Source: a virus (lineage: Duplodnaviria; Caudoviricetes). From it: 62,958 bases of DNA. Positions within the stretch are counted from its first letter, which is position 1. The number at the start of each line of letters is the position of its first letter. A program made the position numbers and the translations under genes. A model generated the notes under the pieces. The model did no database searches and was not told the DNA's origin. It was given only the letters and a program-made list of their open reading frames with translations. Shown here piece after piece: positions 1 through 62,958 of the stretch. The stretch spans positions 1-62,958 of the IMG/VR virus record IMGVR_UViG_3300044648_000169; one strand, 5' to 3'.

Positions 1-2
1 TG

Positions 3-155
3 GCTTCGTGCCCCGAGCTGACGCCCTTGGCCGATCCGAGCTTCGGGGCGACAACCCTGAAGCTGGTGGAAGTGGCGGGGCAGTACCTTGAATGCCGCAC
101 CGCGGCGCTCGCGGGCCCGCGCGGCGGCCTCGACGGCGGAAGGCTCGACCACTGA
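3..155 (+). CDS. 3' fragment of an Rz1-like o-spanin (probably from a different phage)
   Basis: Manual translation ASCPELTPLADPSFGATTLKLVEVAGQYLECRTAAL...* shows the two-Cys pattern I recall from betaproteobacterial phage o-spanins; truncated by the window start. Confidence 0.55.
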   Translation, partial: ASCPELTPLADPSFGATTLKLVEVAGQYLECRTAALAGPRGGLDGGRLDH

Positions 156-339
156 GCATTACCGCACGGCGCTGCGCAAGGGCTGGCGCCTCACGGAATG
201 CGAACTTGAGAACGCCTGGGCCGCAGCAAAGATCGTGTGGTCAACCCAGGGCCTGGAGGGTGGCTCGGAGCGCTACTACGCGCTGGCGCGGATCCTCGAA
301 GACCGCTTGATGGAGAAGTGGCGGCTGCGGCACACGTAG
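88..339 (+). CDS. hypothetical protein
   Basis: 83-aa ORF whose stop abuts the 86-bp repeat; true start uncertain. Confidence 0.4.
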   Translation: MNAAPRRSRARAAASTAEGSTTEHYRTALRKGWRLTECELENAWAAAKIVWSTQGLEGGSERYYALARILEDRLMEKWRLRHT

Positions 340-425
340 GGTGAGGGCGGCCGGTGCTGAATTCCGGCATTTGGCGTGCACTCCACACCGGCATCCTTCG
401 ATGGAACAAGGGCCAGAACATCCAG
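340..425 (+). repeat. 86-bp direct repeat, left copy
   Basis: Identical to 62873-62958 (ggtgagggcggccggtgctgaattccggc...agaacatccag); upstream flanks differ. Confidence 0.95.
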
Positions 426-487
426 GCGGTCTTTCTCCGCAGCCCTTCTCAGTCCGGTCGCGCATCAGCCTGCGCATTCACCCTCAC
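341..487 (-). ncRNA. C4-antisense-like structured RNA, copy 1
   Basis: Minus strand GTGAATGCGCAGGCTGATGCGC-[variable]-GCCGGAATTCAGCACCGGCC, closed by gtgaggg/ccctcac stem; resembles the C4 RNA consensus as I recall it. Confidence 0.6.
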
Positions 488-563
488 GGCTGCGGCCCGG
501 CACGGGGCTCCGGCTATCCCGGCTGTTGTTGCAGTGAGCGCAAACGAGCCGCATGCGTGAAGG

Positions 564-649
564 TTGAGGGCGGCCGGAGCTGATCCCGGCGTGTGACTGC
601 ATTGCTCTGCACGGCTTGCTGCGCATCAGCCTGCGCGATTCACCCTCAA
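564..649 (-). ncRNA. C4-antisense-like structured RNA, copy 2
   Basis: Same scaffold (GCGCAGGCTGATGCGC...GCCGGGATCAGCTCCGGCC; ttgaggg/ccctcaa stem) with a shorter, different variable loop. Confidence 0.6.
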
Positions 650-898
650 GTCTGCCGCCAGACTCCATCCTCGGGCGCTTGGCAGCGCGTCGAGGCGTTT
701 GGTGCAACTCGGCGCCAGCGGCAGACTTGAGAGGGCCGCTTACGCCGGCCAGTCGGGGAACCTTCAGAGACGTCTTGTATGTTTCGCGCGCCGCTTGGTC
801 ATCTTTCCCGTTGCTCCAACTATCGGATTGAACCGGACCCCTGTCGGGGGTCGTGTCTCAGCTCTTCCACCACGTCGCTTTCGTCTCCGCGCGCCGCG

Positions 899-927
899 AT
901 TGTCACACCGCGTGCCGCGTGCGTAAA
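899..927 (-). promoter_or_regulatory. putative sigma70 promoter for the ncRNA cluster
   Basis: TTTACG-17nt-GACAAT on the minus strand. Confidence 0.45.
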
Positions 928-958
928 GCAAAAAGGGCAGCTGATCAAGCTGCCCTTC
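924..958 (-). terminator. intrinsic terminator
   Basis: aagggcagct/agctgccctt stem followed by TTTTGCTTT on the minus strand. Confidence 0.65.
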
Positions 959-1052
959 TGCCGCTGGTCTGGCCACGTCAACCCTTTCGGCCAGTCGTCT
1001 CCGGGTTACCAGCGTCTGCGCATGCCTCATTATGCCGCAAAGTTAATAGTCT

Positions 1053-1265
1053 TTACCAGACCCTGAGCCAGCGCCACGCGACCTGCAGCCAAAGCCACGG
1101 GTGCATCAGCGGCGTGCCGGCCATCCAGGCGGGAATCGTCCCCTCGATGACGGTGACGTCCAGGCCGTCCCCGATCCAGTCTGGCAGGTGGGCCGGGTCG
1201 CCCTTGAACGAGAAGGCCCAGGTGTGATGCTTGCCGCGCACGACGACGGTCATGGGTTGCTTCAT
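1053..1265 (-). CDS. hypothetical phage protein
   Basis: 70-aa ORF, last gene of the minus-strand operon. Confidence 0.6.
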   Translation of the reverse strand: MKQPMTVVVRGKHHTWAFSFKGDPAHLPDWIGDGLDVTVIEGTIPAWMAGTPLMHPWLWLQVAWRWLRVW

Positions 1266-1299
1266 GCTTCGCTTTCCGGGGTCGACTGGGCCAGTTTCA

Positions 1300-1617
1300 T
1301 CACATTCCCCTGTCAGGAAGCTTCCGCGCTTGCCTGATGCTAGAAACAGCGGACTCGCGGTAGTAGGCGAGATCCTCTGCGTTCTTGTGCCCAGGCAGCC
1401 AATGCATCACGGCATCGTCTGGGCAGGATCCGAAGCACGCCAGGCAGAAGGCGCCCAAGCCGCCCTCAACCCATGCCTGCATCGTCTCGTTGTTGTGAGC
1501 GTGGACCATCTCGCCACACGCCTCGCAATTGATGTCTTCGTGCGCCAGTGGGTGATCCTCCGGCAAGCAGTCCTCGATGCCGGCGTGAAGAATCGGTTCT
1601 CGTGCGTAGTCGGTCAT
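1300..1617 (-). CDS. hypothetical protein with CxxC pairs
   Basis: CEAC...CLAC; start overlaps the upstream stop. Confidence 0.6.
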   Translation of the reverse strand: MTDYAREPILHAGIEDCLPEDHPLAHEDINCEACGEMVHAHNNETMQAWVEGGLGAFCLACFGSCPDDAVMHWLPGHKNAEDLAYYRESAVSSIRQARKLPDRGM

Positions 1618-1847
1618 CGCCCCTCTCCTTGATCTGGTGCTGGGGATGGATGGGAGGCTGCTGTCAACTCATAGAGGATGGCAGCGCGCAGGGCGGCTCT
1701 CGATGACTTAAGCCACCTCATCGCTGGGGCTGCGTGGCTGGCAGCGCGCAGAATTCCGAACTCCACAGCGGCTGACGCCTTCTCGATGTCGTCGACCATG
1801 CGCATGAGTTCTTCGGTCTTCGCGGCCGGGGTCATTTGGCCGTCCAT
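1614..1847 (-). CDS. hypothetical phage protein
   Basis: MDGQMTP start, coupled to neighbours. Confidence 0.55.
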   Translation of the reverse strand: MDGQMTPAAKTEELMRMVDDIEKASAAVEFGILRAASHAAPAMRWLKSSRAALRAAILYELTAASHPSPAPDQGEGR

Positions 1848-2230
1848 CACTGCTCCTTCCCTGCTGTCGCAGGCGGCTCGTCGTCGGCCGGCTTCTGCGG
1901 CCACCACTTCGACTCGCCAACAACGCGAATCGTCGGGCGGTACATGCCGCCAGATAGCGCAGCGCTCATCACCTCGTTGCGGATGCGCTCGCCATCCTCG
2001 GCTGAGGCGTCAACCGGCGCGCTGAAGTCCATGCCCCAACCGCTGTTGGCGCGCTCAATCGGCTGCCACGCTCCCCGCGCCTCATCCAGAGCTTTGGCTA
2101 TGGCGGTGCGCAGGGCGGTGCGGGCTCGTTCCATCTCTTCTTCGGCCTCGGCGCCTTTCAGCACCCAGTCCGTTTGCGCGATGGCAAAGTCGCTCGCCAG
2201 CCGCATCAGTTCGTCAAGGTGGTTGGTCAT
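1847..2230 (-). CDS. hypothetical phage protein
   Basis: Coupled ORF with the WQPIE motif common in nin-type genes. Confidence 0.6.
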   Translation of the reverse strand: MTNHLDELMRLASDFAIAQTDWVLKGAEAEEEMERARTALRTAIAKALDEARGAWQPIERANSGWGMDFSAPVDASAEDGERIRNEVMSAALSGGMYRPTIRVVGESKWWPQKPADDEPPATAGKEQ

Positions 2231-2646
2231 GGGTGGTCCTCGTCGTACTGCTCATCGGTGCTGAAGCTGTAGCTAACTCGCGTGCTCACCGAGAAGTCCC
2301 CGTCGCACTGAGGGCACGTCACCTCGTGTTCGCCTTCCTCGTACAGGCGCCACCACTCGTTCTCGCTGACGTCGCACACTTCGCCGCAGTGCGGACACTT
2401 CGGCTGGTCGGCGCCCCAGTAGCCATCAGGCGCGTAGCCTTCGGCCTCTTTGGCCTGCTTCAGGGCAGCGAACTTTTCCATCTTCTCGGTGGGCGCCATT
2501 TGGTTGTCGTCCTCATCCTCGTCAGCGTGGTCGTCCAGGTCGAACACTTCGCCACAGGCGGCGCAGCGCTGCATGCGGTCGTCGCCCGGGTCGTCCTCGT
2601 CATCGAACTGATACACGGTCTTGCAGCCGCAAGCAGGGCACGCCAT
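2227..2646 (-). CDS. Zn-ribbon protein
   Basis: MACPACGC...CAAC...CPHC...CPQC. Confidence 0.6.
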   Translation of the reverse strand: MACPACGCKTVYQFDDEDDPGDDRMQRCAACGEVFDLDDHADEDEDDNQMAPTEKMEKFAALKQAKEAEGYAPDGYWGADQPKCPHCGEVCDVSENEWWRLYEEGEHEVTCPQCDGDFSVSTRVSYSFSTDEQYDEDHP

Positions 2647-2940
2647 CACACCCCCTCCCTGGCGTCGGCAAGAGATGCGCGGGGCTGCTGCCCCTCCGCG
2701 TCGGTCCTGATGGCGGCGGCGAGTTCTTTCCGGCCTTGCGGGCCGAGCCAATGCGGAAAGGACTCGACCCACCTGCGCCGCGCGTTCCACAGCGGCAGCC
2801 ACTTCGGCGGCGAGCTGGGCGGCGGTGTAGAGCGAAGTCCGCGGCAGTCCGCCAGACATGGGCGCGTCCATGGTTGGATATGGGTACTGCGCATGGACGA
2901 TCCACGCCACCGGCTCGCAACTCGGCTTCCACTCAGCCAT
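2646..2940 (-). pseudogene. hypothetical protein with apparent +1 frameshift
   Basis: 295 nt (3n+1); MAEWKP...VERAAQ joins WVESFPHWLGPQGRKELAAAIR if one G near 2772 is removed. Confidence 0.5.
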
Positions 2941-3793
2941 TGCTCGCCTCCCCCTCGCTGCCGGCATGGCGAATGCCGAGCCATGCTGCATTCAGCTTTG
3001 ACTCAAGGTGGGCGCGCATACGGGCAAGACCCTCTTGGTTCATATGCCCCTCGCCTACGATGTCCCCGATGATCGACAACAGTTCGTTGTAGTCCGCCAA
3101 CCCCTCCCCCGCTCCACGCTGTGCCTGCCCTGCGGCCTCCACAACACCATCAATGGCCGCTACCGCCCCGCGCCGTGCTCGCCCGTCAGCGACGGGCCCC
3201 AGAAGCGCCTCACGAGCTTGGAACAGTGCTTTGTACCCACCGGCGGGAAGGGCGCCCCACTGCTTGTTGTCGCGGGCCCAGCGGAGCAGAGCGTTCACAT
3301 TGAGGGGCTGCCCTGCGGCTTGCTGGGGGGTGGCAACGCAACGACCTTCAATCTCGCAAGACATTGCATCCGGGCACGTTCCGTGAACCGAGCACTTCGG
3401 CCCCACCGCCTCGGCTTGCGCCCGCTGTGCTGGGGGATGGGAGGCTGCGACTTCGCGCCCCTTCCGGTCAGAGGCGATGAACTTGGCCGCCGCCCGGTAG
3501 CAGGCATTCCAGCCGTCGCGCCAGTCAGGTGGCACATGGGATGCGTCCGGGTGGAACGGCGCGAACTCGTTGCCGACCTTCCAATCCTGCCCCGCCGCTG
3601 GCTCATCGGGGGCGGGCTGAATGGTGCAGTACCGATAGTCCGTGTCGCGGCAGGCGCCTGGGGTGTCGCAGCGGTCGCAATACTTGCGTGGCGCCCCTTG
3701 AGCGGGCTCGGGGGCGGGCTGGGCGCGGAGGGCGGCAGGGGCCTGCTGTCTCGCGTGCTTAAAAAGCGCCTTCAATTGCTCGTTGATGCTCAC
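2933..3793 (-). CDS. hypothetical mosaic phage protein
   Basis: GTG start coupled to the upstream stop; Cys clusters, DGWNAC motif. Confidence 0.6.
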   Translation of the reverse strand: MSINEQLKALFKHARQQAPAALRAQPAPEPAQGAPRKYCDRCDTPGACRDTDYRYCTIQPAPDEPAAGQDWKVGNEFAPFHPDASHVPPDWRDGWNACYRAAAKFIASDRKGREVAASHPPAQRAQAEAVGPKCSVHGTCPDAMSCEIEGRCVATPQQAAGQPLNVNALLRWARDNKQWGALPAGGYKALFQAREALLGPVADGRARRGAVAAIDGVVEAAGQAQRGAGEGLADYNELLSIIGDIVGEGHMNQEGLARMRAHLESKLNAAWLGIRHAGSEGEASNG

Positions 3794-4020
3794 GTCTGGC
3801 TCCTGGGTTCTGGGCGAGTGCAATCAGTGCAGTGCTCTGGCGGGTTACTGTCGGTGCCGCCACAATAGGCACACACGAACTTTTCTCGCATCTTTTGGTG
3901 CTGCGCGCAGAGGTTTGACGCCACGGTTTGGCGCCGCCCACAACGGGCTTCACTCCGGTCACGAAGGGTGATGGTCCACTCACACCGCGTTTCGTCTGGC
4001 GCGTCGATGAACCGGCTCAC
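3790..4020 (-). CDS. small Cys-rich protein
   Basis: VSRFIDAPDE...CAYC...HCTDC; coupled ORF. Confidence 0.55.
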   Translation of the reverse strand: MSRFIDAPDETRCEWTITLRDRSEARCGRRQTVASNLCAQHQKMREKFVCAYCGGTDSNPPEHCTDCTRPEPRSQT

Positions 4021-4571
4021 GTCTGGCTCCCTTCGGCGGGTGGGTGGGGGAGGGCGGCGCGGGCTTGCCAGACGAACCACGCCAACGACGTTTCCGCTTC
4101 GCGGTAGTCGCCGCTCCTGCCTCGGGTCAGGAGCCATCGCAACTCGTCCAAGCGTTCTTCGTCGCCGTGGTTGCGGTCGAGCCACCACGCCTCAAACGCC
4201 TCTCGCTCCCCCTGCGCTGGCGGCTCCTGGGAGAGGGCGCGCACATGACCGCGACAGTCTTCGAGGATCGCCCTAGCAAACTGCCGCCATCCCCACGCCT
4301 TGCAGAAGCCTCGGATGCCTTCTGGCATGCCCTTCACCACCAAGTCGGCGATGTGGTCGATGCGCTCGTCCGTCAGCTCGGCCGGCCCTGCAACTTCTGG
4401 CTCGCGGGCTAGGGTGGCGATCAACTCTTCGACAACGCCGAACTTCTTCACCAGCGCGTCGCGGACGTCGAACGATTCTTCAGGCGCCAAGCGTGCCCCG
4501 AGTTCGGCGCAAATGTCGTTCAGCGCCTCTTTCGCCGCCTCCGCTGCGGCTCGCAGGGTGTCGTGGGTCAT
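4017..4571 (-). CDS. hypothetical phage protein
   Basis: EREAFEAW...WQARAA motifs typical of nin-type genes. Confidence 0.65.
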   Translation of the reverse strand: MTHDTLRAAAEAAKEALNDICAELGARLAPEESFDVRDALVKKFGVVEELIATLAREPEVAGPAELTDERIDHIADLVVKGMPEGIRGFCKAWGWRQFARAILEDCRGHVRALSQEPPAQGEREAFEAWWLDRNHGDEERLDELRWLLTRGRSGDYREAETSLAWFVWQARAALPHPPAEGSQT

Positions 4572-4819
4572 TGCTGCGGCTCCAGTTCGGGCCCGAGTGG
4601 CATGCAGCCTTCTTCGGGGTAGTCGGCCATGTAGGCGACGTGCTTGGTGAAGATGCGGCGGCCGGTCTCTTCGTCTTTGGTGCCGTCCTCCGGGCAGACG
4701 GCGATGACCACTTCAGCCTCTAGATCGTCGCCTTCGGGCAGGCTGTTCTGGTGAAGCGTGAGCCCGGCGAATCCGGCGAGGTCGATGATCTCGGCAATGG
4801 TCAGTTGAATCGCGCTCAT
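4568..4819 (-). CDS. hypothetical protein
   Basis: Coupled 83-aa ORF. Confidence 0.6.
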   Translation of the reverse strand: MSAIQLTIAEIIDLAGFAGLTLHQNSLPEGDDLEAEVVIAVCPEDGTKDEETGRRIFTKHVAYMADYPEEGCMPLGPELEPQQ

Positions 4820-5058
4820 TGCTTCACTCCATGCTTGGTAAGGGCGGCGCGGGCAAGGTTTCCTATGCGCGGCAGTTCAAGCCAGTCATCTGGCGTGGTC
4901 AGCCTCTCAATCGCCTGCAACGCTTCGCTCAGCGCCACAATGGCCTCGTGCTGGCGGCGGAGTTCGGCGGCGGCTTCGAGCCTCGCGCCAGGCCGGCTCG
5001 GCCATGGCCCTAAAAGGTCATCCGCCAACACCAGCGCCCTGGGCTTTGCTTCACTCAT
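4816..5058 (-). CDS. hypothetical phage protein
   Basis: MSEAKPRAL...AAAELRRQHE motif. Confidence 0.6.
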   Translation of the reverse strand: MSEAKPRALVLADDLLGPWPSRPGARLEAAAELRRQHEAIVALSEALQAIERLTTPDDWLELPRIGNLARAALTKHGVKQ

Positions 5059-5563
5059 GGTGGGCTCCTGTGGCGCGGGCGGCTCCAGATCCACCGCACG
5101 TCTCGCATGTCTGATAGCCGCCGCTGAATTGGCCACCGACAGTCCCCTCCCCATGGCAGTCGGGGCACTTCCCCTTGTCAATCCAGGCCTGGCGCTCAGC
5201 GATGTAGTCGGCGAGGAAACTGCGGGCCGCCGCTTCGGACGTCTTTTCCCGCTTCGGCGCGGCCGGCTGCTTGTCGGCGCCTTTGGGGTTCATCGCTGAA
5301 TCGATGGCGGCGCGGGCCTGCTGAACCTCAAGGTGGCTGTCATCACCACCAGAGCACCCGGCGAAGCGGAGAAGGCTCTCCAGCGCTTCACGCAACCTCG
5401 CCGCATCCATCCTCATCCGCTCCAGCTCTGCCTCAAGCGGGGCGAGGGCTGCGCGGGCGTAGGCGTGCATCTGTTCGGCGGTGAACACGTCGTACAAGTG
5501 GTCGTCAGCGTGGGTGCAGTACGAGTCGCACTCCGGCAGCGGCGGCAGTTCTGTCTTGGTCAT
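5051..5563 (-). CDS. hypothetical protein with C-terminal CxxCxGxG repeats
   Basis: MTKTELPPLP...AEQMHAYARA; CPDCHGEG...CETCGGSG. Confidence 0.6.
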   Translation of the reverse strand: MTKTELPPLPECDSYCTHADDHLYDVFTAEQMHAYARAALAPLEAELERMRMDAARLREALESLLRFAGCSGGDDSHLEVQQARAAIDSAMNPKGADKQPAAPKREKTSEAAARSFLADYIAERQAWIDKGKCPDCHGEGTVGGQFSGGYQTCETCGGSGAARATGAHHE

Positions 5564-5647
5564 GTGGGGGTGTCCTGTCTGCGATTTATGGTAGCACCGA
5601 TAATGCCGAATCATCAAGACTTTTCGTGCTACTGATAAGATGTGTGC

Positions 5648-5830
5648 ATGGAAGAGAAGAAGTCCCGCGGCAGGCCCCCTGCGCCGCCCGATGAAAAGCT
5701 GGTGTTGCGGTCCATCCGGCTCACCCGGCCGCACTGGGCCAAGATCGACGCTGCCGGCATGGAAGCCTTCCGTGAGTACATCGCGCGCTGGCGGCCGAAG
5801 CCAAAGGATCAGGCGTCTTCCAAGAAGTAG
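5648..5830 (+). CDS. small ribbon-helix-helix-like DNA-binding protein
   Basis: RGRPP...RSIRLT motif; counter-oriented gene with an AT-rich divergent intergenic region. Confidence 0.6.
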   Translation: MEEKKSRGRPPAPPDEKLVLRSIRLTRPHWAKIDAAGMEAFREYIARWRPKPKDQASSKK

Positions 5831-6402
5831 CGCGACGTGAACATCGGCCGCGTCTTGGCCACCGGCGGATCGCTCTCGTACTCGTCCACCAACTCCTGCG
5901 CCCTGGCCATCACCTTCAGCGCCATCTCCATGCGCTCGATGGTCTTGTTCAAGCCACGGATGCGGTCTTCGATGAGCCCGTCCACAGCGCTGGGCTTTCC
6001 GTCCTTGCGGCGGATCTTCTTCAGCCGGCGGGTGAGCTTGGCCACGTTGTTGGTGGCGAGCTTGCGGTGAGCGGCCTGCTCTGCTTGCTGGTGGGCCAGG
6101 ACGCGGCGCACGGCACCCAGCATGTCGTCGTCTTCGCCGGTGACCGCCCGGCTGAACAGTTCCATCACCATGCCGCCGGCCTGCTGCTCGATCGTCGGCG
6201 CTGGCTTGTCGTCGCCGGTGGCGTCATAGCGGGCCCTGCTTTCCGGGTCGCCGAGCACCTGCATGGCGCGGTTCAGGGCCTGCTGGGCTTCGTCGCTGCC
6301 GCCCTTGTCGGGATGCGCGGCAGAGCTGGCTTTGCGGTAGGCCTTCTTGATGGTGTCAGCGTCAGCATCGGACGGCACACCGAGGGTGTCGTAGTGGGTC
6401 AT
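5809..6402 (-). CDS. J-domain (DnaJ-like) protein
   Basis: HYDTLGV...IKKAYR...HPDKGG...VLGDPESRARYD. Confidence 0.85.
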   Translation of the reverse strand: MTHYDTLGVPSDADADTIKKAYRKASSAAHPDKGGSDEAQQALNRAMQVLGDPESRARYDATGDDKPAPTIEQQAGGMVMELFSRAVTGEDDDMLGAVRRVLAHQQAEQAAHRKLATNNVAKLTRRLKKIRRKDGKPSAVDGLIEDRIRGLNKTIERMEMALKVMARAQELVDEYESDPPVAKTRPMFTSRYFLEDA

Positions 6403-6659
6403 GCTGGCACTCCTTCGGGCTTGCCGGCCCAGGTCAGCGTTTCGTCTTCGCCGTCGTTGTCGCGGATTGGGCGGAGTTCGTAGTCGTAGGTCCACGGTTC
6501 CCAACAAGGGCCGACCGCAGTCACGCCGGGGTGGCCGTGGTAGCGAATAACCCATGTCCCAGGCCGGTGCGCTTGACCCAGGACCAATACGATGCGGCCG
6601 ATGTTTTCTGGGTTGTCGGCAGCTACGACCACCGCCAGATCGCCAGGCTTGCAGTTCAT
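6399..6659 (-). CDS. hypothetical phage protein
   Basis: MNCKPGDLAVVV...LRPIRD, a recurrent phage small-protein pattern. Confidence 0.65.
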   Translation of the reverse strand: MNCKPGDLAVVVAADNPENIGRIVLVLGQAHRPGTWVIRYHGHPGVTAVGPCWEPWTYDYELRPIRDNDGEDETLTWAGKPEGVPA

Positions 6660-6841
6660 GCCTTCGCCCCCCTCGCCCACTGCCGCACCTGGCTGGCGTC
6701 CCACTTCCGGTTTCGCCGGCTGTAGTTCACGACCGGCTGCGGGAAGCCGGGCTGCTTGGTCAGCCGGTCAGTGACGTGCTTGCGGCCCACGCCCAGGAAG
6801 GTAGCGATGTGCTCGGTGGTCCACTTTTCGTTGTCGATCAT
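6656..6841 (-). CDS. AlpA/excisionase-like winged-helix protein
   Basis: IATFLGVGRKHVTDRLTKQPGFPQP...RKWDASQVRQW. Confidence 0.7.
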   Translation of the reverse strand: MIDNEKWTTEHIATFLGVGRKHVTDRLTKQPGFPQPVVNYSRRNRKWDASQVRQWARGAKA

Positions 6842-6849
6842 GGTGCTGC

Positions 6850-7422
6850 TCACTTCAAACGCTCCCCGCGCGAAAGCGCGGTTTTCATGTCTTGCTCGAT
6901 CCGGTCCATCAGGCGGTCGAACTCCGAGGCCAGCCAGCGCGCGGCCTGCCAGTGCGGGCCGGCGAGGTTGTCCAGTGGCGTGCGCCCTTCCCCGCCGCAT
7001 GGCTTGCACGGGCGCGCGCTGGTGACCTGGGCGCCGGGGTAGACCAACTCCACCTTGCGGCCCTGGCAGTGCGGGCAGACCTTGCGCAGCCACCAGCGCA
7101 GCGTCACGTTGCAGGTCTGCAGCAGGTCACGGCGGGTGATGCGGCGGTCGATGTCCCCTCCCCTGCGGCAGGACTCGCTGCGCACCCAGCGATAGGCGTA
7201 CTCGGCCATCACCGGCAGATTGGCGGTGTCGCCCGTCACCAGCATCCGGTAGAGCATCAGCGCCTGGCGTCCCTTCTCGTCGGCGCGTGCGGCGTAGCCG
7301 GCGGCCAGGAGGAAATCGGCGTCGCGTCGGCCTTCATCCAGCGACAGGCGGCTGGGGCGAAGGTCGCTGCTGCGGGTCGCTTGCGCGTACCTCTCGAGCA
7401 GGGTGGCTTTGTCGTCGCTCAC
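6850..7422 (-). CDS. antiterminator Q-like protein
   Basis: WWLRKVCPHCQGR...CKPCGGEG Zn finger; located after ninG. Confidence 0.6.
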   Translation of the reverse strand: MSDDKATLLERYAQATRSSDLRPSRLSLDEGRRDADFLLAAGYAARADEKGRQALMLYRMLVTGDTANLPVMAEYAYRWVRSESCRRGGDIDRRITRRDLLQTCNVTLRWWLRKVCPHCQGRKVELVYPGAQVTSARPCKPCGGEGRTPLDNLAGPHWQAARWLASEFDRLMDRIEQDMKTALSRGERLK

Positions 7423-7589
7423 GGTGCGGCATCCTTGTTTTGCGGGTCTTGCGGTTGCAGGCTCTTCAACCGGTCCGCCTCGGCCTTCAGTTGCCCGATC
7501 ACCTGGTGCTGCATCGTTGCGGTCTCGTGGGCCTTGCGCAGTTCGTTGGCGAGGTAGGCCAGGGTTTGCAGGAGGTCAGGTTGGTTCAT
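7419..7589 (-). CDS. small coiled-coil protein
   Basis: MNQPDLLQTL; coupled ORF. Confidence 0.5.
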   Translation of the reverse strand: MNQPDLLQTLAYLANELRKAHETATMQHQVIGQLKAEADRLKSLQPQDPQNKDAAP

Positions 7590-7843
7590 GCCGTCCCCGT
7601 GTGGCGCTCGACGTACTCGTGCTGTAGCCAGGCGAGTGACCCGAGCATTTCGTACACGTTGTCGTGGTGGTCGGCCCAGGTGGTGAACCGGCTGGCTCCG
7701 CCGTCCCCATAGCCGGCGCCGATGAAGGACTGCAGCCGGCCCGCCTTTGCGAAAGCCAGCAAGTCCTCCAGGCTTTGGATGAGCGCGGCGTTCGGCGCGT
7801 CGGCCTCCGGCACCACCGCCCCGTTGATGGCAACCACCTTCAT
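7586..7843 (-). CDS. hypothetical phage protein
   Basis: MKVVAING...LEDLLAFAKAGRLQS. Confidence 0.6.
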   Translation of the reverse strand: MKVVAINGAVVPEADAPNAALIQSLEDLLAFAKAGRLQSFIGAGYGDGGASRFTTWADHHDNVYEMLGSLAWLQHEYVERHTGTA

Positions 7844-8424
7844 GCCTTCTCCAGTTCCCGGCGCTTGGCCGCAAAGGTCCGCTTGATTTCCTTGAGGTCG
7901 TCCACGCTGTAGTGCCGTGGCGCTTGGTCGGACTCCAAGGCTTCGACGGCTTCGAGGCCGATGCGGGCGATGAGGCCAAGTCGGTAATCGACGGCCCGGC
8001 CGGCGCCCCACCGGTTGCACTGCTTTCGCTGGCCGTGGGCATTGGTCTCCACGAAGCGCAAGCCAGGCGCGCTGCCGACGCTGCGGTAGTGGCCGCAGTC
8101 GAACTTGCCTCCCACGTCGCCTGCGCTCAACGGCTGGCCGCAGCAGATGCAAGGCTTGCCGGCATCGCGGGCGCGGATGTAGGCGTTGAACTCGCGCTGA
8201 GCGGCCTTGATGTAGTCGCTGCGCGTGAGCAACTTCGCCTTGCGCTCGCGCAGCGCCTTGCGCTCCAGCACCTGCTGCCGCTTCTCTTCCTTGGCCCGCT
8301 CGGACTTGGCCAGGGACAGGGCGCAATCCACGCCGCAAACCTTGACCATGCTGTTGCGCGGCCAGAAAGGATTGCGGCAAACCTTGCAGGTCTTGTCTTT
8401 GAGCGGCTTGCGTTCGAGGGTCAT
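7840..8424 (-). CDS. ninG: NinG/Rap recombination endonuclease
   Basis: AQREFNAYIRARD..PCICCG...DCGHYRSVG..LRF..NAHGQ..CN. Confidence 0.9.
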   Translation of the reverse strand: MTLERKPLKDKTCKVCRNPFWPRNSMVKVCGVDCALSLAKSERAKEEKRQQVLERKALRERKAKLLTRSDYIKAAQREFNAYIRARDAGKPCICCGQPLSAGDVGGKFDCGHYRSVGSAPGLRFVETNAHGQRKQCNRWGAGRAVDYRLGLIARIGLEAVEALESDQAPRHYSVDDLKEIKRTFAAKRRELEKA

Positions 8425-8945
8425 TCCTTGAACCCCTCGAAGATCGTTTCGATCATCTCGGTGCGCAGGCGCGGCGAGAGTTGCGGCCACAGCACCTTCT
8501 GCGCGTGGTCCTCGCGCAGGAACGCCACAGCGCTTTCGTGGAAGCGGTCGAATTCCTCCTGCTCGCACTGCGCGTAGCTGATGGACTTCGGCACAGGCAC
8601 CACCCCGCCCTTCGGGCCCGGGTACCAGTCGACGAAGCCTGCCCCCACCTTCAGCCAGGTGCGGAAGTCCTCGAACCGCTGGAAGCGCTCCTGCGACTCG
8701 AAGACCGCTTGCTCGAGCGCCATGTGCTTGCGGTGCACCACGCCGATGCGGTCGCGGTGGGTCTTGATCTCCACCATCTCGCCCGGCTCGGCGCGGTTGA
8801 AAAACCAGTTCATCAGCCGGCGCCAGCTTTTCTGGTCCCGCTCGCCCAGGCCGTCGATGGCACCAAACAGCACGCGGCGCGCGGCTTCCTTGTCGGCATC
8901 GCTGATGGCTTCACGGTGCTTGCGCACCAGCACGATGTCGGTCAT
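8421..8945 (-). CDS. DUF1367-like protein
   Basis: HRKHMAL...FRTWLKVGAGF...PKSISYA. Confidence 0.7.
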   Translation of the reverse strand: MTDIVLVRKHREAISDADKEAARRVLFGAIDGLGERDQKSWRRLMNWFFNRAEPGEMVEIKTHRDRIGVVHRKHMALEQAVFESQERFQRFEDFRTWLKVGAGFVDWYPGPKGGVVPVPKSISYAQCEQEEFDRFHESAVAFLREDHAQKVLWPQLSPRLRTEMIETIFEGFKE

Positions 8946-9670
8946 GCCGCCAGCCCCAGCGCCCACACCGAGTTCATCGGCAGGTGCGGCGATGCTTCCG
9001 CCCAGCACTTCTTCTGCCGGATCAGGTGGACCATCGAGACACTGAGGCCCACGCGTTTGGCTTCGTCCTCGGCCTTCAGCGTCGATGCGCGAATCTCGCG
9101 CGCCTTGTCCATGTCCATCCGGGTCGACACGGCGCGCCGGCCGGCGATGCGCGCGGCATTGGCGGCCGGTGTGGAATAGACGCCCTCGGCGGCCAGCTTG
9201 CGCGCCAGGTTCTTGCGGCTCATGGCCGTGAGGTGCTTCAGGCAGGCCGGGTTGCGGCACGCGGGCGTCAGCAGGTAGCCATTCGGCGGCTCCGGGTTGC
9301 CGGCCAGGGACCAAACCAGCCGGCGCAGGTTGCGCGTCTTGCCGTCGTGGTGGGCGTAGGGGATGCCGTTGCTGTTGACGCACCCAACCCACAGCAGGCA
9401 GTTGCCCTCTTCCTCGCAGCGGCTGAAGATCATCCGCATGTCAAGCGTCAGGCGCTTCAGGGTTGGTGGCTGGTCTTGCGGCACCTGGTTGCCGTCCGCG
9501 CGCCAGGCGGCGAACGCCATCAAACTCGACGGCAGGCCCGCGCGCCGAAGTGATGCGCGCACCGCGGTCGGCGTCACCCCGTGGCGGCGGGCAATGGCTT
9601 TGGTCGAATGACCCGCTGCAAACGCGCGCAGGTAGTCGTGGTTGGTGCCGGTGCTCTTGCGCGCGGACAT
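8942..9670 (-). CDS. HTH plus degenerate HNH-like protein
   Basis: N-terminal HTH (STKAIARRHGVT); CLLWVG...CRNPACLKHL. Confidence 0.6.
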   Translation of the reverse strand: MSARKSTGTNHDYLRAFAAGHSTKAIARRHGVTPTAVRASLRRAGLPSSLMAFAAWRADGNQVPQDQPPTLKRLTLDMRMIFSRCEEEGNCLLWVGCVNSNGIPYAHHDGKTRNLRRLVWSLAGNPEPPNGYLLTPACRNPACLKHLTAMSRKNLARKLAAEGVYSTPAANAARIAGRRAVSTRMDMDKAREIRASTLKAEDEAKRVGLSVSMVHLIRQKKCWAEASPHLPMNSVWALGLAA

Positions 9671-10635
9671 CAAATGCTCCTGTGCGGCCATGCGCCGAGG
9701 TTCATGGCCGACGCGCCGGCAGCCGGCAGGTACTGCTGGCTCTCCGCGTCAAACCACAGGGCGAAGCGCCCCTCCCATTCGCCGTTGCGCTGCTTGCAGC
9801 AGATGAGGCGCGCGTCAGGCTCGTCGGCCGCAACCGCCTTGCCCACCGCTTGGTCGGCCTCCTTCTTCTTGTTCCGCCACACCAGCAGGATGTTGTCCAC
9901 CTGGTCAGCAATGGCGCCGGTGCCCTTCACGTCTGACTTGTCTGGCTGGTCGCCCTCGTGGCCCAGCTTGCGCAGGTGGTGCACGACGTGCACGTGCATG
10001 CCGGTGTCGCGGGCGATCGAAGTTGCCTCGTCGATGAATGCCTTCTGGCCGTTGTAGTCGTCCTCGCCGGCCACGCACTTCATCAGGCTGTCCAGCACGA
10101 ACTGCTTGATGCGCAACTCGACGGCGCAATAGCGCATCACGCCCAGGATCACGTCGCGCTTGACGGTGCCTTGCTGGTCGTACAGCCAGAGTTTGTTCTG
10201 GGTGAAGACGTCGAACTGCTCATAGAGGTCGCGGTAGACGGCCTGCACCTCGGCGTCCTGCATCCAGTCCCCGGCGGGCCGCTGGCCAGACCACTGCCGC
10301 GCCATGCGCTCGATGGTCTTGCGGGGCTTCATTTCGAAGCTGGCGATTGCGCAGCGTTCCTCCTGCGCAATGAGCGACAGCGAGGCCAGGCCGGTCATCA
10401 GCGACTTGCCATGGCCGTTCACGCCGGCCCACAGCGTCACCTCGCCGGGGCGGAAGGCGAACAGCGGGTGCGACTTCTCCCACGGCAGGTAGGCCTTCGG
10501 CTCGTAGACCTGCTTGCCGAGGTCGTCGATCAATTGGCGAACCCACTCCCCGGCTGGGCGCACCTTCGTGCTCGCCTCGGTCTGCTGCAGGTACGCGGCG
10601 AAGTCCATCTCGTCCGCGTGAATCACTTGGGCCAT
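9670..10635 (-). CDS. DnaB/T7 gp4-like replicative helicase
   Basis: Walker A GVNGHGKS, SFEM, VLDSL, VHHLRK, KGTGAIADQVDN, KQRNG. Confidence 0.9.
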   Translation of the reverse strand: MAQVIHADEMDFAAYLQQTEASTKVRPAGEWVRQLIDDLGKQVYEPKAYLPWEKSHPLFAFRPGEVTLWAGVNGHGKSLMTGLASLSLIAQEERCAIASFEMKPRKTIERMARQWSGQRPAGDWMQDAEVQAVYRDLYEQFDVFTQNKLWLYDQQGTVKRDVILGVMRYCAVELRIKQFVLDSLMKCVAGEDDYNGQKAFIDEATSIARDTGMHVHVVHHLRKLGHEGDQPDKSDVKGTGAIADQVDNILLVWRNKKKEADQAVGKAVAADEPDARLICCKQRNGEWEGRFALWFDAESQQYLPAAGASAMNLGAWPHRSI

Positions 10636-10982
10636 GTCATCACTCCATCCGTGTCGAACATCTGCGCGTGCTCCCATTCCTCGCCGCGCCGTTGAAAAAC
10701 CGATCCCACCACCCGGCTGGCCCCGGCTGCCTCGCAGGCGTCGACCACGGTGGACACCCGGCCAGCATCGAGCCCGTGCACGATCACCAGCAGCCCCACC
10801 ACGCAGCGCAGGTCAAGCGGCTGGACGGCTTCGTCCGCCCCGATGTGCAGGTGGGCCATGCCGACGCCCAGCGAGTGCCAGCAGGCGTGCAGCCGGTTCG
10901 GCTCGCCATCGGTGTCGATCTGCACGGCCAGCGGCACCTGGCGGCGCAGGCGCATGGCGATCAATGCGTCATGTCCCCGCAT
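10623..10982 (-). CDS. hypothetical protein between initiator and helicase
   Basis: MRGHDALIAMR...LDLRCVVGL; coupled ORF. Confidence 0.65.
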   Translation of the reverse strand: MRGHDALIAMRLRRQVPLAVQIDTDGEPNRLHACWHSLGVGMAHLHIGADEAVQPLDLRCVVGLLVIVHGLDAGRVSTVVDACEAAGASRVVGSVFQRRGEEWEHAQMFDTDGVMTWPK

Positions 10983-11779
10983 CACACGTCCCCCGCAAGG
11001 GCGAAGGCGGGCACGTCGGCCGGCGGCCCATCGCGCCAGCGCTCCCCGTTGAGGTAGGTCAGCGGCGCCGGTTCGAAGCCATCGCGCCAGGACCGGGTGG
11101 ACTTGCTGGCTTCGACGTGGGCCACGATGCGCTCCACCTCGCGGCCGAAGTTGCAGCGGCGCCACTTGGCCGCGCACTTCTTCCGGTCCTGCTTCCGGGC
11201 GGATCCGGGCCATGCGGTCCAGAATTCAGGAAAGCCCTGAGGGTCCGGAGTCTTCTCCGCGTCTGCGTCAGCAGACGAAGCCGTAGGCTTCTTCTTATCT
11301 GGTGCTTGGTGCTTGGTGGCGAACTCACCCATTACTTCGGCGGGAGTCACTTGCGTGTCACGCGTGACATCCGCGCTACCCGATTCGTGTTCGGCGGTCT
11401 TCGCGCGGTTCCTGGCGGTTCTCGCGGCGTCCTTCGCGCGCTTCTGCATCATCGCCAGGACGCGGGCCGCCACGGTGTCGTGGTACAGGCGCCCGTCGCT
11501 CGCCAGCCACCAGCCGCGCATGAGCACGGCGCGGTGCTTTGAGAAGACTTCGGGCTCCATGTCGAGGATGAGCGCCAGCAGCTCGTCATCGTCCGGCAGC
11601 GATCCGCAAGGGGTCTGCTCCCAAGACTCGGACCACAGCAGCAGGAGGTGAGCGCGCACGAAGCCCGTCCTGGCGCGAAGCCAGGTGTCGGACTTCTTCA
11701 CCTGCTCCATGTTCACCTCGAAGCGCCAACCCTTGGCCATGGTGTCGGCGGGGTATGGGGGCGGGAGAAGGTCGCTCAT
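10982..11779 (-). CDS. phage replication initiator (YdaU/O-like)
   Basis: LLLLWSESWEQTPCGSLPDDDELLA; C-terminal FPEFWTAWP...PLTYLNGERW. Confidence 0.75.
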   Translation of the reverse strand: MSDLLPPPYPADTMAKGWRFEVNMEQVKKSDTWLRARTGFVRAHLLLLWSESWEQTPCGSLPDDDELLALILDMEPEVFSKHRAVLMRGWWLASDGRLYHDTVAARVLAMMQKRAKDAARTARNRAKTAEHESGSADVTRDTQVTPAEVMGEFATKHQAPDKKKPTASSADADAEKTPDPQGFPEFWTAWPGSARKQDRKKCAAKWRRCNFGREVERIVAHVEASKSTRSWRDGFEPAPLTYLNGERWRDGPPADVPAFALAGDV

Positions 11780-12099
11780 GCTGCAACCGCCTCCTGGGCT
11801 GGCTCGACCGGCGCCCATACGCGCTGCCGCGGGCGCGGTGCGTCCTTCGCGGGGCGAACCTGCTTCAAACGTCCCTCGGCCCACCCTCGGCCCAGCTCGG
11901 TCAACGACCACACGTTGCGGTGGCCGCGGCTGTCCCGGCGCTTGTTCACCAGGCCGAGCCTGAACGCGCTGGACAGAGCGATGCATGCAGCCTGTGGATC
12001 GAACGTCATGCGCCCACCGACCACACGACGGACGTCGCAGGCCAAGGCCTCGCCGCCGAGTTGGTGCAGCGCGCGGGCAGCCACCTTCCATCCAGCCAT
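11776..12099 (-). CDS. hypothetical winged-helix-like protein
   Basis: MAGWKVAA...WSLTELG; coupled ORF. Confidence 0.5.
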   Translation of the reverse strand: MAGWKVAARALHQLGGEALACDVRRVVGGRMTFDPQAACIALSSAFRLGLVNKRRDSRGHRNVWSLTELGRGWAEGRLKQVRPAKDAPRPRQRVWAPVEPAQEAVAA

Positions 12100-12260
12100 C
12101 AAAGACACTCCCCACACTTCCGGCCGCGGGCGGCCTTCTTCCAGCCGACAGCCAGCGGCTTGTTTTGACGGCAGTAGGCGCAGCGGAAGGTGTGTGACAA
12201 GGGCCGCGTGTCCGACTGCCCCTGCTCGGCGGCCGATCGCTTGGAGCGGACTGCGCTCAT
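12099..12260 (-). CDS. 53-aa Zn-finger protein (absent from ORF track)
   Basis: MSAVRSK...FRCAYC...RKCGECL*; overlaps start/stop codons on both sides. Confidence 0.55.
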   Translation of the reverse strand: MSAVRSKRSAAEQGQSDTRPLSHTFRCAYCRQNKPLAVGWKKAARGRKCGECL

Positions 12261-12532
12261 GCCTGCCCCTTGAACCACCCCGGCACACAGGCGCCGCGGG
12301 CATCAGCGTCAGCCTGGAAGCCGACAGTGCATTCAGAACAGGGGTTGACCGACCGGCACCGGGCTAGGCGCTGAGCCTCCACGCGGTTGGCCATTGCCTC
12401 GGCCGCCACGCCCGACAGATACGTGATCCAAGAGGTCTTGTTCATGCAGGGAGGGACCGATTGATTGAGTTGGTCGAGGACCAATGCCCACCGGGCAGGC
12501 CTCGCGTTTGCCACACCGAGTCGTGAGCCCAC
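12257..12532 (-). CDS. small Cys-containing phage protein
   Basis: VPPC...WITYL...PCSECT...GACVP; start uncertain. Confidence 0.5.
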   Translation of the reverse strand: MGSRLGVANARPARWALVLDQLNQSVPPCMNKTSWITYLSGVAAEAMANRVEAQRLARCRSVNPCSECTVGFQADADARGACVPGWFKGQA

Positions 12533-12533
12533 A

Positions 12534-12914
12534 TCAGCGCCCACCCATCGAGGGCGGATTCCCACCCAACAGCGAGCCAACACGCCGAATACGATCCGCA
12601 TTCGAGTTGGCCATCGCGTCGCTACCCCAGGCCACGCACTCCACCAACGTCCTAACAAACTCAGTGAGGGACATGCCATGACTGGCCGCGATCGCGTTAA
12701 CCACTGCCTTGGTCTCACTGTGAAGCGGGATGCGGCTCAGCTCATCGTCAAATTTCCCGCCGGGGGCCGTCCTCCCGCTCCGACTGAAAAGCGCATTGCC
12801 CCCGTTGAGGAATGGGCCGCCGAGTCCGTTCGACGTGTCTGGATCAAGGCCGCCAAGGCCGGCGCGGTCGAACTCCTGCTCGTTGCACGCGGTTTGATCT
12901 GATGCGGTCACCAT
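12534..12914 (-). CDS. CII-position regulator, RHH-like
   Basis: Follows cro; RIPLHSETKAVVNAIAASHGMSLTEFVR. Confidence 0.55.
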   Translation of the reverse strand: MVTASDQTACNEQEFDRAGLGGLDPDTSNGLGGPFLNGGNALFSRSGRTAPGGKFDDELSRIPLHSETKAVVNAIAASHGMSLTEFVRTLVECVAWGSDAMANSNADRIRRVGSLLGGNPPSMGGR

Positions 12915-13030
12915 GCCGCCCTCCCGTTGAAAACACGGGCCTGGACCCGAAGGCCCAGGCCGCGCAAAGCCGCCTCGAGAGCGGCAGGGAGGAGTCGCAC
13001 GAAGAAACCGGGGAATTGGATGGGGCGCAT

Positions 13031-13309
13031 CTAGGCCTCCAAAGCGGCGCGTTGCTTCTTGGCCCTCACAGCTTTTGGTGCGCCCGGCGCGCTGGCCAGT
13101 TCGGGCCAGATGGTTCGCCAGTCTTGTGGGCGCAGATCCCACCGCATCACCGCCCCGCCTGTCGCGGCCTCAATGGCCGAGCACCGACTTGCGGGCGCCG
13201 GCCTGGTGCCTGCAGCGATCTGGCTCAAGAATGACGACGGGATGCCAACCGCCGCTGCGAGGTCTTTCGCTCGCCCCTTCTGCTTTGCACACCAAGTCTG
13301 TAAGTCCAT
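13031..13309 (-). CDS. cro: Cro/YdaS-like HTH regulator
   Basis: LAAAVGIPSSFLSQIAAGTR...AIEAATGGAVMRWDLRP; divergent from cI. Confidence 0.85.
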   Translation of the reverse strand: MDLQTWCAKQKGRAKDLAAAVGIPSSFLSQIAAGTRPAPASRCSAIEAATGGAVMRWDLRPQDWRTIWPELASAPGAPKAVRAKKQRAALEA

Positions 13310-13315
13310 GTATAG

Positions 13316-13353
13316 ACTTTAGCATTGCAAAGTTTTCGATGCAAGCATTGCTT
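13316..13353 (-). promoter_or_regulatory. PR-like promoter with OR operators
   Basis: TTGCAT-17-TAAAGT overlapping AGCA(A/T)TGC palindromic operators. Confidence 0.75.
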
Positions 13354-13377
13354 CGTGCCGAAATCGACACTCAAGCG

Positions 13378-13980
13378 ATGCATATCGGGGAGCGGCTTAG
13401 AACGCTGGTCAAGGAGCGAGGGGTGGCGGTGAAGGCGTTGGCCTTGCACTGCGGCGTCACTACTGGCGCGGTCTCCAACTGGTTCCGCACCGGGCGGATT
13501 ACGAAGGAAAACCTGCTCGCTGCGGCCGAGTTCCTGGGGACCACAGCCGACGAGGTGATCTCAGGCGCCGCGCTTGATCGGTCGGCGCCCCAGGCGATGG
13601 CATCGCCCGCGTCAGCGCTCAACCTGCTCGCGCGAGCGTTGGCGGGGTTGCCCCGACTAGAGCGGCTTCAACTGGCCACGCTGCTTCCGTTGCTGGCAAC
13701 TGAGCCTGAGACCAGCCGGCAGACCATGCAGGCGATCCTGCGGCTGTTGGGGGCCGACCCCGTGGCCGCCGATGAGGTGGCGCGGGTGGACTTCAGTGAA
13801 CTTGCGCTGGACCTTGCAGAAAAGCTGGACGCCATTCCAGAGGGGCGGCGAGTTCGGGCGCACCGCGCTGCAAGCGTGGCGCTGTCACTGCAGGAGTTTC
13901 CCGACTCTGGCGATGCCACAGGCGACCGGCCCCCACCGCCAGGGCCGCGGCCTGGCTCGGGCTCGCGCAAACCGCGCTGA
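13378..13980 (+). CDS. cI: CI-like XRE repressor without S24 peptidase domain
   Basis: IGERLRTLVKERG...LALHCGVTTGAVSNWFRTG HTH; helical C-terminus with no GDSM/K peptidase motifs. Confidence 0.8.
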   Translation: MHIGERLRTLVKERGVAVKALALHCGVTTGAVSNWFRTGRITKENLLAAAEFLGTTADEVISGAALDRSAPQAMASPASALNLLARALAGLPRLERLQLATLLPLLATEPETSRQTMQAILRLLGADPVAADEVARVDFSELALDLAEKLDAIPEGRRVRAHRAASVALSLQEFPDSGDATGDRPPPPGPRPGSGSRKPR

Positions 13981-14293
13981 GTAGCCCGGCTTGGGCCAGT
14001 GGGGCGATCACGCTGCTCACCTCATCCAACGGCTGCTGGTCGACCAGGAGCACCGCCGGTCGACCGCCGGCCTGGGTCGCCCACGCCTCCAGCAGGAATC
14101 GCACGTCCCCGGGACAGAGTTGGAGCGCATGGCCGGCGTCAACCAGCAGGCACTCAGGCGGGCCGATCAAAAGGGCCCGTGAAATCGCCCGCTCAATTTC
14201 CGCCTCACAAATGCCCTGCTTCAGCGTGATGCGAACAACATCACGATATGGCTGATCGACCGTCCAAGCGTTTGATGGCGCGGTTCGTGGCAT
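13793..14293 (-). CDS. hypothetical alpha/beta (STAS/SpoIIAA-like) protein overlapping the cI 3' end
   Basis: GGGGGAA RBS; pattern VVRITLKQG...LLVDA...PAVLLVD; fold is my inference. Confidence 0.55.
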   Translation of the reverse strand: MPRTAPSNAWTVDQPYRDVVRITLKQGICEAEIERAISRALLIGPPECLLVDAGHALQLCPGDVRFLLEAWATQAGGRPAVLLVDQQPLDEVSSVIAPLAQAGLLSAVCASPSQAAALAVGAGRLWHRQSRETPAVTAPRLQRGAPELAAPLEWRPAFLQGPAQVH

Positions 14294-14346
14294 CAATTCC
14301 CCCTAGTGCTTTCCTGCACATTTTGCGGGGGCGGAAACACTTTGAC

Positions 14347-14366
14347 ACCTAGCAGAATTGCCGTCA
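14347..14366. promoter_or_regulatory. lux-box-like site A
   Basis: ACCTAGCAGAATTGCCGTCA; abuts the luxR1 ATG and overlaps GTGTCA-17-CAAAAT on the minus strand. Confidence 0.55.
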
Positions 14367-15115
14367 TGAAATCCCTACGTGATGTCTTGATCTCGGAGGC
14401 TTTGGGCGGCCTGGGTAGCGCTCAGACGGCGCCGGAGTTCGGCGCCCTCGCGGAAAAGCTCACAGAGGGTTTCGGCATGGATCGGTACATCGTGATCGAC
14501 GTGCGTAACGGCACCCTGGCGGGGCTGCACCACAACGCGCCTGCCCACTTGAGCGCCGACATCGAAAACCTTGCCACCGCGGATTCGGACCCGATCCTCG
14601 GGAAGGCCCGAGTTTCGCGGATGCCATTTGCATGGGGTCGCGGCGACGGCGGCCCCTGGCGCGAGGCATATGGCAGCTTGGGGTATCACTCGGGAATCGC
14701 GGGCGTGACCTGGGACGGCGTGGGCTCCGGTGTCATCGCCCTGTTCTCTTCGGAGGCTGATGGCCTGCCGGAGGAAATTATCGGCTCGCTGCTCGGCTTC
14801 GTGGTGTTGGCGGCCGTGACGATGAGCACGCCGCTGCGCCGTTTGGCGCCCAGACCGCTGGCCGAATGCCCTTTCACGGCGCGCGAACTGGACTGCCTGC
14901 GCTACGCGCTGGCCGGTAAGTCGTCAAAGGAAACGGCGCGCTCGCTGGGCATTGGCGCGCGGACCGTGAACCAATACCTCGAACGAGCGCGCACCAGGCT
15001 CCAGGTCAAGACCACCTACGCCGCTGCCACGATAGCGCTGCGGCGTGGGTGGATCGACATGCAGGAAGCGTCGGAGCTGGCCGGCTTAGTTCCCGCCGCC
15101 ACCGGTGCGCGGTAG
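14366..15115 (+). CDS. LuxR-family solo regulator 1 (autoinducer-binding domain + HTH)
   Basis: DP...PFAW...G..SG pocket; FTARELDCLRYALAGKSSKETARSLGIGARTV HTH. Confidence 0.9.
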   Translation: MKSLRDVLISEALGGLGSAQTAPEFGALAEKLTEGFGMDRYIVIDVRNGTLAGLHHNAPAHLSADIENLATADSDPILGKARVSRMPFAWGRGDGGPWREAYGSLGYHSGIAGVTWDGVGSGVIALFSSEADGLPEEIIGSLLGFVVLAAVTMSTPLRRLAPRPLAECPFTARELDCLRYALAGKSSKETARSLGIGARTVNQYLERARTRLQVKTTYAAATIALRRGWIDMQEASELAGLVPAATGAR

Positions 15116-15169
15116 GTCGGCCGGGTTGTAGTCGCGGATGCCAAGCAGTGCCAGCAGGAAATCAAACAT
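15086..15169 (-). CDS. 27-aa small peptide (absent from ORF track)
   Basis: GGAG-7nt-ATG; MFDFLLALLGIRDYNPADLPRTGGGGN*; downstream of lux-box-like site B. Confidence 0.55.
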   Translation of the reverse strand: MFDFLLALLGIRDYNPADLPRTGGGGN

Positions 15170-15249
15170 GGGTGGACTCCACAGAGGGTTGCGGTCAAAT
15201 CGACCGCTGTCCACTTTGAAGTCCCTAGCACGTTTCGCCTAGCTGCAAA

Positions 15250-15269
15250 ACCTGTCAGGTTTACCGTCA
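15250..15269. promoter_or_regulatory. lux-box-like site B
   Basis: ACCTGTCAGGTTTACCGTCA; 15/20 identical to site A; overlaps palindrome AAACCTGTCAGGTTT (15248-15262). Confidence 0.55.
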
Positions 15270-15287
15270 GTGACAACTGAGGTAGGC

Positions 15288-16004
15288 CTAGTCGATCAAG
15301 CCCCCTTGAATACAAGTGAGCACCGCGCCTTGCACGGAGCTGGCGCCCAGTTTGCGCGCAGCGCTGCGCTGCCGCCGGGCCACCTCTGGCTGGCTGATGA
15401 CCATGCGCTGACCCACCTGCCAGGCGGTGTACCCGTCCTTGGCCCAGCGCAGGCTTTCGAGTTCGCCGGCATCCAAGACCGGGCTACCTGCCGGGGTCGG
15501 GGTAGAAATCCGCTGCAGCGCTGACTGCGCGTGCAGCGTGACCATCTGCACGGCCGCCTGCAGGCGCATGCGGACCACCGGGTCGATCGGCAGCGCGTCC
15601 GGGCGATCGAAGCCCAGCAAGAACTGCTCGAGGTGGCTGGGCTCGTGCACGCTGCACGCTACCCCGCAGCGGTAGCCGAACGACGCCTGCAGATCCCATA
15701 GATCCACCGCGCCCGCTTCGACGTAGGTGGACTGGTCATACAGCACGGGGACGATGTTGGAGCGCAGAGCCCGGATGACCGGATCACGCAGGGCATCGCT
15801 CAGCGACTGCTGTGCCACGACATAGGCATCTGGGGTGTTGCCAACCCCGAGCATCCAGGCATTCGCGGATCCCATGGCGCCGCGGATCAGCACCGCCGAG
15901 AACAGGCCGAAGCCCAGCTCGTGTGCTGCTGACGTCAGGCGGGACCGCAGGGTGTCGACGTCCGGCGACAGTCCTAGATCCAGGAGTTGCTGCTGAGAGA
16001 GCAT
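15288..16004 (-). CDS. LuxR-family solo regulator 2
   Basis: NTPDAY...RDPV...PVLYDQSTY...DLWDLQASFGYRCG; ELESLRWAKDGYTAWQVG HTH. Confidence 0.9.
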   Translation of the reverse strand: MLSQQQLLDLGLSPDVDTLRSRLTSAAHELGFGLFSAVLIRGAMGSANAWMLGVGNTPDAYVVAQQSLSDALRDPVIRALRSNIVPVLYDQSTYVEAGAVDLWDLQASFGYRCGVACSVHEPSHLEQFLLGFDRPDALPIDPVVRMRLQAAVQMVTLHAQSALQRISTPTPAGSPVLDAGELESLRWAKDGYTAWQVGQRMVISQPEVARRQRSAARKLGASSVQGAVLTCIQGGLID

Positions 16005-16010
16005 GGACCG

Positions 16011-16343
16011 CTATTGCGACGGAGTCCCGCCCTGTCTGCAATCGTAGTTGCCCTTGATGTTGGCGAGGTAGTAGCGCCCTAGGGACGGCGATGAACGCCA
16101 CGCCGCCACGGTCTCTGGCGGCATGCGGCAGTAGTGATACCAAGTGCCCTTGAGGTTCACCAGCAGGTAGCGGTCCGACAGCTTCCAGCAGGTACGCCAG
16201 ACCAGCGAGCTGGGTTGCTCCACGCAGTTGAAGCCCTTCAGGTCGACCTCGCCGTGGTACTTCACGAAAACCGTCTCGGCCGACGCGCCCATAGGCGCCA
16301 ACGCGAGCGCGGCCAGCATCACTTTCGTTCTCAGTGGTCCCAT
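16011..16343 (-). CDS. KTSC-domain protein with signal peptide
   Basis: Hydrophobic N-terminus ending ASA; SSLV...YHYCRMP...SLGRYYLANIKGNY. Confidence 0.75.
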   Translation of the reverse strand: MGPLRTKVMLAALALAPMGASAETVFVKYHGEVDLKGFNCVEQPSSLVWRTCWKLSDRYLLVNLKGTWYHYCRMPPETVAAWRSSPSLGRYYLANIKGNYDCRQGGTPSQ

Positions 16344-16403
16344 AGCCCCTCCCTGGGTTCGCTCGATTCTTCCGGCCTAAGGGTAAGCCTGCACGGATTT
16401 TTG

Positions 16404-16443
16404 TTCAGCAATGCTTGCCATCAATACTTTGCATTGCTAAACT
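16404..16443 (+). promoter_or_regulatory. PL-like promoter with OL operators
   Basis: TTGCCA-17-TAAACT with the same GCA(A/T)TGCT operators and layout as PR. Confidence 0.75.
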
Positions 16444-16483
16444 CTCTTCCGTCGCACCCAACTTCCCCGCCGGGGATGGTGCG

Positions 16484-16708
16484 ATGGGAGCAAGGGTCAT
16501 GCAGCACCACGCCTACACGCCATGGGAAGTGCAGATGCTCACCAGGGCGCAGCCGAGGCGCTTCCATGTTGCGCGGCAGGTCGAGGACGGAACGTGGTCC
16601 TCGCCGCACTGGGAGCAGATGCCGGCGGCCGATGGTGGCATCGCCAGGTTTGAAACCGCCGAAGAGGCCCGCGCTGCCATCGCCGCGGATGCCGGGGTCG
16701 CCGCATGA
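16484..16708 (+). CDS. hypothetical early protein
   Basis: First ORF after PL; RFETAEEARAAI. Confidence 0.55.
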   Translation: MGARVMQHHAYTPWEVQMLTRAQPRRFHVARQVEDGTWSSPHWEQMPAADGGIARFETAEEARAAIAADAGVAA

Positions 16709-16962
16709 CCTCCCTCCACATCAACGGCACCGAGTACCGCAAGGGCGAGCCTCCAGCGATCGGCTGGTGGCCGACCCTCACCGGTGAATCGGAGTTCCCC
16801 CTGATCCGCTGGTGGAACGGGATGTGTTGGTCGGTGGGCGCGAACGAAAAGCACGACAAGCACTACGCCGAGCGCTGCGCCCGCAGTCCCGCGCCGGTGC
16901 CAGACCGGCAGATCCACTGGGCCGACCGCCCGGCGCACTGGCCGGAATGGAGCCGCACGTGA
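16705..16962 (+). CDS. hypothetical Trp-rich protein
   Basis: GEPPAIGWWPT...RWWNG; coupled ORF. Confidence 0.6.
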   Translation: MTSLHINGTEYRKGEPPAIGWWPTLTGESEFPLIRWWNGMCWSVGANEKHDKHYAERCARSPAPVPDRQIHWADRPAHWPEWSRT

Positions 16963-17208
16963 AGCGCCTGCTCGGTTCCATCCTGCTGTCGTTCGTGCTC
17001 GGCAGCGTCGGCGCCCTGGTGCTCACCCGCTGGGCCGAGTGCTTCGACTGGGACCGGGCATGCCTGATCGAAGGCCCGCAATGACCCTCATCTGCCTCGC
17101 CGCCATTGCGGCCAACAGCCCAGGCCTGTGCCCCCTGTTGGCGGCATGGCAGGCGTGGGAAGAACAAACCCCGTTCACGTGGCTGACGCCACAACAAGGA
17201 GAGTGACC

Positions 17209-17934
17209 ATGGACGCGATAGACCCCCTGGCCGCCGCCGACGCGAGTTCGGCGGAAGGGCTGGTGATGTTCAGCGACTTTGCCTCGGACGACCCGCTGGC
17301 CAACTCGTTCGAACTGAAGTTCGGTGATGGCGAATTCGACTGCAGCGGCAGCAAAGCACTGCTGGCCCTCCGCGCATGCTTCCCGGCCCAAAACTGGGGC
17401 GCGCTCATCCTCCAGCGGTGCCTCATCTCCAACCCCACCGCTTCAGCGCTGCTCAATGAAGACGTGCTGAAGATCCGCCGCGTGATCGTTGAGGACTGGT
17501 GCGATGTCTTTGTGCGCGGGCCGCACATCCTGGACGTGATCCGCATTGACGCCGGCATCTACTCCGTCGATGGTTTCGCCAAGCTCGCGCGCTTCGCGTC
17601 GGCGCGCATCACGCTCGCCGACGAGGGACTGGCCGCACTGCAAGACGACCTCGCCGAGGCGCAGCGCCGCTTTGGTGCCGACCGCCTGAACAGCGCGGGC
17701 CATGCCATCGGCGCACTGGCTGGGCAGGAGTGGACGGCTGAAACCATCGCCGCCGCTGTTGCTCACCTCGAAATGCTGGAGCGCGATGGGCCGCCCTCAC
17801 GCGCGCCGCGCTGGCACATCGGCCCGTTCAGCGCCAGCGACTTCAACCTCCTCCCGGACCGCCCGGCCCCCGCCGGCATCGCCTCCTGTGCCTCGATGAC
17901 CCACAAGCTGGGCGGCTGGGGGGTGCAGTCATGA
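17209..17934 (+). CDS. hypothetical protein
   Basis: AAGGAG RBS; 241 aa. Confidence 0.65.
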   Translation: MDAIDPLAAADASSAEGLVMFSDFASDDPLANSFELKFGDGEFDCSGSKALLALRACFPAQNWGALILQRCLISNPTASALLNEDVLKIRRVIVEDWCDVFVRGPHILDVIRIDAGIYSVDGFAKLARFASARITLADEGLAALQDDLAEAQRRFGADRLNSAGHAIGALAGQEWTAETIAAAVAHLEMLERDGPPSRAPRWHIGPFSASDFNLLPDRPAPAGIASCASMTHKLGGWGVQS

Positions 17935-18158
17935 ACACCACCGAAACCATCGAACTCCTGCGCGAAGCCTCGAAGTTCGTCCAGGCCCAGGTCCGCACCT
18001 ACATCGGCGACGAGGGCGAGCCCACCGAGTATTCGGAGTGGGACGTGGAAGCGCACGAACTGGCCTGCAAGCTGGCCTGCGAGGCCGACCGCCTGGAGCG
18101 CGAGGCCATCCCCGAACAGACGGTGCATGCCGTTCAACCGGTGCGGATGGCGGCATGA
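17931..18158 (+). CDS. hypothetical protein
   Basis: ATGA-coupled ORF. Confidence 0.6.
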   Translation: MNTTETIELLREASKFVQAQVRTYIGDEGEPTEYSEWDVEAHELACKLACEADRLEREAIPEQTVHAVQPVRMAA

Positions 18159-18400
18159 ACCGCGTCCTCGCCTTCCTGCTGCACTGGCTGCGCACGGGCC
18201 TGCTGACCGCGATCCTGGCGGTGCTGTTCGCCTACACGATCGGCAGCGCCCGGGCCTGCGAGGAAGTCCCGGCCTTCTGCCCATTCCAGGGCACGACCGA
18301 CCCCGCGCCGCGCGATCAGGGGTCGCGCATGGCAACGGACACATCTCAACGCAAAGCGAAGGACCCGGCGGATAGTGCACCGCCGGTTTCCAAGGAGTAG
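18155..18400 (+). CDS. small membrane protein
   Basis: MNRVLAFLLHWL hydrophobic segment. Confidence 0.5.
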   Translation: MNRVLAFLLHWLRTGLLTAILAVLFAYTIGSARACEEVPAFCPFQGTTDPAPRDQGSRMATDTSQRKAKDPADSAPPVSKE

Positions 18401-18405
18401 TACCC

Positions 18406-18768
18406 ATGGGCAACGTCTTCAGCATCACCCGGCCTCTGCGCGAGGAAGACCTGGACGAACGCCTGCGCCTGCTGGGCGTCGAGCCCCGGGCCGCCGCGCT
18501 CTACGTCACCGGCCACGGCGACCTGTCGCTGAAAGAGGCTGAAGACCTGGTGGCTGACGACCTCGCCATTGCCCAAGCCTTCACCGGTCACTACGGACTC
18601 GGCTGCATGGAGTCCGCCACCTTCGACGCCATGGACGCCGCGATGGCTGCTGGCCTGACGTGCGCCGACATCGACGTGGATTTCCACGAACCCATCTTCG
18701 TGTCCAACGGGCTGCTGGCACGTGCCGGCAGGGCCTGGGATGCCTTCATGCGCTGGGTGCGCTCCTGA
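18406..18768 (+). CDS. hypothetical protein
   Basis: AAGGAG RBS; 120 aa. Confidence 0.6.
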   Translation: MGNVFSITRPLREEDLDERLRLLGVEPRAAALYVTGHGDLSLKEAEDLVADDLAIAQAFTGHYGLGCMESATFDAMDAAMAAGLTCADIDVDFHEPIFVSNGLLARAGRAWDAFMRWVRS

Positions 18769-18804
18769 CGCGCCTGAGCCCCGACTGACCAACTGGAGCA
18801 AAAC

Positions 18805-19593
18805 GTGAACGCTGTAGTGGAGAGAAGCGGATACGAGCTGGGCCACCAACAGGCCTTTAGCTTGGCGCCGCGCAACCTGGAAGAGGCCTTCCGCCTTGCC
18901 GACATGCTGGCCGATTCCGACCTGGTACCCAAGGACTTCAAAGGCAAGCCGGGCAACGTGATGATCGCCATGCAGTGGGGCATGGAGGTGGGGCTGAAGC
19001 CGTTGCAGGCCCTGCAAAACATCGCGGTCATCAACGGCCGGCCCTCGATGTGGGGTGACGCGGTGCTGGCCATCGTCCGCGCCTCGCCTCTGTGTGAGTA
19101 CGTGCTGGAAGAAGAGGACGGCAGCGGCACGGCCATCTGCCGCGCCAAGCGCCGTGGCGAGCCTGAGCAGGTCCGCACCTTCTCCAACAGCGACGCCAAG
19201 ACCGCCGGCCTGCAGGGCAAGTCAGGCCCGTGGACCACCAACCCCAAGCGCATGAAGCAGATGCGCGCCCGGTCGTTCGCCCTACGCGACGTCTTCGCCG
19301 ACGTGCTCAAGGGCATGGATGTGACCGAGGTGGTGATGGACCTGCCGCCGCTGGACCAGCCGGCTGCGCAGAAGCCCGCCGCAACGCCGGTGCCCGACGC
19401 CCTGCTGCACCAGGCGCAGGAAGCCGCCGGCAAGGGCGAGGCCGCCTACCAGGCGTTCTGGCAGGCCATCGGCAAGGACAGCCGGCACCTGCTGGGCGCA
19501 CACCACGCCGACCTCAAGCTGAAGGCGCAGCAGGCCGACGCCGCGCGCACGGTGGAGGCCGACCAACAACCCGCAGCAGGAGAGCAGCAATGA
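18805..19593 (+). CDS. RecT-like single-strand annealing recombinase
   Basis: LVPKDFKGKPGN...GLKPLQALQNIAVINGRPSMWG...RARSFALRDVF. Confidence 0.85.
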   Translation: MNAVVERSGYELGHQQAFSLAPRNLEEAFRLADMLADSDLVPKDFKGKPGNVMIAMQWGMEVGLKPLQALQNIAVINGRPSMWGDAVLAIVRASPLCEYVLEEEDGSGTAICRAKRRGEPEQVRTFSNSDAKTAGLQGKSGPWTTNPKRMKQMRARSFALRDVFADVLKGMDVTEVVMDLPPLDQPAAQKPAATPVPDALLHQAQEAAGKGEAAYQAFWQAIGKDSRHLLGAHHADLKLKAQQADAARTVEADQQPAAGEQQ

Positions 19594-20297
19594 TCCAGTT
19601 CGACGAATCCCCCCAGGGCAGCGAGGCGTGGCTGGCCGCGCGCCGTGGTGCGATCACCGGCAGCCGGGCCAAGGACACGCGCGCCTTCAAGAAGAACGGC
19701 GAATCGACCTCGGAGCGGCTGGCCTACGCCATGGACAAGGCCCGCGAGCGCCTGGGCGGCATGGCGGCGCCGGTGTTCCAGAACGCCGCCATGCGGATCG
19801 GCACCACCGAGGAACCAGAGGCCCGCAAGCGCTACGAGTTCGACACCGGCTACCTCGTGCGTGAAGTCGGCTTCGCCTACACCGAAGATCACAAGTTCGG
19901 CTGCAGCGTGGACGGCCTCATCGGCGATGACGGGGTGTGGGAGTGCAAGACGATGGTCAGCAGCAACACGCTGTTCAAGGCCATGGTCGATGGCGACATC
20001 AGCGACTATCGCGACCAATGCCTGTTCGCAATGTGGCTGCTGAACCGCAAGTGGGTCGACCTCACGCTGTGGTGCCCGGACCTCCAGGCCCTGCACGTCA
20101 TCCGCATCCAGCGCGACGAGGACGAGATCCAGAAGCTGGAAGACGACCTCGTGACCTTCGAGCGGCTGGTGAGCGGCTACGAATCGGCGCTGCGGGCCAA
20201 GTTGTCGCCGCCGGCCGACCCGCCCTGGCAAACCGAGGCCCCTTCCCCCACCACCCAGGCCCAGCCCCTTCCGGCTGGTGCGGAGCTTTTCGCATGA
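19590..20297 (+). CDS. YqaJ/lambda-exonuclease
   Basis: QGSEAWLAARRGAITGS...GCSVDGL...ECK. Confidence 0.9.
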   Translation: MIQFDESPQGSEAWLAARRGAITGSRAKDTRAFKKNGESTSERLAYAMDKARERLGGMAAPVFQNAAMRIGTTEEPEARKRYEFDTGYLVREVGFAYTEDHKFGCSVDGLIGDDGVWECKTMVSSNTLFKAMVDGDISDYRDQCLFAMWLLNRKWVDLTLWCPDLQALHVIRIQRDEDEIQKLEDDLVTFERLVSGYESALRAKLSPPADPPWQTEAPSPTTQAQPLPAGAELFA

Positions 20298-20635
20298 ACC
20301 AACTGTCCTGGTTTCTGTACTTTGCCGATGTGGTCAGCGGCCTCGGGCTAACGCTGGGCATGCTCAGTTTCGTTTGCCTCTTCGCTGGCTTGGTTTGGCT
20401 CGCGATCCGCGTTGAGACGGAGCAAGCGCGCCCGTTGATTCTTCCGATACGGTTGCTCATTGCCGCCTTCCCGGTCGGACTCCTGTTGGCCAACGTGATT
20501 CCTGGCAAGAACACCATGTACGCCATCGCGGCGTCGGAGCTGGGCGAGCAGGTGGTGACGTCCGACACCGGCAAGAAGGTCGCTTCCGCCCTTGAGGCAT
20601 GGCTTGACAAGCAACTGGAAGGGGTGGGGAAATGA
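20294..20635 (+). CDS. membrane protein
   Basis: Two hydrophobic segments; MNQLSWFLYFADV. Confidence 0.65.
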   Translation: MNQLSWFLYFADVVSGLGLTLGMLSFVCLFAGLVWLAIRVETEQARPLILPIRLLIAAFPVGLLLANVIPGKNTMYAIAASELGEQVVTSDTGKKVASALEAWLDKQLEGVGK

Positions 20636-21912
20636 GCGAAGTCGCCGAAGCCCCCGAAGTCCTTGACCACGCGGAAGTCAAGGACGGCAAACCCATCGTG
20701 GCCTACAGCCGCACCGAGGTGGCGCTGGCGGACCTGACCGCGCGCTACAAGGGCGCCACCTTCGACCTGACCACGACGAAGGGCGACAAGGCGGCCCGGG
20801 CAGCGCGGCATGAGTTGGTGACGCTGCGCACCGCGCTGGAGAAGAAGCGCAAGGAGTTCAAAGCCCCGGCCCTGGAGTTCGGCAGGCTGATCGACGCCGA
20901 GGCCAAGCGCATCGAGGCCCAGGTACTGGCGCTGGAAGGCCCGATCGACGCCCAGATCAAGGCCGACGAGGAACGCCGCGAGCGCGAGGCCGAAGCCAAG
21001 CGCCAGGCCGAAGCCGCCCGGGTGCAGAAGCACCGGGACGCCATCGCCGCCATTCGGGCCTACATCGGCTTCGCCAAGGGCCTGCCGGCCGCCCGCATCC
21101 AACTCGGCATCGACCGCCTGGAGCCGATGCTTGTCGCCGAGCCCGAGGAATTCGCACCCGAGTACGAGGCAGCGAAGGCCGAAACCCTCGCCACCCTGCG
21201 CACCATGCACGCAGAAGCGGCGGCCCGAGAGGCCGAAGCCGCCCGCCTGGAAGCCCAGCGCGCCGAGCAAGCCCGCATCGCGGCCGAGCAGGCAGCAGAA
21301 GCCAAGCGGATCGCCGACGAGAAGGCCGAGCTTGCGCGGCAGCGGGCGGAACTGGAGGCGCAGCAGGCGGCCATTGCGGCGGCGGCCGAGGACGCGACGG
21401 GCGCGCGCTTGCAGGCCGCAGCGGCAAGCCAGTTTGAGGCCAATCAGCAAGCGATCGCCTGGGCACAGCAGAAGGCGGTCAACGCGGCGCCTGGTGAGTC
21501 AGGGTGGGGCAGCGTGCGCAACTTCAGCCCATCCCCGCACGCCCTGCAGCAAGGCTTCCCCTGCGACACCGCCCCGTTCGCCAGCACGCTGACCAAGGCG
21601 ATCCAGTCTGCACAGACCGAGCGCGCCAGCAGCGCCGCATGGCTGAAGCAGGCCAACGAGTGCTTCGCCGAGGTGGCGCACCAAAGCGAAAACTACGAGC
21701 CCGGCTTGAAGGGTTGGCGCCTTGATGGAGACGGCGCGCTGAGCGTTGTGATTGGCCCCGACATCGAAGACCTCTGCCACGCCCTCCTTGACCACATCGC
21801 CAAGGCCTGGGGCAACCGTTTCCCCACCCAGCCCCACATGGCCCCGGCCTGGTGGGCAGACCTGAGAGCCAAGTCCGACGCGCTGAAGGCGCTGCTGGAC
21901 GACGAGGCTTGA
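20632..21912 (+). CDS. coiled-coil protein (DUF1351-like N-terminus)
   Basis: LRTALEKKRKEFKAPALEFGRLIDAEAKRI. Confidence 0.7.
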   Translation: MSEVAEAPEVLDHAEVKDGKPIVAYSRTEVALADLTARYKGATFDLTTTKGDKAARAARHELVTLRTALEKKRKEFKAPALEFGRLIDAEAKRIEAQVLALEGPIDAQIKADEERREREAEAKRQAEAARVQKHRDAIAAIRAYIGFAKGLPAARIQLGIDRLEPMLVAEPEEFAPEYEAAKAETLATLRTMHAEAAAREAEAARLEAQRAEQARIAAEQAAEAKRIADEKAELARQRAELEAQQAAIAAAAEDATGARLQAAAASQFEANQQAIAWAQQKAVNAAPGESGWGSVRNFSPSPHALQQGFPCDTAPFASTLTKAIQSAQTERASSAAWLKQANECFAEVAHQSENYEPGLKGWRLDGDGALSVVIGPDIEDLCHALLDHIAKAWGNRFPTQPHMAPAWWADLRAKSDALKALLDDEA

Positions 21913-21933
21913 GCACCAACTGAAGGAACGACC

Positions 21934-22467
21934 ATGGGACTTGACGTTACCGCCTACAAGGGCCTGAAGAAGCTTGACGCCGTGTTTGATGCCGGCGGCG
22001 AACCCATCGACCCAGTGACGCGAGAGCCACTGGACAACGTGATGATCGCGTTCGACAACGGGGACTTTCCTGGTCGGGCGGCTGGACTGGAAGACCGCGG
22101 CGTCTACAGCTACGAAGATGCCGAAGGGTTCTGGTCGGGCGGGTACGGACGCTACAACCACTGGCGCGAAGGACTGGCGAAGCTGGCCGGCTACCCACTG
22201 ACCGAATACCAGGGCAGTTTCGGTGGAGCCCAGAAGGCGCATGCCGCCGCCTGCTGGCAGGGCGCCGCCGGCCCCTTCTCAGAACTCATCAACTTCACCG
22301 ACTGTGACGGGACCATCGGCCCCGAGGTGGCCGCCAAGCTGGCGCGCGACTTCGCGGAATGGGACGAGCGCGCACAAGCCATCGGCGGCGAGTGGTACGA
22401 GGCCTACGCCGAGTGGCGCAGTTGCTTCGAGTTCGCCGCTCACACGGGCGCCGTGCGATTTCACTGA
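21934..22467 (+). CDS. conserved hypothetical phage protein
   Basis: MGLDV...LINFTDCDGTIGP. Confidence 0.7.
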   Translation: MGLDVTAYKGLKKLDAVFDAGGEPIDPVTREPLDNVMIAFDNGDFPGRAAGLEDRGVYSYEDAEGFWSGGYGRYNHWREGLAKLAGYPLTEYQGSFGGAQKAHAAACWQGAAGPFSELINFTDCDGTIGPEVAAKLARDFAEWDERAQAIGGEWYEAYAEWRSCFEFAAHTGAVRFH

Positions 22468-22582
22468 TCCCCCGGGCCACCGGCAGTCGCTTTCGCGCTG
22501 GGCGGGTTCGCTCACCCGTAGCTCCACCAACATCCCAGCGGCTCGCGTTTCCCGGTGGCCCACCTTCTACTGAAAGGCTGAC

Positions 22583-23203
22583 ATGACCGAATCGACCAAG
22601 CGGAAGACGCTGATGGATCTGCACCGCGCCGCACTCGACGCGCATGTGGCGTACCTCATGGAGTCAGGGACCGAAGAGGCAGCGCAGGAAGCCAGCCGCA
22701 AGTTTGAATCGGCGCTGGAAGGGGCGGTGTTGGTGTCAGAGGAATACGACCGGCTGATTCGTCACATGGATGCAGGCGGCGATTTCTACGCTTTCCAGAT
22801 GTTGATGCACCAGGAGTTTCAAGCCGCCGGGCGTGTCGCTGCATCAGGCAAGCCATCCCTGGAAGCACTGCTGGATCGGTTCTCGGGCTGGGACGGGCCG
22901 GAGGCTCATGGGCCAACCGAGCCACGCGCCATGACGCGAGAAATGGCAGAACGCGCCCAGGCGATGAGTGACCCGATGCACACGCACGCCGCCGCGCCAG
23001 ACTGCTCTCCCAACGTGCTGGCCGGCGATGGACGAATCCACGGTCTGAGCATCACGCCGGGGCCGCCTGGTAACTACCTGCGCTACCAGTGCGACCGCTG
23101 CGGGAACATCGTGCTGGAAGGCGACGGATTCGTGGCGGCGCTCGCCAAGTCGTTCACATGCAAGTGCGGCGGCAGGCCTGTGCTGCTCAACGAGAAGGAC
23201 TGA
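22583..23203 (+). CDS. hypothetical protein
   Basis: 206 aa with C-terminal Zn ribbon. Confidence 0.55.
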   Translation: MTESTKRKTLMDLHRAALDAHVAYLMESGTEEAAQEASRKFESALEGAVLVSEEYDRLIRHMDAGGDFYAFQMLMHQEFQAAGRVAASGKPSLEALLDRFSGWDGPEAHGPTEPRAMTREMAERAQAMSDPMHTHAAAPDCSPNVLAGDGRIHGLSITPGPPGNYLRYQCDRCGNIVLEGDGFVAALAKSFTCKCGGRPVLLNEKD

Positions 23204-23204
23204 T

Positions 23205-23411
23205 ATGACCAACACACCGAAGTGCGACACGCCCGACCAGTGCCGAATCCAAGACGACGGCCCGAGTTGGACCACCTGCGTCTACTACCCGCCGGTTCTA
23301 GACGGCCACGGCAACAACCTGAACCCGGACGGCAACAGCCACCATCATCCAGTGCAGTGCAGCACCTGCGGGCGCAAGTGGGACGCGGGCGCACCGGAAT
23401 CGAAGGCCTGA
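23205..23411 (+). CDS. small Cys-rich protein
   Basis: YYPPVLDGHGNNLNPDGN...CSTCGRKW. Confidence 0.6.
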   Translation: MTNTPKCDTPDQCRIQDDGPSWTTCVYYPPVLDGHGNNLNPDGNSHHHPVQCSTCGRKWDAGAPESKA

Positions 23412-23412
23412 C

Positions 23413-23652
23413 ATGAGCGCCCAGCCCCCCACCACCGAAGAGAAGATCGTCCAGCTCATCGACGAGTTGAACGACCTGTGCGACCTCTGGCGCAAGCACC
23501 GCTGCCGCGCGGTGACGCCCACCAGCATCCAGGTTGCCATCATCAACCTGGCGCACGACCTCTCGGCGCTGGAGGGGCTGCGGCGCCACTCCATCGGCTG
23601 CTGCCGGCCGGACGACACCGACACGCTTTTGTCAGAGGGAATGCGGCGTTAG
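23413..23652 (+). CDS. hypothetical protein
   Basis: Last ORF of the early plus-strand operon. Confidence 0.5.
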   Translation: MSAQPPTTEEKIVQLIDELNDLCDLWRKHRCRAVTPTSIQVAIINLAHDLSALEGLRRHSIGCCRPDDTDTLLSEGMRR

Positions 23653-23688
23653 GAGGTATTGAGCAACGCAGCGCGGCTGTAAACTGTC

Positions 23689-23718
23689 TTTACTTTCCGT
23701 TGCCATCCGCTGCATAAT
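23689..23718 (+). promoter_or_regulatory. putative late promoter (pR'-like)
   Basis: TTTACT-18-CATAAT upstream of a terminator and the holin. Confidence 0.55.
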
Positions 23719-23807
23719 CCAACGCAGCACAAAGCCGCCGGACAGAAAGCACCGGCCAATAGAAACAGAGCGACCCTTTCCGTGATGGAAAGGTGTCACT
23801 GCACCAG

Positions 23808-23840
23808 AAGCCCGCCAGCACCCGCTCGGCGGGCTTTTTC
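23808..23840 (+). terminator. tR'-like terminator
   Basis: aagcccgcc/ggcgggctt stem with T-tract. Confidence 0.75.
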
Positions 23841-23853
23841 GTTGGGAGCCCCG

Positions 23854-24264
23854 ATGAACCGACTGCTGGCCGCCATCGTGGCTTTCTTCCCTGTCATGGG
23901 CCACGCGGCCGACGCCTCTTCACTCGATGTGGCGCTGCGCCAGTACGGCTTCATGCTGAGCGTTGCACTCCTGGGGGGCCTTGTGTCGTGGATTCACAAA
24001 GTCCGCACCGGCAAGGCGCGGGCCTACAACGTGATGGGCCTGATCGGCGAGTTGGCCACCAGCGCCTTCGCCGGCCTGATCGCCTACTGGCTGTGCCAAT
24101 GGGCCAACACCCCCGAGCCGCTGATGGCGGCCCTGGTCGGGGTGTCGGGGCACATGGGCACGCGGGCGATCGACAAATTCGAGGGCTGGGCGGAAAACCG
24201 CTTCGGCTCCCTGGTTGGGGCAGACATGCCGCCGCCAGTCGACACACAGGAGAAGGCCCCGTGA
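23854..24264 (+). CDS. holin (LydA-like)
   Basis: Several TM segments, GELATSAFAGL...GHMGTRAI; precedes the endolysin. Confidence 0.85.
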   Translation: MNRLLAAIVAFFPVMGHAADASSLDVALRQYGFMLSVALLGGLVSWIHKVRTGKARAYNVMGLIGELATSAFAGLIAYWLCQWANTPEPLMAALVGVSGHMGTRAIDKFEGWAENRFGSLVGADMPPPVDTQEKAP

Positions 24265-24701
24265 CCGACAACCTCAAGCGCCAGTTGAAGGGTGACGAGG
24301 GCGTGAAGCGCTCGGCCTACCAGGACCACCTGGGCTTTTGGACTGTGGGCGTGGGCCGGCTGATCGACGCGCGCAAGGGTGGCGGCCTGCGGCCGGTGGA
24401 GATCGACTTCCTCCTGCAGAACGACATCGAGGACCGCATCAACGCCCTGAAGGCGAAGCTGCCCTGGTTCTTCACCTTGGACGAGGCCCGACAGGGGGTG
24501 CTGCTGAACATGGCATTCCAGCTGGGCACCGATGGCCTGATGGCCTTCGCCAACACCCTGAAGCTGGTGGCCGCGGGCAAGTACGCCGAGGCGGCCGACA
24601 ACATGCTGCTGAGCCTGTGGGCCAGGCAAACCCCGGCCCGCGCCAAGCGCCTGGCCGAACAGATGCGAACCGGCGAGTGGCAGTACGCCCCGGGCGCATG
24701 A
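24261..24701 (+). CDS. endolysin (T4-lysozyme-like)
   Basis: DEG...YQDHLGFWTVGVGR; LLNMAFQLG; WARQTPARA. Confidence 0.9.
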   Translation: MTDNLKRQLKGDEGVKRSAYQDHLGFWTVGVGRLIDARKGGGLRPVEIDFLLQNDIEDRINALKAKLPWFFTLDEARQGVLLNMAFQLGTDGLMAFANTLKLVAAGKYAEAADNMLLSLWARQTPARAKRLAEQMRTGEWQYAPGA

Positions 24702-24881
24702 CATGGACCAACCCCCACCCGTGTGGCTGGTGGTCCCCGGCAGAGGCCAGCCTGCGGCCTTCGTAGACCACGGCCGGGCCATCGACTACGCGGCCAAGTG
24801 CCATGGCGTGCTGGTGCCCTACGGGCCCCTGGCGCCTGTTCCCCCGATCAACCCCGCCCCGGTTGGGCGGTAGGAGCGCAG

Positions 24882-25088
24882 ATGCTTGACGCCGATCCGG
24901 CCAAGTTGGTCAAGACGGGCAAGGTGACGATCGACGCCACCGGCGTGACTGTGGAGGGGTTCAAGGGCGAGAACGCGAGCTGCCGTGACGTGGCCGCGCT
25001 TGCCGCGCTGTGGGCCATTGGTGAACTGCAGCGCGAACTGCTGGCCACGATGCAGCGGCCCGGCGGCGGAAAGATCGGGGTGGGTTGA
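24882..25088 (+). CDS. hypothetical protein
   Basis: AGGAG RBS; 68 aa. Confidence 0.5.
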   Translation: MLDADPAKLVKTGKVTIDATGVTVEGFKGENASCRDVAALAALWAIGELQRELLATMQRPGGGKIGVG

Positions 25089-25300
25089 TGCTGAGCCTGA
25101 TCGCCCGCATCCGCCCGGACGTGATCCGCATCCCCCTGCTGACGCTGGCGATGCCGCTGCACGTCCTGCACTACCTGCTGTGCGGCCTGCTGCCGGTGAA
25201 GTGGGGCGGACACCCTGACAAGTCCCGCCTGTTCGAGGCCGACCACTACCGCCTGCTGTGGTCCATCTACCTGGCGGTCTGCGCCGGGCCGCTGCGGTGA
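25088..25300 (+). CDS. small hydrophobic protein
   Basis: Coupled ORF within the lysis cassette. Confidence 0.5.
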   Translation: MLSLIARIRPDVIRIPLLTLAMPLHVLHYLLCGLLPVKWGGHPDKSRLFEADHYRLLWSIYLAVCAGPLR

Positions 25301-25737
25301 ACCTGACGCTGATGGTTGGCGCTGGCGCGCTGGTCAGCGGATTCCTCGCAGGCAGCTTCTGGGTCAACGCCCAATGGGACCGCGAGAAGCTGGCCCAGAC
25401 CGAGCAACTGGCCGCGGCGCAAGCCAAGGCGATGGAAGACAGCCGCCGGGTGGCTGTGGCGCAACGCGCGAAGGACAACGCCTATGAAGTCCAGATCCGT
25501 GGCATTGGTGGCCGCCTCGCTGATGCTCTTGAGCGCCTGCGCAAGCGCCCCGAGCGTTTGCCCGAGCCCGCCCGAGCCGCCTGCGCCGGTGCCACTGGGT
25601 CCGAGCTTTCAGGACGAGATGCAGCGTTTCTTGAACGGCTCGCTGCCCGAGCAGATGAGCTACGAGCTGCGCTTGCCCGCTGCCAGGGAAACCAGATCGA
25701 GGGACAGCCTCAACCGACAGGACAGGTGACACCATGA
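25297..25737 (+). CDS. i-spanin (Rz-like)
   Basis: N-terminal TM plus coiled coil; LAARADELRAALARCQ. Confidence 0.8.
   Translation: MNLTLMVGAGALVSGFLAGSFWVNAQWDREKLAQTEQLAAAQAKAMEDSRRVAVAQRAKDNAYEVQIRGIGGRLADALERLRKRPERLPEPARAACAGATGSELSGRDAAFLERLAARADELRAALARCQGNQIEGQPQPTGQVTP
25484..25729 (+). CDS. o-spanin (Rz1-like), embedded in Rz
   Basis: Lipobox LLSAC followed by a Pro-rich segment, +1 frame. Confidence 0.75.
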   Translation: MKSRSVALVAASLMLLSACASAPSVCPSPPEPPAPVPLGPSFQDEMQRFLNGSLPEQMSYELRLPAARETRSRDSLNRQDR

Positions 25738-25916
25738 AATTCCAGGTCTACCGCCCTGCCGGCGAAGCCAAGTGGGTTGACGACGAGGGCCGGCGCTGGG
25801 TCGGCTTCGAGACCATCAAGCCCGTGGGCATCATCGAGGCCGCCGATTTCCAGCAGGCCTTTGCCCAGGCCAAGTCCTGGCGCGACCCGGCTCCAATCCT
25901 GGAGCCCGTGGCGTGA
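25734..25916 (+). CDS. hypothetical protein
   Basis: Coupled ORF. Confidence 0.5.
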   Translation: MKFQVYRPAGEAKWVDDEGRRWVGFETIKPVGIIEAADFQQAFAQAKSWRDPAPILEPVA

Positions 25917-26191
25917 CCACTGCCAACCCGCCGCCTATCGTGATGGTGGAGTGGGAAGACGCCAAGGTCGTGGACCAAGGCGCCGTGTGGGTCGAGAACG
26001 AGCCAGCGGACTACGCGCCGCACCTGGTCACCTCGGTGGGCTTCCTGGTGCTTGACGCACCCGAAGGCATCCAGCTCACCCAGGCCTGGAACCCGAAACT
26101 CATCGCGGCGCGCGACCAAATTCCCCGCGCGATGATCCGCAGCATCACAGCGCTGGGGCCGGCGCAGCGGGGCCGCGGGAGCAAAGCGTGA
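25913..26191 (+). CDS. hypothetical phage protein
   Basis: VMVEWEDA...SVGFLV...IPRAMIRSI pattern. Confidence 0.65.
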   Translation: MTTANPPPIVMVEWEDAKVVDQGAVWVENEPADYAPHLVTSVGFLVLDAPEGIQLTQAWNPKLIAARDQIPRAMIRSITALGPAQRGRGSKA

Positions 26192-27363
26192 CCCCCGACG
26201 AGATTCGGGAGCTTCGCACCTGGGCCACGGTGCGGCAACTGGAGTACCTGGAGGCGATCGAGAAGCACGGCAGCGCCCGCAAGGCGGCCAAGGCCCTGGG
26301 GGTGGCGCGCAACGCGGTGGACGGCTCAATGGCACTGCTGCGCACGAAGGCCGCGCGCCAGGGCTACAGCCCCCAGCACATGATGACCAAGACGGTCCCC
26401 GAGGGCTTCCACCTCAAGGGCACGTCAACCCTGGTCAACAGCGAGGGCAAGCTGGTCCAGCAGTGGGTCAAAACCAGCATCGACCACGAGCGCCAGGCCG
26501 AGATGCTGCGCGAGGCGGTGAAGGCGCTGGCCGAGGACGTGCGGGGAATGGCCCCGATCACCCCCGCGCCGGCGCAGAACCTGCCCGACCTGCTGGCCGT
26601 CTACCCGTTCGGCGATCCGCACTTCGGCATGTACGCCTGGGCGGCCGAGACCGGCGAGGACTTCGACTTGGCCATCGCCCGCCGGCTGACCATGGGTGCC
26701 GTGGACCGCCTGGTGGGATCGGCGCCGCCTGCAGAGACCGCCATCGTGCTGCCGCTGGGCGACGTGCTGCACATGGACGACCAGACCAACCAGACCCCGG
26801 CCCACAGGCACCAGCTCGACGCCGATGGCCGCTTTGTCAAGGTGCTGCAGGTGTGCATCCACACCTACCGCCACGTCGTCCTGCGCTGCCTGGAGAAGCA
26901 CAAGAAGGTGGTGGTCCGCTTCGTGTCGGGTAACCACGACCCGCACGCGGTGTGGTCCCTGGCCTTCACGATCGCGGCCTATTTCGAGAACGACCCCCGG
27001 GTGGAGGTGGACCTGAGCCCGTCCAAGCACTGGTTCTACCGCTTCGGCAAGGTGCTGATCGGCGCCACGCACGGCGACACCGCGAAGGTGGACAAGCTGC
27101 TGGGCGTGATGGCCGCCGACCGGGCCGAAGACTGGGGCCTGACCCGCCACCGCTACTGGTACCTCGGCCACGTGCACCACCAGTCGGTGCATGAGCTGGC
27201 AGGAGTGACCTGCGAATCCTTCCGCACCCTGGCCGCCAAGGACGCCTACGCCCACTCCTACGGGTACCGCGCCGGCCGGGACATGCGGTTGATCGTCCAC
27301 CACTCGGAGCACGGCGAGATCGAGCGCCATCGCTGTGACGTGGGCATGTTGGAGACCACATGA
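26188..27363 (+). CDS. HTH plus calcineurin-like metallophosphoesterase
   Basis: GDPHFG, LGDVLH, GNHD, HGD, GHVHH motifs. Confidence 0.85.
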   Translation: MTPDEIRELRTWATVRQLEYLEAIEKHGSARKAAKALGVARNAVDGSMALLRTKAARQGYSPQHMMTKTVPEGFHLKGTSTLVNSEGKLVQQWVKTSIDHERQAEMLREAVKALAEDVRGMAPITPAPAQNLPDLLAVYPFGDPHFGMYAWAAETGEDFDLAIARRLTMGAVDRLVGSAPPAETAIVLPLGDVLHMDDQTNQTPAHRHQLDADGRFVKVLQVCIHTYRHVVLRCLEKHKKVVVRFVSGNHDPHAVWSLAFTIAAYFENDPRVEVDLSPSKHWFYRFGKVLIGATHGDTAKVDKLLGVMAADRAEDWGLTRHRYWYLGHVHHQSVHELAGVTCESFRTLAAKDAYAHSYGYRAGRDMRLIVHHSEHGEIERHRCDVGMLETT

Positions 27364-27707
27364 CCGAATCTGACCCTCACGGGCTCGACGCCCACGCGCC
27401 CGGCGCCAAGCTGGACGCGGGCAAGCCCATGCCCTGGCTGTGCATCGCGGGCTTCTCCCGCGCGCTGCAGGCCGTCACCGACGTGACCACGAAGGGCGCG
27501 CGCAAGTACACCCCCAACGGCTGGGCCAGCGTCGCAGAGGGCGAGGCCCGCTACATGGAAGCCTTCGGCCGCCACATGCTGGCCTTCGGCCGCGGTGAGC
27601 AGATCGACACCGACACCGGCTGCCTGCACAAGGCCCAGATGATCTGGAACCTGATGGCCAGCCTTGAACTGGAATTGCGCACCGCCGAAGGCTGGAGCCC
27701 CAAGTGA
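27360..27707 (+). CDS. dATP/dGTP diphosphohydrolase-domain protein (DUF5664-like)
   Basis: GAKLDAGK...GARKYTPNGW...RH...DTDTGCLHKAQ. Confidence 0.8.
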   Translation: MTESDPHGLDAHAPGAKLDAGKPMPWLCIAGFSRALQAVTDVTTKGARKYTPNGWASVAEGEARYMEAFGRHMLAFGRGEQIDTDTGCLHKAQMIWNLMASLELELRTAEGWSPK

Positions 27708-27928
27708 ACCAAGACCACGACCACATCCAGCACCCCCGCCTCGGCCAGGTGCCCACCAACGGCAACCGCTTCACCGCGATCATGGAGGCCGCCGCCAAGC
27801 TGCACACCCAGCAGCTCACCACCCGCATCGGCCAGGCCCTGGAATCCCGTCTGAACACCCGCATGGCACTTCGCTCGGTGCCCAGCAACCAGTGGCTGCT
27901 TGTGGGTGAGGAAGTGCAGGAGGCTTGA
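27704..27928 (+). CDS. hypothetical protein
   Basis: Coupled ORF. Confidence 0.45.
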   Translation: MNQDHDHIQHPRLGQVPTNGNRFTAIMEAAAKLHTQQLTTRIGQALESRLNTRMALRSVPSNQWLLVGEEVQEA

Positions 27929-28443
27929 CGGTGGGCGCAAAGCTGACGGCGAAGCAGGATGCCTTCGTCCGCGAGTACCTGATTGACCTGAACGCAACGC
28001 AGGCCGCAGTCCGGGCCGGCTACAGCGCGAAGACCGCCTTGCAGCAGGGCCCGCGGCTGTTGGGAAATGTTGGGGTGGCTGCCGCGATTGCTGCGGCGCA
28101 GCAGGTGCGCTCGGCGCGAACCGAAATCACCCAGGACCGGGTGCTGAAGGAAATCGCCCGCGTGGCCTTTGGTGACCCGCGCGACGTGATGACGTGGGGC
28201 CCCGGCGGCGTGACGCTGAAGGACTCGGCCACGCTGACCGACGACCAGGCGATGCAGGTGTCCGAGGTGAGCGAGACGATCGGCGCCACTGGCGGCGGCT
28301 CGCTGAAGCTCAAGAAGCACGACAAGGTGAAGGCGCTCGAACTGCTTGGCCGCCACCTTGGGATGTTCACGGACAAGACCGAGTTGAGCGGCGCCGAGGG
28401 TGGCCCGCTGACCGTCGTTGTCCGCAAGTTTGGCGAGACCTGA
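27925..28443 (+). CDS. terS: terminase small subunit
   Basis: LTAKQDAFVREYLIDLNATQAAVRAGYS...KALELLGRHLGMF. Confidence 0.92.
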   Translation: MTVGAKLTAKQDAFVREYLIDLNATQAAVRAGYSAKTALQQGPRLLGNVGVAAAIAAAQQVRSARTEITQDRVLKEIARVAFGDPRDVMTWGPGGVTLKDSATLTDDQAMQVSEVSETIGATGGGSLKLKKHDKVKALELLGRHLGMFTDKTELSGAEGGPLTVVVRKFGET

Positions 28444-28514
28444 ATTCAGATTGGCTGAACGGACGGCTCGCAAAACGCGGGCTCAGACCGGCCGGCCTTC
28501 AAGCGGATTGAACG

Positions 28515-29852
28515 ATGACTGAACTGGTGCTGCCGAACAACTGGGTTCCGCGGCAGTACCAGCTACCGGCGTGGAAGAAGCTCGAAAGCGGGGTGAAGCG
28601 CGCCCTGCTGCTGTGGCACAGGCGGGCCGGAAAGGACGACGTTTGCTTGCACTGGGCCGCCACGCAGGCCATGCAGCGGGTGGGCAACTACTGGCACATG
28701 CTGCCCGAGTACGCCCAGGCCCGCAAAAGCGTGTGGGAGGCGGTGAACCCGCGCACAGGCATCCGGCGGATCGATGAAGCGTTCCCCGACGCCATCTGCG
28801 AGACCAAGCGCTCGCAGGACATGTTCATCCGCTTCCGCAACGGCTCCACCTGGCAGCTCGTGGGGTCCGACCGCTACAACAGCCTGGTGGGCTCGCCTCC
28901 CATCGGGGTGACGGCTTCCGAGTGGGCGCTGGCCGACCCGAGCGCGTGGGCCTACCTGCGGCCCATCCTGCTGGACAACGGCGGGTGGGCGGTGTTCATC
29001 ACGACGGTGCGCGGCAAGAACCACGTGCACCGCATGTACGAGGCGCACAAGAACGACCCGGACTGGTTCGTGGAGCGGCTGCCGGCGACGCTGACGGGCG
29101 CGATGACGCCCGAGGCGCTGGACAAGGAGCGCTTGGAGTACCAGGCGGAATACGGCCCCGAGGACGGGGATGCGCTGTTTGCGCAGGAGTACCTGTGCGA
29201 CTGGGACGCGGCGATCGTCGGCAGCTACTACGGCCGGCTGATGCGCGATGCCGAGGGCGGTGGGCGGATTCGCTCGGTGCCCTACGACCCCATGGCGCTG
29301 GTGCACACGTCCTGGGACCTGGGCCTGACCGACATGACGGCCATCTGGTTCTTCCAGATCGTCGGGCAAGAGATCCACATCATCGACTACCTGGAGAACA
29401 GCGGTCAGCCGCTGGCCTGGTACGCCGGTGAGTTGCACAAGAAGCCCTACGCCTATGGCGAGCACATCCTGCCGCACGACGCCGAGGCCAAGGAACTGCA
29501 GACCAACCGCAGCCGCACCGAGACCCTGCGCGGCTTGAACCTGAACGTGCGGGTGCTGAAAGCCCAAGGCGCCGAGCGCGTGCTGGTGGCCGATGGCATT
29601 AACGCGGTGCGGACGATCCTGCCGCGCTGCTACTTCGACGCGCAGAAGTGCGCCAAGGGCATCGACGCCCTCAAGGCCTACCGGCGCGAGTGGGACGAGA
29701 AGCTGAAGACCTTTCACGACCGGCCCGTGCACGACTGGGCCAGCCACCCGGCGGACTCGTTCCGCTATCTCGCGCTCGGACTCGACGCGGTGCCTGGCGC
29801 CCACGTGGTGGCCGACGCCGGCGCCTTCCGGCACCGCAAACGCTACTCCTGA
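28515..29852 (+). CDS. terL: terminase large subunit
   Basis: WHRRAGKD ATPase motif; SWDLG and HPADSFRY nuclease motifs. Confidence 0.92.
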   Translation: MTELVLPNNWVPRQYQLPAWKKLESGVKRALLLWHRRAGKDDVCLHWAATQAMQRVGNYWHMLPEYAQARKSVWEAVNPRTGIRRIDEAFPDAICETKRSQDMFIRFRNGSTWQLVGSDRYNSLVGSPPIGVTASEWALADPSAWAYLRPILLDNGGWAVFITTVRGKNHVHRMYEAHKNDPDWFVERLPATLTGAMTPEALDKERLEYQAEYGPEDGDALFAQEYLCDWDAAIVGSYYGRLMRDAEGGGRIRSVPYDPMALVHTSWDLGLTDMTAIWFFQIVGQEIHIIDYLENSGQPLAWYAGELHKKPYAYGEHILPHDAEAKELQTNRSRTETLRGLNLNVRVLKAQGAERVLVADGINAVRTILPRCYFDAQKCAKGIDALKAYRREWDEKLKTFHDRPVHDWASHPADSFRYLALGLDAVPGAHVVADAGAFRHRKRYS

Positions 29853-29863
29853 AGGGGTTGACC

Positions 29864-30151
29864 ATGAAACACATCACCGGCCTGGCGCTGGCGGCTCTGC
29901 TCTGCGCGCCCGCCCAGGCAGCACTCGTGGGGGTAGTTCAAGGCGAGGGTGGCCAGTTCATCGAGCTGACCAACGACAAGGGGCTGTGCCTCGGCCCTGC
30001 CCAGCAGGCCACGCACCACGACCCCATCAAGAAGCTGTCGGTGATCGGCTGCTGGACGGTCCAGGCCGGCGGGGTGTTCTCCATCGCCTTCCTGGACGGC
30101 GACGTGGTGGTGCTGCCCATCAACTCCATCCAACTGCCCAAGAGCATCTGA
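29864..30151 (+). CDS. secreted hypothetical protein
   Basis: Signal peptide MKHITGLALAALLCAPAQA. Confidence 0.6.
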   Translation: MKHITGLALAALLCAPAQAALVGVVQGEGGQFIELTNDKGLCLGPAQQATHHDPIKKLSVIGCWTVQAGGVFSIAFLDGDVVVLPINSIQLPKSI

Positions 30152-30170
30152 GCCTCGGAAACCACAGCCC

Positions 30171-32246
30171 ATGACCAATCCCGACAGCCGCGACCAGGCC
30201 GCCCGAGCCGGCGGCATGCCATTGGTCGAGCTTGAGCGCCTGCTGGGCGACATGGAAAACGAGCCCACGTGGCGCCCGCAGTCGGACAAGTGCGCCGACT
30301 ACTACGACCACAAGCAGAGCAGCGCCGCGCGCCTGCAGCAGGCGATCGAGACCGGTGAGCCCATGGTGACGGTCAACCTGATCCAGCGGACCATCAACGG
30401 CGCCCTGGGCCAGGAGGCCAAGAGCCGCCTGAACTGGAAGGTGAGCCCGGACAGCGACGCCTTCAGCGACGTCGCCTCGGTGCTCAACGAGAAGCTGCAC
30501 GAGGCGCAGCGCGAGGCCCGCATAGACATGGCCATCAGCGAGGCCTACAGCTCCATGCTGCGCACGGGCATCGGCTGGGTGGAGGTGATGCGGTCGTCCG
30601 ACCCCCTGTCCTACCCCTACCGGGTGCAGGCCGTGCACCGCAACGAGGTGTGGTGGGACTGGCGCGCGAAGAACGCTGACCTGTCGGACGCCGAATGGAT
30701 GGTGCGCCAGCGTTGGGCTGACCTGGCCGAGGTGCAGGTGCGCCTCCCCAAGTTCCGGGAACTGCTGGAGATAGGCTGCCACTCGGGCCCGATCGCCGAC
30801 GCCATGGCGCGGACCATCCTGACCAGTTCGGGGCAATTCGAGGACATCCATTCGACCCGACGCAGTTTCAGCCGGGCGCAGGAGGAATGGCTCGACAACA
30901 GCCTGCGCAAGCGGGTGCGGCTGTACTCCGTCTACTACAAGCAGCACCGCGAGGTGATCGCGATGGTGTCTGGCACCAAGCGCATCCACTTCAACCCGAA
31001 GAACCCCTTCCACGTCGCCCTGGTGATGAAGGGCGGCGCCAAGCTCATGAAGGGCCCGAGCTACGTGATGCGCCGGGCGATGTTCGCCGGCCCGTTCCGC
31101 CTGTACGACGACGCCCTGCCCGGCCGGCACTTCCCGCTGATCCCGTTCATCTGCTACCGCGCAGACGACGACAACAGCCCCTACGGCCTGGTGCACGGGA
31201 TGATCGAGCCGCAGGACGAATACAACCAGCGCCGCTCGCGCCTGCTGTGGCTGCTGAAGGCCAAGCAAATCTTCGTCGACAACGACGCGCTGGACACGAA
31301 CTACAACAACCTGGCCGATCTGGCGCGCGAGGCGATGCGCCCGGATGCCATGTTCGTGCTGAACAAGACGCGCCAGGGCGGCGCCAACGCCCTGCGCATC
31401 GAGATGAACCCCCAACTCGGCGCCGAGCAGGCGACCGTGATGGAGGACGCCAAGGTGCTGATCCAGGACGTGCCGGGCCTCTACAGCCCGCAGTTCGGCA
31501 GCAGCCGGGTGGGCGCGGAGTCGGGCATCGCCCTGGCCAACCTCACCGAGATGTCGACCGCCAGCCTGGGCGAGACCAGCGACAACTACCGCACCAGCCG
31601 CCAACTGGTGGGCGACGCGGTGGTGTGCGAGATCACCCAGGACCACATGCAGCCGGACATGCCGGTGAAGGTCGGCAGCGGGCGCAAGCAGCGCACCGTG
31701 GTGCTGAACACCCACGACCAGACGGGCCTGCCGATCAACACGGTCGAGGACGCGCAGGTCAAGACGGCGCTGGGCGACGTGCCGAGCACGCCGGCCTACA
31801 AGCAGCAGCAGCAGGTGCTGCTGGGCCAGACGCTGCAATCGTCGGCTGGCGATCCCCATGCGCTGGCGGTCCTGCTGCCCGCGCTGCTGGAGTCCAGCGA
31901 CCTGGAGCACCGCCACGAGTACGCCAAGTGGATCCGCCAGCAGAAGGGCGTGCCCGAGCCTGGCGACATGGCCGACGAGAAGCAGGAAGCGGCGATCGAG
32001 GAACAGCGCATGCAGCAGCAGGCCAAGGTCGCCGCCATGCAAGAGCGTGACGCGAACGCCGAGATCACCAAGAAGGAAGCCGACGCCGCCCTGGCCGCTG
32101 CCAAGCAGGCCCTGACGCAGATGCAGACCCTGTTGGCCCAGGCCCAGGCGATGAAGACCGCGGCCGAAGCCGAGGCGATCGCCACCCAACCCAGCGAGGA
32201 CGAGCTGATCTCGGCCGCGCTCACCAAGGCAGCGCAGGCCGCCTGA
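30171..32246 (+). CDS. portal protein (P22-like)
   Basis: 691 aa after terL; PYGLVHGMIEPQDEYN; C-terminal coiled-coil barrel. Confidence 0.88.
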   Translation: MTNPDSRDQAARAGGMPLVELERLLGDMENEPTWRPQSDKCADYYDHKQSSAARLQQAIETGEPMVTVNLIQRTINGALGQEAKSRLNWKVSPDSDAFSDVASVLNEKLHEAQREARIDMAISEAYSSMLRTGIGWVEVMRSSDPLSYPYRVQAVHRNEVWWDWRAKNADLSDAEWMVRQRWADLAEVQVRLPKFRELLEIGCHSGPIADAMARTILTSSGQFEDIHSTRRSFSRAQEEWLDNSLRKRVRLYSVYYKQHREVIAMVSGTKRIHFNPKNPFHVALVMKGGAKLMKGPSYVMRRAMFAGPFRLYDDALPGRHFPLIPFICYRADDDNSPYGLVHGMIEPQDEYNQRRSRLLWLLKAKQIFVDNDALDTNYNNLADLAREAMRPDAMFVLNKTRQGGANALRIEMNPQLGAEQATVMEDAKVLIQDVPGLYSPQFGSSRVGAESGIALANLTEMSTASLGETSDNYRTSRQLVGDAVVCEITQDHMQPDMPVKVGSGRKQRTVVLNTHDQTGLPINTVEDAQVKTALGDVPSTPAYKQQQQVLLGQTLQSSAGDPHALAVLLPALLESSDLEHRHEYAKWIRQQKGVPEPGDMADEKQEAAIEEQRMQQQAKVAAMQERDANAEITKKEADAALAAAKQALTQMQTLLAQAQAMKTAAEAEAIATQPSEDELISAALTKAAQAA

Positions 32247-32312
32247 TTCGATTCTCGCCACCGGGCGCCGGCCCTGGTGGATGAGTAGATGCCGGCACCA
32301 CCCCCAAGAGAG

Positions 32313-32342
32313 GCCCGTTCGGAGCGATCCGCGCGGGCTTTT
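32313..32342 (+). terminator. intrinsic terminator
   Basis: gcccg/cgggc stem with T-tract. Confidence 0.55.
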
Positions 32343-32377
32343 CGCATTTCGCACCTCAGCGACACAGAGGAAGGCAG

Positions 32378-33412
32378 ATGACCGACAAGACGATCGAACG
32401 ACTCGCATCGCTCGAAGGCAACCAGGACTACACGGACCCCGAAGTTTGGCGCGCGATCCTCGCGGAGCCGGCCCCGGAGCCAGCAGCCCCCCAGCCCCAA
32501 GCGACCCAGGGCGAAACCGCCACCCCGGCCACCGAAGCACCTGCTGCACCCGCAGCGGAGCCGGCAGCCGCAACCCCGGCCCCGCCGGCGGCGGACAGCA
32601 GCGCGGCGCCCGCCGCTGCCGAGACGAAGACCGACGAAGCGGTGGATGGCGTGCTGACGCGCGACGGCAAACGGGTCATCCCGTATGACGTGCTCGCCGA
32701 GGCCCGCAAGACGTCGCAGGCCCACGCCGAGCGCGCGAAGCAGCTGGAAGAGACCCAGCGCGTGCTGCAGGACCGCATCGCGGCCATGGAGGCAGGCAAG
32801 AAGGACGAGCAACCGGCTCCCGAGGTGTTCTCAAAGGACCGCATCGACGCGGTTCGAGACGACATGCCCGAGATGGCCGAGTTGATGGAGAGCCAGAACC
32901 GCCTCGCGCGGGAACTGGCCGAGGCCAAGAGCGCAGCAGCCGCTGCTGTGCCGGCGCCTCAACCAGACCCGGACCTGAAGGCCAACATCCAGGCCGCGAT
33001 CGACGACCGCCCGCTGCTGGCCAAGTGGCAAGCCAAGGGCGGCATTGCGTGGCAACGCGCCGTCGAACTCGACAAGGGCCTGCGCAGCGATCCGGCCTGG
33101 GCTTCCAAGTCCATCGCCGAGCAGTTTGCGCACGTGGAGCGCCTGGTCGCCGACGAACTCGGCGTTGACGTGCCCACGCAAGCCGCGGCCCCTGCGCCCG
33201 CACCCATCCCGGCGCCCGCTGCCGCGCCGAAACCGAACGCCCCCACCGTCCCGGTGGCCGAGGCCCCTCACCCCACCGTGTCCGACTTCAACGGATCTGC
33301 GCCCGTCACTGGCGCCGACCCGCTGGCAGGGCTCGCGGTGGGCGCGCAGGTGGACAAGGCCATGTCGATGTCCGTCGAGGACATCTACCGGATGGCGGGG
33401 ATTCAGCACTGA
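32378..33412 (+). CDS. scaffolding protein
   Basis: Ala/Pro-rich, VIPYDVL motif; between portal and capsid. Confidence 0.75.
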   Translation: MTDKTIERLASLEGNQDYTDPEVWRAILAEPAPEPAAPQPQATQGETATPATEAPAAPAAEPAAATPAPPAADSSAAPAAAETKTDEAVDGVLTRDGKRVIPYDVLAEARKTSQAHAERAKQLEETQRVLQDRIAAMEAGKKDEQPAPEVFSKDRIDAVRDDMPEMAELMESQNRLARELAEAKSAAAAAVPAPQPDPDLKANIQAAIDDRPLLAKWQAKGGIAWQRAVELDKGLRSDPAWASKSIAEQFAHVERLVADELGVDVPTQAAAPAPAPIPAPAAAPKPNAPTVPVAEAPHPTVSDFNGSAPVTGADPLAGLAVGAQVDKAMSMSVEDIYRMAGIQH

Positions 33413-33434
33413 TCCCTGATCCAAGAGGTTTGAA

Positions 33435-34751
33435 ATGACCACCGTTGTTCAAGACACCAGCAACTACGCACTGGTGAAGGAGAGCGTCGCTCTCACCGCC
33501 GTTGCCATCAAGGCGCCCACCGACCTGACGCCGCTGATCGGCAAGGCCCCGACACAATCGGGCGCCGAGTCCATCGTCAAGCAGCAGTCCAGCCCGGGCC
33601 TGCCCGGCGTGCTGGTCACCGACCTGTCGGCCAAGAAGGCCGGCACGCAAGTGACCATCGAGGCCTACGACACCCTGGGTGGCGACCCCATCATGGGCGA
33701 CCAGATGCGCGAGGGCCGCGGCGAGAACGTCGACATCAGCTCGATGGACGCCAAGATCGACCTGGCCTCGAAGGTCATCAACGCCGTCCCCGGCACGATG
33801 ATCGACCAGCGCACGAAGATCAACCTGCGCTCGATGGCCATGGCCCAGCTCATGGGCTACTTCCCGCGCCTGCTGTGGAACCGCACCCTGGTTCACCTGG
33901 CCGGCGCCCGCGGCGAGCAGACCGGCAAGTCCTGGCACATCAAGACCGTGGCGCAGTCGGATGCGTCCTCGTTCGCATCGAAGATGGTCAACCCGGTTCT
34001 GGCTCCGACCTACAACCGGCACTACGTCATCAACGGCACGGACCTGGTGCAAGGCGGCGCGCAACTGGCCTCGATCGACTCCACCGACGTGTGGAGCCTG
34101 TCGGTGATCGATGCGCTGGTCGAGCTGATCGACTCGCTGGAGTTCAAGCTGCAGCCCGTGCGCCTGCCCGGCGACCCGGCGGCGAACTTCTCGCCGATCA
34201 AGGGCGTGCTGTACCTGGACCCGATCGCGTACTCGATGCTCAAGCGCGACACCACGAGCGGCCACAACATCCGCGCGTGGCAGGCCGCCGCGATGGAGCG
34301 GGCCAACCTCATGGGCGGCGCTGCGAAGCACCCGCTGTTCATGGGTGAGGTGCTGATGTGGAACGGCATCGTGATCCGCCCGATGGAGCACTCGATCTAC
34401 TTCAGCGCCGGCTCCACCACGAAGCACATCACCTCGGCCAACCGCTACACGGCCACCGAGACCGACGTGACCGTGAACGGCTCGCTGACGGCCGGCTACC
34501 GCGTGTCGCGCGGCATCCTGATGGGCGCCCAGGCGTTCGCCGTGATGCAGGGCAACAACACGTCCAGCGGCACCACCGCATCGTTCAAGGAGCGTACCTA
34601 CGACTACGACTCCAAGCACGAGGCGATGGGCGAGTGGATGGGCGGCGAGTGCAAGTTGCGCTTCAGCTTCCGCGACGCCAACGGCAACCTGGAGCCCACC
34701 GACCACGGCGTCATGGTCATCGACGCGGCTGTCCGCGCTGTCGGCCAGTAA
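33435..34751 (+). CDS. major capsid protein (N4 gp56-like)
   Basis: LVHLAGARG, NPVLAPT..RH, HPLFMGE...WNGIVIR, DHGVMVID. Confidence 0.88.
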   Translation: MTTVVQDTSNYALVKESVALTAVAIKAPTDLTPLIGKAPTQSGAESIVKQQSSPGLPGVLVTDLSAKKAGTQVTIEAYDTLGGDPIMGDQMREGRGENVDISSMDAKIDLASKVINAVPGTMIDQRTKINLRSMAMAQLMGYFPRLLWNRTLVHLAGARGEQTGKSWHIKTVAQSDASSFASKMVNPVLAPTYNRHYVINGTDLVQGGAQLASIDSTDVWSLSVIDALVELIDSLEFKLQPVRLPGDPAANFSPIKGVLYLDPIAYSMLKRDTTSGHNIRAWQAAAMERANLMGGAAKHPLFMGEVLMWNGIVIRPMEHSIYFSAGSTTKHITSANRYTATETDVTVNGSLTAGYRVSRGILMGAQAFAVMQGNNTSSGTTASFKERTYDYDSKHEAMGEWMGGECKLRFSFRDANGNLEPTDHGVMVIDAAVRAVGQ

Positions 34752-34812
34752 GCCTTTGCCCGAGGGGTTCTCCCTCGGGTGATCCCACGATTCATTTCAA
34801 GAGGTATTCACC

Positions 34813-35259
34813 ATGGCCACCTACAAGGGCGTGCAAGATTCGCGCGCCAAGCATTCCACCGCAGCCTGGGGCAATCGCTGGGGCGACAGCAACAAGGTCA
34901 CCCCGACCGCCACCCTGGTCTCGGGCGACGTCGTTGTGCTGATGGAAGTCCCGGCGGGCACCCGCCTGGAAACCCTGCGCTACTACAGCGGCGACTTCGA
35001 TTCGGCGACCGCGCTGGTGTACGACCTGGGCTACCGCACCAAGCTGCCCGGCGGCACCCAAACGTCGGCGGCGTACTTCGCTGATGACGCCACGGGCCTG
35101 CGCGCCGCGACGACCACCTGGCAGGAGTTGGTGTTCGAGCCCGTGCAGTTCAACGAGCCGGTGGAGATCATCCTGACCTGCGTGACCGCTCCGACCAGCA
35201 CCTCTGGCTCGCCGAGCATCAGCGTTCAGGCCAGCGGCGCCGTCGTCGGCATCTCCTAA
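34813..35259 (+). CDS. capsid decoration/cement protein
   Basis: Beta-rich 148-aa ORF directly after the capsid gene. Confidence 0.6.
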   Translation: MATYKGVQDSRAKHSTAAWGNRWGDSNKVTPTATLVSGDVVVLMEVPAGTRLETLRYYSGDFDSATALVYDLGYRTKLPGGTQTSAAYFADDATGLRAATTTWQELVFEPVQFNEPVEIILTCVTAPTSTSGSPSISVQASGAVVGIS

Positions 35260-35280
35260 CCCCTCTTCGCAGAGGCATTG

Positions 35281-35312
35281 CCCCCGGCGCTTCACGGCCC
35301 GGGGGCTTTTTC
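35281..35312 (+). terminator. intrinsic terminator
   Basis: cccccgg/ccggggg stem with T-tract. Confidence 0.7.
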
Positions 35313-35325
35313 TTGGAGGGCACCC

Positions 35326-35811
35326 ATGCCTGACATCAAGTACGTCGGCCACAAGGACCGCAAGGTCGACAACGTGGCCTGGACTGGGCTGACGTGGACG
35401 CCCGGCCAAGTTCACACGGTTGCGAACGTCGAGACCTGCCAGAAGCTGCTCAAGCACAGCGACTGCTGGGCGCTGGATGACACGGCGGAGCGCGAGGCCG
35501 AGGCCCGCCTGCTCGCCGAACAGGCCGCCGCTGCCGCCGCAGCGCAGGCCGAGGCCGAGCGCGTCGAAGCCGGGCGCATGGCGGCCGAAGCTGCGGAAGC
35601 CGCAAAGCAGGAAGAGGCCCGGCGCGCTGAACAAGAGGCGGCCGAGCGCGCCGCAGCGAAGGTGTCCGACGTGGTGGACGAGCCCAGGGCTGTCGACCCC
35701 GAGGACATGACACGCGAGCAACTGATGGACGCGCTCACCGCGCGAGGCATCGAGTTCCACCCCAACACCGGCGACAAGAAGTTGCGCGCCAAGTTGATCG
35801 AAGGGGCCTGA
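35326..35811 (+). CDS. hypothetical virion-associated protein with C-terminal HeH-like motif
   Basis: MTREQLMDALTARGIEF...KKLRAKL. Confidence 0.6.
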   Translation: MPDIKYVGHKDRKVDNVAWTGLTWTPGQVHTVANVETCQKLLKHSDCWALDDTAEREAEARLLAEQAAAAAAAQAEAERVEAGRMAAEAAEAAKQEEARRAEQEAAERAAAKVSDVVDEPRAVDPEDMTREQLMDALTARGIEFHPNTGDKKLRAKLIEGA

Positions 35812-35812
35812 C

Positions 35813-36070
35813 ATGGCCAAGGACCGCTTCCCCAATGAACTCGCCCGCAAGCCCTACTGGCCCTCGCACGAGTTCTACGAAGTCACCCCGCACGACACCA
35901 ATGCACTGGACCCGCGCCCGTGCTACCTGCGGGCCAACACCGCCGGGGTGCTGCGCATGAAGACCGCGACCAGCGACATCACCATCGACGTGGTGGCTGG
36001 CGAACTCATCGATGCGCGGCCAACGATCGTGCACACCGACACGACGGCCGAGATTCACGCCTTCTGGTGA
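35813..36070 (+). CDS. head-spike base protein (RcGTA Rcc01079-like)
   Basis: VTPHDTNAL...L....AG.L.....AG..I....V..T pattern; 85 aa. Confidence 0.6.
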   Translation: MAKDRFPNELARKPYWPSHEFYEVTPHDTNALDPRPCYLRANTAGVLRMKTATSDITIDVVAGELIDARPTIVHTDTTAEIHAFW

Positions 36071-36074
36071 GCCG

Positions 36075-36512
36075 ATGAAACTCATCTTCACCCGCTCGCC
36101 AAGCTTCGCTGGCCACCTGATCCGCGCCTTTGAGGGCGGCGACTGGGACCACGTGGGCATCGTGGACGATGAACACGTCATTGAAGCCACCGTTTGGCAC
36201 GGCGTGCGCCGCCGCACCTTGGCTTCCATGCGCGCTGGCACCCGGCACGAGCTGGTGGAGGTGGCCTGTGATCCTCGCCTGGAGTCCGCGGCCCTGGCCT
36301 GGGCGCGTGGCCAGGTCGGCAAGCCCTACGACTTCGGCGCTGTGGTCGGTTTCCTGTTCTGGCGCAGCACCTGGGCCCGGCAAGGCGCCTGGTACTGCAG
36401 CGAGGCCGCCGCCTACTTCGCGGTGCTGTGCGGGCTGACGCTCGCCGGCAACCACCGGCGCATCGGCGTTCGCCTGATGCACGCCCTTTCCCATGCGTGG
36501 GGCCCCAAATGA
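36075..36512 (+). CDS. permuted papain-like amidase (YaeF/YiiX, NlpC/P60)
   Basis: WDHVGI, VIEA, QVGKPYD, WYCSE. Confidence 0.85.
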   Translation: MKLIFTRSPSFAGHLIRAFEGGDWDHVGIVDDEHVIEATVWHGVRRRTLASMRAGTRHELVEVACDPRLESAALAWARGQVGKPYDFGAVVGFLFWRSTWARQGAWYCSEAAAYFAVLCGLTLAGNHRRIGVRLMHALSHAWGPK

Positions 36513-39500
36513 TCGGACACCGGCGCAAGGCGCGGTTGAACTGGCTGCTGCGGCAGCTCGGTGGCGGGGGCGGGGTCACGGGCGTGCGGCCCGTCATCAG
36601 CGGGAAAGAGATCCTCGACGAGAACGGCCAGGCCCTGACCATCCGCGGCATCAACCAGGGCACCTGGGGTGAGAACTTCGAGGTTGACGCGGACGACATC
36701 CAGGCGTTGGGTGCCAACTGCATCCGCACGGTGTTCCGCTGGTGGGGCCTGTATGGCGGCGCCGGCACCGACAGCCGCGACGATGGGGCCGCCAACTACA
36801 TCGACGCCGCCAACCTGGCGCAGCAACTGCAGGAGATTCAGTGGGCGACTGAACGCGGCATGTGGGTCATCGTCGCGTTCGATAGCAACTGCGGACAGAA
36901 CGGCCTGCAAAACGTCGACACCGAGGCCTACTGCGACCCGGGCGGCGCGTACCCCACCGAGGGGCGCAACTTCTTCAGCGACCTGACCACGCGCGAGTTC
37001 TTCAAGACGGCGTGGAAAGCGCTCGCGCTCGCCCTGGCGAGTACCCCGCGCATCCTCGCATTCGAGCTGCTGCCGGAGCCGCTGGAGGGCCGCGATTCAA
37101 CCTACGCGGACGACGTGCGCGACTTCTACCGCGACGTGATCGCCGCGATTCGCACGGTCGACACCGAGACGCCATTCCTGATCGGCTCGCGCGACGCCTA
37201 CAACATCACCCTGGCCGACGAGGCATGGCTGAGCGAGCGCACGGACGTGATCTACACCGGCAACATCCTGTCCGGGAAGATGACGGACGTGGTGGATCTG
37301 CCCGGCTACATCAAGGCCCTCACCGACATGCGCGACACGCGCAACGTGCCGGTGCTGGTGCAGCAGGTTGGCCGTGAGACGAGCGCCGACACGACGCTGA
37401 TGCACCTCAACGGCGGGCTGTCTGCCCTCAATGCCAACGGCGTGCATTGGACCTACTGGCAGTGGCACCAGAACACGACGAACCCTGACACCTACGCCCT
37501 GAACTACAAGGACGGCGTGGGTGGCTGGGTGCCAAAGACCGCCGAGATTGCGCGCGTCTCCTACTACTGCGGGCAGACCTATGCGGCGCTTGAGGCTGCT
37601 GCGCAGGCTGCTGCCACCGCCGCTGGCGGCTCGCTGTACTACGTCAAGCCCGACTTCTCTAACATCACCCAGGACTCGGCCGGCGCCACGCCGGTGACGG
37701 CGGTGGGTCAGCCGATCGGGCGCATTGCTCCGGTGGTTGGCTCAGCCGGGAACATCGCGCAAGCCACGGGGGCGGCCCGTCCTCTGCTGGGGCTGGTGAC
37801 AGCCACCGGCCGCCATGCAATGGTGTTCGACGGGTCGGACGACTACCTGCAGTTCGCCTCGATGTACTGGGCGTCTGGTGACGACACGACGGTCATCGCC
37901 TCGGGCATCCCAGCGGAGACGGCGACGAACCGGGTGTTCCTGCACTGCGGCGCGGGCACGGCCAACGCGCGGTATCCGTACCTGGGGCTGACCGCTGGCG
38001 ACGTGGGAACGGCCTCATGGCGCGGCGACGACACGACCATGCGCCAGATCGACGGCGCGCTGAACCTGAGCGACCGGCCGATCGTGCTGTCGGGCACCAA
38101 GATCGGGGCTGACAAAAAGCTGTTCACGAACGGCGTGCAAGAGGGCTCGACCAACACCGATGCGGTGGACGCCATCGCGTCACTCACCCGCATCCGCGTC
38201 GGCTCGGCCAGCACGACGACGGGCTATTTCAGCGGCCCGATCACGATGCTGTTCGTCGGCAAGACGGTGACGGACGGCCAGCGCCGGGACATCGAGCGCT
38301 TCGGCGCCTACCTGGCTGGCGCGGCTTACGCTGAGGTGGCAGCACCAGAAGCTGAAACCGTCCAGTCGCTGGGTATGTTTGGCGGCCAGTTCAAGGTCGA
38401 AGACACCGACATGGAGGTGCCGTTCCTTGACCTGATGGACCGGGCCCGCACGGTCGGCATCCTGTCCGCCGGCTACGGGAACTACGGGTTCGGGCCGCTG
38501 CGCGTGCAGAGCCTGGTCCGCTCGAGCAACGTGGTCACCGTCACGCTCGCGGATGCGCCTGGCCACGCGGCCGGCAGTTTCACGGCGATCACGGGTCAAC
38601 CCTTGACCCTGCACTGCATCACCGATCCCACGTTTGATGCGGAGGGCGTGCAGGTCACGGTGGCCAGTCAGACCAGCTTCACGTACCCCAACACCGGTTC
38701 TGATGGCGCAGCCAACATTGGCGGCCCCAGTGATGTCGCTGCCGCGCTGCTGGCGCGCGTGCAGCTCGGCGCAAGCGGGCACCCGATCGAAGACCACCGG
38801 GTCATCCTCACCAACCCGCAGGGCGGCACCACGCCGGACATCGCAGGCACGTACACGGTCACGTTCACCGGCACGCCGCCGGGCAGCGTGAGCTTCACCG
38901 GCTGCACGACGAGCGGCTACAGCGCAGGCGCCGCAAGCTTCAACATCACCGTCGCCGATCCGGCCATCCTGACGCTGGAAATGAACAGCGTCCCGACGAA
39001 CAACAGCTACCGCAACCCACGCATCATCCCGGTTGGCGAGGACCAGACAGGCGCCACGAAGTTGCGGCCGGACTTCGCAACCCACTGCGGCCGCGGCAAG
39101 GTCACCCGCTGGATGGACGCCTGGAAGACGAACGACAACCCGGTTCACAAGTCCTGGGCCCAGCGCCCGCTCATCAACCTTGGCACGGGCCTGCCGGCCG
39201 AGGTGGTCATTGACGCCTGCAACGAGGTGGAGCATCACTCGTGGTTCTGCCTGCCGGCGTTCGCCGCCGACGACTACGTGACGGGCCTGGCCACGCTGGC
39301 GAAAACCAGGCTTTCGGCTGCGCTCGACGCAATCTACGAGTACACGAACGAGCCGTGGAACCCCAGTTTCCAGCAGTACAACTGGCTGGCGGCAATGTCG
39401 AAGAAGGAAGTGGCTGGCATCTACCACGGCACCTACGGCTACAGCGAGATCGCGTCCCTGTCGAAGGCCGGCGGCACCGCCACGGTCGTTCTGGACCATC

Positions 39501-40792
39501 CGCTGCCAGCCGATTTCGTGACGGGCCTGCACATCGACGCCGTGATGACGGATGCCGACTTCGACGCGAGCGACGTGGCGATCACGGTCACGGGGGCGGA
39601 CACGTTCACGTACCCGGTGTCGGCCGGCACCGAGTCGGCGTCGAGCCTGAACGGTGCCATCTTTGGCAACCTGGCGAGCACGCTGCTGTCGGGTGGCATG
39701 CGCAACCTGGAGCGGATCCGCGCCCGCATGCTGGGCAAGGTGATCTACGACCAGTCGCAGCTCATCAAGACCGTCTATGACGGTGTGCTGAACGGACGCG
39801 CCAAGGTGGTGCTGATGTGGCAGTGCACGACGCATGGCTACGGTCAGGTGATCCGCGACACCCTTGAATGGCTGGTGGCCCAGTACGGGCCGCTGGCCGA
39901 CTGGTGTTACGCGATCGGCGGGGCCCCTTACCCACGGTGCAGCGGCACGACGTCAACAGACTTGGCGGATGCCTCCATCGCCGAGATGGACGACCTGTAC
40001 GCACCCTCTCTGCACTCAATCCGCTACCTGGCCAACCAGCACGGGGTCAAGGTGTGGTGCTACGAGGGCGGGGTCGACATGGTGAACGTGAACGTGGCGC
40101 GCACCGACGCAATGTTCACCTCGTCTGAGATGCGCCGCGCGCAGGAGCACTGCGTTCGCAAGGTCTTCAGTTCAGGCGCCGACCTCCTGGTGGGCTACAC
40201 GACGGGACAGCGTGAAGTCGGCAACCAGGGCAGTTTCTCCTGGGGCCTGGGCGAGTCGATCGCCGATCTGCTGCCGATCGGTACCGCCACGGCGCCGAAG
40301 GCCCAGGGCCTGGACGACGTTCTCCTGCTGCCTCCGCCAGCCATCGATGACCCCAGCCAACTGCCTGGCACCGTGCCGTTCATCGACATCGGCACGAGCG
40401 TCATGGCGTCGGACGACCAGTCAGCCGACGGCGCCGACGGCTTCAATCTCATCAACGGCATGGCCTGCTTCAAGTCGGCCGATTCGTACTGCGAAAAGAT
40501 GTTCTGGGCCGACACGGCTGGGACCAAGAACATCACCATCTACGGCAAGCACAGCGGCCAATTCGGCAGCGTCAACAACGCCGTTCGCATCTACCTGGAC
40601 GGCGTGCTGAAGGGGACGCACGCCCTGTTCGACGACAACACCGACGCCTTCACCGGCCCCGCGGGCGGCTCGGCGAGCCCGACGACGTTCGCGCTCACCG
40701 ACGTGGTTGAGGGCTGGAACGTGCTGCACCTGCGCGGCCCCGCCGGCGCGCAGCCTGACCGCATCGGTGTCAGCCGAGTCACAGCCCCCTAA
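36509..40792 (+). CDS. 1427-aa multidomain glycoside-hydrolase fibre (GH5-like + LamG-like + second clan-A barrel)
   Basis: IRGIN...LGANCIR...FELLPEP; FDGSDDYL; RWMD...YEYTNEPWN...YEGG. Confidence 0.75.
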   Translation: MIGHRRKARLNWLLRQLGGGGGVTGVRPVISGKEILDENGQALTIRGINQGTWGENFEVDADDIQALGANCIRTVFRWWGLYGGAGTDSRDDGAANYIDAANLAQQLQEIQWATERGMWVIVAFDSNCGQNGLQNVDTEAYCDPGGAYPTEGRNFFSDLTTREFFKTAWKALALALASTPRILAFELLPEPLEGRDSTYADDVRDFYRDVIAAIRTVDTETPFLIGSRDAYNITLADEAWLSERTDVIYTGNILSGKMTDVVDLPGYIKALTDMRDTRNVPVLVQQVGRETSADTTLMHLNGGLSALNANGVHWTYWQWHQNTTNPDTYALNYKDGVGGWVPKTAEIARVSYYCGQTYAALEAAAQAAATAAGGSLYYVKPDFSNITQDSAGATPVTAVGQPIGRIAPVVGSAGNIAQATGAARPLLGLVTATGRHAMVFDGSDDYLQFASMYWASGDDTTVIASGIPAETATNRVFLHCGAGTANARYPYLGLTAGDVGTASWRGDDTTMRQIDGALNLSDRPIVLSGTKIGADKKLFTNGVQEGSTNTDAVDAIASLTRIRVGSASTTTGYFSGPITMLFVGKTVTDGQRRDIERFGAYLAGAAYAEVAAPEAETVQSLGMFGGQFKVEDTDMEVPFLDLMDRARTVGILSAGYGNYGFGPLRVQSLVRSSNVVTVTLADAPGHAAGSFTAITGQPLTLHCITDPTFDAEGVQVTVASQTSFTYPNTGSDGAANIGGPSDVAAALLARVQLGASGHPIEDHRVILTNPQGGTTPDIAGTYTVTFTGTPPGSVSFTGCTTSGYSAGAASFNITVADPAILTLEMNSVPTNNSYRNPRIIPVGEDQTGATKLRPDFATHCGRGKVTRWMDAWKTNDNPVHKSWAQRPLINLGTGLPAEVVIDACNEVEHHSWFCLPAFAADDYVTGLATLAKTRLSAALDAIYEYTNEPWNPSFQQYNWLAAMSKKEVAGIYHGTYGYSEIASLSKAGGTATVVLDHPLPADFVTGLHIDAVMTDADFDASDVAITVTGADTFTYPVSAGTESASSLNGAIFGNLASTLLSGGMRNLERIRARMLGKVIYDQSQLIKTVYDGVLNGRAKVVLMWQCTTHGYGQVIRDTLEWLVAQYGPLADWCYAIGGAPYPRCSGTTSTDLADASIAEMDDLYAPSLHSIRYLANQHGVKVWCYEGGVDMVNVNVARTDAMFTSSEMRRAQEHCVRKVFSSGADLLVGYTTGQREVGNQGSFSWGLGESIADLLPIGTATAPKAQGLDDVLLLPPPAIDDPSQLPGTVPFIDIGTSVMASDDQSADGADGFNLINGMACFKSADSYCEKMFWADTAGTKNITIYGKHSGQFGSVNNAVRIYLDGVLKGTHALFDDNTDAFTGPAGGSASPTTFALTDVVEGWNVLHLRGPAGAQPDRIGVSRVTAP

Positions 40793-40813
40793 CCCACACC
40801 TCTACCGCAACCG

Positions 40814-40838
40814 AGCCCGCCACTGAGCGGGCTTTTTT
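40814..40838 (+). terminator. intrinsic terminator
   Basis: agcccgc/gcgggct stem with T6. Confidence 0.8.
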
Positions 40839-40852
40839 CATTGGGGCATCAC

Positions 40853-42481
40853 ATGCCGAGTCGAATCAGTTACCTGCAGGTCACCTTCACGCAGGACTAC
40901 GCCAATGGCCTGGAGGTGATCCCCACAGGCACGGTCTGCAGCCTCCCAGAGGACGTCGCGCGAGGGTTGGCGTCTGCGCGTTTTGCCACGATCGACGGGC
41001 CCGGCTCGGAAGACGACCGCCTGACCCGCTCGTCCAGCAGTTCGAACCCTTACGCCTTCAGCCCGTCGACCGACCCGGACACGATCGGCGCAGCGGCCAC
41101 GGGCGTGGGCACGCACACGGGCAGCCAGCCATGGGGCGCCGGCCGCGCGCTGAGCCTGGCGCCTGGCTTGTACGAGCGCACCGAGACGCTGCTGCTGTCG
41201 GTCAACCACACGCTGGAAGCGCCGTCCGGTTCGGCCTCGGCGCTGATTCGCTACACCGGCTACCCGGAAGAGGGCGCCCCGGAGCCTGGCGGCCCCAGCG
41301 GCGTCATCACCATCGCTGGCGATCGGCTGTTCAACAACAGCTTTGTCGGCCGCGGCGAGATGCGGCACCTGGAGATCGACGGCAACGCCATCGGCAACGC
41401 CCTGGCGCCGTTCGACATGACGTACCCGGTGCACGGGTTCTACGCGCCCGAGACCGAGAACGGGATCATCCAGTCGATCGACTACTGCCGGGCCAGCCGA
41501 TGCGCCGGTGACGGCTGGCACATCGTCGGGCGCGACCAGTTGATCTCGCGCCGCATGAAGGCTGGGAATAACCGCGGCTGGGGCATCTACCTCAAGGACG
41601 TTGGCGACTCCAAGTTGTGGGGCACGGGCTCCAGCGGCGGCTCGGGCGACAACCGCGGCGTGGAGTACCACTCCACCGGCGGCGCCCTGTGCGTGGACCA
41701 CTGCGCCACGTTCAGCATGTCGCAGTTCGACCTGTTCGTGGACGAGGACACCTTCGCCGGTGACTTCGTGGTCAAGCTGCTCAACCAGACGAACGCCCGC
41801 TTCATCGCCGGCGAAATGTCTGGCCGCGTGGGCATCCTCGGCCGCAACTACCAGTCTGGCGGCAACGAGTTCGAGATCAACGGCTGCACCTTCGAGAACG
41901 TGCTGTTCAAGTGGACCGGCCTCGCTCGCTCGTGGACCTTCGAGGGCACGACGGTCTCCTGCTACATCTTCATCAAGGACGCGGATGGGGTGGTGTTCAT
42001 CAACCCCAAGTTCGGCGGGCTGGACCCCGACGACGTGGACGAGATGGCATCGCGGCCGGACTACCTCTGGCAGTTCGACTCGGACACCGACGACGCGCAC
42101 CGTGGCTACGCTCGGGTCATCGGTGGCGGCGGCACGGCGCTGCGCCGCTCGCGCCTGGGTGACTCGAAGGCTCCGGCCGTCCCGTTCAAGAAGAACCTGA
42201 GCAACGCCAACCACCTGCTGGAACTCGACTTCCGCCCGGGCGAGTTGGTGGAGATGGCCTGGGACGACAGCAACCCGCCGCTGAACTTCGTCAAGGCCGC
42301 CGCCTACGGCAGCACAACCGGTGCTTCCTACAACACCGCCGACTACCCCATCGGGGCCTGCCTGGCGAACTGGCACGACCCGGCATTTGCGCTGGACACC
42401 GCCGGTGCCACTTTCACGGTGGGGATCTCCCCGCGCCCATCGCCTGCCGGCAAGGCCTTCGCCATGCAAGTTTGGCTCTAA
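40853..42481 (+). CDS. tailspike-like parallel beta-helix protein
   Basis: LAPGLY...HLEIDGN...CAGDGWHI...NRGWGIYL repeats. Confidence 0.65.
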   Translation: MPSRISYLQVTFTQDYANGLEVIPTGTVCSLPEDVARGLASARFATIDGPGSEDDRLTRSSSSSNPYAFSPSTDPDTIGAAATGVGTHTGSQPWGAGRALSLAPGLYERTETLLLSVNHTLEAPSGSASALIRYTGYPEEGAPEPGGPSGVITIAGDRLFNNSFVGRGEMRHLEIDGNAIGNALAPFDMTYPVHGFYAPETENGIIQSIDYCRASRCAGDGWHIVGRDQLISRRMKAGNNRGWGIYLKDVGDSKLWGTGSSGGSGDNRGVEYHSTGGALCVDHCATFSMSQFDLFVDEDTFAGDFVVKLLNQTNARFIAGEMSGRVGILGRNYQSGGNEFEINGCTFENVLFKWTGLARSWTFEGTTVSCYIFIKDADGVVFINPKFGGLDPDDVDEMASRPDYLWQFDSDTDDAHRGYARVIGGGGTALRRSRLGDSKAPAVPFKKNLSNANHLLELDFRPGELVEMAWDDSNPPLNFVKAAAYGSTTGASYNTADYPIGACLANWHDPAFALDTAGATFTVGISPRPSPAGKAFAMQVWL

Positions 42482-42493
42482 AGGAGAACGACC

Positions 42494-43114
42494 ATGGCTG
42501 TCCTTCAAATCATGCACGCGCGGCCCTACGGCACCTACGCCGAGATGATCGCGTACACCGGCCCCAAAGGTCGTGGCAACGAGTTCCTGGTGACCGACTA
42601 CGGGGTCGGCGCCGGGTTGATCTTCGAGTGGAACGGCTCGGCCTGGGTGCTGCCTGGGCGTATCCAGGTTGTTGCGCGCACGGCCACTCCGGTCGCAGCG
42701 TCTGGCACCTCTGAAACCTTGCTGTTCACGGCGAACTACCCGCCGCTCGGCATCAGTGATGGCGGCATGTTGCGGTTCGGGGTGAATTTCACCAACCCGG
42801 GGAACACCAACCTCAAGACTGTCACGACGAAGCTTGCCGGCACCGCAATCTGGACCCAGGGATACAACAACGCGAACCACGTCGGCCTGACCCACGACGT
42901 TCCGTTCCGCAACCGCGGGGCCACGAACTCACAGGTCAGCGGGCACAACAACGCGAACGTCTACGGCACCGGCCCGAGCCAGCTCAGCACGTCCACGATC
43001 CAGACCAACGTTGCCACTGCACTGACGCTGCACGGCACCAAGGCAGTCAGCGGCGACACGCTGGAAATGGAATTCGCTGACGCCCTGGTGTGGGGTGGAA
43101 CGGCACTGCCATGA
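42494..43114 (+). CDS. virion spike/fibre-associated protein
   Basis: AAGGAG RBS; beta-rich; WNGSAW. Confidence 0.55.
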   Translation: MAVLQIMHARPYGTYAEMIAYTGPKGRGNEFLVTDYGVGAGLIFEWNGSAWVLPGRIQVVARTATPVAASGTSETLLFTANYPPLGISDGGMLRFGVNFTNPGNTNLKTVTTKLAGTAIWTQGYNNANHVGLTHDVPFRNRGATNSQVSGHNNANVYGTGPSQLSTSTIQTNVATALTLHGTKAVSGDTLEMEFADALVWGGTALP

Positions 43115-43139
43115 CCTTTTCACTCGCCACACACACCAC

Positions 43140-43161
43140 AGCCGCCTTCGGGCGGCTTTTT
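43140..43161 (+). terminator. intrinsic terminator
   Basis: agccgcc-ttcg-ggcggct with T-tract. Confidence 0.85.
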
Positions 43162-43176
43162 CATTGAGGAACGCCG

Positions 43177-43854
43177 ATGGGAACCCTGACGGGCATGAAC
43201 ATCGCCGACCGAGCGTGGACCAAGGTCAACGAGGCGACGGGGGGTGCGGCGACGCGCTGGACCTCTGCCGAGGCGCTCATGTGGCTGAACGACGCCGAGC
43301 GCGCCATCGTGACGCTGCTGCCGCGCGCCAACACGTTGCGCGCCACGCCCAGCGCTGAATCAGGTCCGCGCCAGACGCTGGCCGGCCTGGGGCTGACCAC
43401 CGGCTTTCAGGTCACCAACGTGCTGGCGAACTACAACGCCGCCGGCACCGTCCGCGGGCGGCCGATCACCAAGACCGACCGCATCCACCTGGACGAGATG
43501 CGCCCGGGCTGGCAGGCCGAGGCGGCGAGCGAGGCCATCCATTGGCTCGATGACCCGAGCGACCCCAAGACCTTCTACCTGTGGCCGTGCACCACCGGGA
43601 AGGTCGAAGTGCTCTACGCAGCGTTGCCGGCCGCCCTGGGCGCGCTGAGCAGCACTTTCACGATCGGCGATGAGTACGCCGACGCCCTGCAGTTCTACCT
43701 GCTGGCGTCCTTCACCTCGAAGGACTCCACCTACACCAAGTCCCCGCAGCTCGCGGCCACCTACGGGCAGATGTTCATGTCCGCGCTGGGCATGCGCGGC
43801 CAGTCCATCACCGGCAATTCACAACTCGGCGATGCCCGGGCGAAAGGCGCTTGA
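43177..43854 (+). CDS. head-tail adaptor protein
   Basis: RWTSAEALMWLND...FYLWP...YADALQFY. Confidence 0.7.
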   Translation: MGTLTGMNIADRAWTKVNEATGGAATRWTSAEALMWLNDAERAIVTLLPRANTLRATPSAESGPRQTLAGLGLTTGFQVTNVLANYNAAGTVRGRPITKTDRIHLDEMRPGWQAEAASEAIHWLDDPSDPKTFYLWPCTTGKVEVLYAALPAALGALSSTFTIGDEYADALQFYLLASFTSKDSTYTKSPQLAATYGQMFMSALGMRGQSITGNSQLGDARAKGA

Positions 43855-45860
43855 CCATGTACCTCTATCGCGACGTCCTGCAAGACCGTGCCGGCAATTC
43901 GCACACCGGCAGCGTGACCGTCACCAAGGCGGGCACCACCACAGCGGCGAAGCTCTACGCCGACTACCAGGGTGCAACAGCCCTCGTGAGCAACACGGTC
44001 ACCACCAACAGCGACGGCGAGTTCTGGTTCTACCTGGGCAATGGCGCCTATGACCTGACCATCACCGTCAACGGCATCACGGAAGTCCTGGAAGACCTGG
44101 TGATCGGCGACGTGAACGTCATCGACCTGATGAAGTTTGGGGCGCGCGGCAACGGGGTTGCTGCTGACTACACCGCCATCCAGGACGCCATCGAAGAGGC
44201 TGAGAGCCGGATCGGATCCAACGCCTACAACGAGGTGGGCGTGCAACTCGTCGCCCCGCCGGGCCGCTACAACCTCGGGACCAACAAGCTGCTGATCTCG
44301 AAAGGCGGGGTGTCGATCGTCGGGCCCTTCGGCCGCGGCGCGACGTTCATCGGAACCGGCGACTTCATCGAGATCGGTGACCCGACCAACGCCTCCCGCT
44401 CGTACCACAACGGGCTGGCGAACCTCACCCTGTTCAACACCGACCCGTCGAACACGGGCGCCGGGGTCAAGCTCTACCGGTCTGTCTACGCGAAGCTGAC
44501 CGACCTGAACATCGTCAACTTCCGCGTCGGGGTCGACACCGTGCGCGCCAGCACGTCGCGCCTGAACAACCTCACCGTGCTGAACCCGAACCGGACCACC
44601 ACCGGCCTGGCGCTGCTTCGCACCCAGGGGCTGGATGAGACGGGGTTCGATGTGCCGGCGACGTACAGCCCCGGCGGCGGGTTCCACATCACCAACTTCG
44701 AGGGCGCGGGCCGGTCGGCGCTCGCGGACACCACCCACGGCTTCCTGATTCGCAGCTGCGACGGGATGTATGGCAACAACATCCACATCACAGGCTGCGA
44801 GGAAACCTTCGCCGTCAGGCCAGAGGGGAACGCCGCCAACCACGTCATCGTCGACATCAACATGACGAACGTGTATGGAGATGAGCCTTCCGATGCGGCG
44901 GCCAGTTCGAAGCTGTTCGTCCTGGGCGGCAGCGTCTCGCAGTCCATCACCCGAGATGGCGACACGGCCACCTCCCTCTACCGTGGCATTCGCATCGCCA
45001 ACGGCTTGCTGCGCGGCGCGAACGTCGCCGACTACGGCATCTACATCGGTGTGGAAGACCTGGACACCTGGTACGACAACACCGCCAGCGCCCTCCAAGA
45101 CATCAGCTTCAACGACCTGACAGTGCGCGGGTGCGCCATCCGCGGCGTCCATGGGCTCGGCGCCCAGTCTGGGGCCTACGTCGAGCCGCGCAACTTCCGG
45201 TTGAGCTGCATTTTTGAGGACAACAACTCGAGCGGCAACACCACCGGCGCCAGCGACGTGCAACTGTCGATCGGCAGCGGCAGCATCTACAACTGCGACG
45301 TTGGCCCGGCCGCCAACCAAGCCGAGTACGTGTTCCAGATCAACGTGGGCGACCTGGGCGCCACCGACCTGCCGAACGCATCGGTCAGCGTGGTCAACAA
45401 CAACCTGGCCAAGTGCGGCACGCCGTCCATCCGGCACATCACCGTCTCGCGCACCGACACCGGCGCGAAGGTGGTGGAGCGCGGAAACATCCTGCCGGGC
45501 ACGGGGCGCGAGTTCGAGCAGACGTTCGGCGTGACCACCGTTGGGGCCACGACTGCCGACATCTGGAGCTACACGATCCCGCAGGGCACCGGCGGAACCG
45601 TCACGGTCCACCTCCAGGGAACCAACGCCAGCGGCTCGAAGCACTACAGCGCGATCCACCGGGCGCAGTTCCGCCGCAATGCTGGCGCCACGTCGCTGAA
45701 GGGCGCCGCGTTCACGGTCGTTGACTCGTGGGACCCGGACACGTTCCCGACGCCGCCGACGTCAACCCTGGCCACGGATACCGTCAAGTCGACCGTCACG
45801 GGGATCGCCGCCGAGACCATCGACTGGACGGCGCGCGTGAGCATCGACTTCTCACGCTGA
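43851..45860 (+). CDS. tailspike with pectate-lyase-3-like beta-helix
   Basis: N-terminal attachment domain (TNSDGEFWFY..NGAYD); FGARGNGVAADYTAIQDAI; PPGRY. Confidence 0.8.
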   Translation: MTMYLYRDVLQDRAGNSHTGSVTVTKAGTTTAAKLYADYQGATALVSNTVTTNSDGEFWFYLGNGAYDLTITVNGITEVLEDLVIGDVNVIDLMKFGARGNGVAADYTAIQDAIEEAESRIGSNAYNEVGVQLVAPPGRYNLGTNKLLISKGGVSIVGPFGRGATFIGTGDFIEIGDPTNASRSYHNGLANLTLFNTDPSNTGAGVKLYRSVYAKLTDLNIVNFRVGVDTVRASTSRLNNLTVLNPNRTTTGLALLRTQGLDETGFDVPATYSPGGGFHITNFEGAGRSALADTTHGFLIRSCDGMYGNNIHITGCEETFAVRPEGNAANHVIVDINMTNVYGDEPSDAAASSKLFVLGGSVSQSITRDGDTATSLYRGIRIANGLLRGANVADYGIYIGVEDLDTWYDNTASALQDISFNDLTVRGCAIRGVHGLGAQSGAYVEPRNFRLSCIFEDNNSSGNTTGASDVQLSIGSGSIYNCDVGPAANQAEYVFQINVGDLGATDLPNASVSVVNNNLAKCGTPSIRHITVSRTDTGAKVVERGNILPGTGREFEQTFGVTTVGATTADIWSYTIPQGTGGTVTVHLQGTNASGSKHYSAIHRAQFRRNAGATSLKGAAFTVVDSWDPDTFPTPPTSTLATDTVKSTVTGIAAETIDWTARVSIDFSR

Positions 45861-45870
45861 AGGAACCGCC

Positions 45871-46518
45871 ATGCCGATCATCATCGATGCGGGCTCCACC
45901 GCCGCATGGGCTCTGCTGAACCAGGAAACCATCACGTTCGTGGCGGGCTGCCCGTCTTTCGTGGTGGAAACCGAAGTGAAGGCGGCGGCCCGTGAGTTCC
46001 TTCGCCGGTCCACCGCCTGGCGCGATCGCAAGGTGGACCTGCTGACCACAGTGGCCGACGAGGACGAGTACACCTACGCCCTGCCTGCGAACGCCGAACT
46101 CAACCGGGTCCATGTGGCCTGGAACGGCGCGACCGAGGTGGACGTGCAGGTGCCTGGCGAGGAAGACGACAGCGAGACGACGGACACCGACACCGAGTGG
46201 ATGATCGGCGTCCTCGAAGGCGGCCAGGGGTTCCGCCTGACGCCGGCCGCGGCCACCGCCGGCGTGGCGCTCACGGGCACGGTGTCGTATGTCACCGCCA
46301 CCAACGCCGCTGGCATCCCCCAGTGGATCTACGACGAGTGGCACTACGGCATCGCTTGCGGCGCTGCGGCGCGGCTGCTGAAGCAGGTCAGCCGGCCCTG
46401 GTCCAACCCGCAAGCCTCGGTCATGCTGCAGGAGCAGTTTGAAGTCGCCATCCGCGAGGCGTCCAACCGAGCCGGGCCGGTGACGCGCCGGCCGCTGCGC
46501 GTGAGGCCGGCCCCGTGA
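45871..46518 (+). CDS. tail adaptor protein
   Basis: AAREFLRRSTAW...IACGAAARL...PWSNP. Confidence 0.65.
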   Translation: MPIIIDAGSTAAWALLNQETITFVAGCPSFVVETEVKAAAREFLRRSTAWRDRKVDLLTTVADEDEYTYALPANAELNRVHVAWNGATEVDVQVPGEEDDSETTDTDTEWMIGVLEGGQGFRLTPAAATAGVALTGTVSYVTATNAAGIPQWIYDEWHYGIACGAAARLLKQVSRPWSNPQASVMLQEQFEVAIREASNRAGPVTRRPLRVRPAP

Positions 46519-48131
46519 GCATCATCCTCGCCCTGCAGCAGTTCATCGGCGCCAACAGCCAGGCGAACCCCAAGCAGTTGCCGGCCGGCGTGGGCATCAC
46601 CGCCCGCAACCTGGACACCTCACACGGTGACTTTCGGGGGCTCAAGGCGGCCGACACGTGCCACACGCTCACCGGCCTTGGATCACAGCAGATCAGCCTG
46701 TACCGCTTCGGCCGCGACACGCCGAGCGACACCCAATACTGGCTTACCGCCAGCATTGACCAGGACTGGATGCGTTCGCTGATCGCCCTGGACACCACCG
46801 AGCGCACCTACTGGACCGATGGCGTCAAGCCGCGCTACACCGACAACACCCTGATCGGATCGCCGCCCTACCCCACGGGTTCGGTGACCCTGGGCGTGCC
46901 GGCGCCGGACGCCGCCATGTCGGCGACGCTGGCGGTGGCCGGGACCGGCCCGGACGAGACCCGCATTTACCTGGACACGTTCATGCGCGCCAACGGCGAC
47001 GAGAGCGCGCCCAACGCCCAGACGGTCAGCATCACGGTCAAGGGTGGATCGACTGTCACGCTCAACGGCTTCGATTCGGTGCCCGCGGGCTCGCACGGCA
47101 TCACCAAGCGTCGGATCTACGTGTCCACCGGGGGCGACTTCCAACGGGTGGCCGAGATCACCAGCGCCACGGCGTCGACCGTGGACAGCGGCACCCGCGG
47201 CGCGATCCTGCAGACCGGCGGCTCAACCACCAAGCCCGCATGGCTGGAGCCGCCAGATGCCCTCATCGGGTTGACCGCGCTGTGGGGCGGGATGGCTGGC
47301 GGGTTCGTGGGCAAGAGCTACCGGACCTGCGTGCCAGGCTTCGTCCACGCCTGGCCCATCGAGTACGAGGGCATCGTGCCAGACACCATCGTGGGCTCCG
47401 CCGTCTTCGGCACGCAATGGGTGTTGACCACGACCGGCACGCCCTACGTGGTCACCGGCTCCACGCCGGCCAGCATGCGGCACCAGCAGGTCTACTTCGA
47501 GCAGGCCTGCGTTTCCAAGCGCTCCACGGTCAGCGTCAAGCACGGTGTGTGCTGGGCCTCCAAAGAGGGGCTGTGCTACTACGGATCGAACGGCCCCCCC
47601 CGCATCCTCACTGAGGGCTTCATCAGCCTGTCCGAGTGGCAAGCGCTCGACCCCACCTCGATCATCGGCGCCTTCTGGAAGGGCTGGTACATCGGCTTCT
47701 ACTACAACGGCGTCGATCGCAAGGGGTTCATGGTCAACACCGTGAACCCCACCGCCGTGATCTGGTTGGACCAGGGCGCGTTCGGGGTCTTCTCGGACTC
47801 CATCAGCGGCAACCTGTACCTGCTGAGCACGTCGTTCGCCATCCGCAAGTGGTATTCGGGCGGCCTGCTGTCGGCGACCTTCCGCACCGGCACCACCAGG
47901 GCGAAGGTGGAGAGCAACCCAAGCGTGGCGCTGGTGGTGGGGACCGACTACACCAGTGCGAGCCTGAAGCTCTACGCTGACGGCAGCCTCAAGCACACCA
48001 GGACGCTGACCAGCCGCGAACCGTTCCGGCTGCCTGGCGGGTACGTGGCGCGCGACTTCGCCGTTGAGCTGGCCGGCACCGGCCCGATCGAGGGCGCAAT
48101 CGTGGCGGATGAGATGGTGGATCTGCCATGA
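46515..48131 (+). CDS. tail tubular/nozzle protein
   Basis: LGVPAP, HAWP, QACVSKRS, FRLPGG. Confidence 0.7.
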   Translation: MSIILALQQFIGANSQANPKQLPAGVGITARNLDTSHGDFRGLKAADTCHTLTGLGSQQISLYRFGRDTPSDTQYWLTASIDQDWMRSLIALDTTERTYWTDGVKPRYTDNTLIGSPPYPTGSVTLGVPAPDAAMSATLAVAGTGPDETRIYLDTFMRANGDESAPNAQTVSITVKGGSTVTLNGFDSVPAGSHGITKRRIYVSTGGDFQRVAEITSATASTVDSGTRGAILQTGGSTTKPAWLEPPDALIGLTALWGGMAGGFVGKSYRTCVPGFVHAWPIEYEGIVPDTIVGSAVFGTQWVLTTTGTPYVVTGSTPASMRHQQVYFEQACVSKRSTVSVKHGVCWASKEGLCYYGSNGPPRILTEGFISLSEWQALDPTSIIGAFWKGWYIGFYYNGVDRKGFMVNTVNPTAVIWLDQGAFGVFSDSISGNLYLLSTSFAIRKWYSGGLLSATFRTGTTRAKVESNPSVALVVGTDYTSASLKLYADGSLKHTRTLTSREPFRLPGGYVARDFAVELAGTGPIEGAIVADEMVDLP

Positions 48132-49561
48132 CCACCTCCTATGCCCCAACGATCCCGGACGTCACCCCCTACGCCGGGCTGGACGAGATCCGCGCCGCGA
48201 CCATTGCGCTCAAGAGCTACGTCGACGCCCGCGAGCCAGAGCAGGAAGGCGACCCGCTCGACAAGGTGATTACCTGGCGCGACGCGGTGGCCGCAGACCT
48301 GGCTGTCTATGAGCTGGGCTCGCCGGGCGGTGGTGGTCCCGGGGGCGGCATTTTCCGCCCGCCGCCGCGGGGCGGGCTTGGCGGCTGGGACGACCTGACC
48401 CCACCAGATCCCCTGGACAACCTGGTGGTGACCTCGATCCCCACGGGCTTCTTCGTGGAGTTCGACGCGCCCATCTACCGCCAGGGCGGCGGCAACGCCT
48501 ACTCGATCATCTACCAGGCGAACTACAGCGGCGCCGGGCCACTTCCGACGTTCTCCAGTGCGGTGGAAGTCGGGCGGGTCACCGAGCGTGGCGTGATCCT
48601 CGTCCTCTCAGCCGAGCCTGGCGTTCAGGGGCACTTCTGGGCCCAGCCGGTGAGCTTCGCCGAGGACTACAACCGCCTGGCCCCACAGACCACGCCCACC
48701 GGCGGCACGAACGGTGTCAGCGAGGTGGCCGGGCAACTCAGCGACGACCACATCGCCGACCTGAGCGCGGGCAAGTTGACCGCCGGCACCATCGGCGTGA
48801 GCGAGTACATCGAGAGCACCGGCTACGACCCCGGTGTCTACGGCTGGCGGATCGACGGCGACGGCGATGCGTTCTTCAACAACGTCGAGGTGCGCGGCAC
48901 CATCTACGCCACGGCCGGCCTGATCGGCGGCGCGGTGATCGACGCAGATGGCGTGGAGTCCGACAACTACGTGGTGGACACCAGCGGCTGGCGGCTGGAC
49001 AACGACACGGGGACCGCCTACCTCAACGACGTGCAACTGCCGGTCGGCACGGTCACGGAGACCAACAGGGACTATTCGGCGTCGGATGTGATCGCATGGC
49101 CGACTGCCGCGGGCCTGTGGGATCCCTACCCAAAGAGCGGCGCGGGCATCGTGGGTGTCGACCACGTGCGCAACACCGGCGTGTTGGTGATTCGCGCTGA
49201 CGTGACCCTGAACATGCAGCTCGCCACCGCTGGCGTGGAGGCCATTCGCGCGAAGGTCGGGATCGGCTGGAAGCCAACCGCCGCATCCCCGGACACGGAC
49301 TACGTGCCGATCCGCATCAGCGATGTGGTGGTGGCTGCCGTCAAAAGCAGCGCCACCGCCCGCACCAGCTCCGTGCCGGTGACCCTGAACTACCAGTTCT
49401 CGGTCGGCGAACTCACCCAGGGTACGAGCTACTACTTCTGCTTGAACCTCACCGACGTGGAAGCCTTGGACGCGGCCGGCGCGACGGTGGCGGTCACGGC
49501 CGGGGCAGACAACCAGATCCTGACCTCTGCCTTCATCGGCACCATCGAGAACAAGGTGTAA
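48128..49561 (+). CDS. tail fibre/tip protein
   Basis: IADLSAGKLTAGTI; GWRIDGDG..FNNVEVRGTIYA. Confidence 0.7.
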   Translation: MTTSYAPTIPDVTPYAGLDEIRAATIALKSYVDAREPEQEGDPLDKVITWRDAVAADLAVYELGSPGGGGPGGGIFRPPPRGGLGGWDDLTPPDPLDNLVVTSIPTGFFVEFDAPIYRQGGGNAYSIIYQANYSGAGPLPTFSSAVEVGRVTERGVILVLSAEPGVQGHFWAQPVSFAEDYNRLAPQTTPTGGTNGVSEVAGQLSDDHIADLSAGKLTAGTIGVSEYIESTGYDPGVYGWRIDGDGDAFFNNVEVRGTIYATAGLIGGAVIDADGVESDNYVVDTSGWRLDNDTGTAYLNDVQLPVGTVTETNRDYSASDVIAWPTAAGLWDPYPKSGAGIVGVDHVRNTGVLVIRADVTLNMQLATAGVEAIRAKVGIGWKPTAASPDTDYVPIRISDVVVAAVKSSATARTSSVPVTLNYQFSVGELTQGTSYYFCLNLTDVEALDAAGATVAVTAGADNQILTSAFIGTIENKV

Positions 49562-49564
49562 AGC

Positions 49565-49967
49565 ATGGACATCCTCGCCGCCGCCTTGGTCACTGGCATC
49601 CACCTGGTCAGCGTCCACTCCGAGCCCACCTACCCATGCGGGGAGACCGAGTGCTCCTACAACAACACCAACCCTGGGCTGTACCTGGTGATGCCCAGCG
49701 GCCTGACCGCAGGGGGTCTATCACAACAGCTACCGACAGGTCTCGGCCTACGCCGGCTGGACGTGGCAGACCGCCGATGGTCGCTTCGGCCTGACCGCGG
49801 GCGCAGCGGTGGGCTACCGGCACGCAACGCTGATGCCGATGCTGACGCCATCGGTTCGATTCGACCTGTCCGACCGCTGGGCCATTCGGCTGTCGGCGAT
49901 CCCCAAGCCGAAGTGGCCGCCCGAGGCGGCGGTGCTGCACCTGTCGCTCGAATACCGGCCAAAGTGA
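49565..49967 (+). pseudogene. small outer-membrane beta-barrel-like protein, +1 frameshift in a G5 run
   Basis: Deleting one G at 49712-49716 gives a 133-aa ORF with NNTNPGLY...GVYHNSY..SAYAGW...LHLSLEY. Confidence 0.65.
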
Positions 49968-50035
49968 TACGCAAGGATGCGTTGAGCGGCGTTCGTTGAA
50001 CCGGTCGGTTAGGCCTGTGCAAGTGCGGGCGGGTT

Positions 50036-50476
50036 GTGGCTGAAGATGCGCGCATGCGAATCGACGTTTCACAGAGCCCGGCACTTTTTGCGCTGGCCAG
50101 TGAACGACTCGGCGGCCACTACCGCGCCGAGTTGAACCACAAGCTCATCAGCGTCATCAGCCCGGCCGGCGTGCTCGCGCAAGCGGTGTTCACCGGCATC
50201 GCGCCGCAGATCAAGGCCGAACTGACGATGTGGGCGCGCCCCGATCGCGGGCTGGCCGGGAGGCTGTTCCTGCGCACGGTGTTCAACGTGGTCTTCCAGC
50301 AGTGGAAGTGCAAACGGCTGCACGCGGTCACCCGCGAATCGAACCTGCCGGCGCAGCGCGCGCTGAACGATGCCGGGTTCCTGCACGAGGCCACCCTGCG
50401 GGCGTGGTTCGGGGCCGAGGACGGAATGATGTTTCGCATGTTGGCCACGGAATGCCAGTGGCTCTCGAAGGAGTAG
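50036..50476 (+). CDS. GNAT-family acetyltransferase
   Basis: VFQQWKCKRL...N..AQR...GF.HEA.LR. Confidence 0.75.
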   Translation: MAEDARMRIDVSQSPALFALASERLGGHYRAELNHKLISVISPAGVLAQAVFTGIAPQIKAELTMWARPDRGLAGRLFLRTVFNVVFQQWKCKRLHAVTRESNLPAQRALNDAGFLHEATLRAWFGAEDGMMFRMLATECQWLSKE

Positions 50477-50479
50477 AAG

Positions 50480-51550
50480 ATGGACGTTGACGCACCCAGC
50501 CCAGATCCCGCGATCGGCGAGGCCTCAAAGGAGAGCATCCAGCTTGCACGCGACCAGTTCGCGGCCCAGCAAGCCCTGCTGCAGGAGTTCAAGCCGCTCT
50601 ACATGGACCAGATCGCCCTGGCCCAGAAGCAGCAAGAAACCAACCTCGCGCGCTCCGACCAGGCCTGGAACGACTACCAGACCACCTTCCGACCGCTCGA
50701 GCAGAAGATGGCTTCGACGGTGGCCGGGTACGACACCCAGGACCGCCGCGACCAGGCCGCGAACGAAGCGATGGGAGGCGTGGCCTCGACCTTCGACACC
50801 GCGCGCCAGGGCCTGACCGAAAGCCTGCAAGCTCAAAGTGCTGCTGGCAGTGGCCGCGGGCTGGCGATGGGCAACGTGCTGGCGATCGAGGAAGCCAAGG
50901 CCAAGGCTGGCGCGGGCAACACCGCCCGGCGCAATGTCGAAGCGACGGGCCTGAGCCTGCTGGGCTCGGCGACGAACTTCGGCCGGGGCCTGACCAACAC
51001 CGGCTTGCAGACGGGCCAGGCCGCCAATGCGAACGGCCAGGGCGTGATGGGCGGGGTGTCGGGGCTGTCGGGCCTGACTGGCGCCGGCTACTCGCAGGCG
51101 CTGCAGGGCTACGGGGTCGGCATCAACGGCCTGCTCGGGCAGTACCAGGCCAGCAACCAATCCACCGGCCAGCAGAACGCCATCTTCGGCGACATCCTGG
51201 GTGCCGGGATGATGGCCTACGGCATGTCGTCCAAGGACTTCAAGGAGACGGACGGCAACAAGGTCAGTGGCAAGAAGGCGCTCGACGGCCTGGCCGCGCT
51301 CGACATTGAGCACTGGACCTACAAGCCCGGCATGGGTGACGGCAAAGCGCACATCGGCGGTTACGCCGAGGACGTGAACCGCGAGTTCGGCGACAAGGCC
51401 GCACCTGGCGGCAAGGTGATCGACATGCAGCGCATGGGCCGCATCAACGCCCAGGCGATCACCGAGTTGGCCAAGGTGATGGACGACCTGGAAGCCGCCG
51501 CTTCCGCAATCGAGAAGCGCCACGGCGCCAAGGGGCGCAAGCATGCCTAA
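50480..51550 (+). CDS. internal virion/ejection protein with S74-chaperone-like C-terminus
   Basis: APSPDPAIG; SSKDFKE...WTYK...HIGGYAED. Confidence 0.7.
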   Translation: MDVDAPSPDPAIGEASKESIQLARDQFAAQQALLQEFKPLYMDQIALAQKQQETNLARSDQAWNDYQTTFRPLEQKMASTVAGYDTQDRRDQAANEAMGGVASTFDTARQGLTESLQAQSAAGSGRGLAMGNVLAIEEAKAKAGAGNTARRNVEATGLSLLGSATNFGRGLTNTGLQTGQAANANGQGVMGGVSGLSGLTGAGYSQALQGYGVGINGLLGQYQASNQSTGQQNAIFGDILGAGMMAYGMSSKDFKETDGNKVSGKKALDGLAALDIEHWTYKPGMGDGKAHIGGYAEDVNREFGDKAAPGGKVIDMQRMGRINAQAITELAKVMDDLEAAASAIEKRHGAKGRKHA

Positions 51551-52307
51551 CGCATGGGACAAGTTTTTCGGCAAGCAGTGGGACCAGAACAAGAAGTGGG
51601 ACCCGCTCACGCACGGCCTGCTGGAGGCGGTGGTCAAGCAGGACTCGCACAACATCGCGGCGATCGACCACGGCATCAGCAAGATGTTCGGCGGCGACGG
51701 CTCGACGGTGCTGGGCGATGAGGCCCGCAAGGTGGAGAACGACCCCAAGCGAGGGGTAGGCCGGGCGGCGCTGGTGGCTGGTGCCATCTACGGTGCCGGC
51801 GCCATGGCGGGCAGCGGCGCCGGGGGTGCTGGCGCTGGCACGGGGGCGGGCGCAGGAGCCGGCGGCGCTGGTGCCGGTAGCTCAGGCATTGGCTCGGCCG
51901 GCGCCAGTGGCGCGACCAACGGGGCCTTGATCGACAGCTACCTGGGCACCACCGGCTACGGGGCCAGTTCGGCTGGCGCGGGGGGTGGCGCTGGTGGCGC
52001 GGCCGGCTTCGACTGGACCAAGATGGGCCAGCAGATGCAGGGCATGGGCGACGACGGCCAGGGTGGTGGTGCGGACGACATCACCCAGGTGGACCTCGCC
52101 GCGCTGGCCATGCAGGAGGAAATGCGCCGGCGCGAGCTGGACGCGATGGCCACCAGCAGCAAGAAGGCGAAGACGCCCGGCGGCGGATTGGCGGACCTGT
52201 CCGACCCCATCGACCACACCGGCGCACAGATCGCCGCGATCAAACACCTGGCGGAACGCGCTTCCGCGCTGCGCACGCGCCTGGCTGCGCTCAAGAAAGG
52301 GAAGTGA
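51543..52307 (+). CDS. Gly-rich ejection protein
   Basis: Gly/Ala-rich hydrophobic core; position in the ejection cluster. Confidence 0.6.
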   Translation: MPNAWDKFFGKQWDQNKKWDPLTHGLLEAVVKQDSHNIAAIDHGISKMFGGDGSTVLGDEARKVENDPKRGVGRAALVAGAIYGAGAMAGSGAGGAGAGTGAGAGAGGAGAGSSGIGSAGASGATNGALIDSYLGTTGYGASSAGAGGGAGGAAGFDWTKMGQQMQGMGDDGQGGGADDITQVDLAALAMQEEMRRRELDAMATSSKKAKTPGGGLADLSDPIDHTGAQIAAIKHLAERASALRTRLAALKKGK

Positions 52308-52308
52308 C

Positions 52309-53481
52309 ATGGCACAGCAAGGACTCGGCCTGATGCAGGCCTTGGGCGCCTACCAGCAGGGCCGCGCGTGGCGCGACAACCAGCAGCAGGTGACCCGGCA
52401 GCAGGACCAACTGGCCGAACAGAAGGCCCGCGAGGACAAGATCAAGGCGGCGAACCAGGCCGCGATCGGCTACCTCGATGAAGCCAAGAAGGCGCACGAC
52501 GCCGAGCAGGCCAAAGCCCTCGAAGAGTGGACCCGCACCAAGGGCTCGGGCGAGGGGTTCCAGGCCAAGCCCTGGCAGACCAACGACGCGGTGATGTTCC
52601 GTGCTGCGGCGGCCCGCGGCGACGCGCTGCTGCAGGGCGGGCTGTTCGACGAGTACGCCAAGAACCGGGCAGCCATCATCCCCATGCAGATGCAGGCCCG
52701 CCGGGCGGCCTGGGAGAAGTTCCAGACGGATGGAGACCACGGCGAACTGGGACGCGCCTTCTACGACACGGTGCCCAACGGCCGGCACGTCAAGGCCTAC
52801 GACGTGGCCGAGGCCCCGGGCCCGGACGGCAAGACCAAGGGCAAGAAGCTGCGCTTTCACATGGACGACGGCACCGTGCAGTTCATGGCGCCCGAGCAGG
52901 TGGAGGCCCTGGCCAAGCGGGCAATGACCGACCCGCAGAAGGTCATGGAGAACGAGTTCGCGCTGGACCTGTGGAAGGCCAAGGAGAAGGTGCGCGCCGA
53001 GGGTGACAAGGACGTCAACGCCCACAAGCACGGTCTGTCGATGCTCGAGATTCAGGAGCGCAACAAGGGCACGCAGGCCGTGGCCGAGACACGATCCGAA
53101 GCCACCACCGAGGCGGCCAAGATTCGCGCCAGCGCGAAGGGCAGCAGCGGCAGTGGCGGTGGCAGCAAGGGCTCCAACGTCCAGAGCGTGCAGACCGACA
53201 AGGACGGCTACAAGGTCATCGTCTTCCGCGACGGCACCACCAAGCCGATGAGCATGAACGGCAAGCCAGTGCGCGCGCAGGACTGGTCCAAGCGGGTGGA
53301 CAAGCTCGCCAAGGATTTGGGCAGCACCCTGGGTGGCTTCAAAAAGTCGCCCGAGGAACTGCGCGCCCAGGCCGAGACGATGCTGGCCGGCGAAGCCGCG
53401 CCCACCGAAGACGCCAAGCCGGCCGAAACGCCGAAGCCCACCAACAAGCCGGGCGTGAAGTTCCTCGGCTTCGAGAAGTGA
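52309..53481 (+). CDS. ejection protein
   Basis: MAQQGLG start; helical 390 aa. Confidence 0.65.
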   Translation: MAQQGLGLMQALGAYQQGRAWRDNQQQVTRQQDQLAEQKAREDKIKAANQAAIGYLDEAKKAHDAEQAKALEEWTRTKGSGEGFQAKPWQTNDAVMFRAAAARGDALLQGGLFDEYAKNRAAIIPMQMQARRAAWEKFQTDGDHGELGRAFYDTVPNGRHVKAYDVAEAPGPDGKTKGKKLRFHMDDGTVQFMAPEQVEALAKRAMTDPQKVMENEFALDLWKAKEKVRAEGDKDVNAHKHGLSMLEIQERNKGTQAVAETRSEATTEAAKIRASAKGSSGSGGGSKGSNVQSVQTDKDGYKVIVFRDGTTKPMSMNGKPVRAQDWSKRVDKLAKDLGSTLGGFKKSPEELRAQAETMLAGEAAPTEDAKPAETPKPTNKPGVKFLGFEK

Positions 53482-53484
53482 CCC

Positions 53485-56400
53485 ATGCCGATTGCACGCT
53501 TTGAACTGCCAGACGGTCGCATCGGCCGCTTCGAGGTGCCGGACGGCACGAGCGAGGACGATGCGATCTCCCTGATACAGCAGCACCTGGCCGACAACCC
53601 GGTGGCAGACAAGGCCGCGCGCCCGCTGCCCGAAGGCGTGACGCCATCGGATGCCGGCGCCGGCCGCGGCAGCGTGCGCCCGCACGGCCCGACGCTGCGT
53701 GAACGGCTGTTCGATCCCAGCGTGCGAACCGCCCCGCAGCCTGTCCAGCGCCGCGGCGGCACGCGGTCGGAGGCTCGGCCGTTCGTGGCCACCGGGCGCG
53801 ACACCACGGCAGCCGAAGTAGGCGAGGCCATCGGCGGAACCCTGGCCGGCACAGCGGCCCTGGGCATGGAGAAGGGCCTGGGGGTCATGCTGGACCTGCA
53901 GAACAGCGAAGGCCGCGAGCCCGAGGCGCCGCCGCTGGACAACGCGCTGGAAGAACCGCCCGCCTACCCGCCGAACCAGCAGGAGGCGATTGCCCGGCAG
54001 AGCCTGCGCCCGGAAGTTGCCCAGCGCCGAGCGCGCGAGGCCAGCGCGCCGGCCGAGGCCCGGCCGTTCTCCACCGGCCAGAACATGGCCACCGACGTGC
54101 GCGAGGCCACGCAGAACCCGGTGGCGCGCGGCGTCGCGCAGGGCATTGGAACCATCGGCAAGGTGGGCCCGGGCGCACTGCGCATTGCGGCCGACTTCCT
54201 CGGCTCTGAGGGTCTGGGCGACCTGGCCAAGGCATCCGGCCGCGCCGCGGATGAGTTCTCCGGTGGCGTCACCAGCGATCTCAAGGGCAACGACAAGCTG
54301 GTGGCGCAGATCACCGGCTCCATCGTCAACTCGGCGCCTTCGCTCGCGCTGGGCGTGGTCGGCGGCCCGGCCCTCAAGACCCTCTTTGTCCAGTCCGCCC
54401 TGTCGGAATACAACGCCGGCCGCGATGCCGGGTTCGCGCCGGAAGAATCTCTGATGCGGGCCGGCATCATGGGCTTCGCCGAGGCCATCGGCGAACGCGC
54501 GGGCTTCCCTGAGCAGATCAAGCTGCTGAAGTCCCTGGCCAAGCACGTGCCCACCGATCGCCTATCGAAGGTCTTCGGCGACATGCTGGCCAAGGAGATC
54601 CCGGGCGAACAGTTGACCACCGCCCTGCAATTCATGGCGGACAAGGCGGGCCCGGCGGCGCTGAGCCCGGACGCCACGCTGGCCGACTACCTGGACCAGG
54701 CCGGCGAGACCCTGAAGGTCACCATCGGCCAGACGGCGGTGATGGGCGGCGGCCCGGCGGCGGTCGGCACCACGCGCAACGCGCTGCGCAAGGCGGACGC
54801 CGGTGCCACGTCGGCCGCGCCAGACCCCGCGGTGATCCTGGCCAGCGCCATCGACCAGGCCGCCAACGACTTCGGCCTGAGCCCCAAGGCCACCGCCGCG
54901 CTGCGGGACAAGGCCAACACCATGCCCGCCGAACAGGCCGCGGGCTTCGTGGAGCGCGCGCTGGCCGAGTTCGAGCGCGGCAACCTGGTGCGCAAGCCCG
55001 GCGCGGCGGCCGGCTTCAAGCAGACCCTGAACGACCTGGCCGAGAAGGCGCAGGCCGAAGCCGAGTCCCAACCGGCCGAGCCGGAAGCAGCGCCCGCGCC
55101 CGAAGCCGCACCAGAGCAAACGCGCTTCGACGCTGGCGCCATGCTGGAAGGCGACGACTTCAGCGGACTGGACACCCCGGCGCAAGCCGGCCCGGCAATG
55201 ACCGCCCCGGGTTCAAGTGCGGTCGAAGAAGGAAGCCCCGATGCAGAAGTAGAAGCCATTGATTCGTCGTCGACAGCGGCGCAGGTAGGAGTGCCTGCGT
55301 CGCCCATCGAAGGCGAGCCCATCAATCGCAACTGGTCGGCTTTCACACCCGAATCCGGCAGCCTTGGCATTCCCAGGGAGCAGATGCCCCAGGTGAAGGC
55401 TGAGCACCGAGGCGCGCTCACCAACTTCCTGAACGCCCGCGGCATCACACACGAATCCGGCGAGGTGCCGGCGCATGTGCTGCGCCCGACGCAAGCCGAG
55501 TTCTCGCCCCGCAAGGTCGAGCAGGCCGCCGACTTCACCGGCGGCAACCGGGCCGTGCTGGTGAGCAAGGACGGTTTCATCATCGACGGCACCCACCAGT
55601 GGGCGGCCGCCCGCGAGGCCGGCGCGGCGATCAAGGTGATCCGCTTCGACGCCCCCATTCAAGACCTGCTGCGCCTGGCCCAGCAGTTCCCCAGTTCGTT
55701 CTCATCGGGAGGTGCCAGCCGTGCTGGAAGTGGACCTGGATATGCCGAGCCTGCCGGACCTGCTGGAGCAGGGGCTGCTGACCCAGATGCAGGCGGACGA
55801 ACTGAACCACTGGTTCAAGGCGAGCTGCAACAGCCGGTACCCGCTGGAACTGCCGGAACCCCTGTACCGGGCCCTGCTGTACGCGACGGCGCTGGCGCAG
55901 ATGGACCTGGAGCGGGAAACGATGCACTGACGGTCGGCGCCGCGGTGGAGTTGGGCGGCAAGCCCTACACCGTCAAGGCCAAGAGCCCGAAGGTCATCCG
56001 CCTGACTGGCGAGGACGGCAAGGTCCGGGTCATCAGCAGCGACTCGGCCAACTGGTCGAAGATCAAGCCAGCGACTGCGAAGCCAGCAGCCCCCACCGAA
56101 GAATTCGCCGGCAAGCATGGCGAAGGCATGGCCGAGCACGTCGCCAAGGCCAACGCCATCCGCCTGCGCAAGGAGCGCCCGGACCTTGAATGGACCGTGG
56201 CCGAAGCCGACCCCGCCCGTAACCCCAAACTGAAAGCCGACCGCTATGTCGTTCAGGGCCGCCCGCTTCAACCCCAAGCCCCGGCAGCAGAAGCAGGAGC
56301 GCAGGCGGGAGGCGTGGAGCCGGCAGGATCAGCAGGAGAGGCCGCTGCCGCTTCCGGATCCGCCCAGGTGGAAGCCGATGGGCTGAGGGCGCAGCCGGCG

Positions 56401-59400
56401 CGCAAGACCCCGACCACCGCCCGCAGCAAGGCCCCGAAGGCGAAGAAGGCGCGCAAGGTCATGGACTCCTGGGTGCTGGGCGAGATCGTCCACCGACTGG
56501 GCGGCATCGGGCTGGGCCTGCGGGCGGACCTGTCCAGCAAGGCGCTGCGCGAGCGCACCAACAAGACAACCGGCAAGGTGACCCAGTACACCGCCTGGCG
56601 CGGCGACGGCATGCTGTTCCGCGCCACCGGATCGACCGACCTGACCGAGATTGCGCAGGTGCTGGAAGAGGCCGGGTTCCTGGAGCCCGGGCTGGTGGAG
56701 CGTGACTACCTCGAGGCCACCAGCCGGGTGCAGGACATCATCAAGGCCGAGATCGCCAAGCCCGGCAGCACGCAGGCATTCGGTGCGATCGAGGACCAGG
56801 CGCGCCAGCGCGATGAAGACGCCCGAGCCGAGCACGAGGAACGCGAACAAGCCGAACTGGACGAGTGGCTGCACGGCGAACTCGACATTCAGGCCGCCAA
56901 CCTCCCCGCCGAACCGGAGGCGCACAATACCGCCCTGGAACTGGCCCGCCTTCTGAACGAAGCGGCCGAAGCCGGCGTTGACGTCGACTCACTGAAGGAC
57001 GACTTCTTTGCATCGTCCGATCCCGAATGGAGCCAGGAAGCCTATGACACCCGCCTTGCCCAAACTCTCCGTGACGCTGCCGCCCGAACTCGTGTCGAAG
57101 CTCGACGCGATGACACCGGAACTGCGCGAGCAGACGATCCAGTCAGCCGCCCGGCTGGCGTCGATCAAACTCGGGCGCCGGGTGACGGGGCAAATGGACC
57201 TGACGATGCCATTCGATCCGAAGAAGAAGCCCGCCCAGGGCTGACCCTCGCCGCCGAGACCCCGGCCGACGCTCAGGCCAAGGCCGCCCGCGAAGCCGAA
57301 GCCCTCGCCTCAGAGCGGAAGGCCAAAGACGCCGAGCAGGCGCGGCTGAAGAAGGAAGCCGACGAGCGCGAGGTGCGCGCCCGGGCGGATTCCAGCGTCG
57401 ATGACTTCCAGCTCGGGCAGAGCGCGGATCAGCAGTTGTCGGGGCAGCGGGACATTTTCAGCGCCTCGCCGCCACCCAAGCGCCAAACCAAGGTCACGCC
57501 GCAGGTCCCCAGCGCCAGCCAACTCGCTTCCTTCATTGGCATCGCCGCGGACTCGGCGCAGGCGCTGCGGCGCTCGGATGTTGAACGCGTCTTGCGCGAG
57601 GCGCCGGTGCACTTCCGCGTCGGGCTCGCAGCCCACATCCAAGCCAGGCGGCCGGATCTCACTGACGAGGTGGACGAGGTGCTGGCGGAACTGAACCAAG
57701 CACCGCCGCAAATGAAGCGCGGCACCAGCGCCGGCCTGCCCCTGGCCACCGCCCGCAAGACCATCGCCGCCTTTGAGGCCCAGGGTGTGCGCAAGGTCAA
57801 CCTCGCCGCCACCCTGGCCGACATGCCCCAGGCCCGGCGCGACGCCATCCTGGCGACCGACCCGAGCGGCCGGGTGCGCGGCGCGTACTTCCCTAGCGCC
57901 GATGAGGTGTGGGTGATCGCCGAGAACCTGGGCAGCGAGCGCGAGCTGGTCGACGTGGTGCTGCACGAGTCCTTCCACCGCGGCCTGCACGTCACCTTCG
58001 GCGCCGATGGCGCCAAGCTGCTGCGGCAAATCTACGCCACCAACAAGAGCGTGCGCGTGCTGGCCGACAAGCAGATGGAGCGCTTCGGCCTGAGCAAGGA
58101 AGAGGCGACCAACGAAGCCTTGGCAGACTTGGCCATGACCAACCAGGTGCAGAACCTGAACGGCTGGACCCGGCTGCTGCGCATGATCCAGGCCTGGCTC
58201 GGCAAGATCGGCCAGGCGCTGGGGATCGAGTTGAAGTTCACCGACAAGATGGTGGTGGACCTGATCGCCGGGATGACGCGTGCGGGCCTGCAGCCGAACG
58301 TGGCGCCGGCGCCCGACACCAGCAAGCAGGACCGGGCCGCCGCCATCAGCGAGCAGGTGGCTGAGGGCAAGAGCTTTGCGGAGGCCACCAGCGAGGTGGC
58401 GTTGAGCCGCAAACCCAGCTACACCCCCGAGCAGAAGGCCGCCCTGGGCAAAGCCGGCGTGTCCGGTCCCGTGTCCCTGAAGGGCAAGCTGCAGCGCCAC
58501 TACAGCGCGGCGATGAACCTGCTGGCCGACCGGCACGCGCTGGCGGCCGAAGCGCAGCAGGGCCTGCTGGACCAGTTCACCGGCATCAAGCGTGCCGTGC
58601 AGCGCGACGTGGGCAACCTGCCGGTGGAGCAAGACCCCTACGTGGCGGCCCGGCTCGCCAACGGCGGCGCCTCTTCGGTGATGCGCGCCCTGCTGCTGCA
58701 CGGCCAGGCGAAGTGGGCGGCCAACGGCCAGCACCTCGAGAAGATCGACGGCACCAAGGGCCTGCTGGACATCCTCGCCCCGCTGGGCGACGACCTGAAC
58801 GACTGGTTCGGCTGGATGATCGGCAACCGCGCCGCGCGCCTGATGGGCGAGGGCCGGGAAAACAACTTCACCCCTGCCGACATCAAGGCGCTGCGGTCCC
58901 TGGCCACGCCAGCGAAGAAGGCGGCATTCCAGAAGGCGGCCCTGCAGTACGCCGCCTTCAAGCGCTCGGTGCTCGACGTGGCCCAGGACGCAGGCCTCAT
59001 CAACGCTGAGGCGCGCAAGGCCTGGGACTACGCCGACTACATCCCCTTCTATCGCCAGATCGACGAGAAGTCGACCTTCAGCCCCACCGGGCGCAAGGGC
59101 CTGGCCGGGCAGTCGTCGGGCATCCGCTCGCTCAAGGGTGGCGAGAACGCGCTGAACGACCCGATGGAGAACCTGCTGATGAACTTCAGCCGGTTGATCG
59201 ACGCCAGCCTGAAGAACAACGCCTTGCGCAAGACCGTCGACACCCTGAAGGCGGCCAAGTCCGACGCGGTGGTGAAGATCGGCTACGACATGACGTCGCA
59301 ACTGATCCCGGCCGAGCAGGTGAAGCAGCGGCTGGTGGAGGCGGGAACGCCGCAGCAGATCCTGGACGTGATCCCGCCCGAGGCCTTCGACGGCATGGCC

Positions 59401-61083
59401 AAGATGTGGGCGGTGCAGGCTCCGAGCGACCCGGACGTGATCCGCCTCATGGTCGACGGCAAACCACAGTTCTACCGGGTGGAAGACCCCCTGCTGCTGA
59501 AGGCGCTGACCAGCTTTGTGCCGTTCGACTTCCCCGGCCTTGGAATGATGCGGTGGTTCAAGCGCCTGCTGACCAGCACGGTCACGGCGGCCCCGGACTT
59601 CGTGGCCCGCAACTTCATCCGGGACACGGTGGCGGCGCAGATGATCACCCGCGACGGGTTCAACCCGGGCAAGTCGCTGCAGGGGGTGGCCAAGTCCCTG
59701 CGCGAGAGCGGCGGGTTCGAGCACATGCTGTTCGCCGGCGCGAGCTTCCAAAGCGGCAATGTCAACGCGGCCGACCCAACCGGGACCGGCCGAGCCATCC
59801 GGCGGGCGCTGCGGAAGAAGGGCTTTGACGCCTCGTCCGTCGACGCATTCACGGGCTCGGTCATCGACACCGGCCTGAAATTCTGGGAGAAGTACCGGCA
59901 CTTCAGCGAGGCGATCGAGAACGCCAACCGCGAAGCGGTGTTCGATGCAGCAACCAAGGGCGGCAAGACCGTCACGGCGGCGGCCTTCGAGTCCAAAGAC
60001 CTTATGGATTTCTCGCTGCGCGGCTCGTGGGCGGCCTACCAGATCCTCGCCGACGTGGTGCCGTTCCTGAACGCCCGCGTGCAAGGCCTGTACCGCCTGG
60101 GGCGCTCCGATCCCAAGCGCGTGGTGGTGCTGGGCCTGCTGATGACCGCGGCCACCCTGGCGCTGGCGTGGGCCAACGACGGCAACGACGAGTACGAGGG
60201 CCTGGCAGACTGGGACAAGGACACCTACTGGCACTTCTGGATCGGCGGCGAGCACTTCCGCTTGCCGAAGCCGTTCGAGCTGGGCGTGGTCTTCGCCACC
60301 ATCCCCGAGCGGGTGATGCGCTTCGCGCGTGGCCAGGACGGCGGCGGCAAGACCGCCGGCCGGCTGTGGGCCAACGTGCGCGACCAGTTTGCCTTCGACC
60401 CGGTGCCGCAGATGATCCGCCCGTGGATGAACGTGTGGGCCAACAAGGACACCTTCCGCGGAACCCCCATCGAGGGCATGGCCGACGAAGGCAAGCCGCC
60501 GCACCTGCGTTACTCGGCCAGCACCTCAGAAACCACCCGGGAACTGCTGGACCTGACCAAGCCGGTCACCGACCCGCTGGCCCTGAGCCCGAAGAAGCTG
60601 GAGTACCTGGTGAACGCCTACACCGGCGCCGCCGGCTTCTACGCCCTGGCCCTGTCCGACATTGCCGTACGCGCCATGACCGACGCCCCGCCGCAGCCCG
60701 AGATGCGCGCCGACGACATCCCTGTGGTCAAGGCCTTCTACCGGGTCAACCCGGCACGTGGCACGGTTTGGGAGAGCGACCTGTACGACATGCGCGCGGC
60801 GGCCGAGGAAATCTACCGCGGGGTCAAGGCGCTGGAGCGCGAGGGTGACCTGGAGCGCGCCACCGAACTGACCGAGGACAACTTGGACAAGCTCGGCGCC
60901 CGCACGGTGCTAGACGAGGCCGGCAAGCGCCTGGCGGGGATCAACAAGCAGCGCGACAAAATCTACCGCGACCCGGACATGAGCCCGGCCGAGAAGCGCC
61001 AGCAGCTCGATGAACTGCTGAAGCTCAAAGCCGAGATCGCGCGCAACGCGGTGGAGCACCCGGCCGTGACCGAGGCCTTCTGA
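53485..61083 (+). CDS. large polyvalent internal virion protein (ParB-like, HExxH metallopeptidase-like, C-terminal LPD38-like)
   Basis: LRPTQAEF...IIDGTHQW; VLHESFH; PFLNARVQG...WDKDTYW...LPKPFELG. Confidence 0.85.
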   Translation: MPIARFELPDGRIGRFEVPDGTSEDDAISLIQQHLADNPVADKAARPLPEGVTPSDAGAGRGSVRPHGPTLRERLFDPSVRTAPQPVQRRGGTRSEARPFVATGRDTTAAEVGEAIGGTLAGTAALGMEKGLGVMLDLQNSEGREPEAPPLDNALEEPPAYPPNQQEAIARQSLRPEVAQRRAREASAPAEARPFSTGQNMATDVREATQNPVARGVAQGIGTIGKVGPGALRIAADFLGSEGLGDLAKASGRAADEFSGGVTSDLKGNDKLVAQITGSIVNSAPSLALGVVGGPALKTLFVQSALSEYNAGRDAGFAPEESLMRAGIMGFAEAIGERAGFPEQIKLLKSLAKHVPTDRLSKVFGDMLAKEIPGEQLTTALQFMADKAGPAALSPDATLADYLDQAGETLKVTIGQTAVMGGGPAAVGTTRNALRKADAGATSAAPDPAVILASAIDQAANDFGLSPKATAALRDKANTMPAEQAAGFVERALAEFERGNLVRKPGAAAGFKQTLNDLAEKAQAEAESQPAEPEAAPAPEAAPEQTRFDAGAMLEGDDFSGLDTPAQAGPAMTAPGSSAVEEGSPDAEVEAIDSSSTAAQVGVPASPIEGEPINRNWSAFTPESGSLGIPREQMPQVKAEHRGALTNFLNARGITHESGEVPAHVLRPTQAEFSPRKVEQAADFTGGNRAVLVSKDGFIIDGTHQWAAAREAGAAIKVIRFDAPIQDLLRLAQQFPSSFSSGGASRAGSGPGYAEPAGPAGAGAADPDAGGRTEPLVQGELQQPVPAGTAGTPVPGPAVRDGAGADGPGAGNDALTVGAAVELGGKPYTVKAKSPKVIRLTGEDGKVRVISSDSANWSKIKPATAKPAAPTEEFAGKHGEGMAEHVAKANAIRLRKERPDLEWTVAEADPARNPKLKADRYVVQGRPLQPQAPAAEAGAQAGGVEPAGSAGEAAAASGSAQVEADGLRAQPARKTPTTARSKAPKAKKARKVMDSWVLGEIVHRLGGIGLGLRADLSSKALRERTNKTTGKVTQYTAWRGDGMLFRATGSTDLTEIAQVLEEAGFLEPGLVERDYLEATSRVQDIIKAEIAKPGSTQAFGAIEDQARQRDEDARAEHEEREQAELDEWLHGELDIQAANLPAEPEAHNTALELARLLNEAAEAGVDVDSLKDDFFASSDPEWSQEAYDTRLAQTLRDAAARTRVEARRDDTGTARADDPVSRPAGVDQTRAPGDGANGPDDAIRSEEEARPGLTLAAETPADAQAKAAREAEALASERKAKDAEQARLKKEADEREVRARADSSVDDFQLGQSADQQLSGQRDIFSASPPPKRQTKVTPQVPSASQLASFIGIAADSAQALRRSDVERVLREAPVHFRVGLAAHIQARRPDLTDEVDEVLAELNQAPPQMKRGTSAGLPLATARKTIAAFEAQGVRKVNLAATLADMPQARRDAILATDPSGRVRGAYFPSADEVWVIAENLGSERELVDVVLHESFHRGLHVTFGADGAKLLRQIYATNKSVRVLADKQMERFGLSKEEATNEALADLAMTNQVQNLNGWTRLLRMIQAWLGKIGQALGIELKFTDKMVVDLIAGMTRAGLQPNVAPAPDTSKQDRAAAISEQVAEGKSFAEATSEVALSRKPSYTPEQKAALGKAGVSGPVSLKGKLQRHYSAAMNLLADRHALAAEAQQGLLDQFTGIKRAVQRDVGNLPVEQDPYVAARLANGGASSVMRALLLHGQAKWAANGQHLEKIDGTKGLLDILAPLGDDLNDWFGWMIGNRAARLMGEGRENNFTPADIKALRSLATPAKKAAFQKAALQYAAFKRSVLDVAQDAGLINAEARKAWDYADYIPFYRQIDEKSTFSPTGRKGLAGQSSGIRSLKGGENALNDPMENLLMNFSRLIDASLKNNALRKTVDTLKAAKSDAVVKIGYDMTSQLIPAEQVKQRLVEAGTPQQILDVIPPEAFDGMAKMWAVQAPSDPDVIRLMVDGKPQFYRVEDPLLLKALTSFVPFDFPGLGMMRWFKRLLTSTVTAAPDFVARNFIRDTVAAQMITRDGFNPGKSLQGVAKSLRESGGFEHMLFAGASFQSGNVNAADPTGTGRAIRRALRKKGFDASSVDAFTGSVIDTGLKFWEKYRHFSEAIENANREAVFDAATKGGKTVTAAAFESKDLMDFSLRGSWAAYQILADVVPFLNARVQGLYRLGRSDPKRVVVLGLLMTAATLALAWANDGNDEYEGLADWDKDTYWHFWIGGEHFRLPKPFELGVVFATIPERVMRFARGQDGGGKTAGRLWANVRDQFAFDPVPQMIRPWMNVWANKDTFRGTPIEGMADEGKPPHLRYSASTSETTRELLDLTKPVTDPLALSPKKLEYLVNAYTGAAGFYALALSDIAVRAMTDAPPQPEMRADDIPVVKAFYRVNPARGTVWESDLYDMRAAAEEIYRGVKALEREGDLERATELTEDNLDKLGARTVLDEAGKRLAGINKQRDKIYRDPDMSPAEKRQQLDELLKLKAEIARNAVEHPAVTEAF
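55721..55930 (+). CDS. overprinted small protein 1 (+1 frame)
   Basis: GGAGG-8nt-GTG; about 63/69 codons end in G/C by manual count. Confidence 0.6.
   Translation: MLEVDLDMPSLPDLLEQGLLTQMQADELNHWFKASCNSRYPLELPEPLYRALLYATALAQMDLERETMH
56246..56386 (+). CDS. overprinted Arg/Gln-rich peptide 2 (+1 frame)
   Basis: MSFRAARFNPKPRQQKQERRREAWSRQ...; GC3 bias shifts to this frame; weak RBS. Confidence 0.35.
   Translation: MSFRAARFNPKPRQQKQERRREAWSRQDQQERPLPLPDPPRWKPMG
57044..57244 (+). CDS. overprinted small protein 3 (+1 frame)
   Basis: AGGAAG RBS; MTPALPKLSVTLPPELVSKLDAM...; GC3 bias in this frame. Confidence 0.5.
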   Translation: MTPALPKLSVTLPPELVSKLDAMTPELREQTIQSAARLASIKLGRRVTGQMDLTMPFDPKKKPAQG

Positions 61084-61093
61084 TCCTGGAATG

Positions 61094-61128
61094 AAAAAGC
61101 CGCCTCAGCTTTCGCGGGGCGGCTTGTT
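61094..61128. terminator. bidirectional terminator
   Basis: aaaaagccgcc...ggcggcttgtt. Confidence 0.7.
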
Positions 61129-61202
61129 CTGGAGCGGGAACCGAGTTCACACACCAGTCTTTCCACGGACAGGTGAAGGCTAACAGCCCCGGCCCTCTGT
61201 GG

Positions 61203-61421
61203 TCAAGCCAGCCGCTGGACCAGGAAGGTCACGAAGACCGCCGCGGCGCCGAGTCCACCCAGGATCATCAGCGCCGCGGTGAACCGCTCTTCTGCTGCCG
61301 GCGTGATGCCGTTGAACAGGCGGTAGGCGAGGTACATCAGCAGCAGCCCGGCCGGGAGGCCCGGCGTCGCCAGCAGCAGCAGCCCAACCACCATCAGCAC
61401 CAGGCACAGAAGCGATCGCAT
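61203..61421 (-). CDS. small multi-TM membrane protein (moron-like)
   Basis: 72 aa, almost entirely hydrophobic; lies next to attP. Confidence 0.6.
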   Translation of the reverse strand: MRSLLCLVLMVVGLLLLATPGLPAGLLLMYLAYRLFNGITPAAEERFTAALMILGGLGAAAVFVTFLVQRLA

Positions 61422-61523
61422 GCGGCCGATTGTGGGCCCGCCAGCGCGCGCACTTGCACGCCTCGCGTGGGTGTGAATGCGCCCTGCCCGCGGGTATAGT
61501 GCGGCGTTCGGGGGGATAGAGAA

Positions 61524-61743
61524 CCCCGGCAAAACTCCGGCACAGCCCGGGAAATCCATTGCGAATCAACGCCCTGCGGTTCCGGCCTCGGGCACCAGTT
61601 TGAACGTAGCTTTGAGCATTCTTCCCCCGCAGAACACCCCTTTCTCCCTCGTGAAAGGTTCCACGGGAAACCCGCCTCATACCTCGTAACGCCTCCTAGA
61701 ATCTCCGGCGAACTCCGGCAAACCACCGGCAGCAACTCCGGCA
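61524..61743 (+). other. attP: core TTCCGGCCTCGGGCACCA (61580-61597) with arm-type repeats
   Basis: Core resembles a tRNA-Leu 3' end; CTCCGGCA-like repeats on both sides (61524, 61535; 61703, 61713, 61724, 61736); IHF-like AATCAA nearby. Confidence 0.75.
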
Positions 61744-61756
61744 GAAGGGGCAAGGG

Positions 61757-62788
61757 ATGGCGAGCTTCAGGAAACGGCCCAGCAAGAAGTGGCCGAGTGG
61801 CGTGCAGGCGACCGTCGACATTGCCGGCGCTGGCGAGGCCAGCGAGACCCTGCCGAACATGCGCGAGGCGCGCATCTGGGCGGCCGAGAAGGAAGCCGAA
61901 CTTCGGGCCGGGCTGTCGGGCGCCTTCCCCAGGAAGACGCTGGGCGACGCCCTGGACCGGTACGAGCGCGAGGTGACGTCCCACAAGCGCGGCAAGCGCT
62001 GGGAGTCCGCCCGCATCGGGCACATGCAGCGCGAATTCCCTGAGCTGTGCGCCAAGGTGCTGCACAAGATGACAGCGGCCGACTGGTCGGCCTGGCGCGA
62101 CGCCCGGCTGCGTGGTGCGGGGAAGCGCCAGGCGGTGTCGAAGGGGACCGTGCAGCGAGAGATCAACCTGTACCGCAACGTCTGGTCGATCGCCGCCAAG
62201 GAATGGCGGTGGTGCGCCGAGCCCTCCCCGTTCCGCTCGATGCGCATGCCCGGCGACAACCCCGCGCGCCAGCGCATGGTGTCCTGGCAAGAAGCTCGAG
62301 CATTGGCCAGGCGGATGGGCTACCGCACCGGCCGCCGGCCCGAGGACAAGTCCGGCGAACTCGCCTACCTGCTGCTGCTGGCGCTGGCCACCGGAATGCG
62401 GACCGGGGAACTGCTGAGCCTCACCGGTGAGACCGTGGACCTGCAGCGCCGGGTGGCGCGGCTGGACGTGCACAAGACGCTGGAGAAGGCCGGCGTGCGC
62501 CACGTGCCCCTGCCCCGCCGCGCGGCCCGCCTGCTGGCGCCGCTGCACCGCGAGGGCCGGCTGTTCACGCTCACCGCGGACTCAGCCGATGCGCTGTTCC
62601 GCAAGTACCGCGACCAGCTCATGATCGATGGGCTGACGTTCCGGGACACCCGGGCGACGGCGCTGACGCTGTTGTCCAGGAGGGTGGATCTGCTGACGCT
62701 GACCAGGATTTCCGGCCACCTCGACCCGCGGCAGATCAGCGAGGTGTACTACCGCGAGCGGGCCGAGGACATTGCCGCGCGGATCTGA
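61757..62788 (+). CDS. int: tyrosine integrase
   Basis: TGMRTGE, K, FRDTR, SGH, YY catalytic motifs. Confidence 0.92.
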   Translation: MASFRKRPSKKWPSGVQATVDIAGAGEASETLPNMREARIWAAEKEAELRAGLSGAFPRKTLGDALDRYEREVTSHKRGKRWESARIGHMQREFPELCAKVLHKMTAADWSAWRDARLRGAGKRQAVSKGTVQREINLYRNVWSIAAKEWRWCAEPSPFRSMRMPGDNPARQRMVSWQEARALARRMGYRTGRRPEDKSGELAYLLLLALATGMRTGELLSLTGETVDLQRRVARLDVHKTLEKAGVRHVPLPRRAARLLAPLHREGRLFTLTADSADALFRKYRDQLMIDGLTFRDTRATALTLLSRRVDLLTLTRISGHLDPRQISEVYYRERAEDIAARI

Positions 62789-62872
62789 CCCAGAAGGATG
62801 CCGGGTCACCCAGCGCGCGTGCGCCGCCGAGGAAATTGGGCACGCCCGGCGCGGCCTCGGCTAGTTACCACT

Positions 62873-62958
62873 GGTGAGGGCGGCCGGTGCTGAATTCCGG
62901 CATTTGGCGTGCACTCCACACCGGCATCCTTCGATGGAACAAGGGCCAGAACATCCAG
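62873..62958 (+). repeat. 86-bp direct repeat, right copy (truncated by window end)
   Basis: Identical to 340-425; covers the 3' part of C4-like RNA copy 1. Confidence 0.95.

Follow-up and report, generated by a model that had tools for sequence, protein, structure and literature searches.

A candidate signal-sensing cassette of LuxR, micropeptide and STAS-fold genes beside the repressor gene of a lambdoid phage of soil Burkholderiales

The 62,958-nt stretch of DNA analyzed here (the window) is a temperate phage of soil Burkholderiales, 97% complete. Its immunity region includes a cro/YdaS gene (13031-13309, minus strand), an operator region, OR, in the cro-cI interval (13314-13352), and a plus-strand cI-type repressor gene (13378-13980; Pfam HTH_3, E 3e-6; PHROG repressor families). 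OR forms a 39-nt inverted repeat (82% complementarity) with an OL copy at 16407-16445, inside which lies a PL-like promoter (16415-16443, plus strand); this repeat and promoter place five genes between cI and OL/PL, namely those for a STAS-fold protein, the regulator LuxR1, a micropeptide, the receptor LuxR2 and a KTSC-domain protein. The KTSC-luxR2 direction of transcription diverges from the PL-like promoter. An earlier sequence-only reading had described this order and these strands, and both were recovered by Pfam, ORF calls, the operator repeat and the promoter. By blastn, positions 12900-16500 had no match among 50,697 phage records, and a sequencing-run search listed the locus in two soil-metagenome DNA runs and in no RNA run. 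PADLOC defense models gave nothing better than E 1e-3 for the five cassette proteins.

The phage appears to carry no recognizable SOS induction route. Specifically, a Pfam search detected no S24 peptidase domain (PF00717) in cI or elsewhere in the phage record, and neither ANT nor Bro-N domains nor a CTGT-N8-ACAG LexA box were found in that record. These observations agree with the SOS-independent setting proposed earlier, the absence of a LexA box and of anti-repressor families being negative evidence only.

The luxR1 gene (14366-15115, plus strand) encodes a TraR-like, LuxR-type regulator with a canonical GerE HTH (E 1.9e-11) and an Autoind_bind match under the cut-off (E 1e-3). Its family profile matched TraR of NGR234 (2q0o) over the full length (positions 12-228, E 2.6e-21), and it is this full-length TraR-like architecture that identifies LuxR1 as LuxR-type; in its ligand domain, the W57 and Y61 positions are not conserved, and DP and W85 are mostly retained. 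The luxR2 gene (15288-16004, minus strand) encodes a receptor with an N-terminal Autoind_bind domain (E 6.2e-13) and an atypical C-terminal GerE HTH, sub-threshold at E 7e-4, in which the equivalents of E178, L182 and G188 are present as E181, L185 and G191 when aligned to RhlR and SdiA. The earlier claim of two LuxR-type proteins is thus borne out by Pfam domains, the TraR profile and the RhlR/SdiA alignment. Six pocket residues are given as conserved among LuxR proteins in one report (W57, Y61, D70, P71, W85 and G113; PMC10134790). The LuxR2 equivalents, from the same RhlR and SdiA alignment, are Y61, Q65, D74, P75, Y89 and G114, leaving D70, P71 and G113 intact and the canonical set only half preserved. 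Because LuxR2 carries the substitutions W57Y, Y61Q and W85Y, its ligand may be something other than an AHL. In all seven of the closest loci, luxR2 and luxR1 are convergent. A contig scan with the phage-clade LuxR2 alignment produced 76 pattern matches and no relatives, and a viral-contig search with the LuxR1 alignment produced no phage contig beyond the known loci.

The gene at 13793-14293 (minus strand; GGGGGA 5 nt upstream of its ATG) overlaps the cI 3' end in antisense over its final 188 nt. It had been described earlier as an anti-cI ORF of unknown nature; the antisense placement stands, and the product is no longer an unknown, as structure prediction gives it a STAS fold of the SpoIIAA-like type. 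In the AF2 model, pLDDT is about 90 for residues 6-133, and residues 134-166 form a disordered tail. Foldseek returned STAS matches for this model at TMt 0.6-0.7, including 8ih8_B (E 2.2e-4), SpoIIAA (1tid_B, TMt 0.70) and RsbS, and the Atlas lead was likewise SpoIIAA-like (0.91). Pfam gave no match for the product, STAS included; a four-sequence alignment inspected by eye showed no phosphorylatable Ser conserved at the matching position, and there is no kinase gene inside the cassette that could supply an anti-sigma kinase partner. The STAS gene is found in six of the seven phage loci, with homologues in L003, L004, L006, L007 and L010, and overlaps cI by 136-194 nt in five of the six. Two cases count against the induction reading favored below: L005 has no STAS gene, and the overlap in L010 is only 4 nt. 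Since the STAS tail is disordered, the long overlap may merely reflect the scarcity of stop codons at 67% GC.

Two related boxes accompany these genes. Box A (14347-14365, minus strand) abuts the luxR1 ATG, covers the luxR1 ribosome site and lies 72 nt upstream of the STAS ATG. The 19-nt core of box B (15250-15268, minus strand) includes the palindrome AAACCTGxCAGGTTT, precedes the peptide ATG by 99 nt and has a -35-like hexamer after it. The boxes are identical at 14 of 19 positions, a level reached by just four other 19-mers among the window's 125,880, and both recur in other phage loci, which supports the two boxes described earlier. Box B is conserved upstream of the peptide gene (95-99 nt from the ATG), and box A abuts the luxR1 start in six of seven loci, 54-74 nt from the STAS ATG; it occupies the same place in L003, L004, L005 and L010 by leave-one-out PWM and in L007 as a 26-nt repeat. 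No box A was seen in L006, a contig from an isolate-type record, which is a point against LuxR-dependent induction, and a sigma-70 scan identified no promoter at either box.

The location of the luxR1 ribosome site under box A would also suit a cassette that stabilizes lysogeny or sets the infection decision, with ligand-bound LuxR keeping repressor-side expression high and box A serving mainly in luxR1 autoregulation. In keeping with such a role, luxR1 follows cI in the same orientation, and no plus-strand terminator-like site separates the two genes; a minus-strand one at 13840-13825 is compatible with chance (3 found versus 2.4 expected). Moreover, LuxR activates the lysogeny promoter in Phaeobacter prophages (10.64898/2026.07.02.736140), and this precedent counts against the induction reading. 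However, a gene antisense to cI would be an odd means of stabilizing cI, no other induction route is visible in the phage, and Autoind_synth (luxI, PF00765) had no match in the phage record, in a search that is weak because the profile matched in 0 of 14 control genomes. A role in promoting lysogeny is considered unlikely.

The micropeptide gene (15086-15169, minus strand) encodes 27 aa, and its last 30 nt overlap the 3' end of luxR1. Its ORF and ribosome site are kept in all eight phage loci, with length changes that are in-frame only, so the small peptide ORF proposed from the sequence alone is borne out. Across loci the peptide is 16-27 aa long, with a hydrophobic stretch and a P-R/Y-x-G-G motif, the two occurring in either order among bacterial loci. 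A regular expression for the motif matched in 11 of 56 loci, always just downstream of luxR2 homologues and nowhere else. The gene is preceded by a structured leader (15164-15220, minus strand), an inner hairpin with an outer stem that extends to the GGAG ribosome site, which shows fold z-scores of -2.1 to -4.5 and covariance-model matches in all eight phage loci; pair counts for these loci show that the hairpin covaries. No bacterial locus matched the covariance model at E up to 1, and the leader structure as modeled thus appears to be restricted to phage-type loci. Readings of the peptide as a double-glycine leader, a microcin C-like peptide, a ribosome-arrest leader or a type I toxin, judged by eye against those families, were rejected: the spacing does not match, no same-strand gene lies downstream, and a membrane helix would need a longer, less acidic peptide.

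The presence of so small an ORF, with its short conserved motif, about 100 nt after a receptor gene raises the thought of a LuxR2 ligand or ligand precursor, used for phage-phage or cell-cell counting in the manner of arbitrium AimR-AimP. The interchangeable order of motif and hydrophobic stretch, as in leader or follower peptides, and the replacement of LuxR2 pocket residues W57, Y61 and W85 would fit such a role. Nevertheless, the cassette lacks a signal peptide, an exporter, an importer and a maturation enzyme, and no LuxR-type domain is known to bind peptides. A ligand role is very unlikely. A prediction of the complex between LuxR2 and a 42-aa reading of the peptide ORF scored 0.02 against a mark of 0.32, which counts neither for nor against such a role. 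More ambitiously, a widespread Burkholderiales LuxR-solo/micropeptide unit might have been captured by temperate phages and combined with a second LuxR and a STAS anti-repressor as the main SOS-independent induction input, with the micropeptide (P-R/Y-x-G-G-W plus hydrophobic stretch) as ligand or precursor. This highly improbable combination would, if true, make LuxR2 the first LuxR-type receptor linked to a peptide and give Gram-negative phages a system of the arbitrium kind.

The STAS-luxR1-peptide-luxR2 order was found in 6-7 other phage contigs, beside unrelated cI genes without S24. The synteny expected by the sequence-only reading holds in all seven phage loci with enough flank, where the cassette lies in the immunity region adjoining a cI/cro pair of at least three unrelated cI types, all without S24. 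That reading also held that homologues occurring mostly outside immunity regions would speak against it; this is the case for the luxR2-peptide half and not for the four-gene cassette. The KTSC gene (16011-16343, minus strand; Pfam E 6.8e-9, with a signal-peptide-like N-terminus by eye) had been counted as part of the module, a claim that is not upheld: only this phage has it upstream of luxR2, with no tblastn match in any other locus, and is best regarded on this distribution as an accessory gene.

Of 29 bacterial loci, from Roseateles/Rubrivivax-type Burkholderiales, about 25 have a chromosomal luxR2-peptide pair, as do L013, L017, L018 and L021; chromosomal pairs are present, for example, in Pelomonas sp. 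Root1217 and Roseateles violae (L065, L086). Therefore, the phage appears to have captured a host LuxR-solo/micropeptide unit. This distribution would also fit lysogenic conversion, in which extra copies of the host circuit would rewire host behavior or mimic or jam that circuit, with the rexAB-like slot used for no other reason than its expression in lysogens. Variable accessory genes do share the slot (KTSC here; lipoprotein-like, HNH and zinc-ribbon genes in L004). Conversely, luxR1 (9 proteins) and the STAS gene (16 proteins) are rare families seen only with phage-type loci, and box A together with the convergent cI overlap physically ties the cassette to the switch. Conversion is considered somewhat unlikely.

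The reading favored here, LuxR-dependent induction, is put at a little under an even chance: the cassette would let a chemical signal drive the micropeptide and a STAS anti-repressor, turning the switch to lysis without SOS. It is favored because the cassette lies beside cI/cro, the peptide is conserved, the boxes and the STAS/cI overlap are present, SOS parts are lacking, and a LuxR-smORF precedent has been published. In this reading, a lambdoid temperate phage would have gained a four-gene regulatory cassette (STAS, luxR1, micropeptide, luxR2) in its cI-OL interval, with the luxR2-micropeptide half drawn from the Roseateles/Rubrivivax-type host lineage. A lysogen would make both receptors, LuxR1 through read-through from cI and LuxR2 from a promoter at OL that points away from PL. 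A LuxR dimer, perhaps a heterodimer with LuxR1 as main DNA binder and LuxR2 as sensor, would bind a possibly non-AHL ligand and switch on the micropeptide from box B and the STAS gene from box A, over the luxR1 ribosome site. The STAS transcript would run convergently into cI at its 3' end, with the STAS protein, the micropeptide or both serving as anti-repressor and tipping the switch to lysis without SOS. A cI-specific anti-repressor role for the micropeptide is itself unlikely, because the peptide is kept beside bacterial solos that lack a phage repressor and because phage cI types differ; the receptor or a host factor is the likelier target. Induction by the cassette is something we infer, and the cassette may instead have a pro-lysogeny or host-directed role.

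The closest precedent is found in Aeromonas phages ARM81ld and Apop, where LuxR and a second transcription factor activate a smORF that inactivates cI (PMC10432266). Both arrangements have a phage LuxR, apparently without luxI, a second factor and a small ORF near the repressor with its own regulated promoter (predicted here), a set that would let the phage answer a chemical cue. The second factor there is XRE rather than another LuxR, the smORF is 51 aa, divergent and without homologues, and the phages chosen were linear plasmid phages with autoproteolytic cI; here, the phage is integrating and lambdoid with a non-cleavable cI, the LuxR pocket departs from the canonical residues, homologues of the small ORF occur in bacteria, and a STAS gene antisense to cI is added. 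Known smORFs are divergent from the transcription factor gene and about 50-80 aa, whereas the micropeptide gene (16-27 aa) follows luxR2 and converges with luxR1, and it is the STAS gene that is divergent; this difference counts against induction. The Phaeobacter xre-luxR-luxI modules likewise place luxR downstream of the repressor-side switch gene, but they include luxI and drive lysogeny (10.64898/2026.07.02.736140), whereas here no luxI was found and the two receptors are joined by peptide and STAS genes. With VqmA-Phage/Qtip of VP882, too, the phage has a copy of a host receptor beside which the host keeps a small target gene (a putative target here); the protein families are unrelated, and Qtip is a phage-only protein, unlike the small gene here, apparently captured together with its receptor. 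VisN/VisR of Sinorhizobium, chromosomal motility regulators, are two LuxR-type proteins with no known ligand that are thought to act jointly; they resemble LuxR1/LuxR2 as a pair, but NCBIfam scores here fall far under the cut-off, and VisN/VisR have no phage link. Finally, the OOP RNA of lambda is a non-coding transcript that converges on a lysogeny gene, cII, and overlaps its 3' end; the predicted antisense transcript here shares this convergent overlap but would encode a STAS protein. The cassette further draws attention to a LuxR-solo/micropeptide pair conserved in bacteria, of which literature searches gave no description. Signal-sensing phage receptors have so far come from a handful of linear plasmid phages (Vibrio, Aeromonas) and from Phaeobacter prophages, and the cassette would broaden this set to lambdoid phages that integrate into soil Burkholderiales and are wired differently, through a pair of LuxR paralogues, a STAS gene antisense to cI and a 16-27 aa peptide.

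The window record (62,958 bp, G+C 66.8%, 97% complete by CheckV) carries a tyrosine integrase near 62360-62761 and is a temperate phage; the sequencing runs that match it are soil-metagenome DNA. Its anatomy was drawn from the ORF listing, the sequence and Pfam. A YdaS-family cro (13031-13309, minus strand) is followed by cI (13378-13980, plus), an HTH_3 gene without a peptidase domain, the ORF on the strand opposite cI (13793-14293), luxR1 (14366-15115, plus), a 27-aa micropeptide ORF (15086-15169, minus), luxR2 (15288-16004, minus), and a KTSC gene (16011-16343, minus). A stretch of 39 nt at OR (13314-13352) reappears inverted at 16407-16445 (OL), with 82% complementarity, and a promoter-like site (TTGCCA-17-TAAACT, 16415-16443) faces rightward into recT-type early genes. 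These two features at the far end of the cassette (the ORF opposite cI, luxR1, the micropeptide gene and luxR2) place it in the position of rexAB in lambda, as the sequence-only reading had proposed. Because OL is an inverted OR, the KTSC-luxR2 operon departs OL as cI departs OR, an orientation that suggests expression in the lysogen.

Related loci were collected from viral contigs and metagenomes with LuxR2 as query and then compared by tblastn. A convergent luxR2/luxR1 pair is present in the seven closest loci (L003, L004, L005, L006, L007, L009 and L010); L008, left out of this set, is a 1.2-Mb metagenome contig with two tandem luxR2-like genes (L008:5097-8253) and neither luxR1 nor peptide. 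A RadC/JAB-like ORF, recognized by eye, adjoins that tandem. A cro and a cI-type gene adjoin the pair in all six relatives with sufficient flank (that of L009 being too short to count), or 7/7 with the window. The repressors beside the cassette fall into at least three unrelated types, none with an S24 domain, and no similarity was found among the remaining flanking phage genes between loci. The cassette thus travels between mosaic phages while keeping to the immunity region. The KTSC gene is found in the window only, with no tblastn counterpart in the other loci.

LuxR2 has a complete autoinducer-binding domain. In an alignment to RhlR and SdiA and in one across 31 homologues, the pocket residues (TraR numbering) named in PMC10134790 are retained in part: D70, P71 and G113 are kept, the W57 position is Tyr or Phe, W85 is replaced by Tyr, and the Y61 position varies among homologues, being Gln in the window protein. 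The HTH contains equivalents of E178, L182 and G188, yet scores below the GerE cut-off, and is absent from the LuxR2 homologue of L003 and from proteins P0038 and P0039. These HTH-less proteins (L003:5965-6627, P0038, P0039), about 208-220 aa long, are reminiscent of truncated TraR-like inhibitors. LuxR1, 24% identical to LuxR2, has a canonical HTH and lacks W57 and Y61; its family profile has a full-length match to NGR234 TraR (E 2.6e-21). Among 5.8 billion proteins, 46 relatives of LuxR2 were found, many from contigs of 40-60 kb; LuxR1 has nine. Remoter LuxR2 relatives (30-37% identity) occur as single-strand tandem arrays with as many as six luxR paralogues (L027:150-4650, L021, L022, L031, L042).

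The micropeptide ORF occurs in 8/8 phage loci, with 16-27 aa, an ATG start and a GGAG ribosome site. It starts about 100 nt past luxR2 (about 1 kb in L004, with three inserted genes) and terminates within the 3' end of luxR1. A short hydrophobic/acidic stretch leads to L-L-G and then P-R-T-G-G or P-Y-x-G-G, and all length changes between loci are in frame. The L004 insert (L004:6710-7600) codes for an HNH-like secreted protein and a zinc-ribbon protein and includes an ORF on the other strand. Box, leader and peptide remain at the luxR1 end.

A loose regex for the peptide tail matched in 11/56 loci, each match lying directly behind a luxR2 homologue, with none elsewhere in these 56 loci. Four of the 11 (L013, L017, L018, L021) look chromosomal, with SPFH/NfeD and gltX neighbours or, by eye, parA-rsmG-mnmG. 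A genome scan with the bacterial receptors gave 29 loci, from Roseateles, Pelomonas, Rubrivivax, Piscinibacter, Caldimonas, Rhizobacter and relatives, with a similar peptide after the receptor in about 25 (16 by filter, the others by eye); none was seen after the receptor in L077, L085, L087 or L088. Across these loci of Roseateles/Pelomonas/Rubrivivax-type Burkholderiales (L062-L090 and the four above), the ORF after the chromosomal LuxR solo has 9-25 aa, combining P-R/Y-x-G-G(W) with a hydrophobic stretch; in some, P-R-G-G-W precedes that stretch, so either order occurs. A divergent ORF upstream of the receptor gave weak, sub-threshold DUF4902 matches in 3/4 bacterial loci.

In 7/8 phage loci a common core of about 19 nt around CTGACAGG (box B; window 15250-15268, minus) lies upstream of the peptide gene, 95-99 nt from its ATG, with a TTGACA-like hexamer after it. 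With leave-one-out weight matrices, the best or next best site of the locus abuts the luxR1 start in L003, L004, L005 and L010, and box A of the window (14347-14365, minus) matches box B at 14/19 positions. L007 has a different 26-nt element at both places, 85% complementary, and no second box was found at the luxR1 start of L006. Bacterial loci show, by eye, palindromes of 16-18 bp at the corresponding place. The leader between box B and ATG folds, in 8/8 phage loci, into a hairpin within an outer stem extending to the ribosome site (z -2.1 to -4.5). In an alignment of the eight sequences fitted to this model, paired cells make up 80%, compared with 71.6% for shuffled versions (0/500 as high) and 29-49% for slid ones. 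Pairing amounts to 91.5% in the inner helix, where 4/6 pairs are compensated, and is weaker in the outer one (68.8%). Coming from eight sequences in a fitted alignment, this is no more than moderate support for a conserved leader structure. In the L010 leader (L010:1925-1980) the 3' arm occurs twice, so that the 5' arm can form a helix either ahead of the ribosome site or across the start codon, which might serve as a switch.

The ORF opposite cI was modeled with AlphaFold from a four-sequence alignment, with residues 6-133 confident and 134-166 disordered; its Foldseek matches are STAS proteins (RsfB, SpoIIAA, RsbS and STAS domains of SulP transporters). The family is rare (a profile search found 16 proteins among 1.84 billion representatives), and the gene is present in 6/7 loci including the window, with homologues divergent from luxR1 in L003 and L004 and likewise in L006, L007 and L010 (hhalign probability 89.5%, E 2e-6). 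No STAS homologue was found at that place in L005, where an unrelated 82-aa ORF lies instead. Its overlap with the 3' end of cI, where the STAS gene is present, amounts to 188 nt in the window, 194 in L004, 136 in L003, 173 in L006, 161 in L007 and 4 in L010. Since the overlap falls in the disordered tails of the two proteins, that of the reading frames may be incidental; even then, the two transcripts must be convergent. Within the window overlap (13793-13980), each disordered tail is coded opposite the other protein's folded end, and codon first positions of both genes fall together.

No Peptidase_S24, ANT or Bro-N domain was found in the window record (controls matched), nor any CTGT-N8-ACAG site (0.77 expected by chance); therefore no standard SOS route is visible in this phage, and the cassette could be the induction input. 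The cassette proteins matched no PADLOC defence model. Our best model, offered tentatively, is a signal-responsive cassette wired to the lysis-lysogeny switch. It would derive from a LuxR-solo/micropeptide unit of the host, and its coupling to the switch would run by way of box A and the STAS gene, together with convergent transcription that enters cI. The STAS protein or its transcript is more likely than the peptide to be the link to cI, because the peptide is common to bacteria without the phage; for the peptide itself, a role as feedback partner of the receptor circuit, or as its product, is more probable. The Phaeobacter modules (bioRxiv 10.64898/2026.07.02.736140) show that the output could also have the opposite sign. 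The closest precedent is provided by the published modules of Aeromonas phages, where a smORF switched on by LuxR together with a second factor inactivates cI (PMC10432266).

Follow-up and report, generated by a model that had tools for sequence, protein, structure and literature searches.

Conserved lux-type elements beside two LuxR-type regulator genes and a small peptide gene in the lysis-lysogeny region of a temperate phage

Only a few cultured systems are known in which a phage encodes a quorum-sensing receptor. The sections of Silpe et al. (2023; PMC10432266) that deal with the Aeromonas phages Apop and ARM81ld describe a module consisting of an XRE gene, a LuxR gene and a small open reading frame (smORF). 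The phage LuxR needs the XRE partner to bind and activate the smORF promoter, and the smORF product inactivates cI (PMC10432266). This is the best-studied LuxR case, yet the co-operation of its two transcription factors at the smORF promoter has still to be explained.

The locus analysed here resembles those of Apop and ARM81ld in that a phage LuxR-type receptor gene is found beside a tiny unannotated reading frame near the repressor gene. The model proposed below would also parallel the need for two transcription factors at the smORF promoter and the inactivation of a cI protein that does not cleave itself. As far as the sections cited above go, there are several differences. The partner protein is XRE in the Aeromonas phages but a second LuxR-type protein here; the smORF is divergent there, whereas here it is downstream of luxR2 and convergent with luxR1; and Apop and ARM81ld are linear plasmid phages, whereas the present ones are integrase phages of Burkholderiales. 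In addition, the Apop smORF is 156 nt in length, whereas the smORFs here have 16–27 codons, are homologous to chromosomal peptides and have a function that is a predicted one. The locus belongs among the phage transcription factor-smORF and LuxR modules, in a new form: a transcription factor gene beside a small open reading frame in the repressor neighbourhood, an arrangement present in all nine LuxR1-bearing loci.

In class-II activation by LuxR, as at luxI of Vibrio fischeri and at the las/rhl and tra boxes, the lux box is a 20-bp dyad that lies immediately upstream of a weak promoter without a good -35 sequence. The present locus has a CTG-N10-CAG dyad that adjoins a regulator gene at the place usual for luxI, but a small peptide gene and not an AHL synthase gene is found downstream, and the phage has an additional, asymmetric frame overlapping the dyad. 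VisN and VisR of Sinorhizobium are a LuxR-type pair thought to act together. They are similar to the proteins described here in being paired and in having ligand-binding-like N-domains, but visN and visR are adjacent and co-oriented, and they control motility. RcsB also forms heterodimers with BglJ and with GadE. RcsA and RcsB, both of which have the LuxR-type HTH, bind the RcsAB box as a heterodimer (PMC5829831). The likeness is in the two different LuxR/GerE-HTH proteins on one operator, and in a site that can take a homodimer as well; however, the Rcs pair consists of a response regulator and an auxiliary protein, not of ligand-binding LuxR receptors, and the heterodimer here is a putative one. 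The present locus offers a compact, sequence-defined case, with two LuxR-type proteins and two overlapping frames on one palindromic core, and its bacterial relatives, which have only the symmetric frame and one regulator, provide a natural control.

The window (the whole stretch of DNA analysed, 62,958 bp) represents a temperate phage that has an integrase, a cI/cro pair and two copies of an operator-like 16-mer. The features of its lysis-lysogeny region are as follows.

13031–13309, minus strand: cro-like gene (YdaS/HTH; Pfam YdaS_toxin, 4.4e-11), which heads the replication-side early operon
13318–13333, plus strand: operator-like 16-mer in the cro/cI intergenic region; inverted copy at 16426–16441
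13339–13980, plus strand: cI-like repressor gene (Pfam HTH_3, 3.9e-06)
13793–14293, minus strand: orf166, STAS-fold protein, downstream of Box A; Shine-Dalgarno (SD) sequence GGGGGA
14320–14325, minus strand: -10-like CAAAAT of a candidate orf166 promoter, 21 nt past the end of Box A; identical hexamer and distance in L004
14338–14357, strand not assigned: second overlapping frame at site A, CTG-N10-AAG; weak, one mismatch to the lux dyad
14347–14366, plus strand: Box A, read on the minus strand as TGACGGCAA (flank, H3) and TTCTGCTAGGT (lux half, H2); abuts the luxR1 ATG; 20.7 bits
14366–15115, plus strand: luxR1, phage-restricted TraR-like LuxR-type regulator; no SD sequence before the ATG
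15086–15169, minus strand: smORF, 27 codons, MFDFLLALLGIRDYNPADLPRTGGGGN; SD GGAG; its 3′ 30 nt overlap the 3′ end of luxR1 on the opposite strand
15172–15214, minus strand: structured leader; GTGGAC (15214–15209) pairs with GTCCAC (15177–15172), inner hairpin at 15207–15191
15213–15218, minus strand: -10-like CAAAGT of the smORF promoter
15241–15260, strand not assigned: canonical lux-type box AGCTGCAAAACCTGTCAGGT (CTG-N10-CAG), 71 nt from the smORF ATG, centre at about -44
15250–15269, plus strand: Box B, the distal half of the canonical box (ACCTGTCAGGT) and a phage-specific flank (TTACCGTCA); 30.4 bits
15288–16004, minus strand: luxR2, LuxR-type regulator of the RhlR/LasR/SdiA kind, with relatives among chromosomal regulators of the Pelomonas/Roseateles family
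16011–16343, minus strand: KTSC-domain protein with a signal-peptide-like N-terminus (Pfam KTSC, 6.8e-09), 6 nt upstream of luxR2
16415–16443, plus strand: sigma-70-like promoter (9/12 matches, TG extension), overlapping the second 16-mer

Replication genes are situated farther left of the cro-like gene, and the rightward early operon (RecT and others) begins at the promoter at 16415–16443. The window contains just these two matches to the 16-mer, against 0.14 expected; as many as two are reached in 2 of 100 shuffles. The 16-mer differs from the boxes described below, which rules these out as cI operators. The cI-like protein has no S24 peptidase domain detectable with Pfam, where no peptidase family appears at E ≤ 0.01. 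The KTSC gene, which is absent beside luxR2 in the other loci, probably forms one operon with luxR2. A DNA and protein search of 50,697 GenBank phage records gave no match to the locus, for which two DNA and zero RNA sequencing runs are listed.

The original prediction concerned two 20-mers, Box A and Box B, and both their coordinates and their letters are exact. In equal orientation they are identical at 15 of 20 positions (75%, repeat family D11), and each has, as proposed, a minus-strand reading frame downstream: orf166 at Box A and the smORF at Box B. The last base of Box A is the A of the luxR1 ATG (14366). Because luxR1 and luxR2 are convergent, Box B, which is 19 nt downstream of the luxR2 stop codon, is not upstream of any luxR gene. 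Each 20-mer consists of a lux-type half-site, CTGnCAGGT, and a non-symmetric flank of 9–10 bp that reads TGWMCGKTAA on the minus strand; the proposed resemblance of one half to a lux half-site is thus genuine.

A degenerate pattern made from both copies has only these two matches in the window (0.02 expected; two matches in 0 of 100 shuffles), although the test is circular in that the pattern derives from the boxes themselves. An independent weight matrix was therefore of more use; it comes from five sites in other phage loci only, and was used to scan both strands of the whole window. Box B ranks first (30.4 bits) and Box A second (20.7 bits), followed by a third match at 12.5 bits, and 30 shuffled windows have a mean of 11.3 and a maximum of 16.0 bits. 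The possibility that the resemblance of the 20-mers is fortuitous and without function can be drawn from the fact that short two-copy repeats are common, with many of similar length in the window. It is next to nil, because the matrix from other loci places the boxes above all other window matches and above 30 of 30 shuffles, and because their position is kept in related phages. Judged from sequence, both 20-mers are conserved regulatory elements of the lysis-lysogeny region.

Nine LuxR1-bearing loci, the window included, were compared with 34 unique loci that lack LuxR1. Lack of conservation of the motif in homologous loci had been named beforehand as a refuting outcome; the motif is kept, a jackknifed matrix giving at least 16 bits in 7 of the 9 LuxR1 loci. 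In the LuxR1-less control loci (302,993 nt) the matrix finds nothing of at least 14 bits, the maximum being 13.1. The half that was originally described as shared but not symmetric is indeed conserved, and is confined to loci with luxR1 (6/9, against 0/34 without; chance 0.15%), where it should be pointed out that the flank pattern was written after the sites were already known and that the association comes from one phage clade and therefore may represent a single evolutionary event. No clear flank is seen in three cases, L005, L006 and the B site of L009; the last has a palindromic CTACAA-N4-TTGGTAG box overlain by a reversed asymmetric site. In several loci the flank itself is a short palindrome (TACGTA), unlike a LuxR half-site. 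The consensus of 11 sites has G6, A8, T13, A17 and G18 invariant. Its complementarity about the centre is 0.19, near the value for unrelated bases, and the only strong local dyad is CTGnCAG (0.56). Both halves are separately conserved in these 11 sites, with CAGGT in the normal right-half register, so that unlike half-sites are present at dimer spacing.

At site B the asymmetric 20-mer does not make up the whole operator. A complete dyad, CTG-N10-CAG at 15241–15260, is offset by 9 bp from Box B and shares its CTGTCAG core. This dyad has the 20-bp length of a lux box, with CTG at positions 3–5 and CAG at positions 16–18, whereas Box A and Box B do not show this pattern and their frame has no central dyad. 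The canonical box is identical at 17 of 20 positions to a chromosomal box of Pelomonas (AGCTGGCAAACCTGCCAGGT, L017). A CTR-N10-YAG sequence is found 63–83 nt ahead of the peptide ATG in all 34 loci without LuxR1 and in six of the nine with it (probability by chance 5.4% per region); L003, L004 and L005 have no exact canonical dyad, but CTG-N9-CAT instead. The CTR-N10-YAG test took the place of an unconstrained best-20-bp-dyad score, which does not discriminate (6.4 with luxR1, 6.7 without, 6.4 by chance).

Promoter spacing also points to the symmetric frame. A hexamer of the form nAnAGT begins 21–23 nt past the canonical box in 21 loci, and 22 nt past it in the window, which would put the centre of the box near -44, compared with a reference expectation of about -42 for an activator-dependent promoter. 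The frame of Box B, centred at about -53, is about one helical turn farther from the -10 sequence. Since the symmetric, host-like box has class-II spacing to the -10, a LuxR2 homodimer can explain activation at site B; a heterodimer would not be required there, but is still plausible for the asymmetric frame. A class-I arrangement, with nAnAGT 30–31 nt past Box B, was dropped once the canonical frame emerged. The related stretch CACTTTGAAGTCCCTAGCA does lie at 15212–15230 as stated originally, but it is not a third box; it is the -10/leader segment of the smORF promoter, with the CAAAGT hexamer inside it. A consensus promoter scan shows no sigma-70 consensus promoter at either box. Box B as a terminator of luxR2 is ruled out by the lack of a T-run, and there is no luxI-like gene downstream of the box.

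Box A abuts the start of luxR1, and a second site at the luxR1 start is present in 5 of 9 loci (the window, L003, L004, L007 and L009). This fits the autoregulation of luxR1 that was suggested with the original prediction, the autoregulation itself being a putative one. Promoter assignment at site A is ambiguous, as CAAAGT is found 2 nt and CAAAAT 21 nt past the box; the latter (14320–14325) is a candidate -10 sequence for orf166. The second frame at site A (14338–14357) includes CACTTTGA, which was matched to 15212–15219 in the original prediction, and this frame is not conserved in L004.

The 3′ 188 nt of orf166 overlap the 3′ end of cI on the opposite strand, and L004 has an equivalent convergent overlap of 194 nt. 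No match to orf166 is present in Pfam, NCBIfam or PHROG, but its relatives number 19 representatives at E ≤ 1e-3, orf166 included. A structure model (pLDDT 84) has anti-sigma-factor antagonists/STAS proteins as its best Foldseek matches (E 4.3e-4), and the STAS matches among ranks 1–15 have target-normalised TM values of 0.59–0.69.

Both LuxR1 and LuxR2 display the architecture of LuxR-type receptors, i.e. an N-terminal autoinducer-binding fold and a C-terminal GerE/LuxR HTH. With Pfam, LuxR1 matches GerE (1.9e-11, 43.8 bits, cut-off 23.5), and Autoind_bind at 19 bits, under the cut-off; LuxR2 shows the reverse, with Autoind_bind at 6.2e-13 (48.9 bits) and GerE at 19.6 bits, under the cut-off. 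Profile comparisons with the PDB align LuxR1 with full-length TraR (4.7e-19) and the LuxR2 family with RhlR (3.7e-22), the latter end to end with RhlR/LasR, HTH included. The LuxR1 model (pLDDT 88) has two domains, both covered by the Foldseek matches TraR, QscR and SdiA. LuxR1 also has weak NCBIfam matches to VisR (3.3e-07) and VisN (9.6e-07), far under the cut-offs. The recognition-helix sequences of the two proteins differ.

The canonical Trp/Tyr of the AHL pocket before Asp-Pro (W68/Y72 in RhlR numbering) is not kept in LuxR2 or LuxR1. The LuxR2 family consensus has y and q in these columns (Y61 and Q65 in the window), while D74, P75, W103 and G114 are retained; in LuxR1 the TraR pocket columns align with aliphatic residues. 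With these residues replaced, the ligand may not be an AHL. LuxR2 has 46 relatives, and the family is found in 70 of 301 genomes. The LuxR1 profile has matches at 15 places in the 301 genomes, of which 13 are cross-matches to the LuxR2 family; the sole examined place outside that family is a prophage in G116, the closest relative from a cultured genome, G005:C51 not being among those examined. Single-protein pattern scans with LuxR1 gave no relatives in the genome and viral contigs.

A composite-operator model can be proposed, to which we give about an even chance. It has two overlapping frames, occupied by a LuxR2 homodimer and a LuxR1-containing dimer, and an output that would act on cI. The model builds on the observed anatomy, conservation, promoter spacing and restriction of the flank to LuxR1 loci; the identity of the binders, activation as opposed to repression and the effect on cI are what we infer. 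Phages may have taken luxR2, a lux box and a small peptide gene from a host lineage and placed them between the two 16-mers. The phage line would then have added the phage-restricted luxR1, convergent with the peptide gene, together with the adjoining STAS-fold orf166, which runs into cI. The 20-mers can be looked at as copies of a composite operator, with a LuxR2-type half-site on CTGnCAG and an unlike half of 9–10 bp at lux-box spacing. At frame 2 (15241–15260, symmetric) a LuxR2 homodimer would bind and turn on the smORF promoter, presumably as in the bacterial relatives. Frame 1 (Box B, asymmetric) would be read by a LuxR1-containing dimer, in the simplest case one in which LuxR1 contacts the odd half and LuxR2 the lux half. 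As 11 bp are common to the two frames, only one of them should be occupied at a time; LuxR1 could thereby tune or gate the action of LuxR2. Site A has only frame 1 in good form, and there luxR1 might be autoregulated by the same complex, which might also control orf166, the transcript of which runs antisense to cI. The smORF, orf166 and the antisense transcripts entering luxR1 and cI would make up the output, with the non-cleavable cI as its probable target.

The AND-gate logic envisaged originally, if taken strictly, would make the asymmetric 20-mer the sole operator of both promoters, with activation depending on an obligate LuxR1/LuxR2 heterodimer; it is distinctly unlikely to be the whole explanation. 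A LuxR2-type half joined to a distinct conserved half at normal lux-box spacing is what such a heterodimer would bind; the flank occurs only where luxR1 is present, Box A is at the class-II spacing of 21 nt from a -10-like hexamer, and Apop and ARM81ld, in the sections cited, also require two transcription factors. Yet site B has a complete symmetric, host-like box with class-II spacing 9 bp downstream, the asymmetric frame is the more distant of the two from the -10, and LuxR1-less bacteria run the equivalent promoter on the symmetric box alone. Another possibility involves no heterodimer: LuxR1 by itself, monomeric or as a homodimer, would be a repressor or anti-activator that reads the 20-mer, keeps LuxR2 off the overlapping lux box and represses luxR1. 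This we consider unlikely, as no dyad symmetry is seen about the centre of the 20-mer, half of which is a LuxR2-type half-site. It would, however, account for the finding that the element common to A and B is the asymmetric and not the canonical frame, for the A site covering the start of luxR1 in five of the nine loci, a position typical of autorepressors, and for luxR1 being convergent with and antisense to the smORF in all nine loci. An expanded dyad, CTG-N13-CA[GT], can be read by eye in most sites, but we know of no LuxR-type dimer with N13 spacing.

The flank might also not be a regulator site at all. It could consist of the luxR1 promoter or start (possibly leaderless) at one site and the luxR2 3′ end at the other; it could reflect RNA pairing, the luxR2 3′ UTR with the luxR1 start region; or it could be a relic of duplication of site B with an internal deletion. 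In keeping with this, luxR1 has no SD sequence, AGAAT is found 7–8 nt ahead of the ATG in both the window and L004, the B flank of the window is complementary to the 9 nt that precede the ATG of luxR1 (one G-U pair counted), and site A reads as site B minus approximately 27 nt. The A and B flanks differ at 4 of 9 bases in L004 and likewise in L007, and this loss of concordance argues against RNA pairing. The flank also keeps its position beside CTGnCAG at the B sites of six loci where no luxR1 start is near, and the invariance of G6 and A8 over 11 sites suggests sequence-specific reading, which makes a non-regulatory flank quite improbable.

Of 301 genomes sampled from the Pelomonas/Roseateles family (Burkholderiales), 70 have the luxR2-box-peptide unit, and homologous small open reading frames with SD sequences are found in all nine LuxR1-bearing loci and in bacterial loci as well. 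P20 and G23 of the smORF are invariant across 12 sequences. Searches of Pfam, NCBIfam and PHROGs with the smORF give nothing credible, the lone NCBIfam match being PA2485 (E 0.052). The presence of homologues in non-prophage chromosomal loci argues for a further function of the peptide, independent of cI.

C39-peptidase ABC transporters, together with an HlyD partner, export double-glycine leader peptides of the ComC and colicin V types. Similar features are seen among the bacterial relatives of the smORF: 19 bacterial loci have peptides with ...L..V.GG leaders, and two large genes follow the peptide in all six bacterial regions fetched, identified by Pfam as HlyD and Peptidase_C39-ABC in the one checked, L051. 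These relatives differ from the ComC/colicin V types in having a LuxR-type receptor as regulator in place of a two-component system, and in having cores of only 7–12 residues that end in GW. The smORF of the window has no double-glycine leader, and no exporter gene is seen in the phage. Bacterial genomes with a LuxR2-type receptor are mostly without a LuxI match, and a full-text literature search gave no paper on LuxR regulators wired to small peptides and exporters. The phage cassette is apparently copied from a widespread bacterial regulator-plus-peptide system that appears to be undescribed.

Perhaps the luxR2-box-peptide unit is a Gram-negative peptide autoinduction circuit, from which phages captured the receptor, the box and a leaderless peptide and then added a second LuxR; this we regard as a tentative and somewhat doubtful reading. 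In such a circuit a LuxR with an altered AHL pocket may control, and perhaps sense, a ribosomal short peptide (core ...P[RK]xG[GW]), which may be exported via the C39-peptidase ABC/HlyD system. If the peptides are signals, they would constitute a new type of Gram-negative cell-cell communication tapped by phages. The phage would then hear or mimic a host peptide signal in its choice between lysogeny and lysis, as a proteobacterial counterpart to arbitrium-type or eavesdropping phages.

The smORF leader shows an additional signature at the RNA level. Its GTCCAC arm (15177–15172) overlaps the smORF SD (GGAG, from 15180), and the predicted folding energy of the window leader is -20.3 kcal/mol (z -3.6). 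RNAalifold finds 0 pairs on a MAFFT alignment of the nine leaders, because the alignment is out of structural register. When each is folded by itself, 8 of 9 phage-type leaders have a minimum-energy fold in which a 5′ segment is paired with the SD-proximal segment, and the letters differ in each. Rfam gives 0 matches at E ≤ 1 across 13900–16500. In IS10 and IS50, fold-back inhibits translation of the transposase on read-through transcripts. The resemblance is in a segment upstream of the element's own start site that is complementary to the ribosome-binding region, such that, by analogy, translation would be limited to transcripts that start at the proper promoter. The leader differs from those of IS10 and IS50 in that its upstream arm overlaps the -10/discriminator of a putative LuxR-dependent promoter.

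The integrase gene, together with genes for the small and large terminase subunits, portal protein, major head protein, RecT and an exonuclease, a primase/helicase and replication initiators, identifies the window (IMG/VR completeness rating 97%; G+C 66.8%) as a temperate tailed phage. Its host is probably a member of the Burkholderiales group comprising Roseateles, Pelomonas and Piscinibacter, since relatives of LuxR2, one of its two LuxR-type proteins, are found in these genomes. The late part of the structural region also contains a single 2,532-codon open reading frame (53485–61083, plus strand), in which the C-terminal third has matches to PHROGs without an assigned function and to one labelled DNA methyltransferase. 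The features discussed are as follows.

13031–13309, minus strand: cro-like gene
13318–13333: operator-like 16-mer TTTAGCAWTGCAAAGT, present just once more in the window, in inverted orientation, at 16426–16441
13339–13980, plus strand: cI-like helix–turn–helix gene, no peptidase domain detected
14293–13793, minus strand: orf166
14347–14366: Box A, between the divergent luxR1 and orf166
14366–15115, plus strand: luxR1
15169–15086, minus strand: smORF, a 27-codon open reading frame with Shine–Dalgarno (SD) sequence GGAG
15172–15214, minus strand: structured leader with complementarity between the −10/discriminator and SD segments; matching leaders in loci L003–L009 and L031
15218–15213: −10-like hexamer CAAAGT, 22 nt past the window's lux box
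15241–15260: symmetric lux box AGCTGCAAAACCTGTCAGGT, 71 nt from the smORF ATG
15250–15269: Box B, which, luxR1 and luxR2 being convergent, lies 19 nt past the stop codon of luxR2, ahead of the smORF
16004–15288, minus strand: luxR2
16343–16011, minus strand: KTSC-domain gene
16415–16443: sigma-70-like promoter, rightward
61757–62788: integrase gene

The cI-luxR cassette lies entirely between the two inverted copies of TTTAGCAWTGCAAAGT, probable cI/cro operators, of which the right one overlaps the sigma-70-like promoter. The KTSC protein has a signal-peptide-like N-terminus, and its gene is 6 nt upstream of luxR2, a proximity not seen in other loci.

The original prediction singled out Boxes A and B as related, asymmetric 20-mers. 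Its coordinates and letters are all correct, and the two boxes are identical at 15 of 20 bases. A pattern drawn from them has no further match in the window, a test that is circular. A weight matrix made from five sites, all from other phage contigs, avoids the circularity, and it ranks Box B (30.4 bits) and Box A (20.7 bits) as the best two window positions on either strand. The next match, TTGCGGCAAACCTTGCAGGT at 8372–8391 (plus strand), has 12.5 bits; this falls inside the range of the controls (best among 30 shuffled windows, 16.0 bits) and is thus probably due to chance. The segment at 15212–15230, which the original prediction listed as a third related stretch, contains the −10 hexamer.

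A protein collection yielded 46 relatives of LuxR2 and nine of LuxR1, several on shared contigs; no relative of either was found among GenBank phages. Loci were recovered from viral (seven), metagenome (six) and genome (two) sources, and the family to which the Pelomonas genome belongs added another 29. A LuxR2-like gene is present in 70 of 301 sampled genomes of that family (E ≤ 1e-40). LuxI-family matches at E ≤ 0.001 occur in 11 of these 70 genomes, seven at E ≤ 1e-18, and are lacking from 59, but the genomes may be incomplete. A convergent LuxR1 partner is found in nine loci (the window, L003–L009, and the prophage L031 of genome G116, which has a cro-like gene) and is absent from the other 39 examined. 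Searching the same 301 genomes with a LuxR1 profile gave 15 places, 13 of which coincide with LuxR2-family genes; the others are the G116 prophage partner and G005:C51, which was left out of the classification. In one short-peptide locus (L057, 3235–3726, minus strand) the LuxR2-like gene adjoins a gene for a protein with a weak match to DUF4902 (E 2.9e-4; 21.2 bits, under the 25-bit cut-off), the family of the quorum-sensing modulators RsaM and TofM.

Every LuxR2-like gene leads into a conserved unit consisting, in order, of its stop codon, a lux-type box, a −10-like hexamer, a structured leader, and an SD sequence with a small open reading frame. The signature CTR-N10-YAG was sought 40–135 nt upstream of the peptide ATG (95 nt or less), with the duplicates L013, L018 and L020 counted once and with L010 and L015 (truncated) and L021 (without LuxR2) left out. 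It is present in all 34 unique loci without LuxR1 and in six of the nine with it, always at a distance of 63–83 nt from the ATG; by chance, 5.4% of shuffled regions contain it. The window box is identical to the Pelomonas box AGCTGGCAAACCTGCCAGGT at 17 of 20 positions. A hexamer nAnAGT begins 21–23 nt past the box end in 21 loci, and loci with the longer peptide genes described below have, as read by eye, a TnnAAT-like hexamer (TGAAAT, TGGAAT, TTCAAT) at the equivalent position. A class-II lux box with its centre near −44 would have this spacing to the predicted −10. Box B as an operator is therefore right in part: it contains the distal half of the true lux box (ACCTGTCAGGT) plus nine extra bases (TTACCGTCA), and the complete lux box is 15241–15260, not 15250–15269. 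In locus L004, an insertion of about 0.9 kb (4715–5616) separates the luxR2 stop from the box and includes a 72-codon zinc-ribbon-like open reading frame and another with an HNH-like motif; the box-smORF unit is thus separable from luxR2.

The extra bases, or flank, are not confined to the window. With every locus scored by a matrix lacking its own sites, the motif reaches at least 16 bits in seven of the nine LuxR1 loci, and so is kept in homologous loci, where its lack would have counted against the original prediction; L005 has nothing at or above 11 bits and L006 no more than 13.2. The top match in loci without LuxR1 (302,993 nt) is 13.1 bits. A flank-plus-core pattern, CG[GT]?[TC]AW-N2-4-CT[GT]NNAG, composed after the sites were known, is found in six of nine LuxR1 loci vs. 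none of 34 others (chance rate 0.15% per region). Five loci (the window, L003, L004, L007 and L009) have a second site, at the luxR1 start codon or within about 12 nt of it, with the flank always facing luxR1. By these comparisons the flank is genuine and accompanies LuxR1. The consensus of 11 sites is TGTMCGTAAWYCTGNCAGGT, with G6, A8, T13, A17 and G18 invariant. As originally described, the 20-mer is asymmetric: complementarity around its midpoint is 0.19, which does not exceed the chance level. Locally, strong dyad symmetry is confined to the heptamer CTGnCAG (0.56), which contains both CTG and CAG and so can double as right half-site in the asymmetric frame (the 20-mer) and left half-site in the symmetric one (the lux box). 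The frames are offset by 9 bp and have 11 bp in common.

LuxR2 is a receptor of the RhlR/LasR/SdiA type. Its family has Tyr and Gln in place of RhlR W68 and Y72, the Trp and Tyr preceding the Asp-Pro motif, and retains Asp-Pro and the later Trp and Gly. LuxR1 is TraR-like, likewise lacks the two aromatics before Asp-Pro, and gives a high-confidence model of a two-domain LuxR receptor. The recognition helices are unlike (LuxR1 ...GARTVNQYLERARTRL vs. LuxR2 ...SQPEVARRQRSAARKL), and different half-site preferences are therefore plausible.

Most likely the receptor, box and peptide unit was acquired from the host lineage and inserted in the interval from cI to the early promoter that reads rightwards. 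Bound to the symmetric frame, LuxR2 dimers would switch on the smORF promoter; there is no terminator-like site downstream of the smORF, so transcription would continue antisense to luxR1, towards orf166. The asymmetric frame is most readily accounted for by the binding of a LuxR1-containing dimer, as it joins a LuxR2-type half to an unlike conserved half, occurs only with LuxR1 and is repeated at the luxR1 start. Given this overlap between frames, LuxR1 would gate the action of LuxR2 on the smORF promoter; it would also autoregulate luxR1 and control orf166. That the dimer is the LuxR1/LuxR2 heterodimer originally proposed is a tentative reading, with somewhat less than an even chance of being right.

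Several observations count against a LuxR1-containing dimer. Flank and LuxR1 may have become associated just once in evolution, within one clade; L005, L006 and L009 deviate from the pattern; in L003–L005 the symmetric frame is present in degenerate form only; the flank differs between the two sites of one phage and is a short palindrome, TACGTA, in several phages; and site A has two hexamers that could be a −10. LuxR1 alone might act as a competitor at the asymmetric frame, which we consider unlikely, or the flank might not be a regulator site at all, which is more doubtful still.

The leader may add a further control. In eight of nine phage-type leaders the minimum-energy fold pairs the −10/discriminator segment with the SD segment round an inner hairpin, L007 being the exception; the pairing letters differ from locus to locus (z-scores −2.1 to −5.9). 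RNAalifold on a MAFFT alignment of the leaders found nothing, and Rfam has no match in the window region around the leader (13900–16500, E ≤ 1). A start 6–8 nt past the −10 would give a LuxR-dependent mRNA without the upstream arm. In read-through RNA from luxR2 this arm would be retained and would mask the smORF SD, so that such RNA could stay untranslated, which resembles fold-back inhibition in IS10.

The orf166 family has 19 representatives (orf166 included), no Pfam match and a conserved C-terminal tail ending ...WR...PG....H. The orf166 model (pLDDT 84) shows a STAS fold resembling anti-sigma-factor antagonists. The 3′ 188 nt of orf166 are antisense to the convergent end of cI, as are 194 nt in L004. 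A cI-like protein without a detectable self-cleavage domain is compatible with induction by an anti-repressor.

Phage LuxR receptors and transcription factor–smORF modules are already known. Aeromonas phages have a smORF promoter whose binding and activation require LuxR and an XRE protein, a direct precedent for a two-factor requirement, and a smORF that inactivates cI (PMC10432266). RcsA–RcsB is a dimer of unlike subunits with LuxR-type helix–turn–helix domains (PMC5829831), and PipR is a LuxR solo responsive to peptides or an ethanolamine derivative (PMC4981722; PMC10134790). What is new here is the pair of LuxR-type regulators, an operator of two overlapping frames, and a smORF homologous to chromosomal peptides.

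These peptides have two forms. The short form (16–27 codons; the nine LuxR1-bearing loci and about a dozen bacterial loci) begins with an amphipathic stretch and closes with ...[GS][ILV]-P-[RYV]-x-G-[GF], with P20 and G23 invariant in an alignment of 12 small-ORF sequences. The long form (48–79 codons; 19 bacterial loci) has a double-glycine-type leader (...LD...L..V.GG) and a 7–12-residue core, repeated in some peptides, ending P[KR]xGW or LPRVGGW. Each of the six long-form regions fetched has two large genes after the peptide gene, the first of about 415 codons and the second of about 720. In L051 these match HlyD_3 (3.3e-10) and Peptidase_C39, ABC_membrane and ABC_tran (1.2e-34, 2.8e-41, 2.8e-31); exporter identity in the other five was judged by N-terminal sequence similarity. 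No such large gene pair is downstream of the peptide gene in the short-form bacterial regions L012, L016, L017, L057 and L058.

The Pelomonas/Roseateles loci L028–L050 and L051–L056 have a LuxR-type gene and a palindromic lux box, consensus CCTGTAAGAGTTGACAGTT, ahead of the long-form peptide, with HlyD and C39-peptidase ABC exporter genes behind it. The unit looks like a LuxR-controlled system, so far undescribed, for a peptide signal or a bacteriocin. No description of the bacterial LuxR-peptide-exporter family seems to exist: a full-text literature search covering main texts found nothing on it, and in the main text of a 2023 review of LuxR solos 'HlyD' and 'bacteriocin' are absent and the lone match to 'peptidase' is a table row for proline iminopeptidase. 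Genome G116 holds both a chromosomal unit (L073, 1194–1379, minus strand), whose precursor has two APKSGW cores, and the prophage unit L031, where the smORF has LPRTGGGW at its end; the peptides of phage and host are thus chemically alike.

Follow-up and report, generated by a model that had tools for sequence, protein, structure and literature searches.

A small open reading frame (ORF) of 27 codons that lies between two luxR-type genes of a soil phage is, judging from its conservation in related loci, very probably a real translated micropeptide gene. What appears to be new here is a sequence-conserved family of micropeptides of 16–27 aa which falls below the limits of gene callers and is tied to a dual-LuxR module. 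For the explanation as a whole, we lean slightly towards the micropeptide being a regulated and translationally gated output of this module. The window, i.e. the whole stretch of DNA that was analysed, is IMG/VR record IMGVR_UViG_3300044648_000169 (62,958 nt, Caudoviricetes), and contains the following genes and sites:

14366 to 15115, plus strand: luxR1, a TraR-like LuxR-family regulator
15086 to 15088, plus strand: TTA, a leucine codon in luxR1 that is complementary to the TAA stop of the small ORF
15086 to 15169, minus strand: the small ORF, 27 codons plus TAA, product MFDFLLALLGIRDYNPADLPRTGGGGN
15177 to 15180, minus strand: Shine-Dalgarno (SD) sequence GGAG, with a 7-nt spacer to the ATG
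15288 to 16004, minus strand: luxR2, coding for a RhlR/LasR-like receptor, directly upstream of the small ORF and co-directional with it

An earlier reading of this DNA from its letters alone (the sequence-only reading) had proposed a 27-aa ORF on the minus strand with GGAG placed 7 nt before the ATG, a hydrophobic N-terminus and an overlap of 30 nt with the 3' end of luxR1. All of these elements are present in the sequence, the ORF running from its ATG (15169-15167) to its TAA (15088-15086), and the coordinates agree with the overlap (luxR1 TAG at 15113-15115). The peptide MFDFLLALLGIRDYNPADLPRTGGGGN is composed of an N-terminal hydrophobic stretch, a variable linker and a C-terminal P-R-T-G-G motif, and the GC content at the three codon positions of the ORF is 0.68/0.43/0.75. 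Within the window alone, however, such an ORF does not rise above chance: the combination of GGAG-N5-9-ATG and an ORF of 20–60 codons was found 6 times on both strands, compared with 14.4 ± 3.5 times in 50 first-order Markov simulations. The signal therefore comes from the comparison across loci.

For this comparison, phage loci with a luxR1-like/luxR2-like pair were chosen, giving n = 7 independent phage loci which consist of the window and six IMG/VR contigs, all of them metagenomic. Duplicates were counted once. In detail, L003, L007, L010, L016 and L020 correspond to the L002 contig, L009, L014 and L021 to the L005 contig, L011, L018 and L019 to the L006 contig, and L001, L012 and L013 to the window itself. 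L004, from a MAG, showed only a 36% HTH match and was left out as not orthologous to LuxR1, and scanning it for the motif revealed no small ORF of this kind; L008 was a spurious pattern match within a repetitive ORF. A metagenome scan and a genome-contig scan produced one locus each, and a scan with the box-leader pattern described below returned only contigs that were already known. The annotated 'phages' collection contained no match to the locus DNA, LuxR1 or LuxR2, and the annotated 'plasmids' collection none to LuxR1. Among the sequencing runs listed, the contig was found in two soil-metagenome DNA runs and in no RNA run; its pieces in these runs were identical to it and contained no variants, the second run giving no cover of the small ORF.

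An ORF for 16–27 aa with ATG, SD and stop is found at the same spot in all seven loci, the shortest product, that of L002, having 16 aa in total. In each case the N-terminus of the product is hydrophobic and its last five residues follow the pattern P-[RYV]-[TV]-G-G, and the SD (GGAG, AGGAG, AAGGA or GGAGG) lies 4–7 nt from the ATG in 7/7 loci with spacers of differing sequence. The N-terminal half of the peptide and the linker vary a lot among the loci. In the 15-nt block of the five loci with PRTGG, the variable columns are 5/5 of the third codon positions and 0/10 of the first and second ones, a pattern which has a chance of ~1e-3 for any phase; in L017 and L022, R-T is replaced by Y-V and V-V, respectively. 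This conservation holds at LuxR identities of 30–65%. The sequence-only reading had made its proposal depend on conservation of the ORF in homologous loci, and the ORF with its ATG, SD and stop is indeed kept in 7/7 loci and shows coding-type substitutions. The ORF has passed this test, which speaks strongly for a real small peptide gene.

In six of the seven loci luxR1 and the small ORF are convergent and overlap by 30–36 nt. The phase of luxR1 within the overlap is codon-aligned in four loci and shifted by one base in two, and L022 has zero overlap and still keeps the peptide motif. With these phase changes and a locus without overlap, the conservation must have another cause than the LuxR1 tail, and the peptide sequence is, as far as such comparisons can tell, under selection which is stronger than that on the LuxR1 tail. 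The TTA opposite the stop of the small ORF is the only TTA among the 778 leucine codons of 16 long ORFs in the window, and L005 has a TTA at the same place of luxR1; the gene overlap has imposed a unique rare codon on the regulator gene. In addition, 29 of 118 full-length LuxR1-like proteins hold within their last 22 aa a 5-mer that is compatible with an antisense PRTGG block, meaning the reverse-complement translation of that block in either of two phases. With shuffled tails the number of matches was 5.1 ± 2.2 (maximum 14 in 1000), the count of 29 being taken over related proteins rather than independent events. This tail signature suggests that many more members of the micropeptide family exist. 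L006 contains 'MALFPRTGGG' a second time, in antisense orientation within a nuclease-like ORF; this copy has neither SD nor stop and was put down to chance.

The gene had been called unannotated, which holds beyond the window as well: the 42-aa GTG-extended form of the peptide, searched against 5.8 billion predicted proteins, returned no candidate, and PHROGs and Pfam gave nothing for this form. With four of the peptides as queries, Pfam returned 0 families at E<=10, and Pfam together with NCBIfam nothing apart from a weak resemblance, below the cut-off, between one peptide and a model of a small membrane protein (E 0.052). In full-text searches of the literature, such a peptide was not found described. 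A type I toxin or a small membrane protein was rejected as a candidate, as the hydrophobic run of ~10 residues is too short to span the membrane; a membrane-spanning hydrophobic segment has about 18–20 aa. Five further motif ideas were also dropped. The position or context of the motif does not fit a sortase LPXTG signal, a double-glycine leader, a microcin C-type precursor, a ubiquitin/Pup-like GG tail or a nascent-chain arrest peptide, e.g. in that the GG is the last element, that just one peptide ends in N and that a downstream gene is missing.

LuxR1 has a good GerE HTH (Pfam, 1.9e-11) and a weak, non-canonical N-terminal domain (Autoind_bind at 1.1e-3, below the cut-off), in which equivalents of two canonical AHL-contacting residues are missing. 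The overlap with the small ORF falls into its C-terminal extension of ~20 aa. LuxR2 matches Autoind_bind at 6.2e-13 and GerE at 7e-4, the latter below the cut-off. The family profiles of LuxR1 and LuxR2 match TraR and RhlR/LasR over their full length, the nearest solved structures being TraR of NGR234 (2q0o) for LuxR1, and RhlR and LasR for LuxR2. Homologues of LuxR1 are convergent to the small ORF in 6/6 other loci, and the DNA-binding domain is kept in all loci. LuxR2 homologues are likewise present in 6/6 other loci, with 46 in the protein database, and the nearest named relative is from Piscinibacter. The L002 lineage has a LuxR2 without HTH, and the luxR2 operon of L006 begins with an XRE-type gene.

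Apart from LuxR1 and LuxR2, no protein goes with the small ORF in every locus. Homologues of the CI-like protein and of a 167-aa protein occur only in L005, and a KTSC homologue in none of the loci; at E<=1e-3, the CI-like protein of the window matches only L005 and the cro-like one only L005 and L010. In our reading, luxR1, the small ORF and luxR2 form a fixed three-part module, which in the window is located between two operator-like repeats and adjoins cI/cro-like genes. Co-folding of LuxR1, LuxR2 and the peptide reached a score of 0.03 against a mark of 0.32, a value that speaks neither for nor against an interaction.

The region between luxR2 and the small ORF contains these elements:

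15170 to 15218, minus strand: structured 5' leader with a two-tier fold
15213 to 15218, minus strand: hexamer CAAAGT, -10-like, xA[TAC]A[GC]T in the other loci
15236 to 15241, minus strand: hexamer TAGGCG, -35-like, 17 nt upstream of CAAAGT
15248 to 15264, minus strand: conserved box GTAAACCTGACAGG (15264-15251) in a 15-bp palindrome, candidate operator/activator site

The leader hairpin pointed out by the sequence-only reading is real but represents only the inner part of a larger structure which sequesters the ribosome-binding site (RBS). In the outer stem GUGGAC (15214-15209) pairs with GUCCAC (15177-15172, i.e. the last SD base and the spacer), and the inner hairpin is formed by GCGGTC (15207-15202), the loop GATTT and GACCGC (15196-15191). 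The leader of the window has an MFE of -20.3 kcal/mol with a z score of -3.3, none of 200 dinucleotide shuffles being as stable. It is stable in 7/7 loci, with z scores of -2.1 to -6.2 that refer to mononucleotide shuffles only in three loci and to dinucleotide-preserving ones in four. The two-tier fold is likewise found in 7/7 loci, where the sequences of the arms differ and compensatory changes keep their complementarity, and in all seven the 3' arm falls on SD, spacer and AUG. RNAalifold recovered both stems from four sequences. A G.U pair in the leader of L015 is possible only on the peptide-sense RNA, and a search of Rfam with positions 14800-15500 gave no meaningful family. The palindromic inner hairpin could alternatively be a protein-binding site on the DNA.

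Further upstream, 26 nt past the luxR2 stop, lies the palindromic box AAACCTGACAGGTTT (15262-15248). The small ORF had been placed downstream of a 'box B', for which we take this palindrome, and this placement is correct. Its core CTG-N-CAG is kept in 7/7 loci, and the second half of the lux-type dyad is poorly conserved. The window and the records of L002, L005 and L006 each contain a single copy of the 13-mer TAAAYCTGACAGG, the 14-mer with a leading G (GTAAACCTGACAGG) being read from the aligned sequences. In L005, where ~1 kb with two other ORFs lies between the box and luxR2, the box still accompanies the small ORF. The distance from the box to the -10-like hexamer is 35–36 nt in five loci and shorter in L017 and L022. 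This hexamer, CAAAGT, reaches into the outer stem at its 5' arm, and we infer that it is the -10 of a promoter of the small gene. The alignments weakly suggest TAGGCG as the corresponding -35, with the counterparts TAGGCA in L005 and L015 and TAGTCA in L002 at a spacing of 17–18 nt. Consensus scans called no promoter or terminator at the small-ORF locus. TTGACA, which follows the box in L006 and L002, was rejected as a -35 as it is ~24 nt away from any -10-like hexamer.

Upstream of the box in L005, a GC stem is followed by a TTTTCATT tail, an arrangement that looks terminator-like by eye and was not called by the scan. Such a hairpin gives no more than a hint of a separate promoter for the small gene at that place.

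Whether the micropeptide is an output controlled by the LuxR pair is in our view evenly balanced. A LuxR-induced output is plausible since the box travels with the ORF and only LuxR1 and LuxR2 co-occur with it in all loci. The box would then be the action site of one LuxR protein, more likely of LuxR1 because LuxR1 keeps its DNA-binding domain in all loci. The leader may keep read-through transcripts from luxR2 translationally silent, and translation would be allowed by a transcript from a weak internal promoter, whose -10-like hexamer sits in the 5' arm of the stem, or by some opener; the peptide would be made only upon activation of the module. A comparable logic exists in the fold-back inhibition of the IS10 transposase mRNA, where an upstream segment of incoming transcripts pairs with the ribosome-binding region and only transcripts from the own promoter, which start inside the pairing segment, are translated. 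Element and gene differ, and for the leader this logic is proposed as a hypothesis only. Once made, the peptide would act intracellularly, its short hydrophobic helix and P-x-[TV]-G-G hook docking on a protein, which would change the regulatory state of the prophage after the logic of phage TF-smORF modules.

As to the protein on which it docks, we tentatively point to LuxR1 or LuxR2, with the peptide as anti-activator or co-factor, while a conserved host protein is a rather doubtful target. The role of an anti-activator or co-factor of a LuxR protein appears to fit the co-occurrence better than that of a CI antirepressor and is preferred because the CI-like proteins of the loci are not detectably related. 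Anti-activators of LuxR-type receptors, namely TraM, TrlR, QslA, QteE and phage Aqs1, are described in a review (PMC13043044) as small proteins, one of them phage-encoded, that bind the receptor and change its activity; 'peptide' and 'small protein' have 0 occurrences in its text. The nearest solved relative of LuxR1 is a TraR that was crystallised with TraM, and the HTH-less LuxR2 of the L002 lineage is reminiscent of TrlR. The TraM-type partners are, however, larger folded proteins, and the peptide is without sequence similarity to anti-activators in the Pfam search with four peptides given above. A bolder idea, which we regard as quite improbable, is that LuxR1, having lost the canonical AHL contacts, has in the micropeptide a ligand encoded by a gene, or else an allosteric partner. 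If this were true, an AHL-sensing LuxR2 would listen to the host and a peptide-sensing LuxR1 to the phage's own peptide, the gene of which would be welded to the 3' end of the gene for its receptor. LuxR1 would then be the first LuxR-type receptor to respond to a peptide, and phages of Gram-negative soil bacteria would have a self-contained decision circuit with two signals.

Phage LuxR-type transcription factors (TFs) drive unannotated small ORFs that switch prophages, the modules described including XRE-LuxR/smORF of the Aeromonas phages ARM81ld and Apop as well as VqmA-Phi/Qtip of VP882 (Silpe et al., Nature 2023, PMC10432266). Here, too, a TF of the quorum-sensing-receptor type adjoins a small ORF that is unannotated and has a promoter region of its own (the ORF lies between luxR1 and luxR2, as it does in 6/6 other loci), the module is placed by lysis-lysogeny genes, and the logic would lead from a sensor TF through a small protein to a switch. 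The peptide might be an antirepressor in the TF-smORF/Qtip sense that inactivates the CI-like repressor (13378..13980) and induces lysis, all smORFs characterised in that study inactivating cI and two of them being driven by a phage LuxR plus XRE (PMC10432266). The position of the module in the immunity region and the XRE-type gene of L006 agree with this. However, the motif is conserved across loci whose CI-like proteins are without detectable similarity, and as a conserved peptide calls for a conserved target this was counted against CI. The known smORFs moreover have ~50–80 aa, e.g. 156 nt (~51 aa), are divergent from their TF and 'lack homologues' (PMC10432266), whereas the ORFs described here code for 16–27 aa, are convergent with luxR1 and co-directional with luxR2, and share a motif across divergent phages. 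In addition, two LuxR genes take the place of XRE plus LuxR, an RBS-sequestering leader is present and a CI target is unsupported by co-occurrence. Taken together, we consider an antirepressor unlikely.

A different view takes an RNA as the functional product: antisense transcription into luxR1, or pairing with the luxR1 3' UTR, would silence luxR1 via interference or duplex formation, the ORF being incidental or merely RNA-stabilising. The convergent, overlapping arrangement in 6/7 loci and the conservation of the leader at the RNA level are in line with this, and as no terminator was called between luxR1 and the small ORF on either strand, their transcripts probably overlap. The strict third-position pattern together with ATG, SD and stop in 7/7 loci is, on the other hand, not expected of a pure RNA element; the motif stays although the luxR1 phase shifts, and even without overlap in L022, and a 3' arm placed on the RBS is relevant to translation only. 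We therefore give this view little credit, although RNA and peptide mechanisms could coexist.

In the arbitrium system of Bacillus phages, the secreted pre-pro-peptide AimP carries a signal sequence and the receptor AimR is of the TPR type. The present locus resembles it in that a short-peptide gene of a phage adjoins its regulator in the lysis-lysogeny region, and the sequence-only reading had considered the precursor of such a signal. A secreted and processed phage-phage signal sensed by LuxR1 would be compatible with the weak Autoind_bind match of LuxR1 and its lack of equivalents of two AHL-contacting residues. Unlike in arbitrium, however, the regulators are LuxR-type rather than TPR/RRNPP, and a peptide of 16–27 aa with no basic n-region and only ~10 hydrophobic residues has no signal-peptide architecture; the conserved module contains no exporter, peptidase or permease gene. 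Judging from Piscinibacter as the nearest named relative of LuxR2, the host is probably Gram-negative, so that export would have to cross two membranes. The idea thus found no support and is highly improbable. A search of five phage records for a LuxI-type synthase gave no match, and as the control also gave none this is uninformative. A functionless chance ORF, for which the simulated counts and the many spurious ORFs of high-GC DNA could be quoted, is hardly conceivable in view of the 7/7 conservation, coding pattern, RBS, leader covariation and unique TTA.

We thus return to the regulated micropeptide output of the dual-LuxR module. It is known that the quorum-sensing receptors of phages can act on the prophage switch by way of small proteins that had escaped annotation, and the earlier such proteins were idiosyncratic, without homologues and found phage by phage. 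The micropeptide family, in contrast, is common to several otherwise dissimilar temperate phages and has unusual features, namely a rare codon forced by the overlap, a leader masking the RBS and a signature in the tails of LuxR1-like proteins. It is a reminder that a micro-ORF which overlaps the end of a gene in antisense may well be a genuine gene, and the module would provide a concrete and cheap experimental handle on the integration of host signals by soil phages.

The window, a virus record of 62,958 bp and about 66% G+C in IMG/VR, estimated to be 97% complete, was found in two soil-metagenome runs. The candidate ORF lies in a lambdoid-type control region, with replication genes to the left of the cro- and cI-like genes:

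13031..13309, minus strand: Cro/YdaS-like gene
13378..13980, plus strand: CI-like HTH repressor gene
14366..15115, plus strand: luxR1, right of the CI-like gene
15169..15086, minus strand: candidate small ORF
15288..16004, minus strand: luxR2, beyond the candidate ORF
16011..16343, minus strand: KTSC-domain gene, after luxR2

The elements that the sequence-only reading had described for a 27-codon peptide gene all lie where it placed them: GGAG at 15180-15177, a 7-nt spacer, the ATG at 15169, a TAA at 15088-15086, a 30-nt overlap with luxR1 and a palindromic box at 15262-15248. Its leader hairpin, GCGGTC/GACCGC at 15207-15191, is also present but makes up only the inner stem of a more extensive leader. 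Judged from the window alone the small ORF is unremarkable, as ORFs of 20-60 codons with SD and ATG occur 6 times there versus 14.4 +/- 3.5 in simulations.

Viral, metagenome and genome collections were searched for homologous loci, the queries being LuxR1, LuxR2 and alignments of proteins homologous to them. With duplicates taken once and two irrelevant loci left out, six further independent IMG/VR contigs carry both a luxR1-like and a luxR2-like gene. Conservation of the ORF in such loci, the check proposed earlier, was borne out: a small ORF occupies the equivalent position in all seven, on the luxR2 strand, convergent with luxR1 and directed into its 3' end. Each starts with ATG, ends with TAA or TGA and has an SD 4-7 nt before the ATG, the spacer sequences being different. 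Since identities to the window's proteins are 30-48% for LuxR1 and 42-65% for LuxR2, and five of the other records contain nothing matching a 426-aa ORF from the structural region of the window, these loci do not come from near-identical phages.

Peptides encoded by the small ORF in the window and in the six other IMG/VR contigs
Window: MFDFLLALLGIRDYNPADLPRTGGGGN, 27 aa
L005: MLSFLLQLLGIADAPQSQDFPRTGGGA, 27 aa
L015: MVQFFLSLIGVLDLPRTGGGGA, 22 aa
L006: MSIFAALAELFSLPRTGGGGF, 21 aa
L017: MSFFELIAELLGLPYVGGN, 19 aa
L022: MRFFEILAELFGIPVVGGG, 19 aa
L002: MATLFALIFGTPRTGG, 16 aa

A second 'MALFPRTGGG' in L006 (about 1950-1990, minus strand) is antisense within a nuclease-like ORF, has neither SD nor nearby stop and is probably due to chance.

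In five loci the 15-nt block encoding P-R-T-G-G has exactly five variable columns, all of them third codon positions, a pattern with a chance of about 1e-3 for any phase. In the overlap the luxR1 codons are in register with those of the peptide in four loci: the window, L005, L015 and L017 (tails such as ..AATGAR and ..ASISPDVGQT). In L006 and L002 they are shifted by one base (..RRRQYGAG, ..NRRYEAYRK), and in L022 the two genes abut without overlapping. From these alignments it is the peptide frame, rather than the LuxR1 tail, that stays constant across loci. Opposite the peptide stop luxR1 has the codon TTA, which occurs nowhere else among the 778 Leu codons counted across 16 long ORFs in the window, and L005 luxR1 likewise has TTA opposite the stop. 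The last 22 residues of 118 full-length LuxR1-like proteins were also searched for 5-mers fitting the reverse-complement translation of the PRTGG block. Such a 5-mer is found in 29 of these proteins, which are related to one another, against 5.1 +/- 2.2 for shuffled tails (maximum 14 in 1000); fifteen are aligned (e.g. AAGAR) and fifteen shifted (e.g. RQYGA), one protein having both. It occurs in 28 of 58 long-tailed proteins versus none of 41 short-tailed ones. These counts, an indirect measure, suggest that the micro-gene is widespread in the LuxR1 clade.

The leader fold is present in all seven loci as an outer stem around a 5-6-bp inner hairpin, occupying roughly 50-60 nt before the ATG (MFE -19.5 to -34.2 kcal/mol, z -2.1 to -6.2). 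The outer stem takes its 5' arm from a conserved xA[TAC]A[GC]T-G.. segment, and the SD/spacer/AUG region forms its 3' arm. The arms vary in sequence between loci yet remain complementary:

Window: GUGGAC:GUCCAC
L002: AUAGUGAG:CUCACUAU
L006: GGCUC:GAGCC
L017: GGAGAGU:ACUCUCC
L022: AGUGAGUU:AACUCACU

In the inner hairpin the two outer pairs covary (G-C/C-G, C-G/U-A, A-U). The L015 stem includes a G.U pair, possible on the peptide-sense strand only; as all other pairs are Watson-Crick and the inner stem reads as a palindrome in DNA, the inner element may alternatively be a protein-binding site. As an RNA structure, the leader had both stems recovered by RNAalifold from four sequences, and it matched no Rfam family.

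The box, upstream of the leader, reads GTAAAYCTGACAGG in four loci (from alignments), where each record contains its 13-mer core a single time, and its core CTG-N-CAG is present in all seven loci. In the window and L006 it can be read as CTG-N10-CAG, a spacing typical of lux-type boxes; elsewhere its second half is poorly conserved. In L005, box, leader and small ORF lie together beside luxR1 although two extra ORFs part the small gene from luxR2. These inserted ORFs (3900-4795, minus strand) encode 72 aa with CxxC...CxxC motifs and 95 aa; after them a GC-rich hairpin with T-tail is visible by eye, where a terminator scan made no call. The window has a weak putative promoter, TAGGCG, 17 nt, CAAAGT, to which L005, L015 and L002 have counterparts; a consensus promoter scan made no call at this position. 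If CAAAGT is the -10 element, transcripts would begin at the inner hairpin, leaving out the anti-SD arm, and luxR2 read-through RNA, by contrast, would include this arm and be masked for translation, so that the peptide would be made strictly upon activation of the internal promoter. IS10 fold-back inhibition uses such logic, which the proposed gating resembles; we consider the proposal tentative, with somewhat less than an even chance of being correct.

The invariant members of the module are LuxR1, the peptide and LuxR2. Among the other loci compared, L005 alone has homologues of the CI-like and 167-aa proteins found in the window, and a KTSC homologue was found in none. The 167-aa predicted ORF (13793-14296, minus strand) is divergent from luxR1, shares ~190 nt with the CI-like ORF (13378-13980, plus strand) at the 3' end of the latter and has no Pfam or PHROG family; its conservation in L005 at the protein level is 32%, that of the CI-like ORF 37%. 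Conservation of the peptide motif implies that its partner is conserved too; this makes LuxR1, LuxR2 or a host protein a better candidate than the CI-like repressors, which are non-homologous. The peptide, unrecognised by family libraries, consists of a 9-11-residue hydrophobic stretch, probably helical, an optional linker of 0-9 residues, P-x-[TV]-G-G and 0-3 further residues. Its length is insufficient for a membrane span or secretion signal, and it looks like a docking helix plus hook.

LuxR2 is a canonical-looking receptor, its profile being nearest to RhlR/LasR with the D-P, W and G positions conserved. The LuxR2 of the L002 lineage lacks the HTH and aligns over residues 1-169 only (homologues 208-209 aa), reminiscent of TrlR, a truncated TraR-like protein that acts by heterodimerisation. 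In L002 this gene (2965-3627, plus strand; = L010/L003; database proteins P0195, P0196) encodes an autoinducer-binding domain and an unrelated C-terminus without GerE HTH. LuxR1 is nearest to TraR (2q0o) and keeps its HTH in all loci, without equivalents of two aromatic residues that contact the AHL in TraR-type receptors. At these positions the LuxR1 clade (window 14366-15115, P0002-P0040) has an invariant H-N-x-P, and its members extend C-terminally ~20 aa past the canonical fold. The clade may sense something other than acyl-homoserine lactone.

A 39-nt inverted repeat (82% complementary) links 13314-13352, between cro and cI, with 16407-16445, upstream of the KTSC-luxR2 operon; flanked on both sides, the LuxR module lies between two operator-like sites. 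The two copies resemble sets of operators placed on either side of the entire cI...luxR module. Both are rich in GCATTGCAA-type motifs, and the sole sigma-70-like promoter from the scan (16415-16443, plus strand) lies inside the second. In the lambda immunity region genes so placed are expressed in the lysogen, and by analogy those of the LuxR module would be as well.

The closest known kind of system is the phage TF-smORF module: in two Aeromonas phages LuxR and XRE activate an unannotated 156-nt smORF, which inactivates cI (PMC10432266). Overall logic is shared, whereas the present module differs from that account in peptide size, in its convergent and overlapping orientation, in having two LuxR genes, in a sequence-conserved peptide and in leader masking. 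In the L006 provirus an XRE-type HTH gene (4145-4870, minus strand) lies immediately upstream of luxR2 in the same orientation, and the small ORF comes after them; this xre-luxR order is like that published for the Aeromonas phages. A 2026 review of LuxR protein partners treats TraM, TrlR, QslA, QteE and phage Aqs1, and in its text 'peptide' and 'small protein' occur 0 times (PMC13043044); a 2026 preprint on prophage LuxI/LuxR systems names peptides in the arbitrium connection only. A full-text literature search of main articles found no comparable peptide.

On this comparative evidence we conclude that the small ORF is a genuine, conserved and unannotated micropeptide gene, that it carries a regulatory leader of its own, and that it belongs to a three-gene LuxR module of temperate phages from soil bacteria. 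The host probably belongs to the Burkholderiales, judged solely by the nearest named LuxR2 relative (Piscinibacter, 40% identity). From its anatomy and by analogy, the best-supported reading is that the micropeptide would be the regulated output of the LuxR module.
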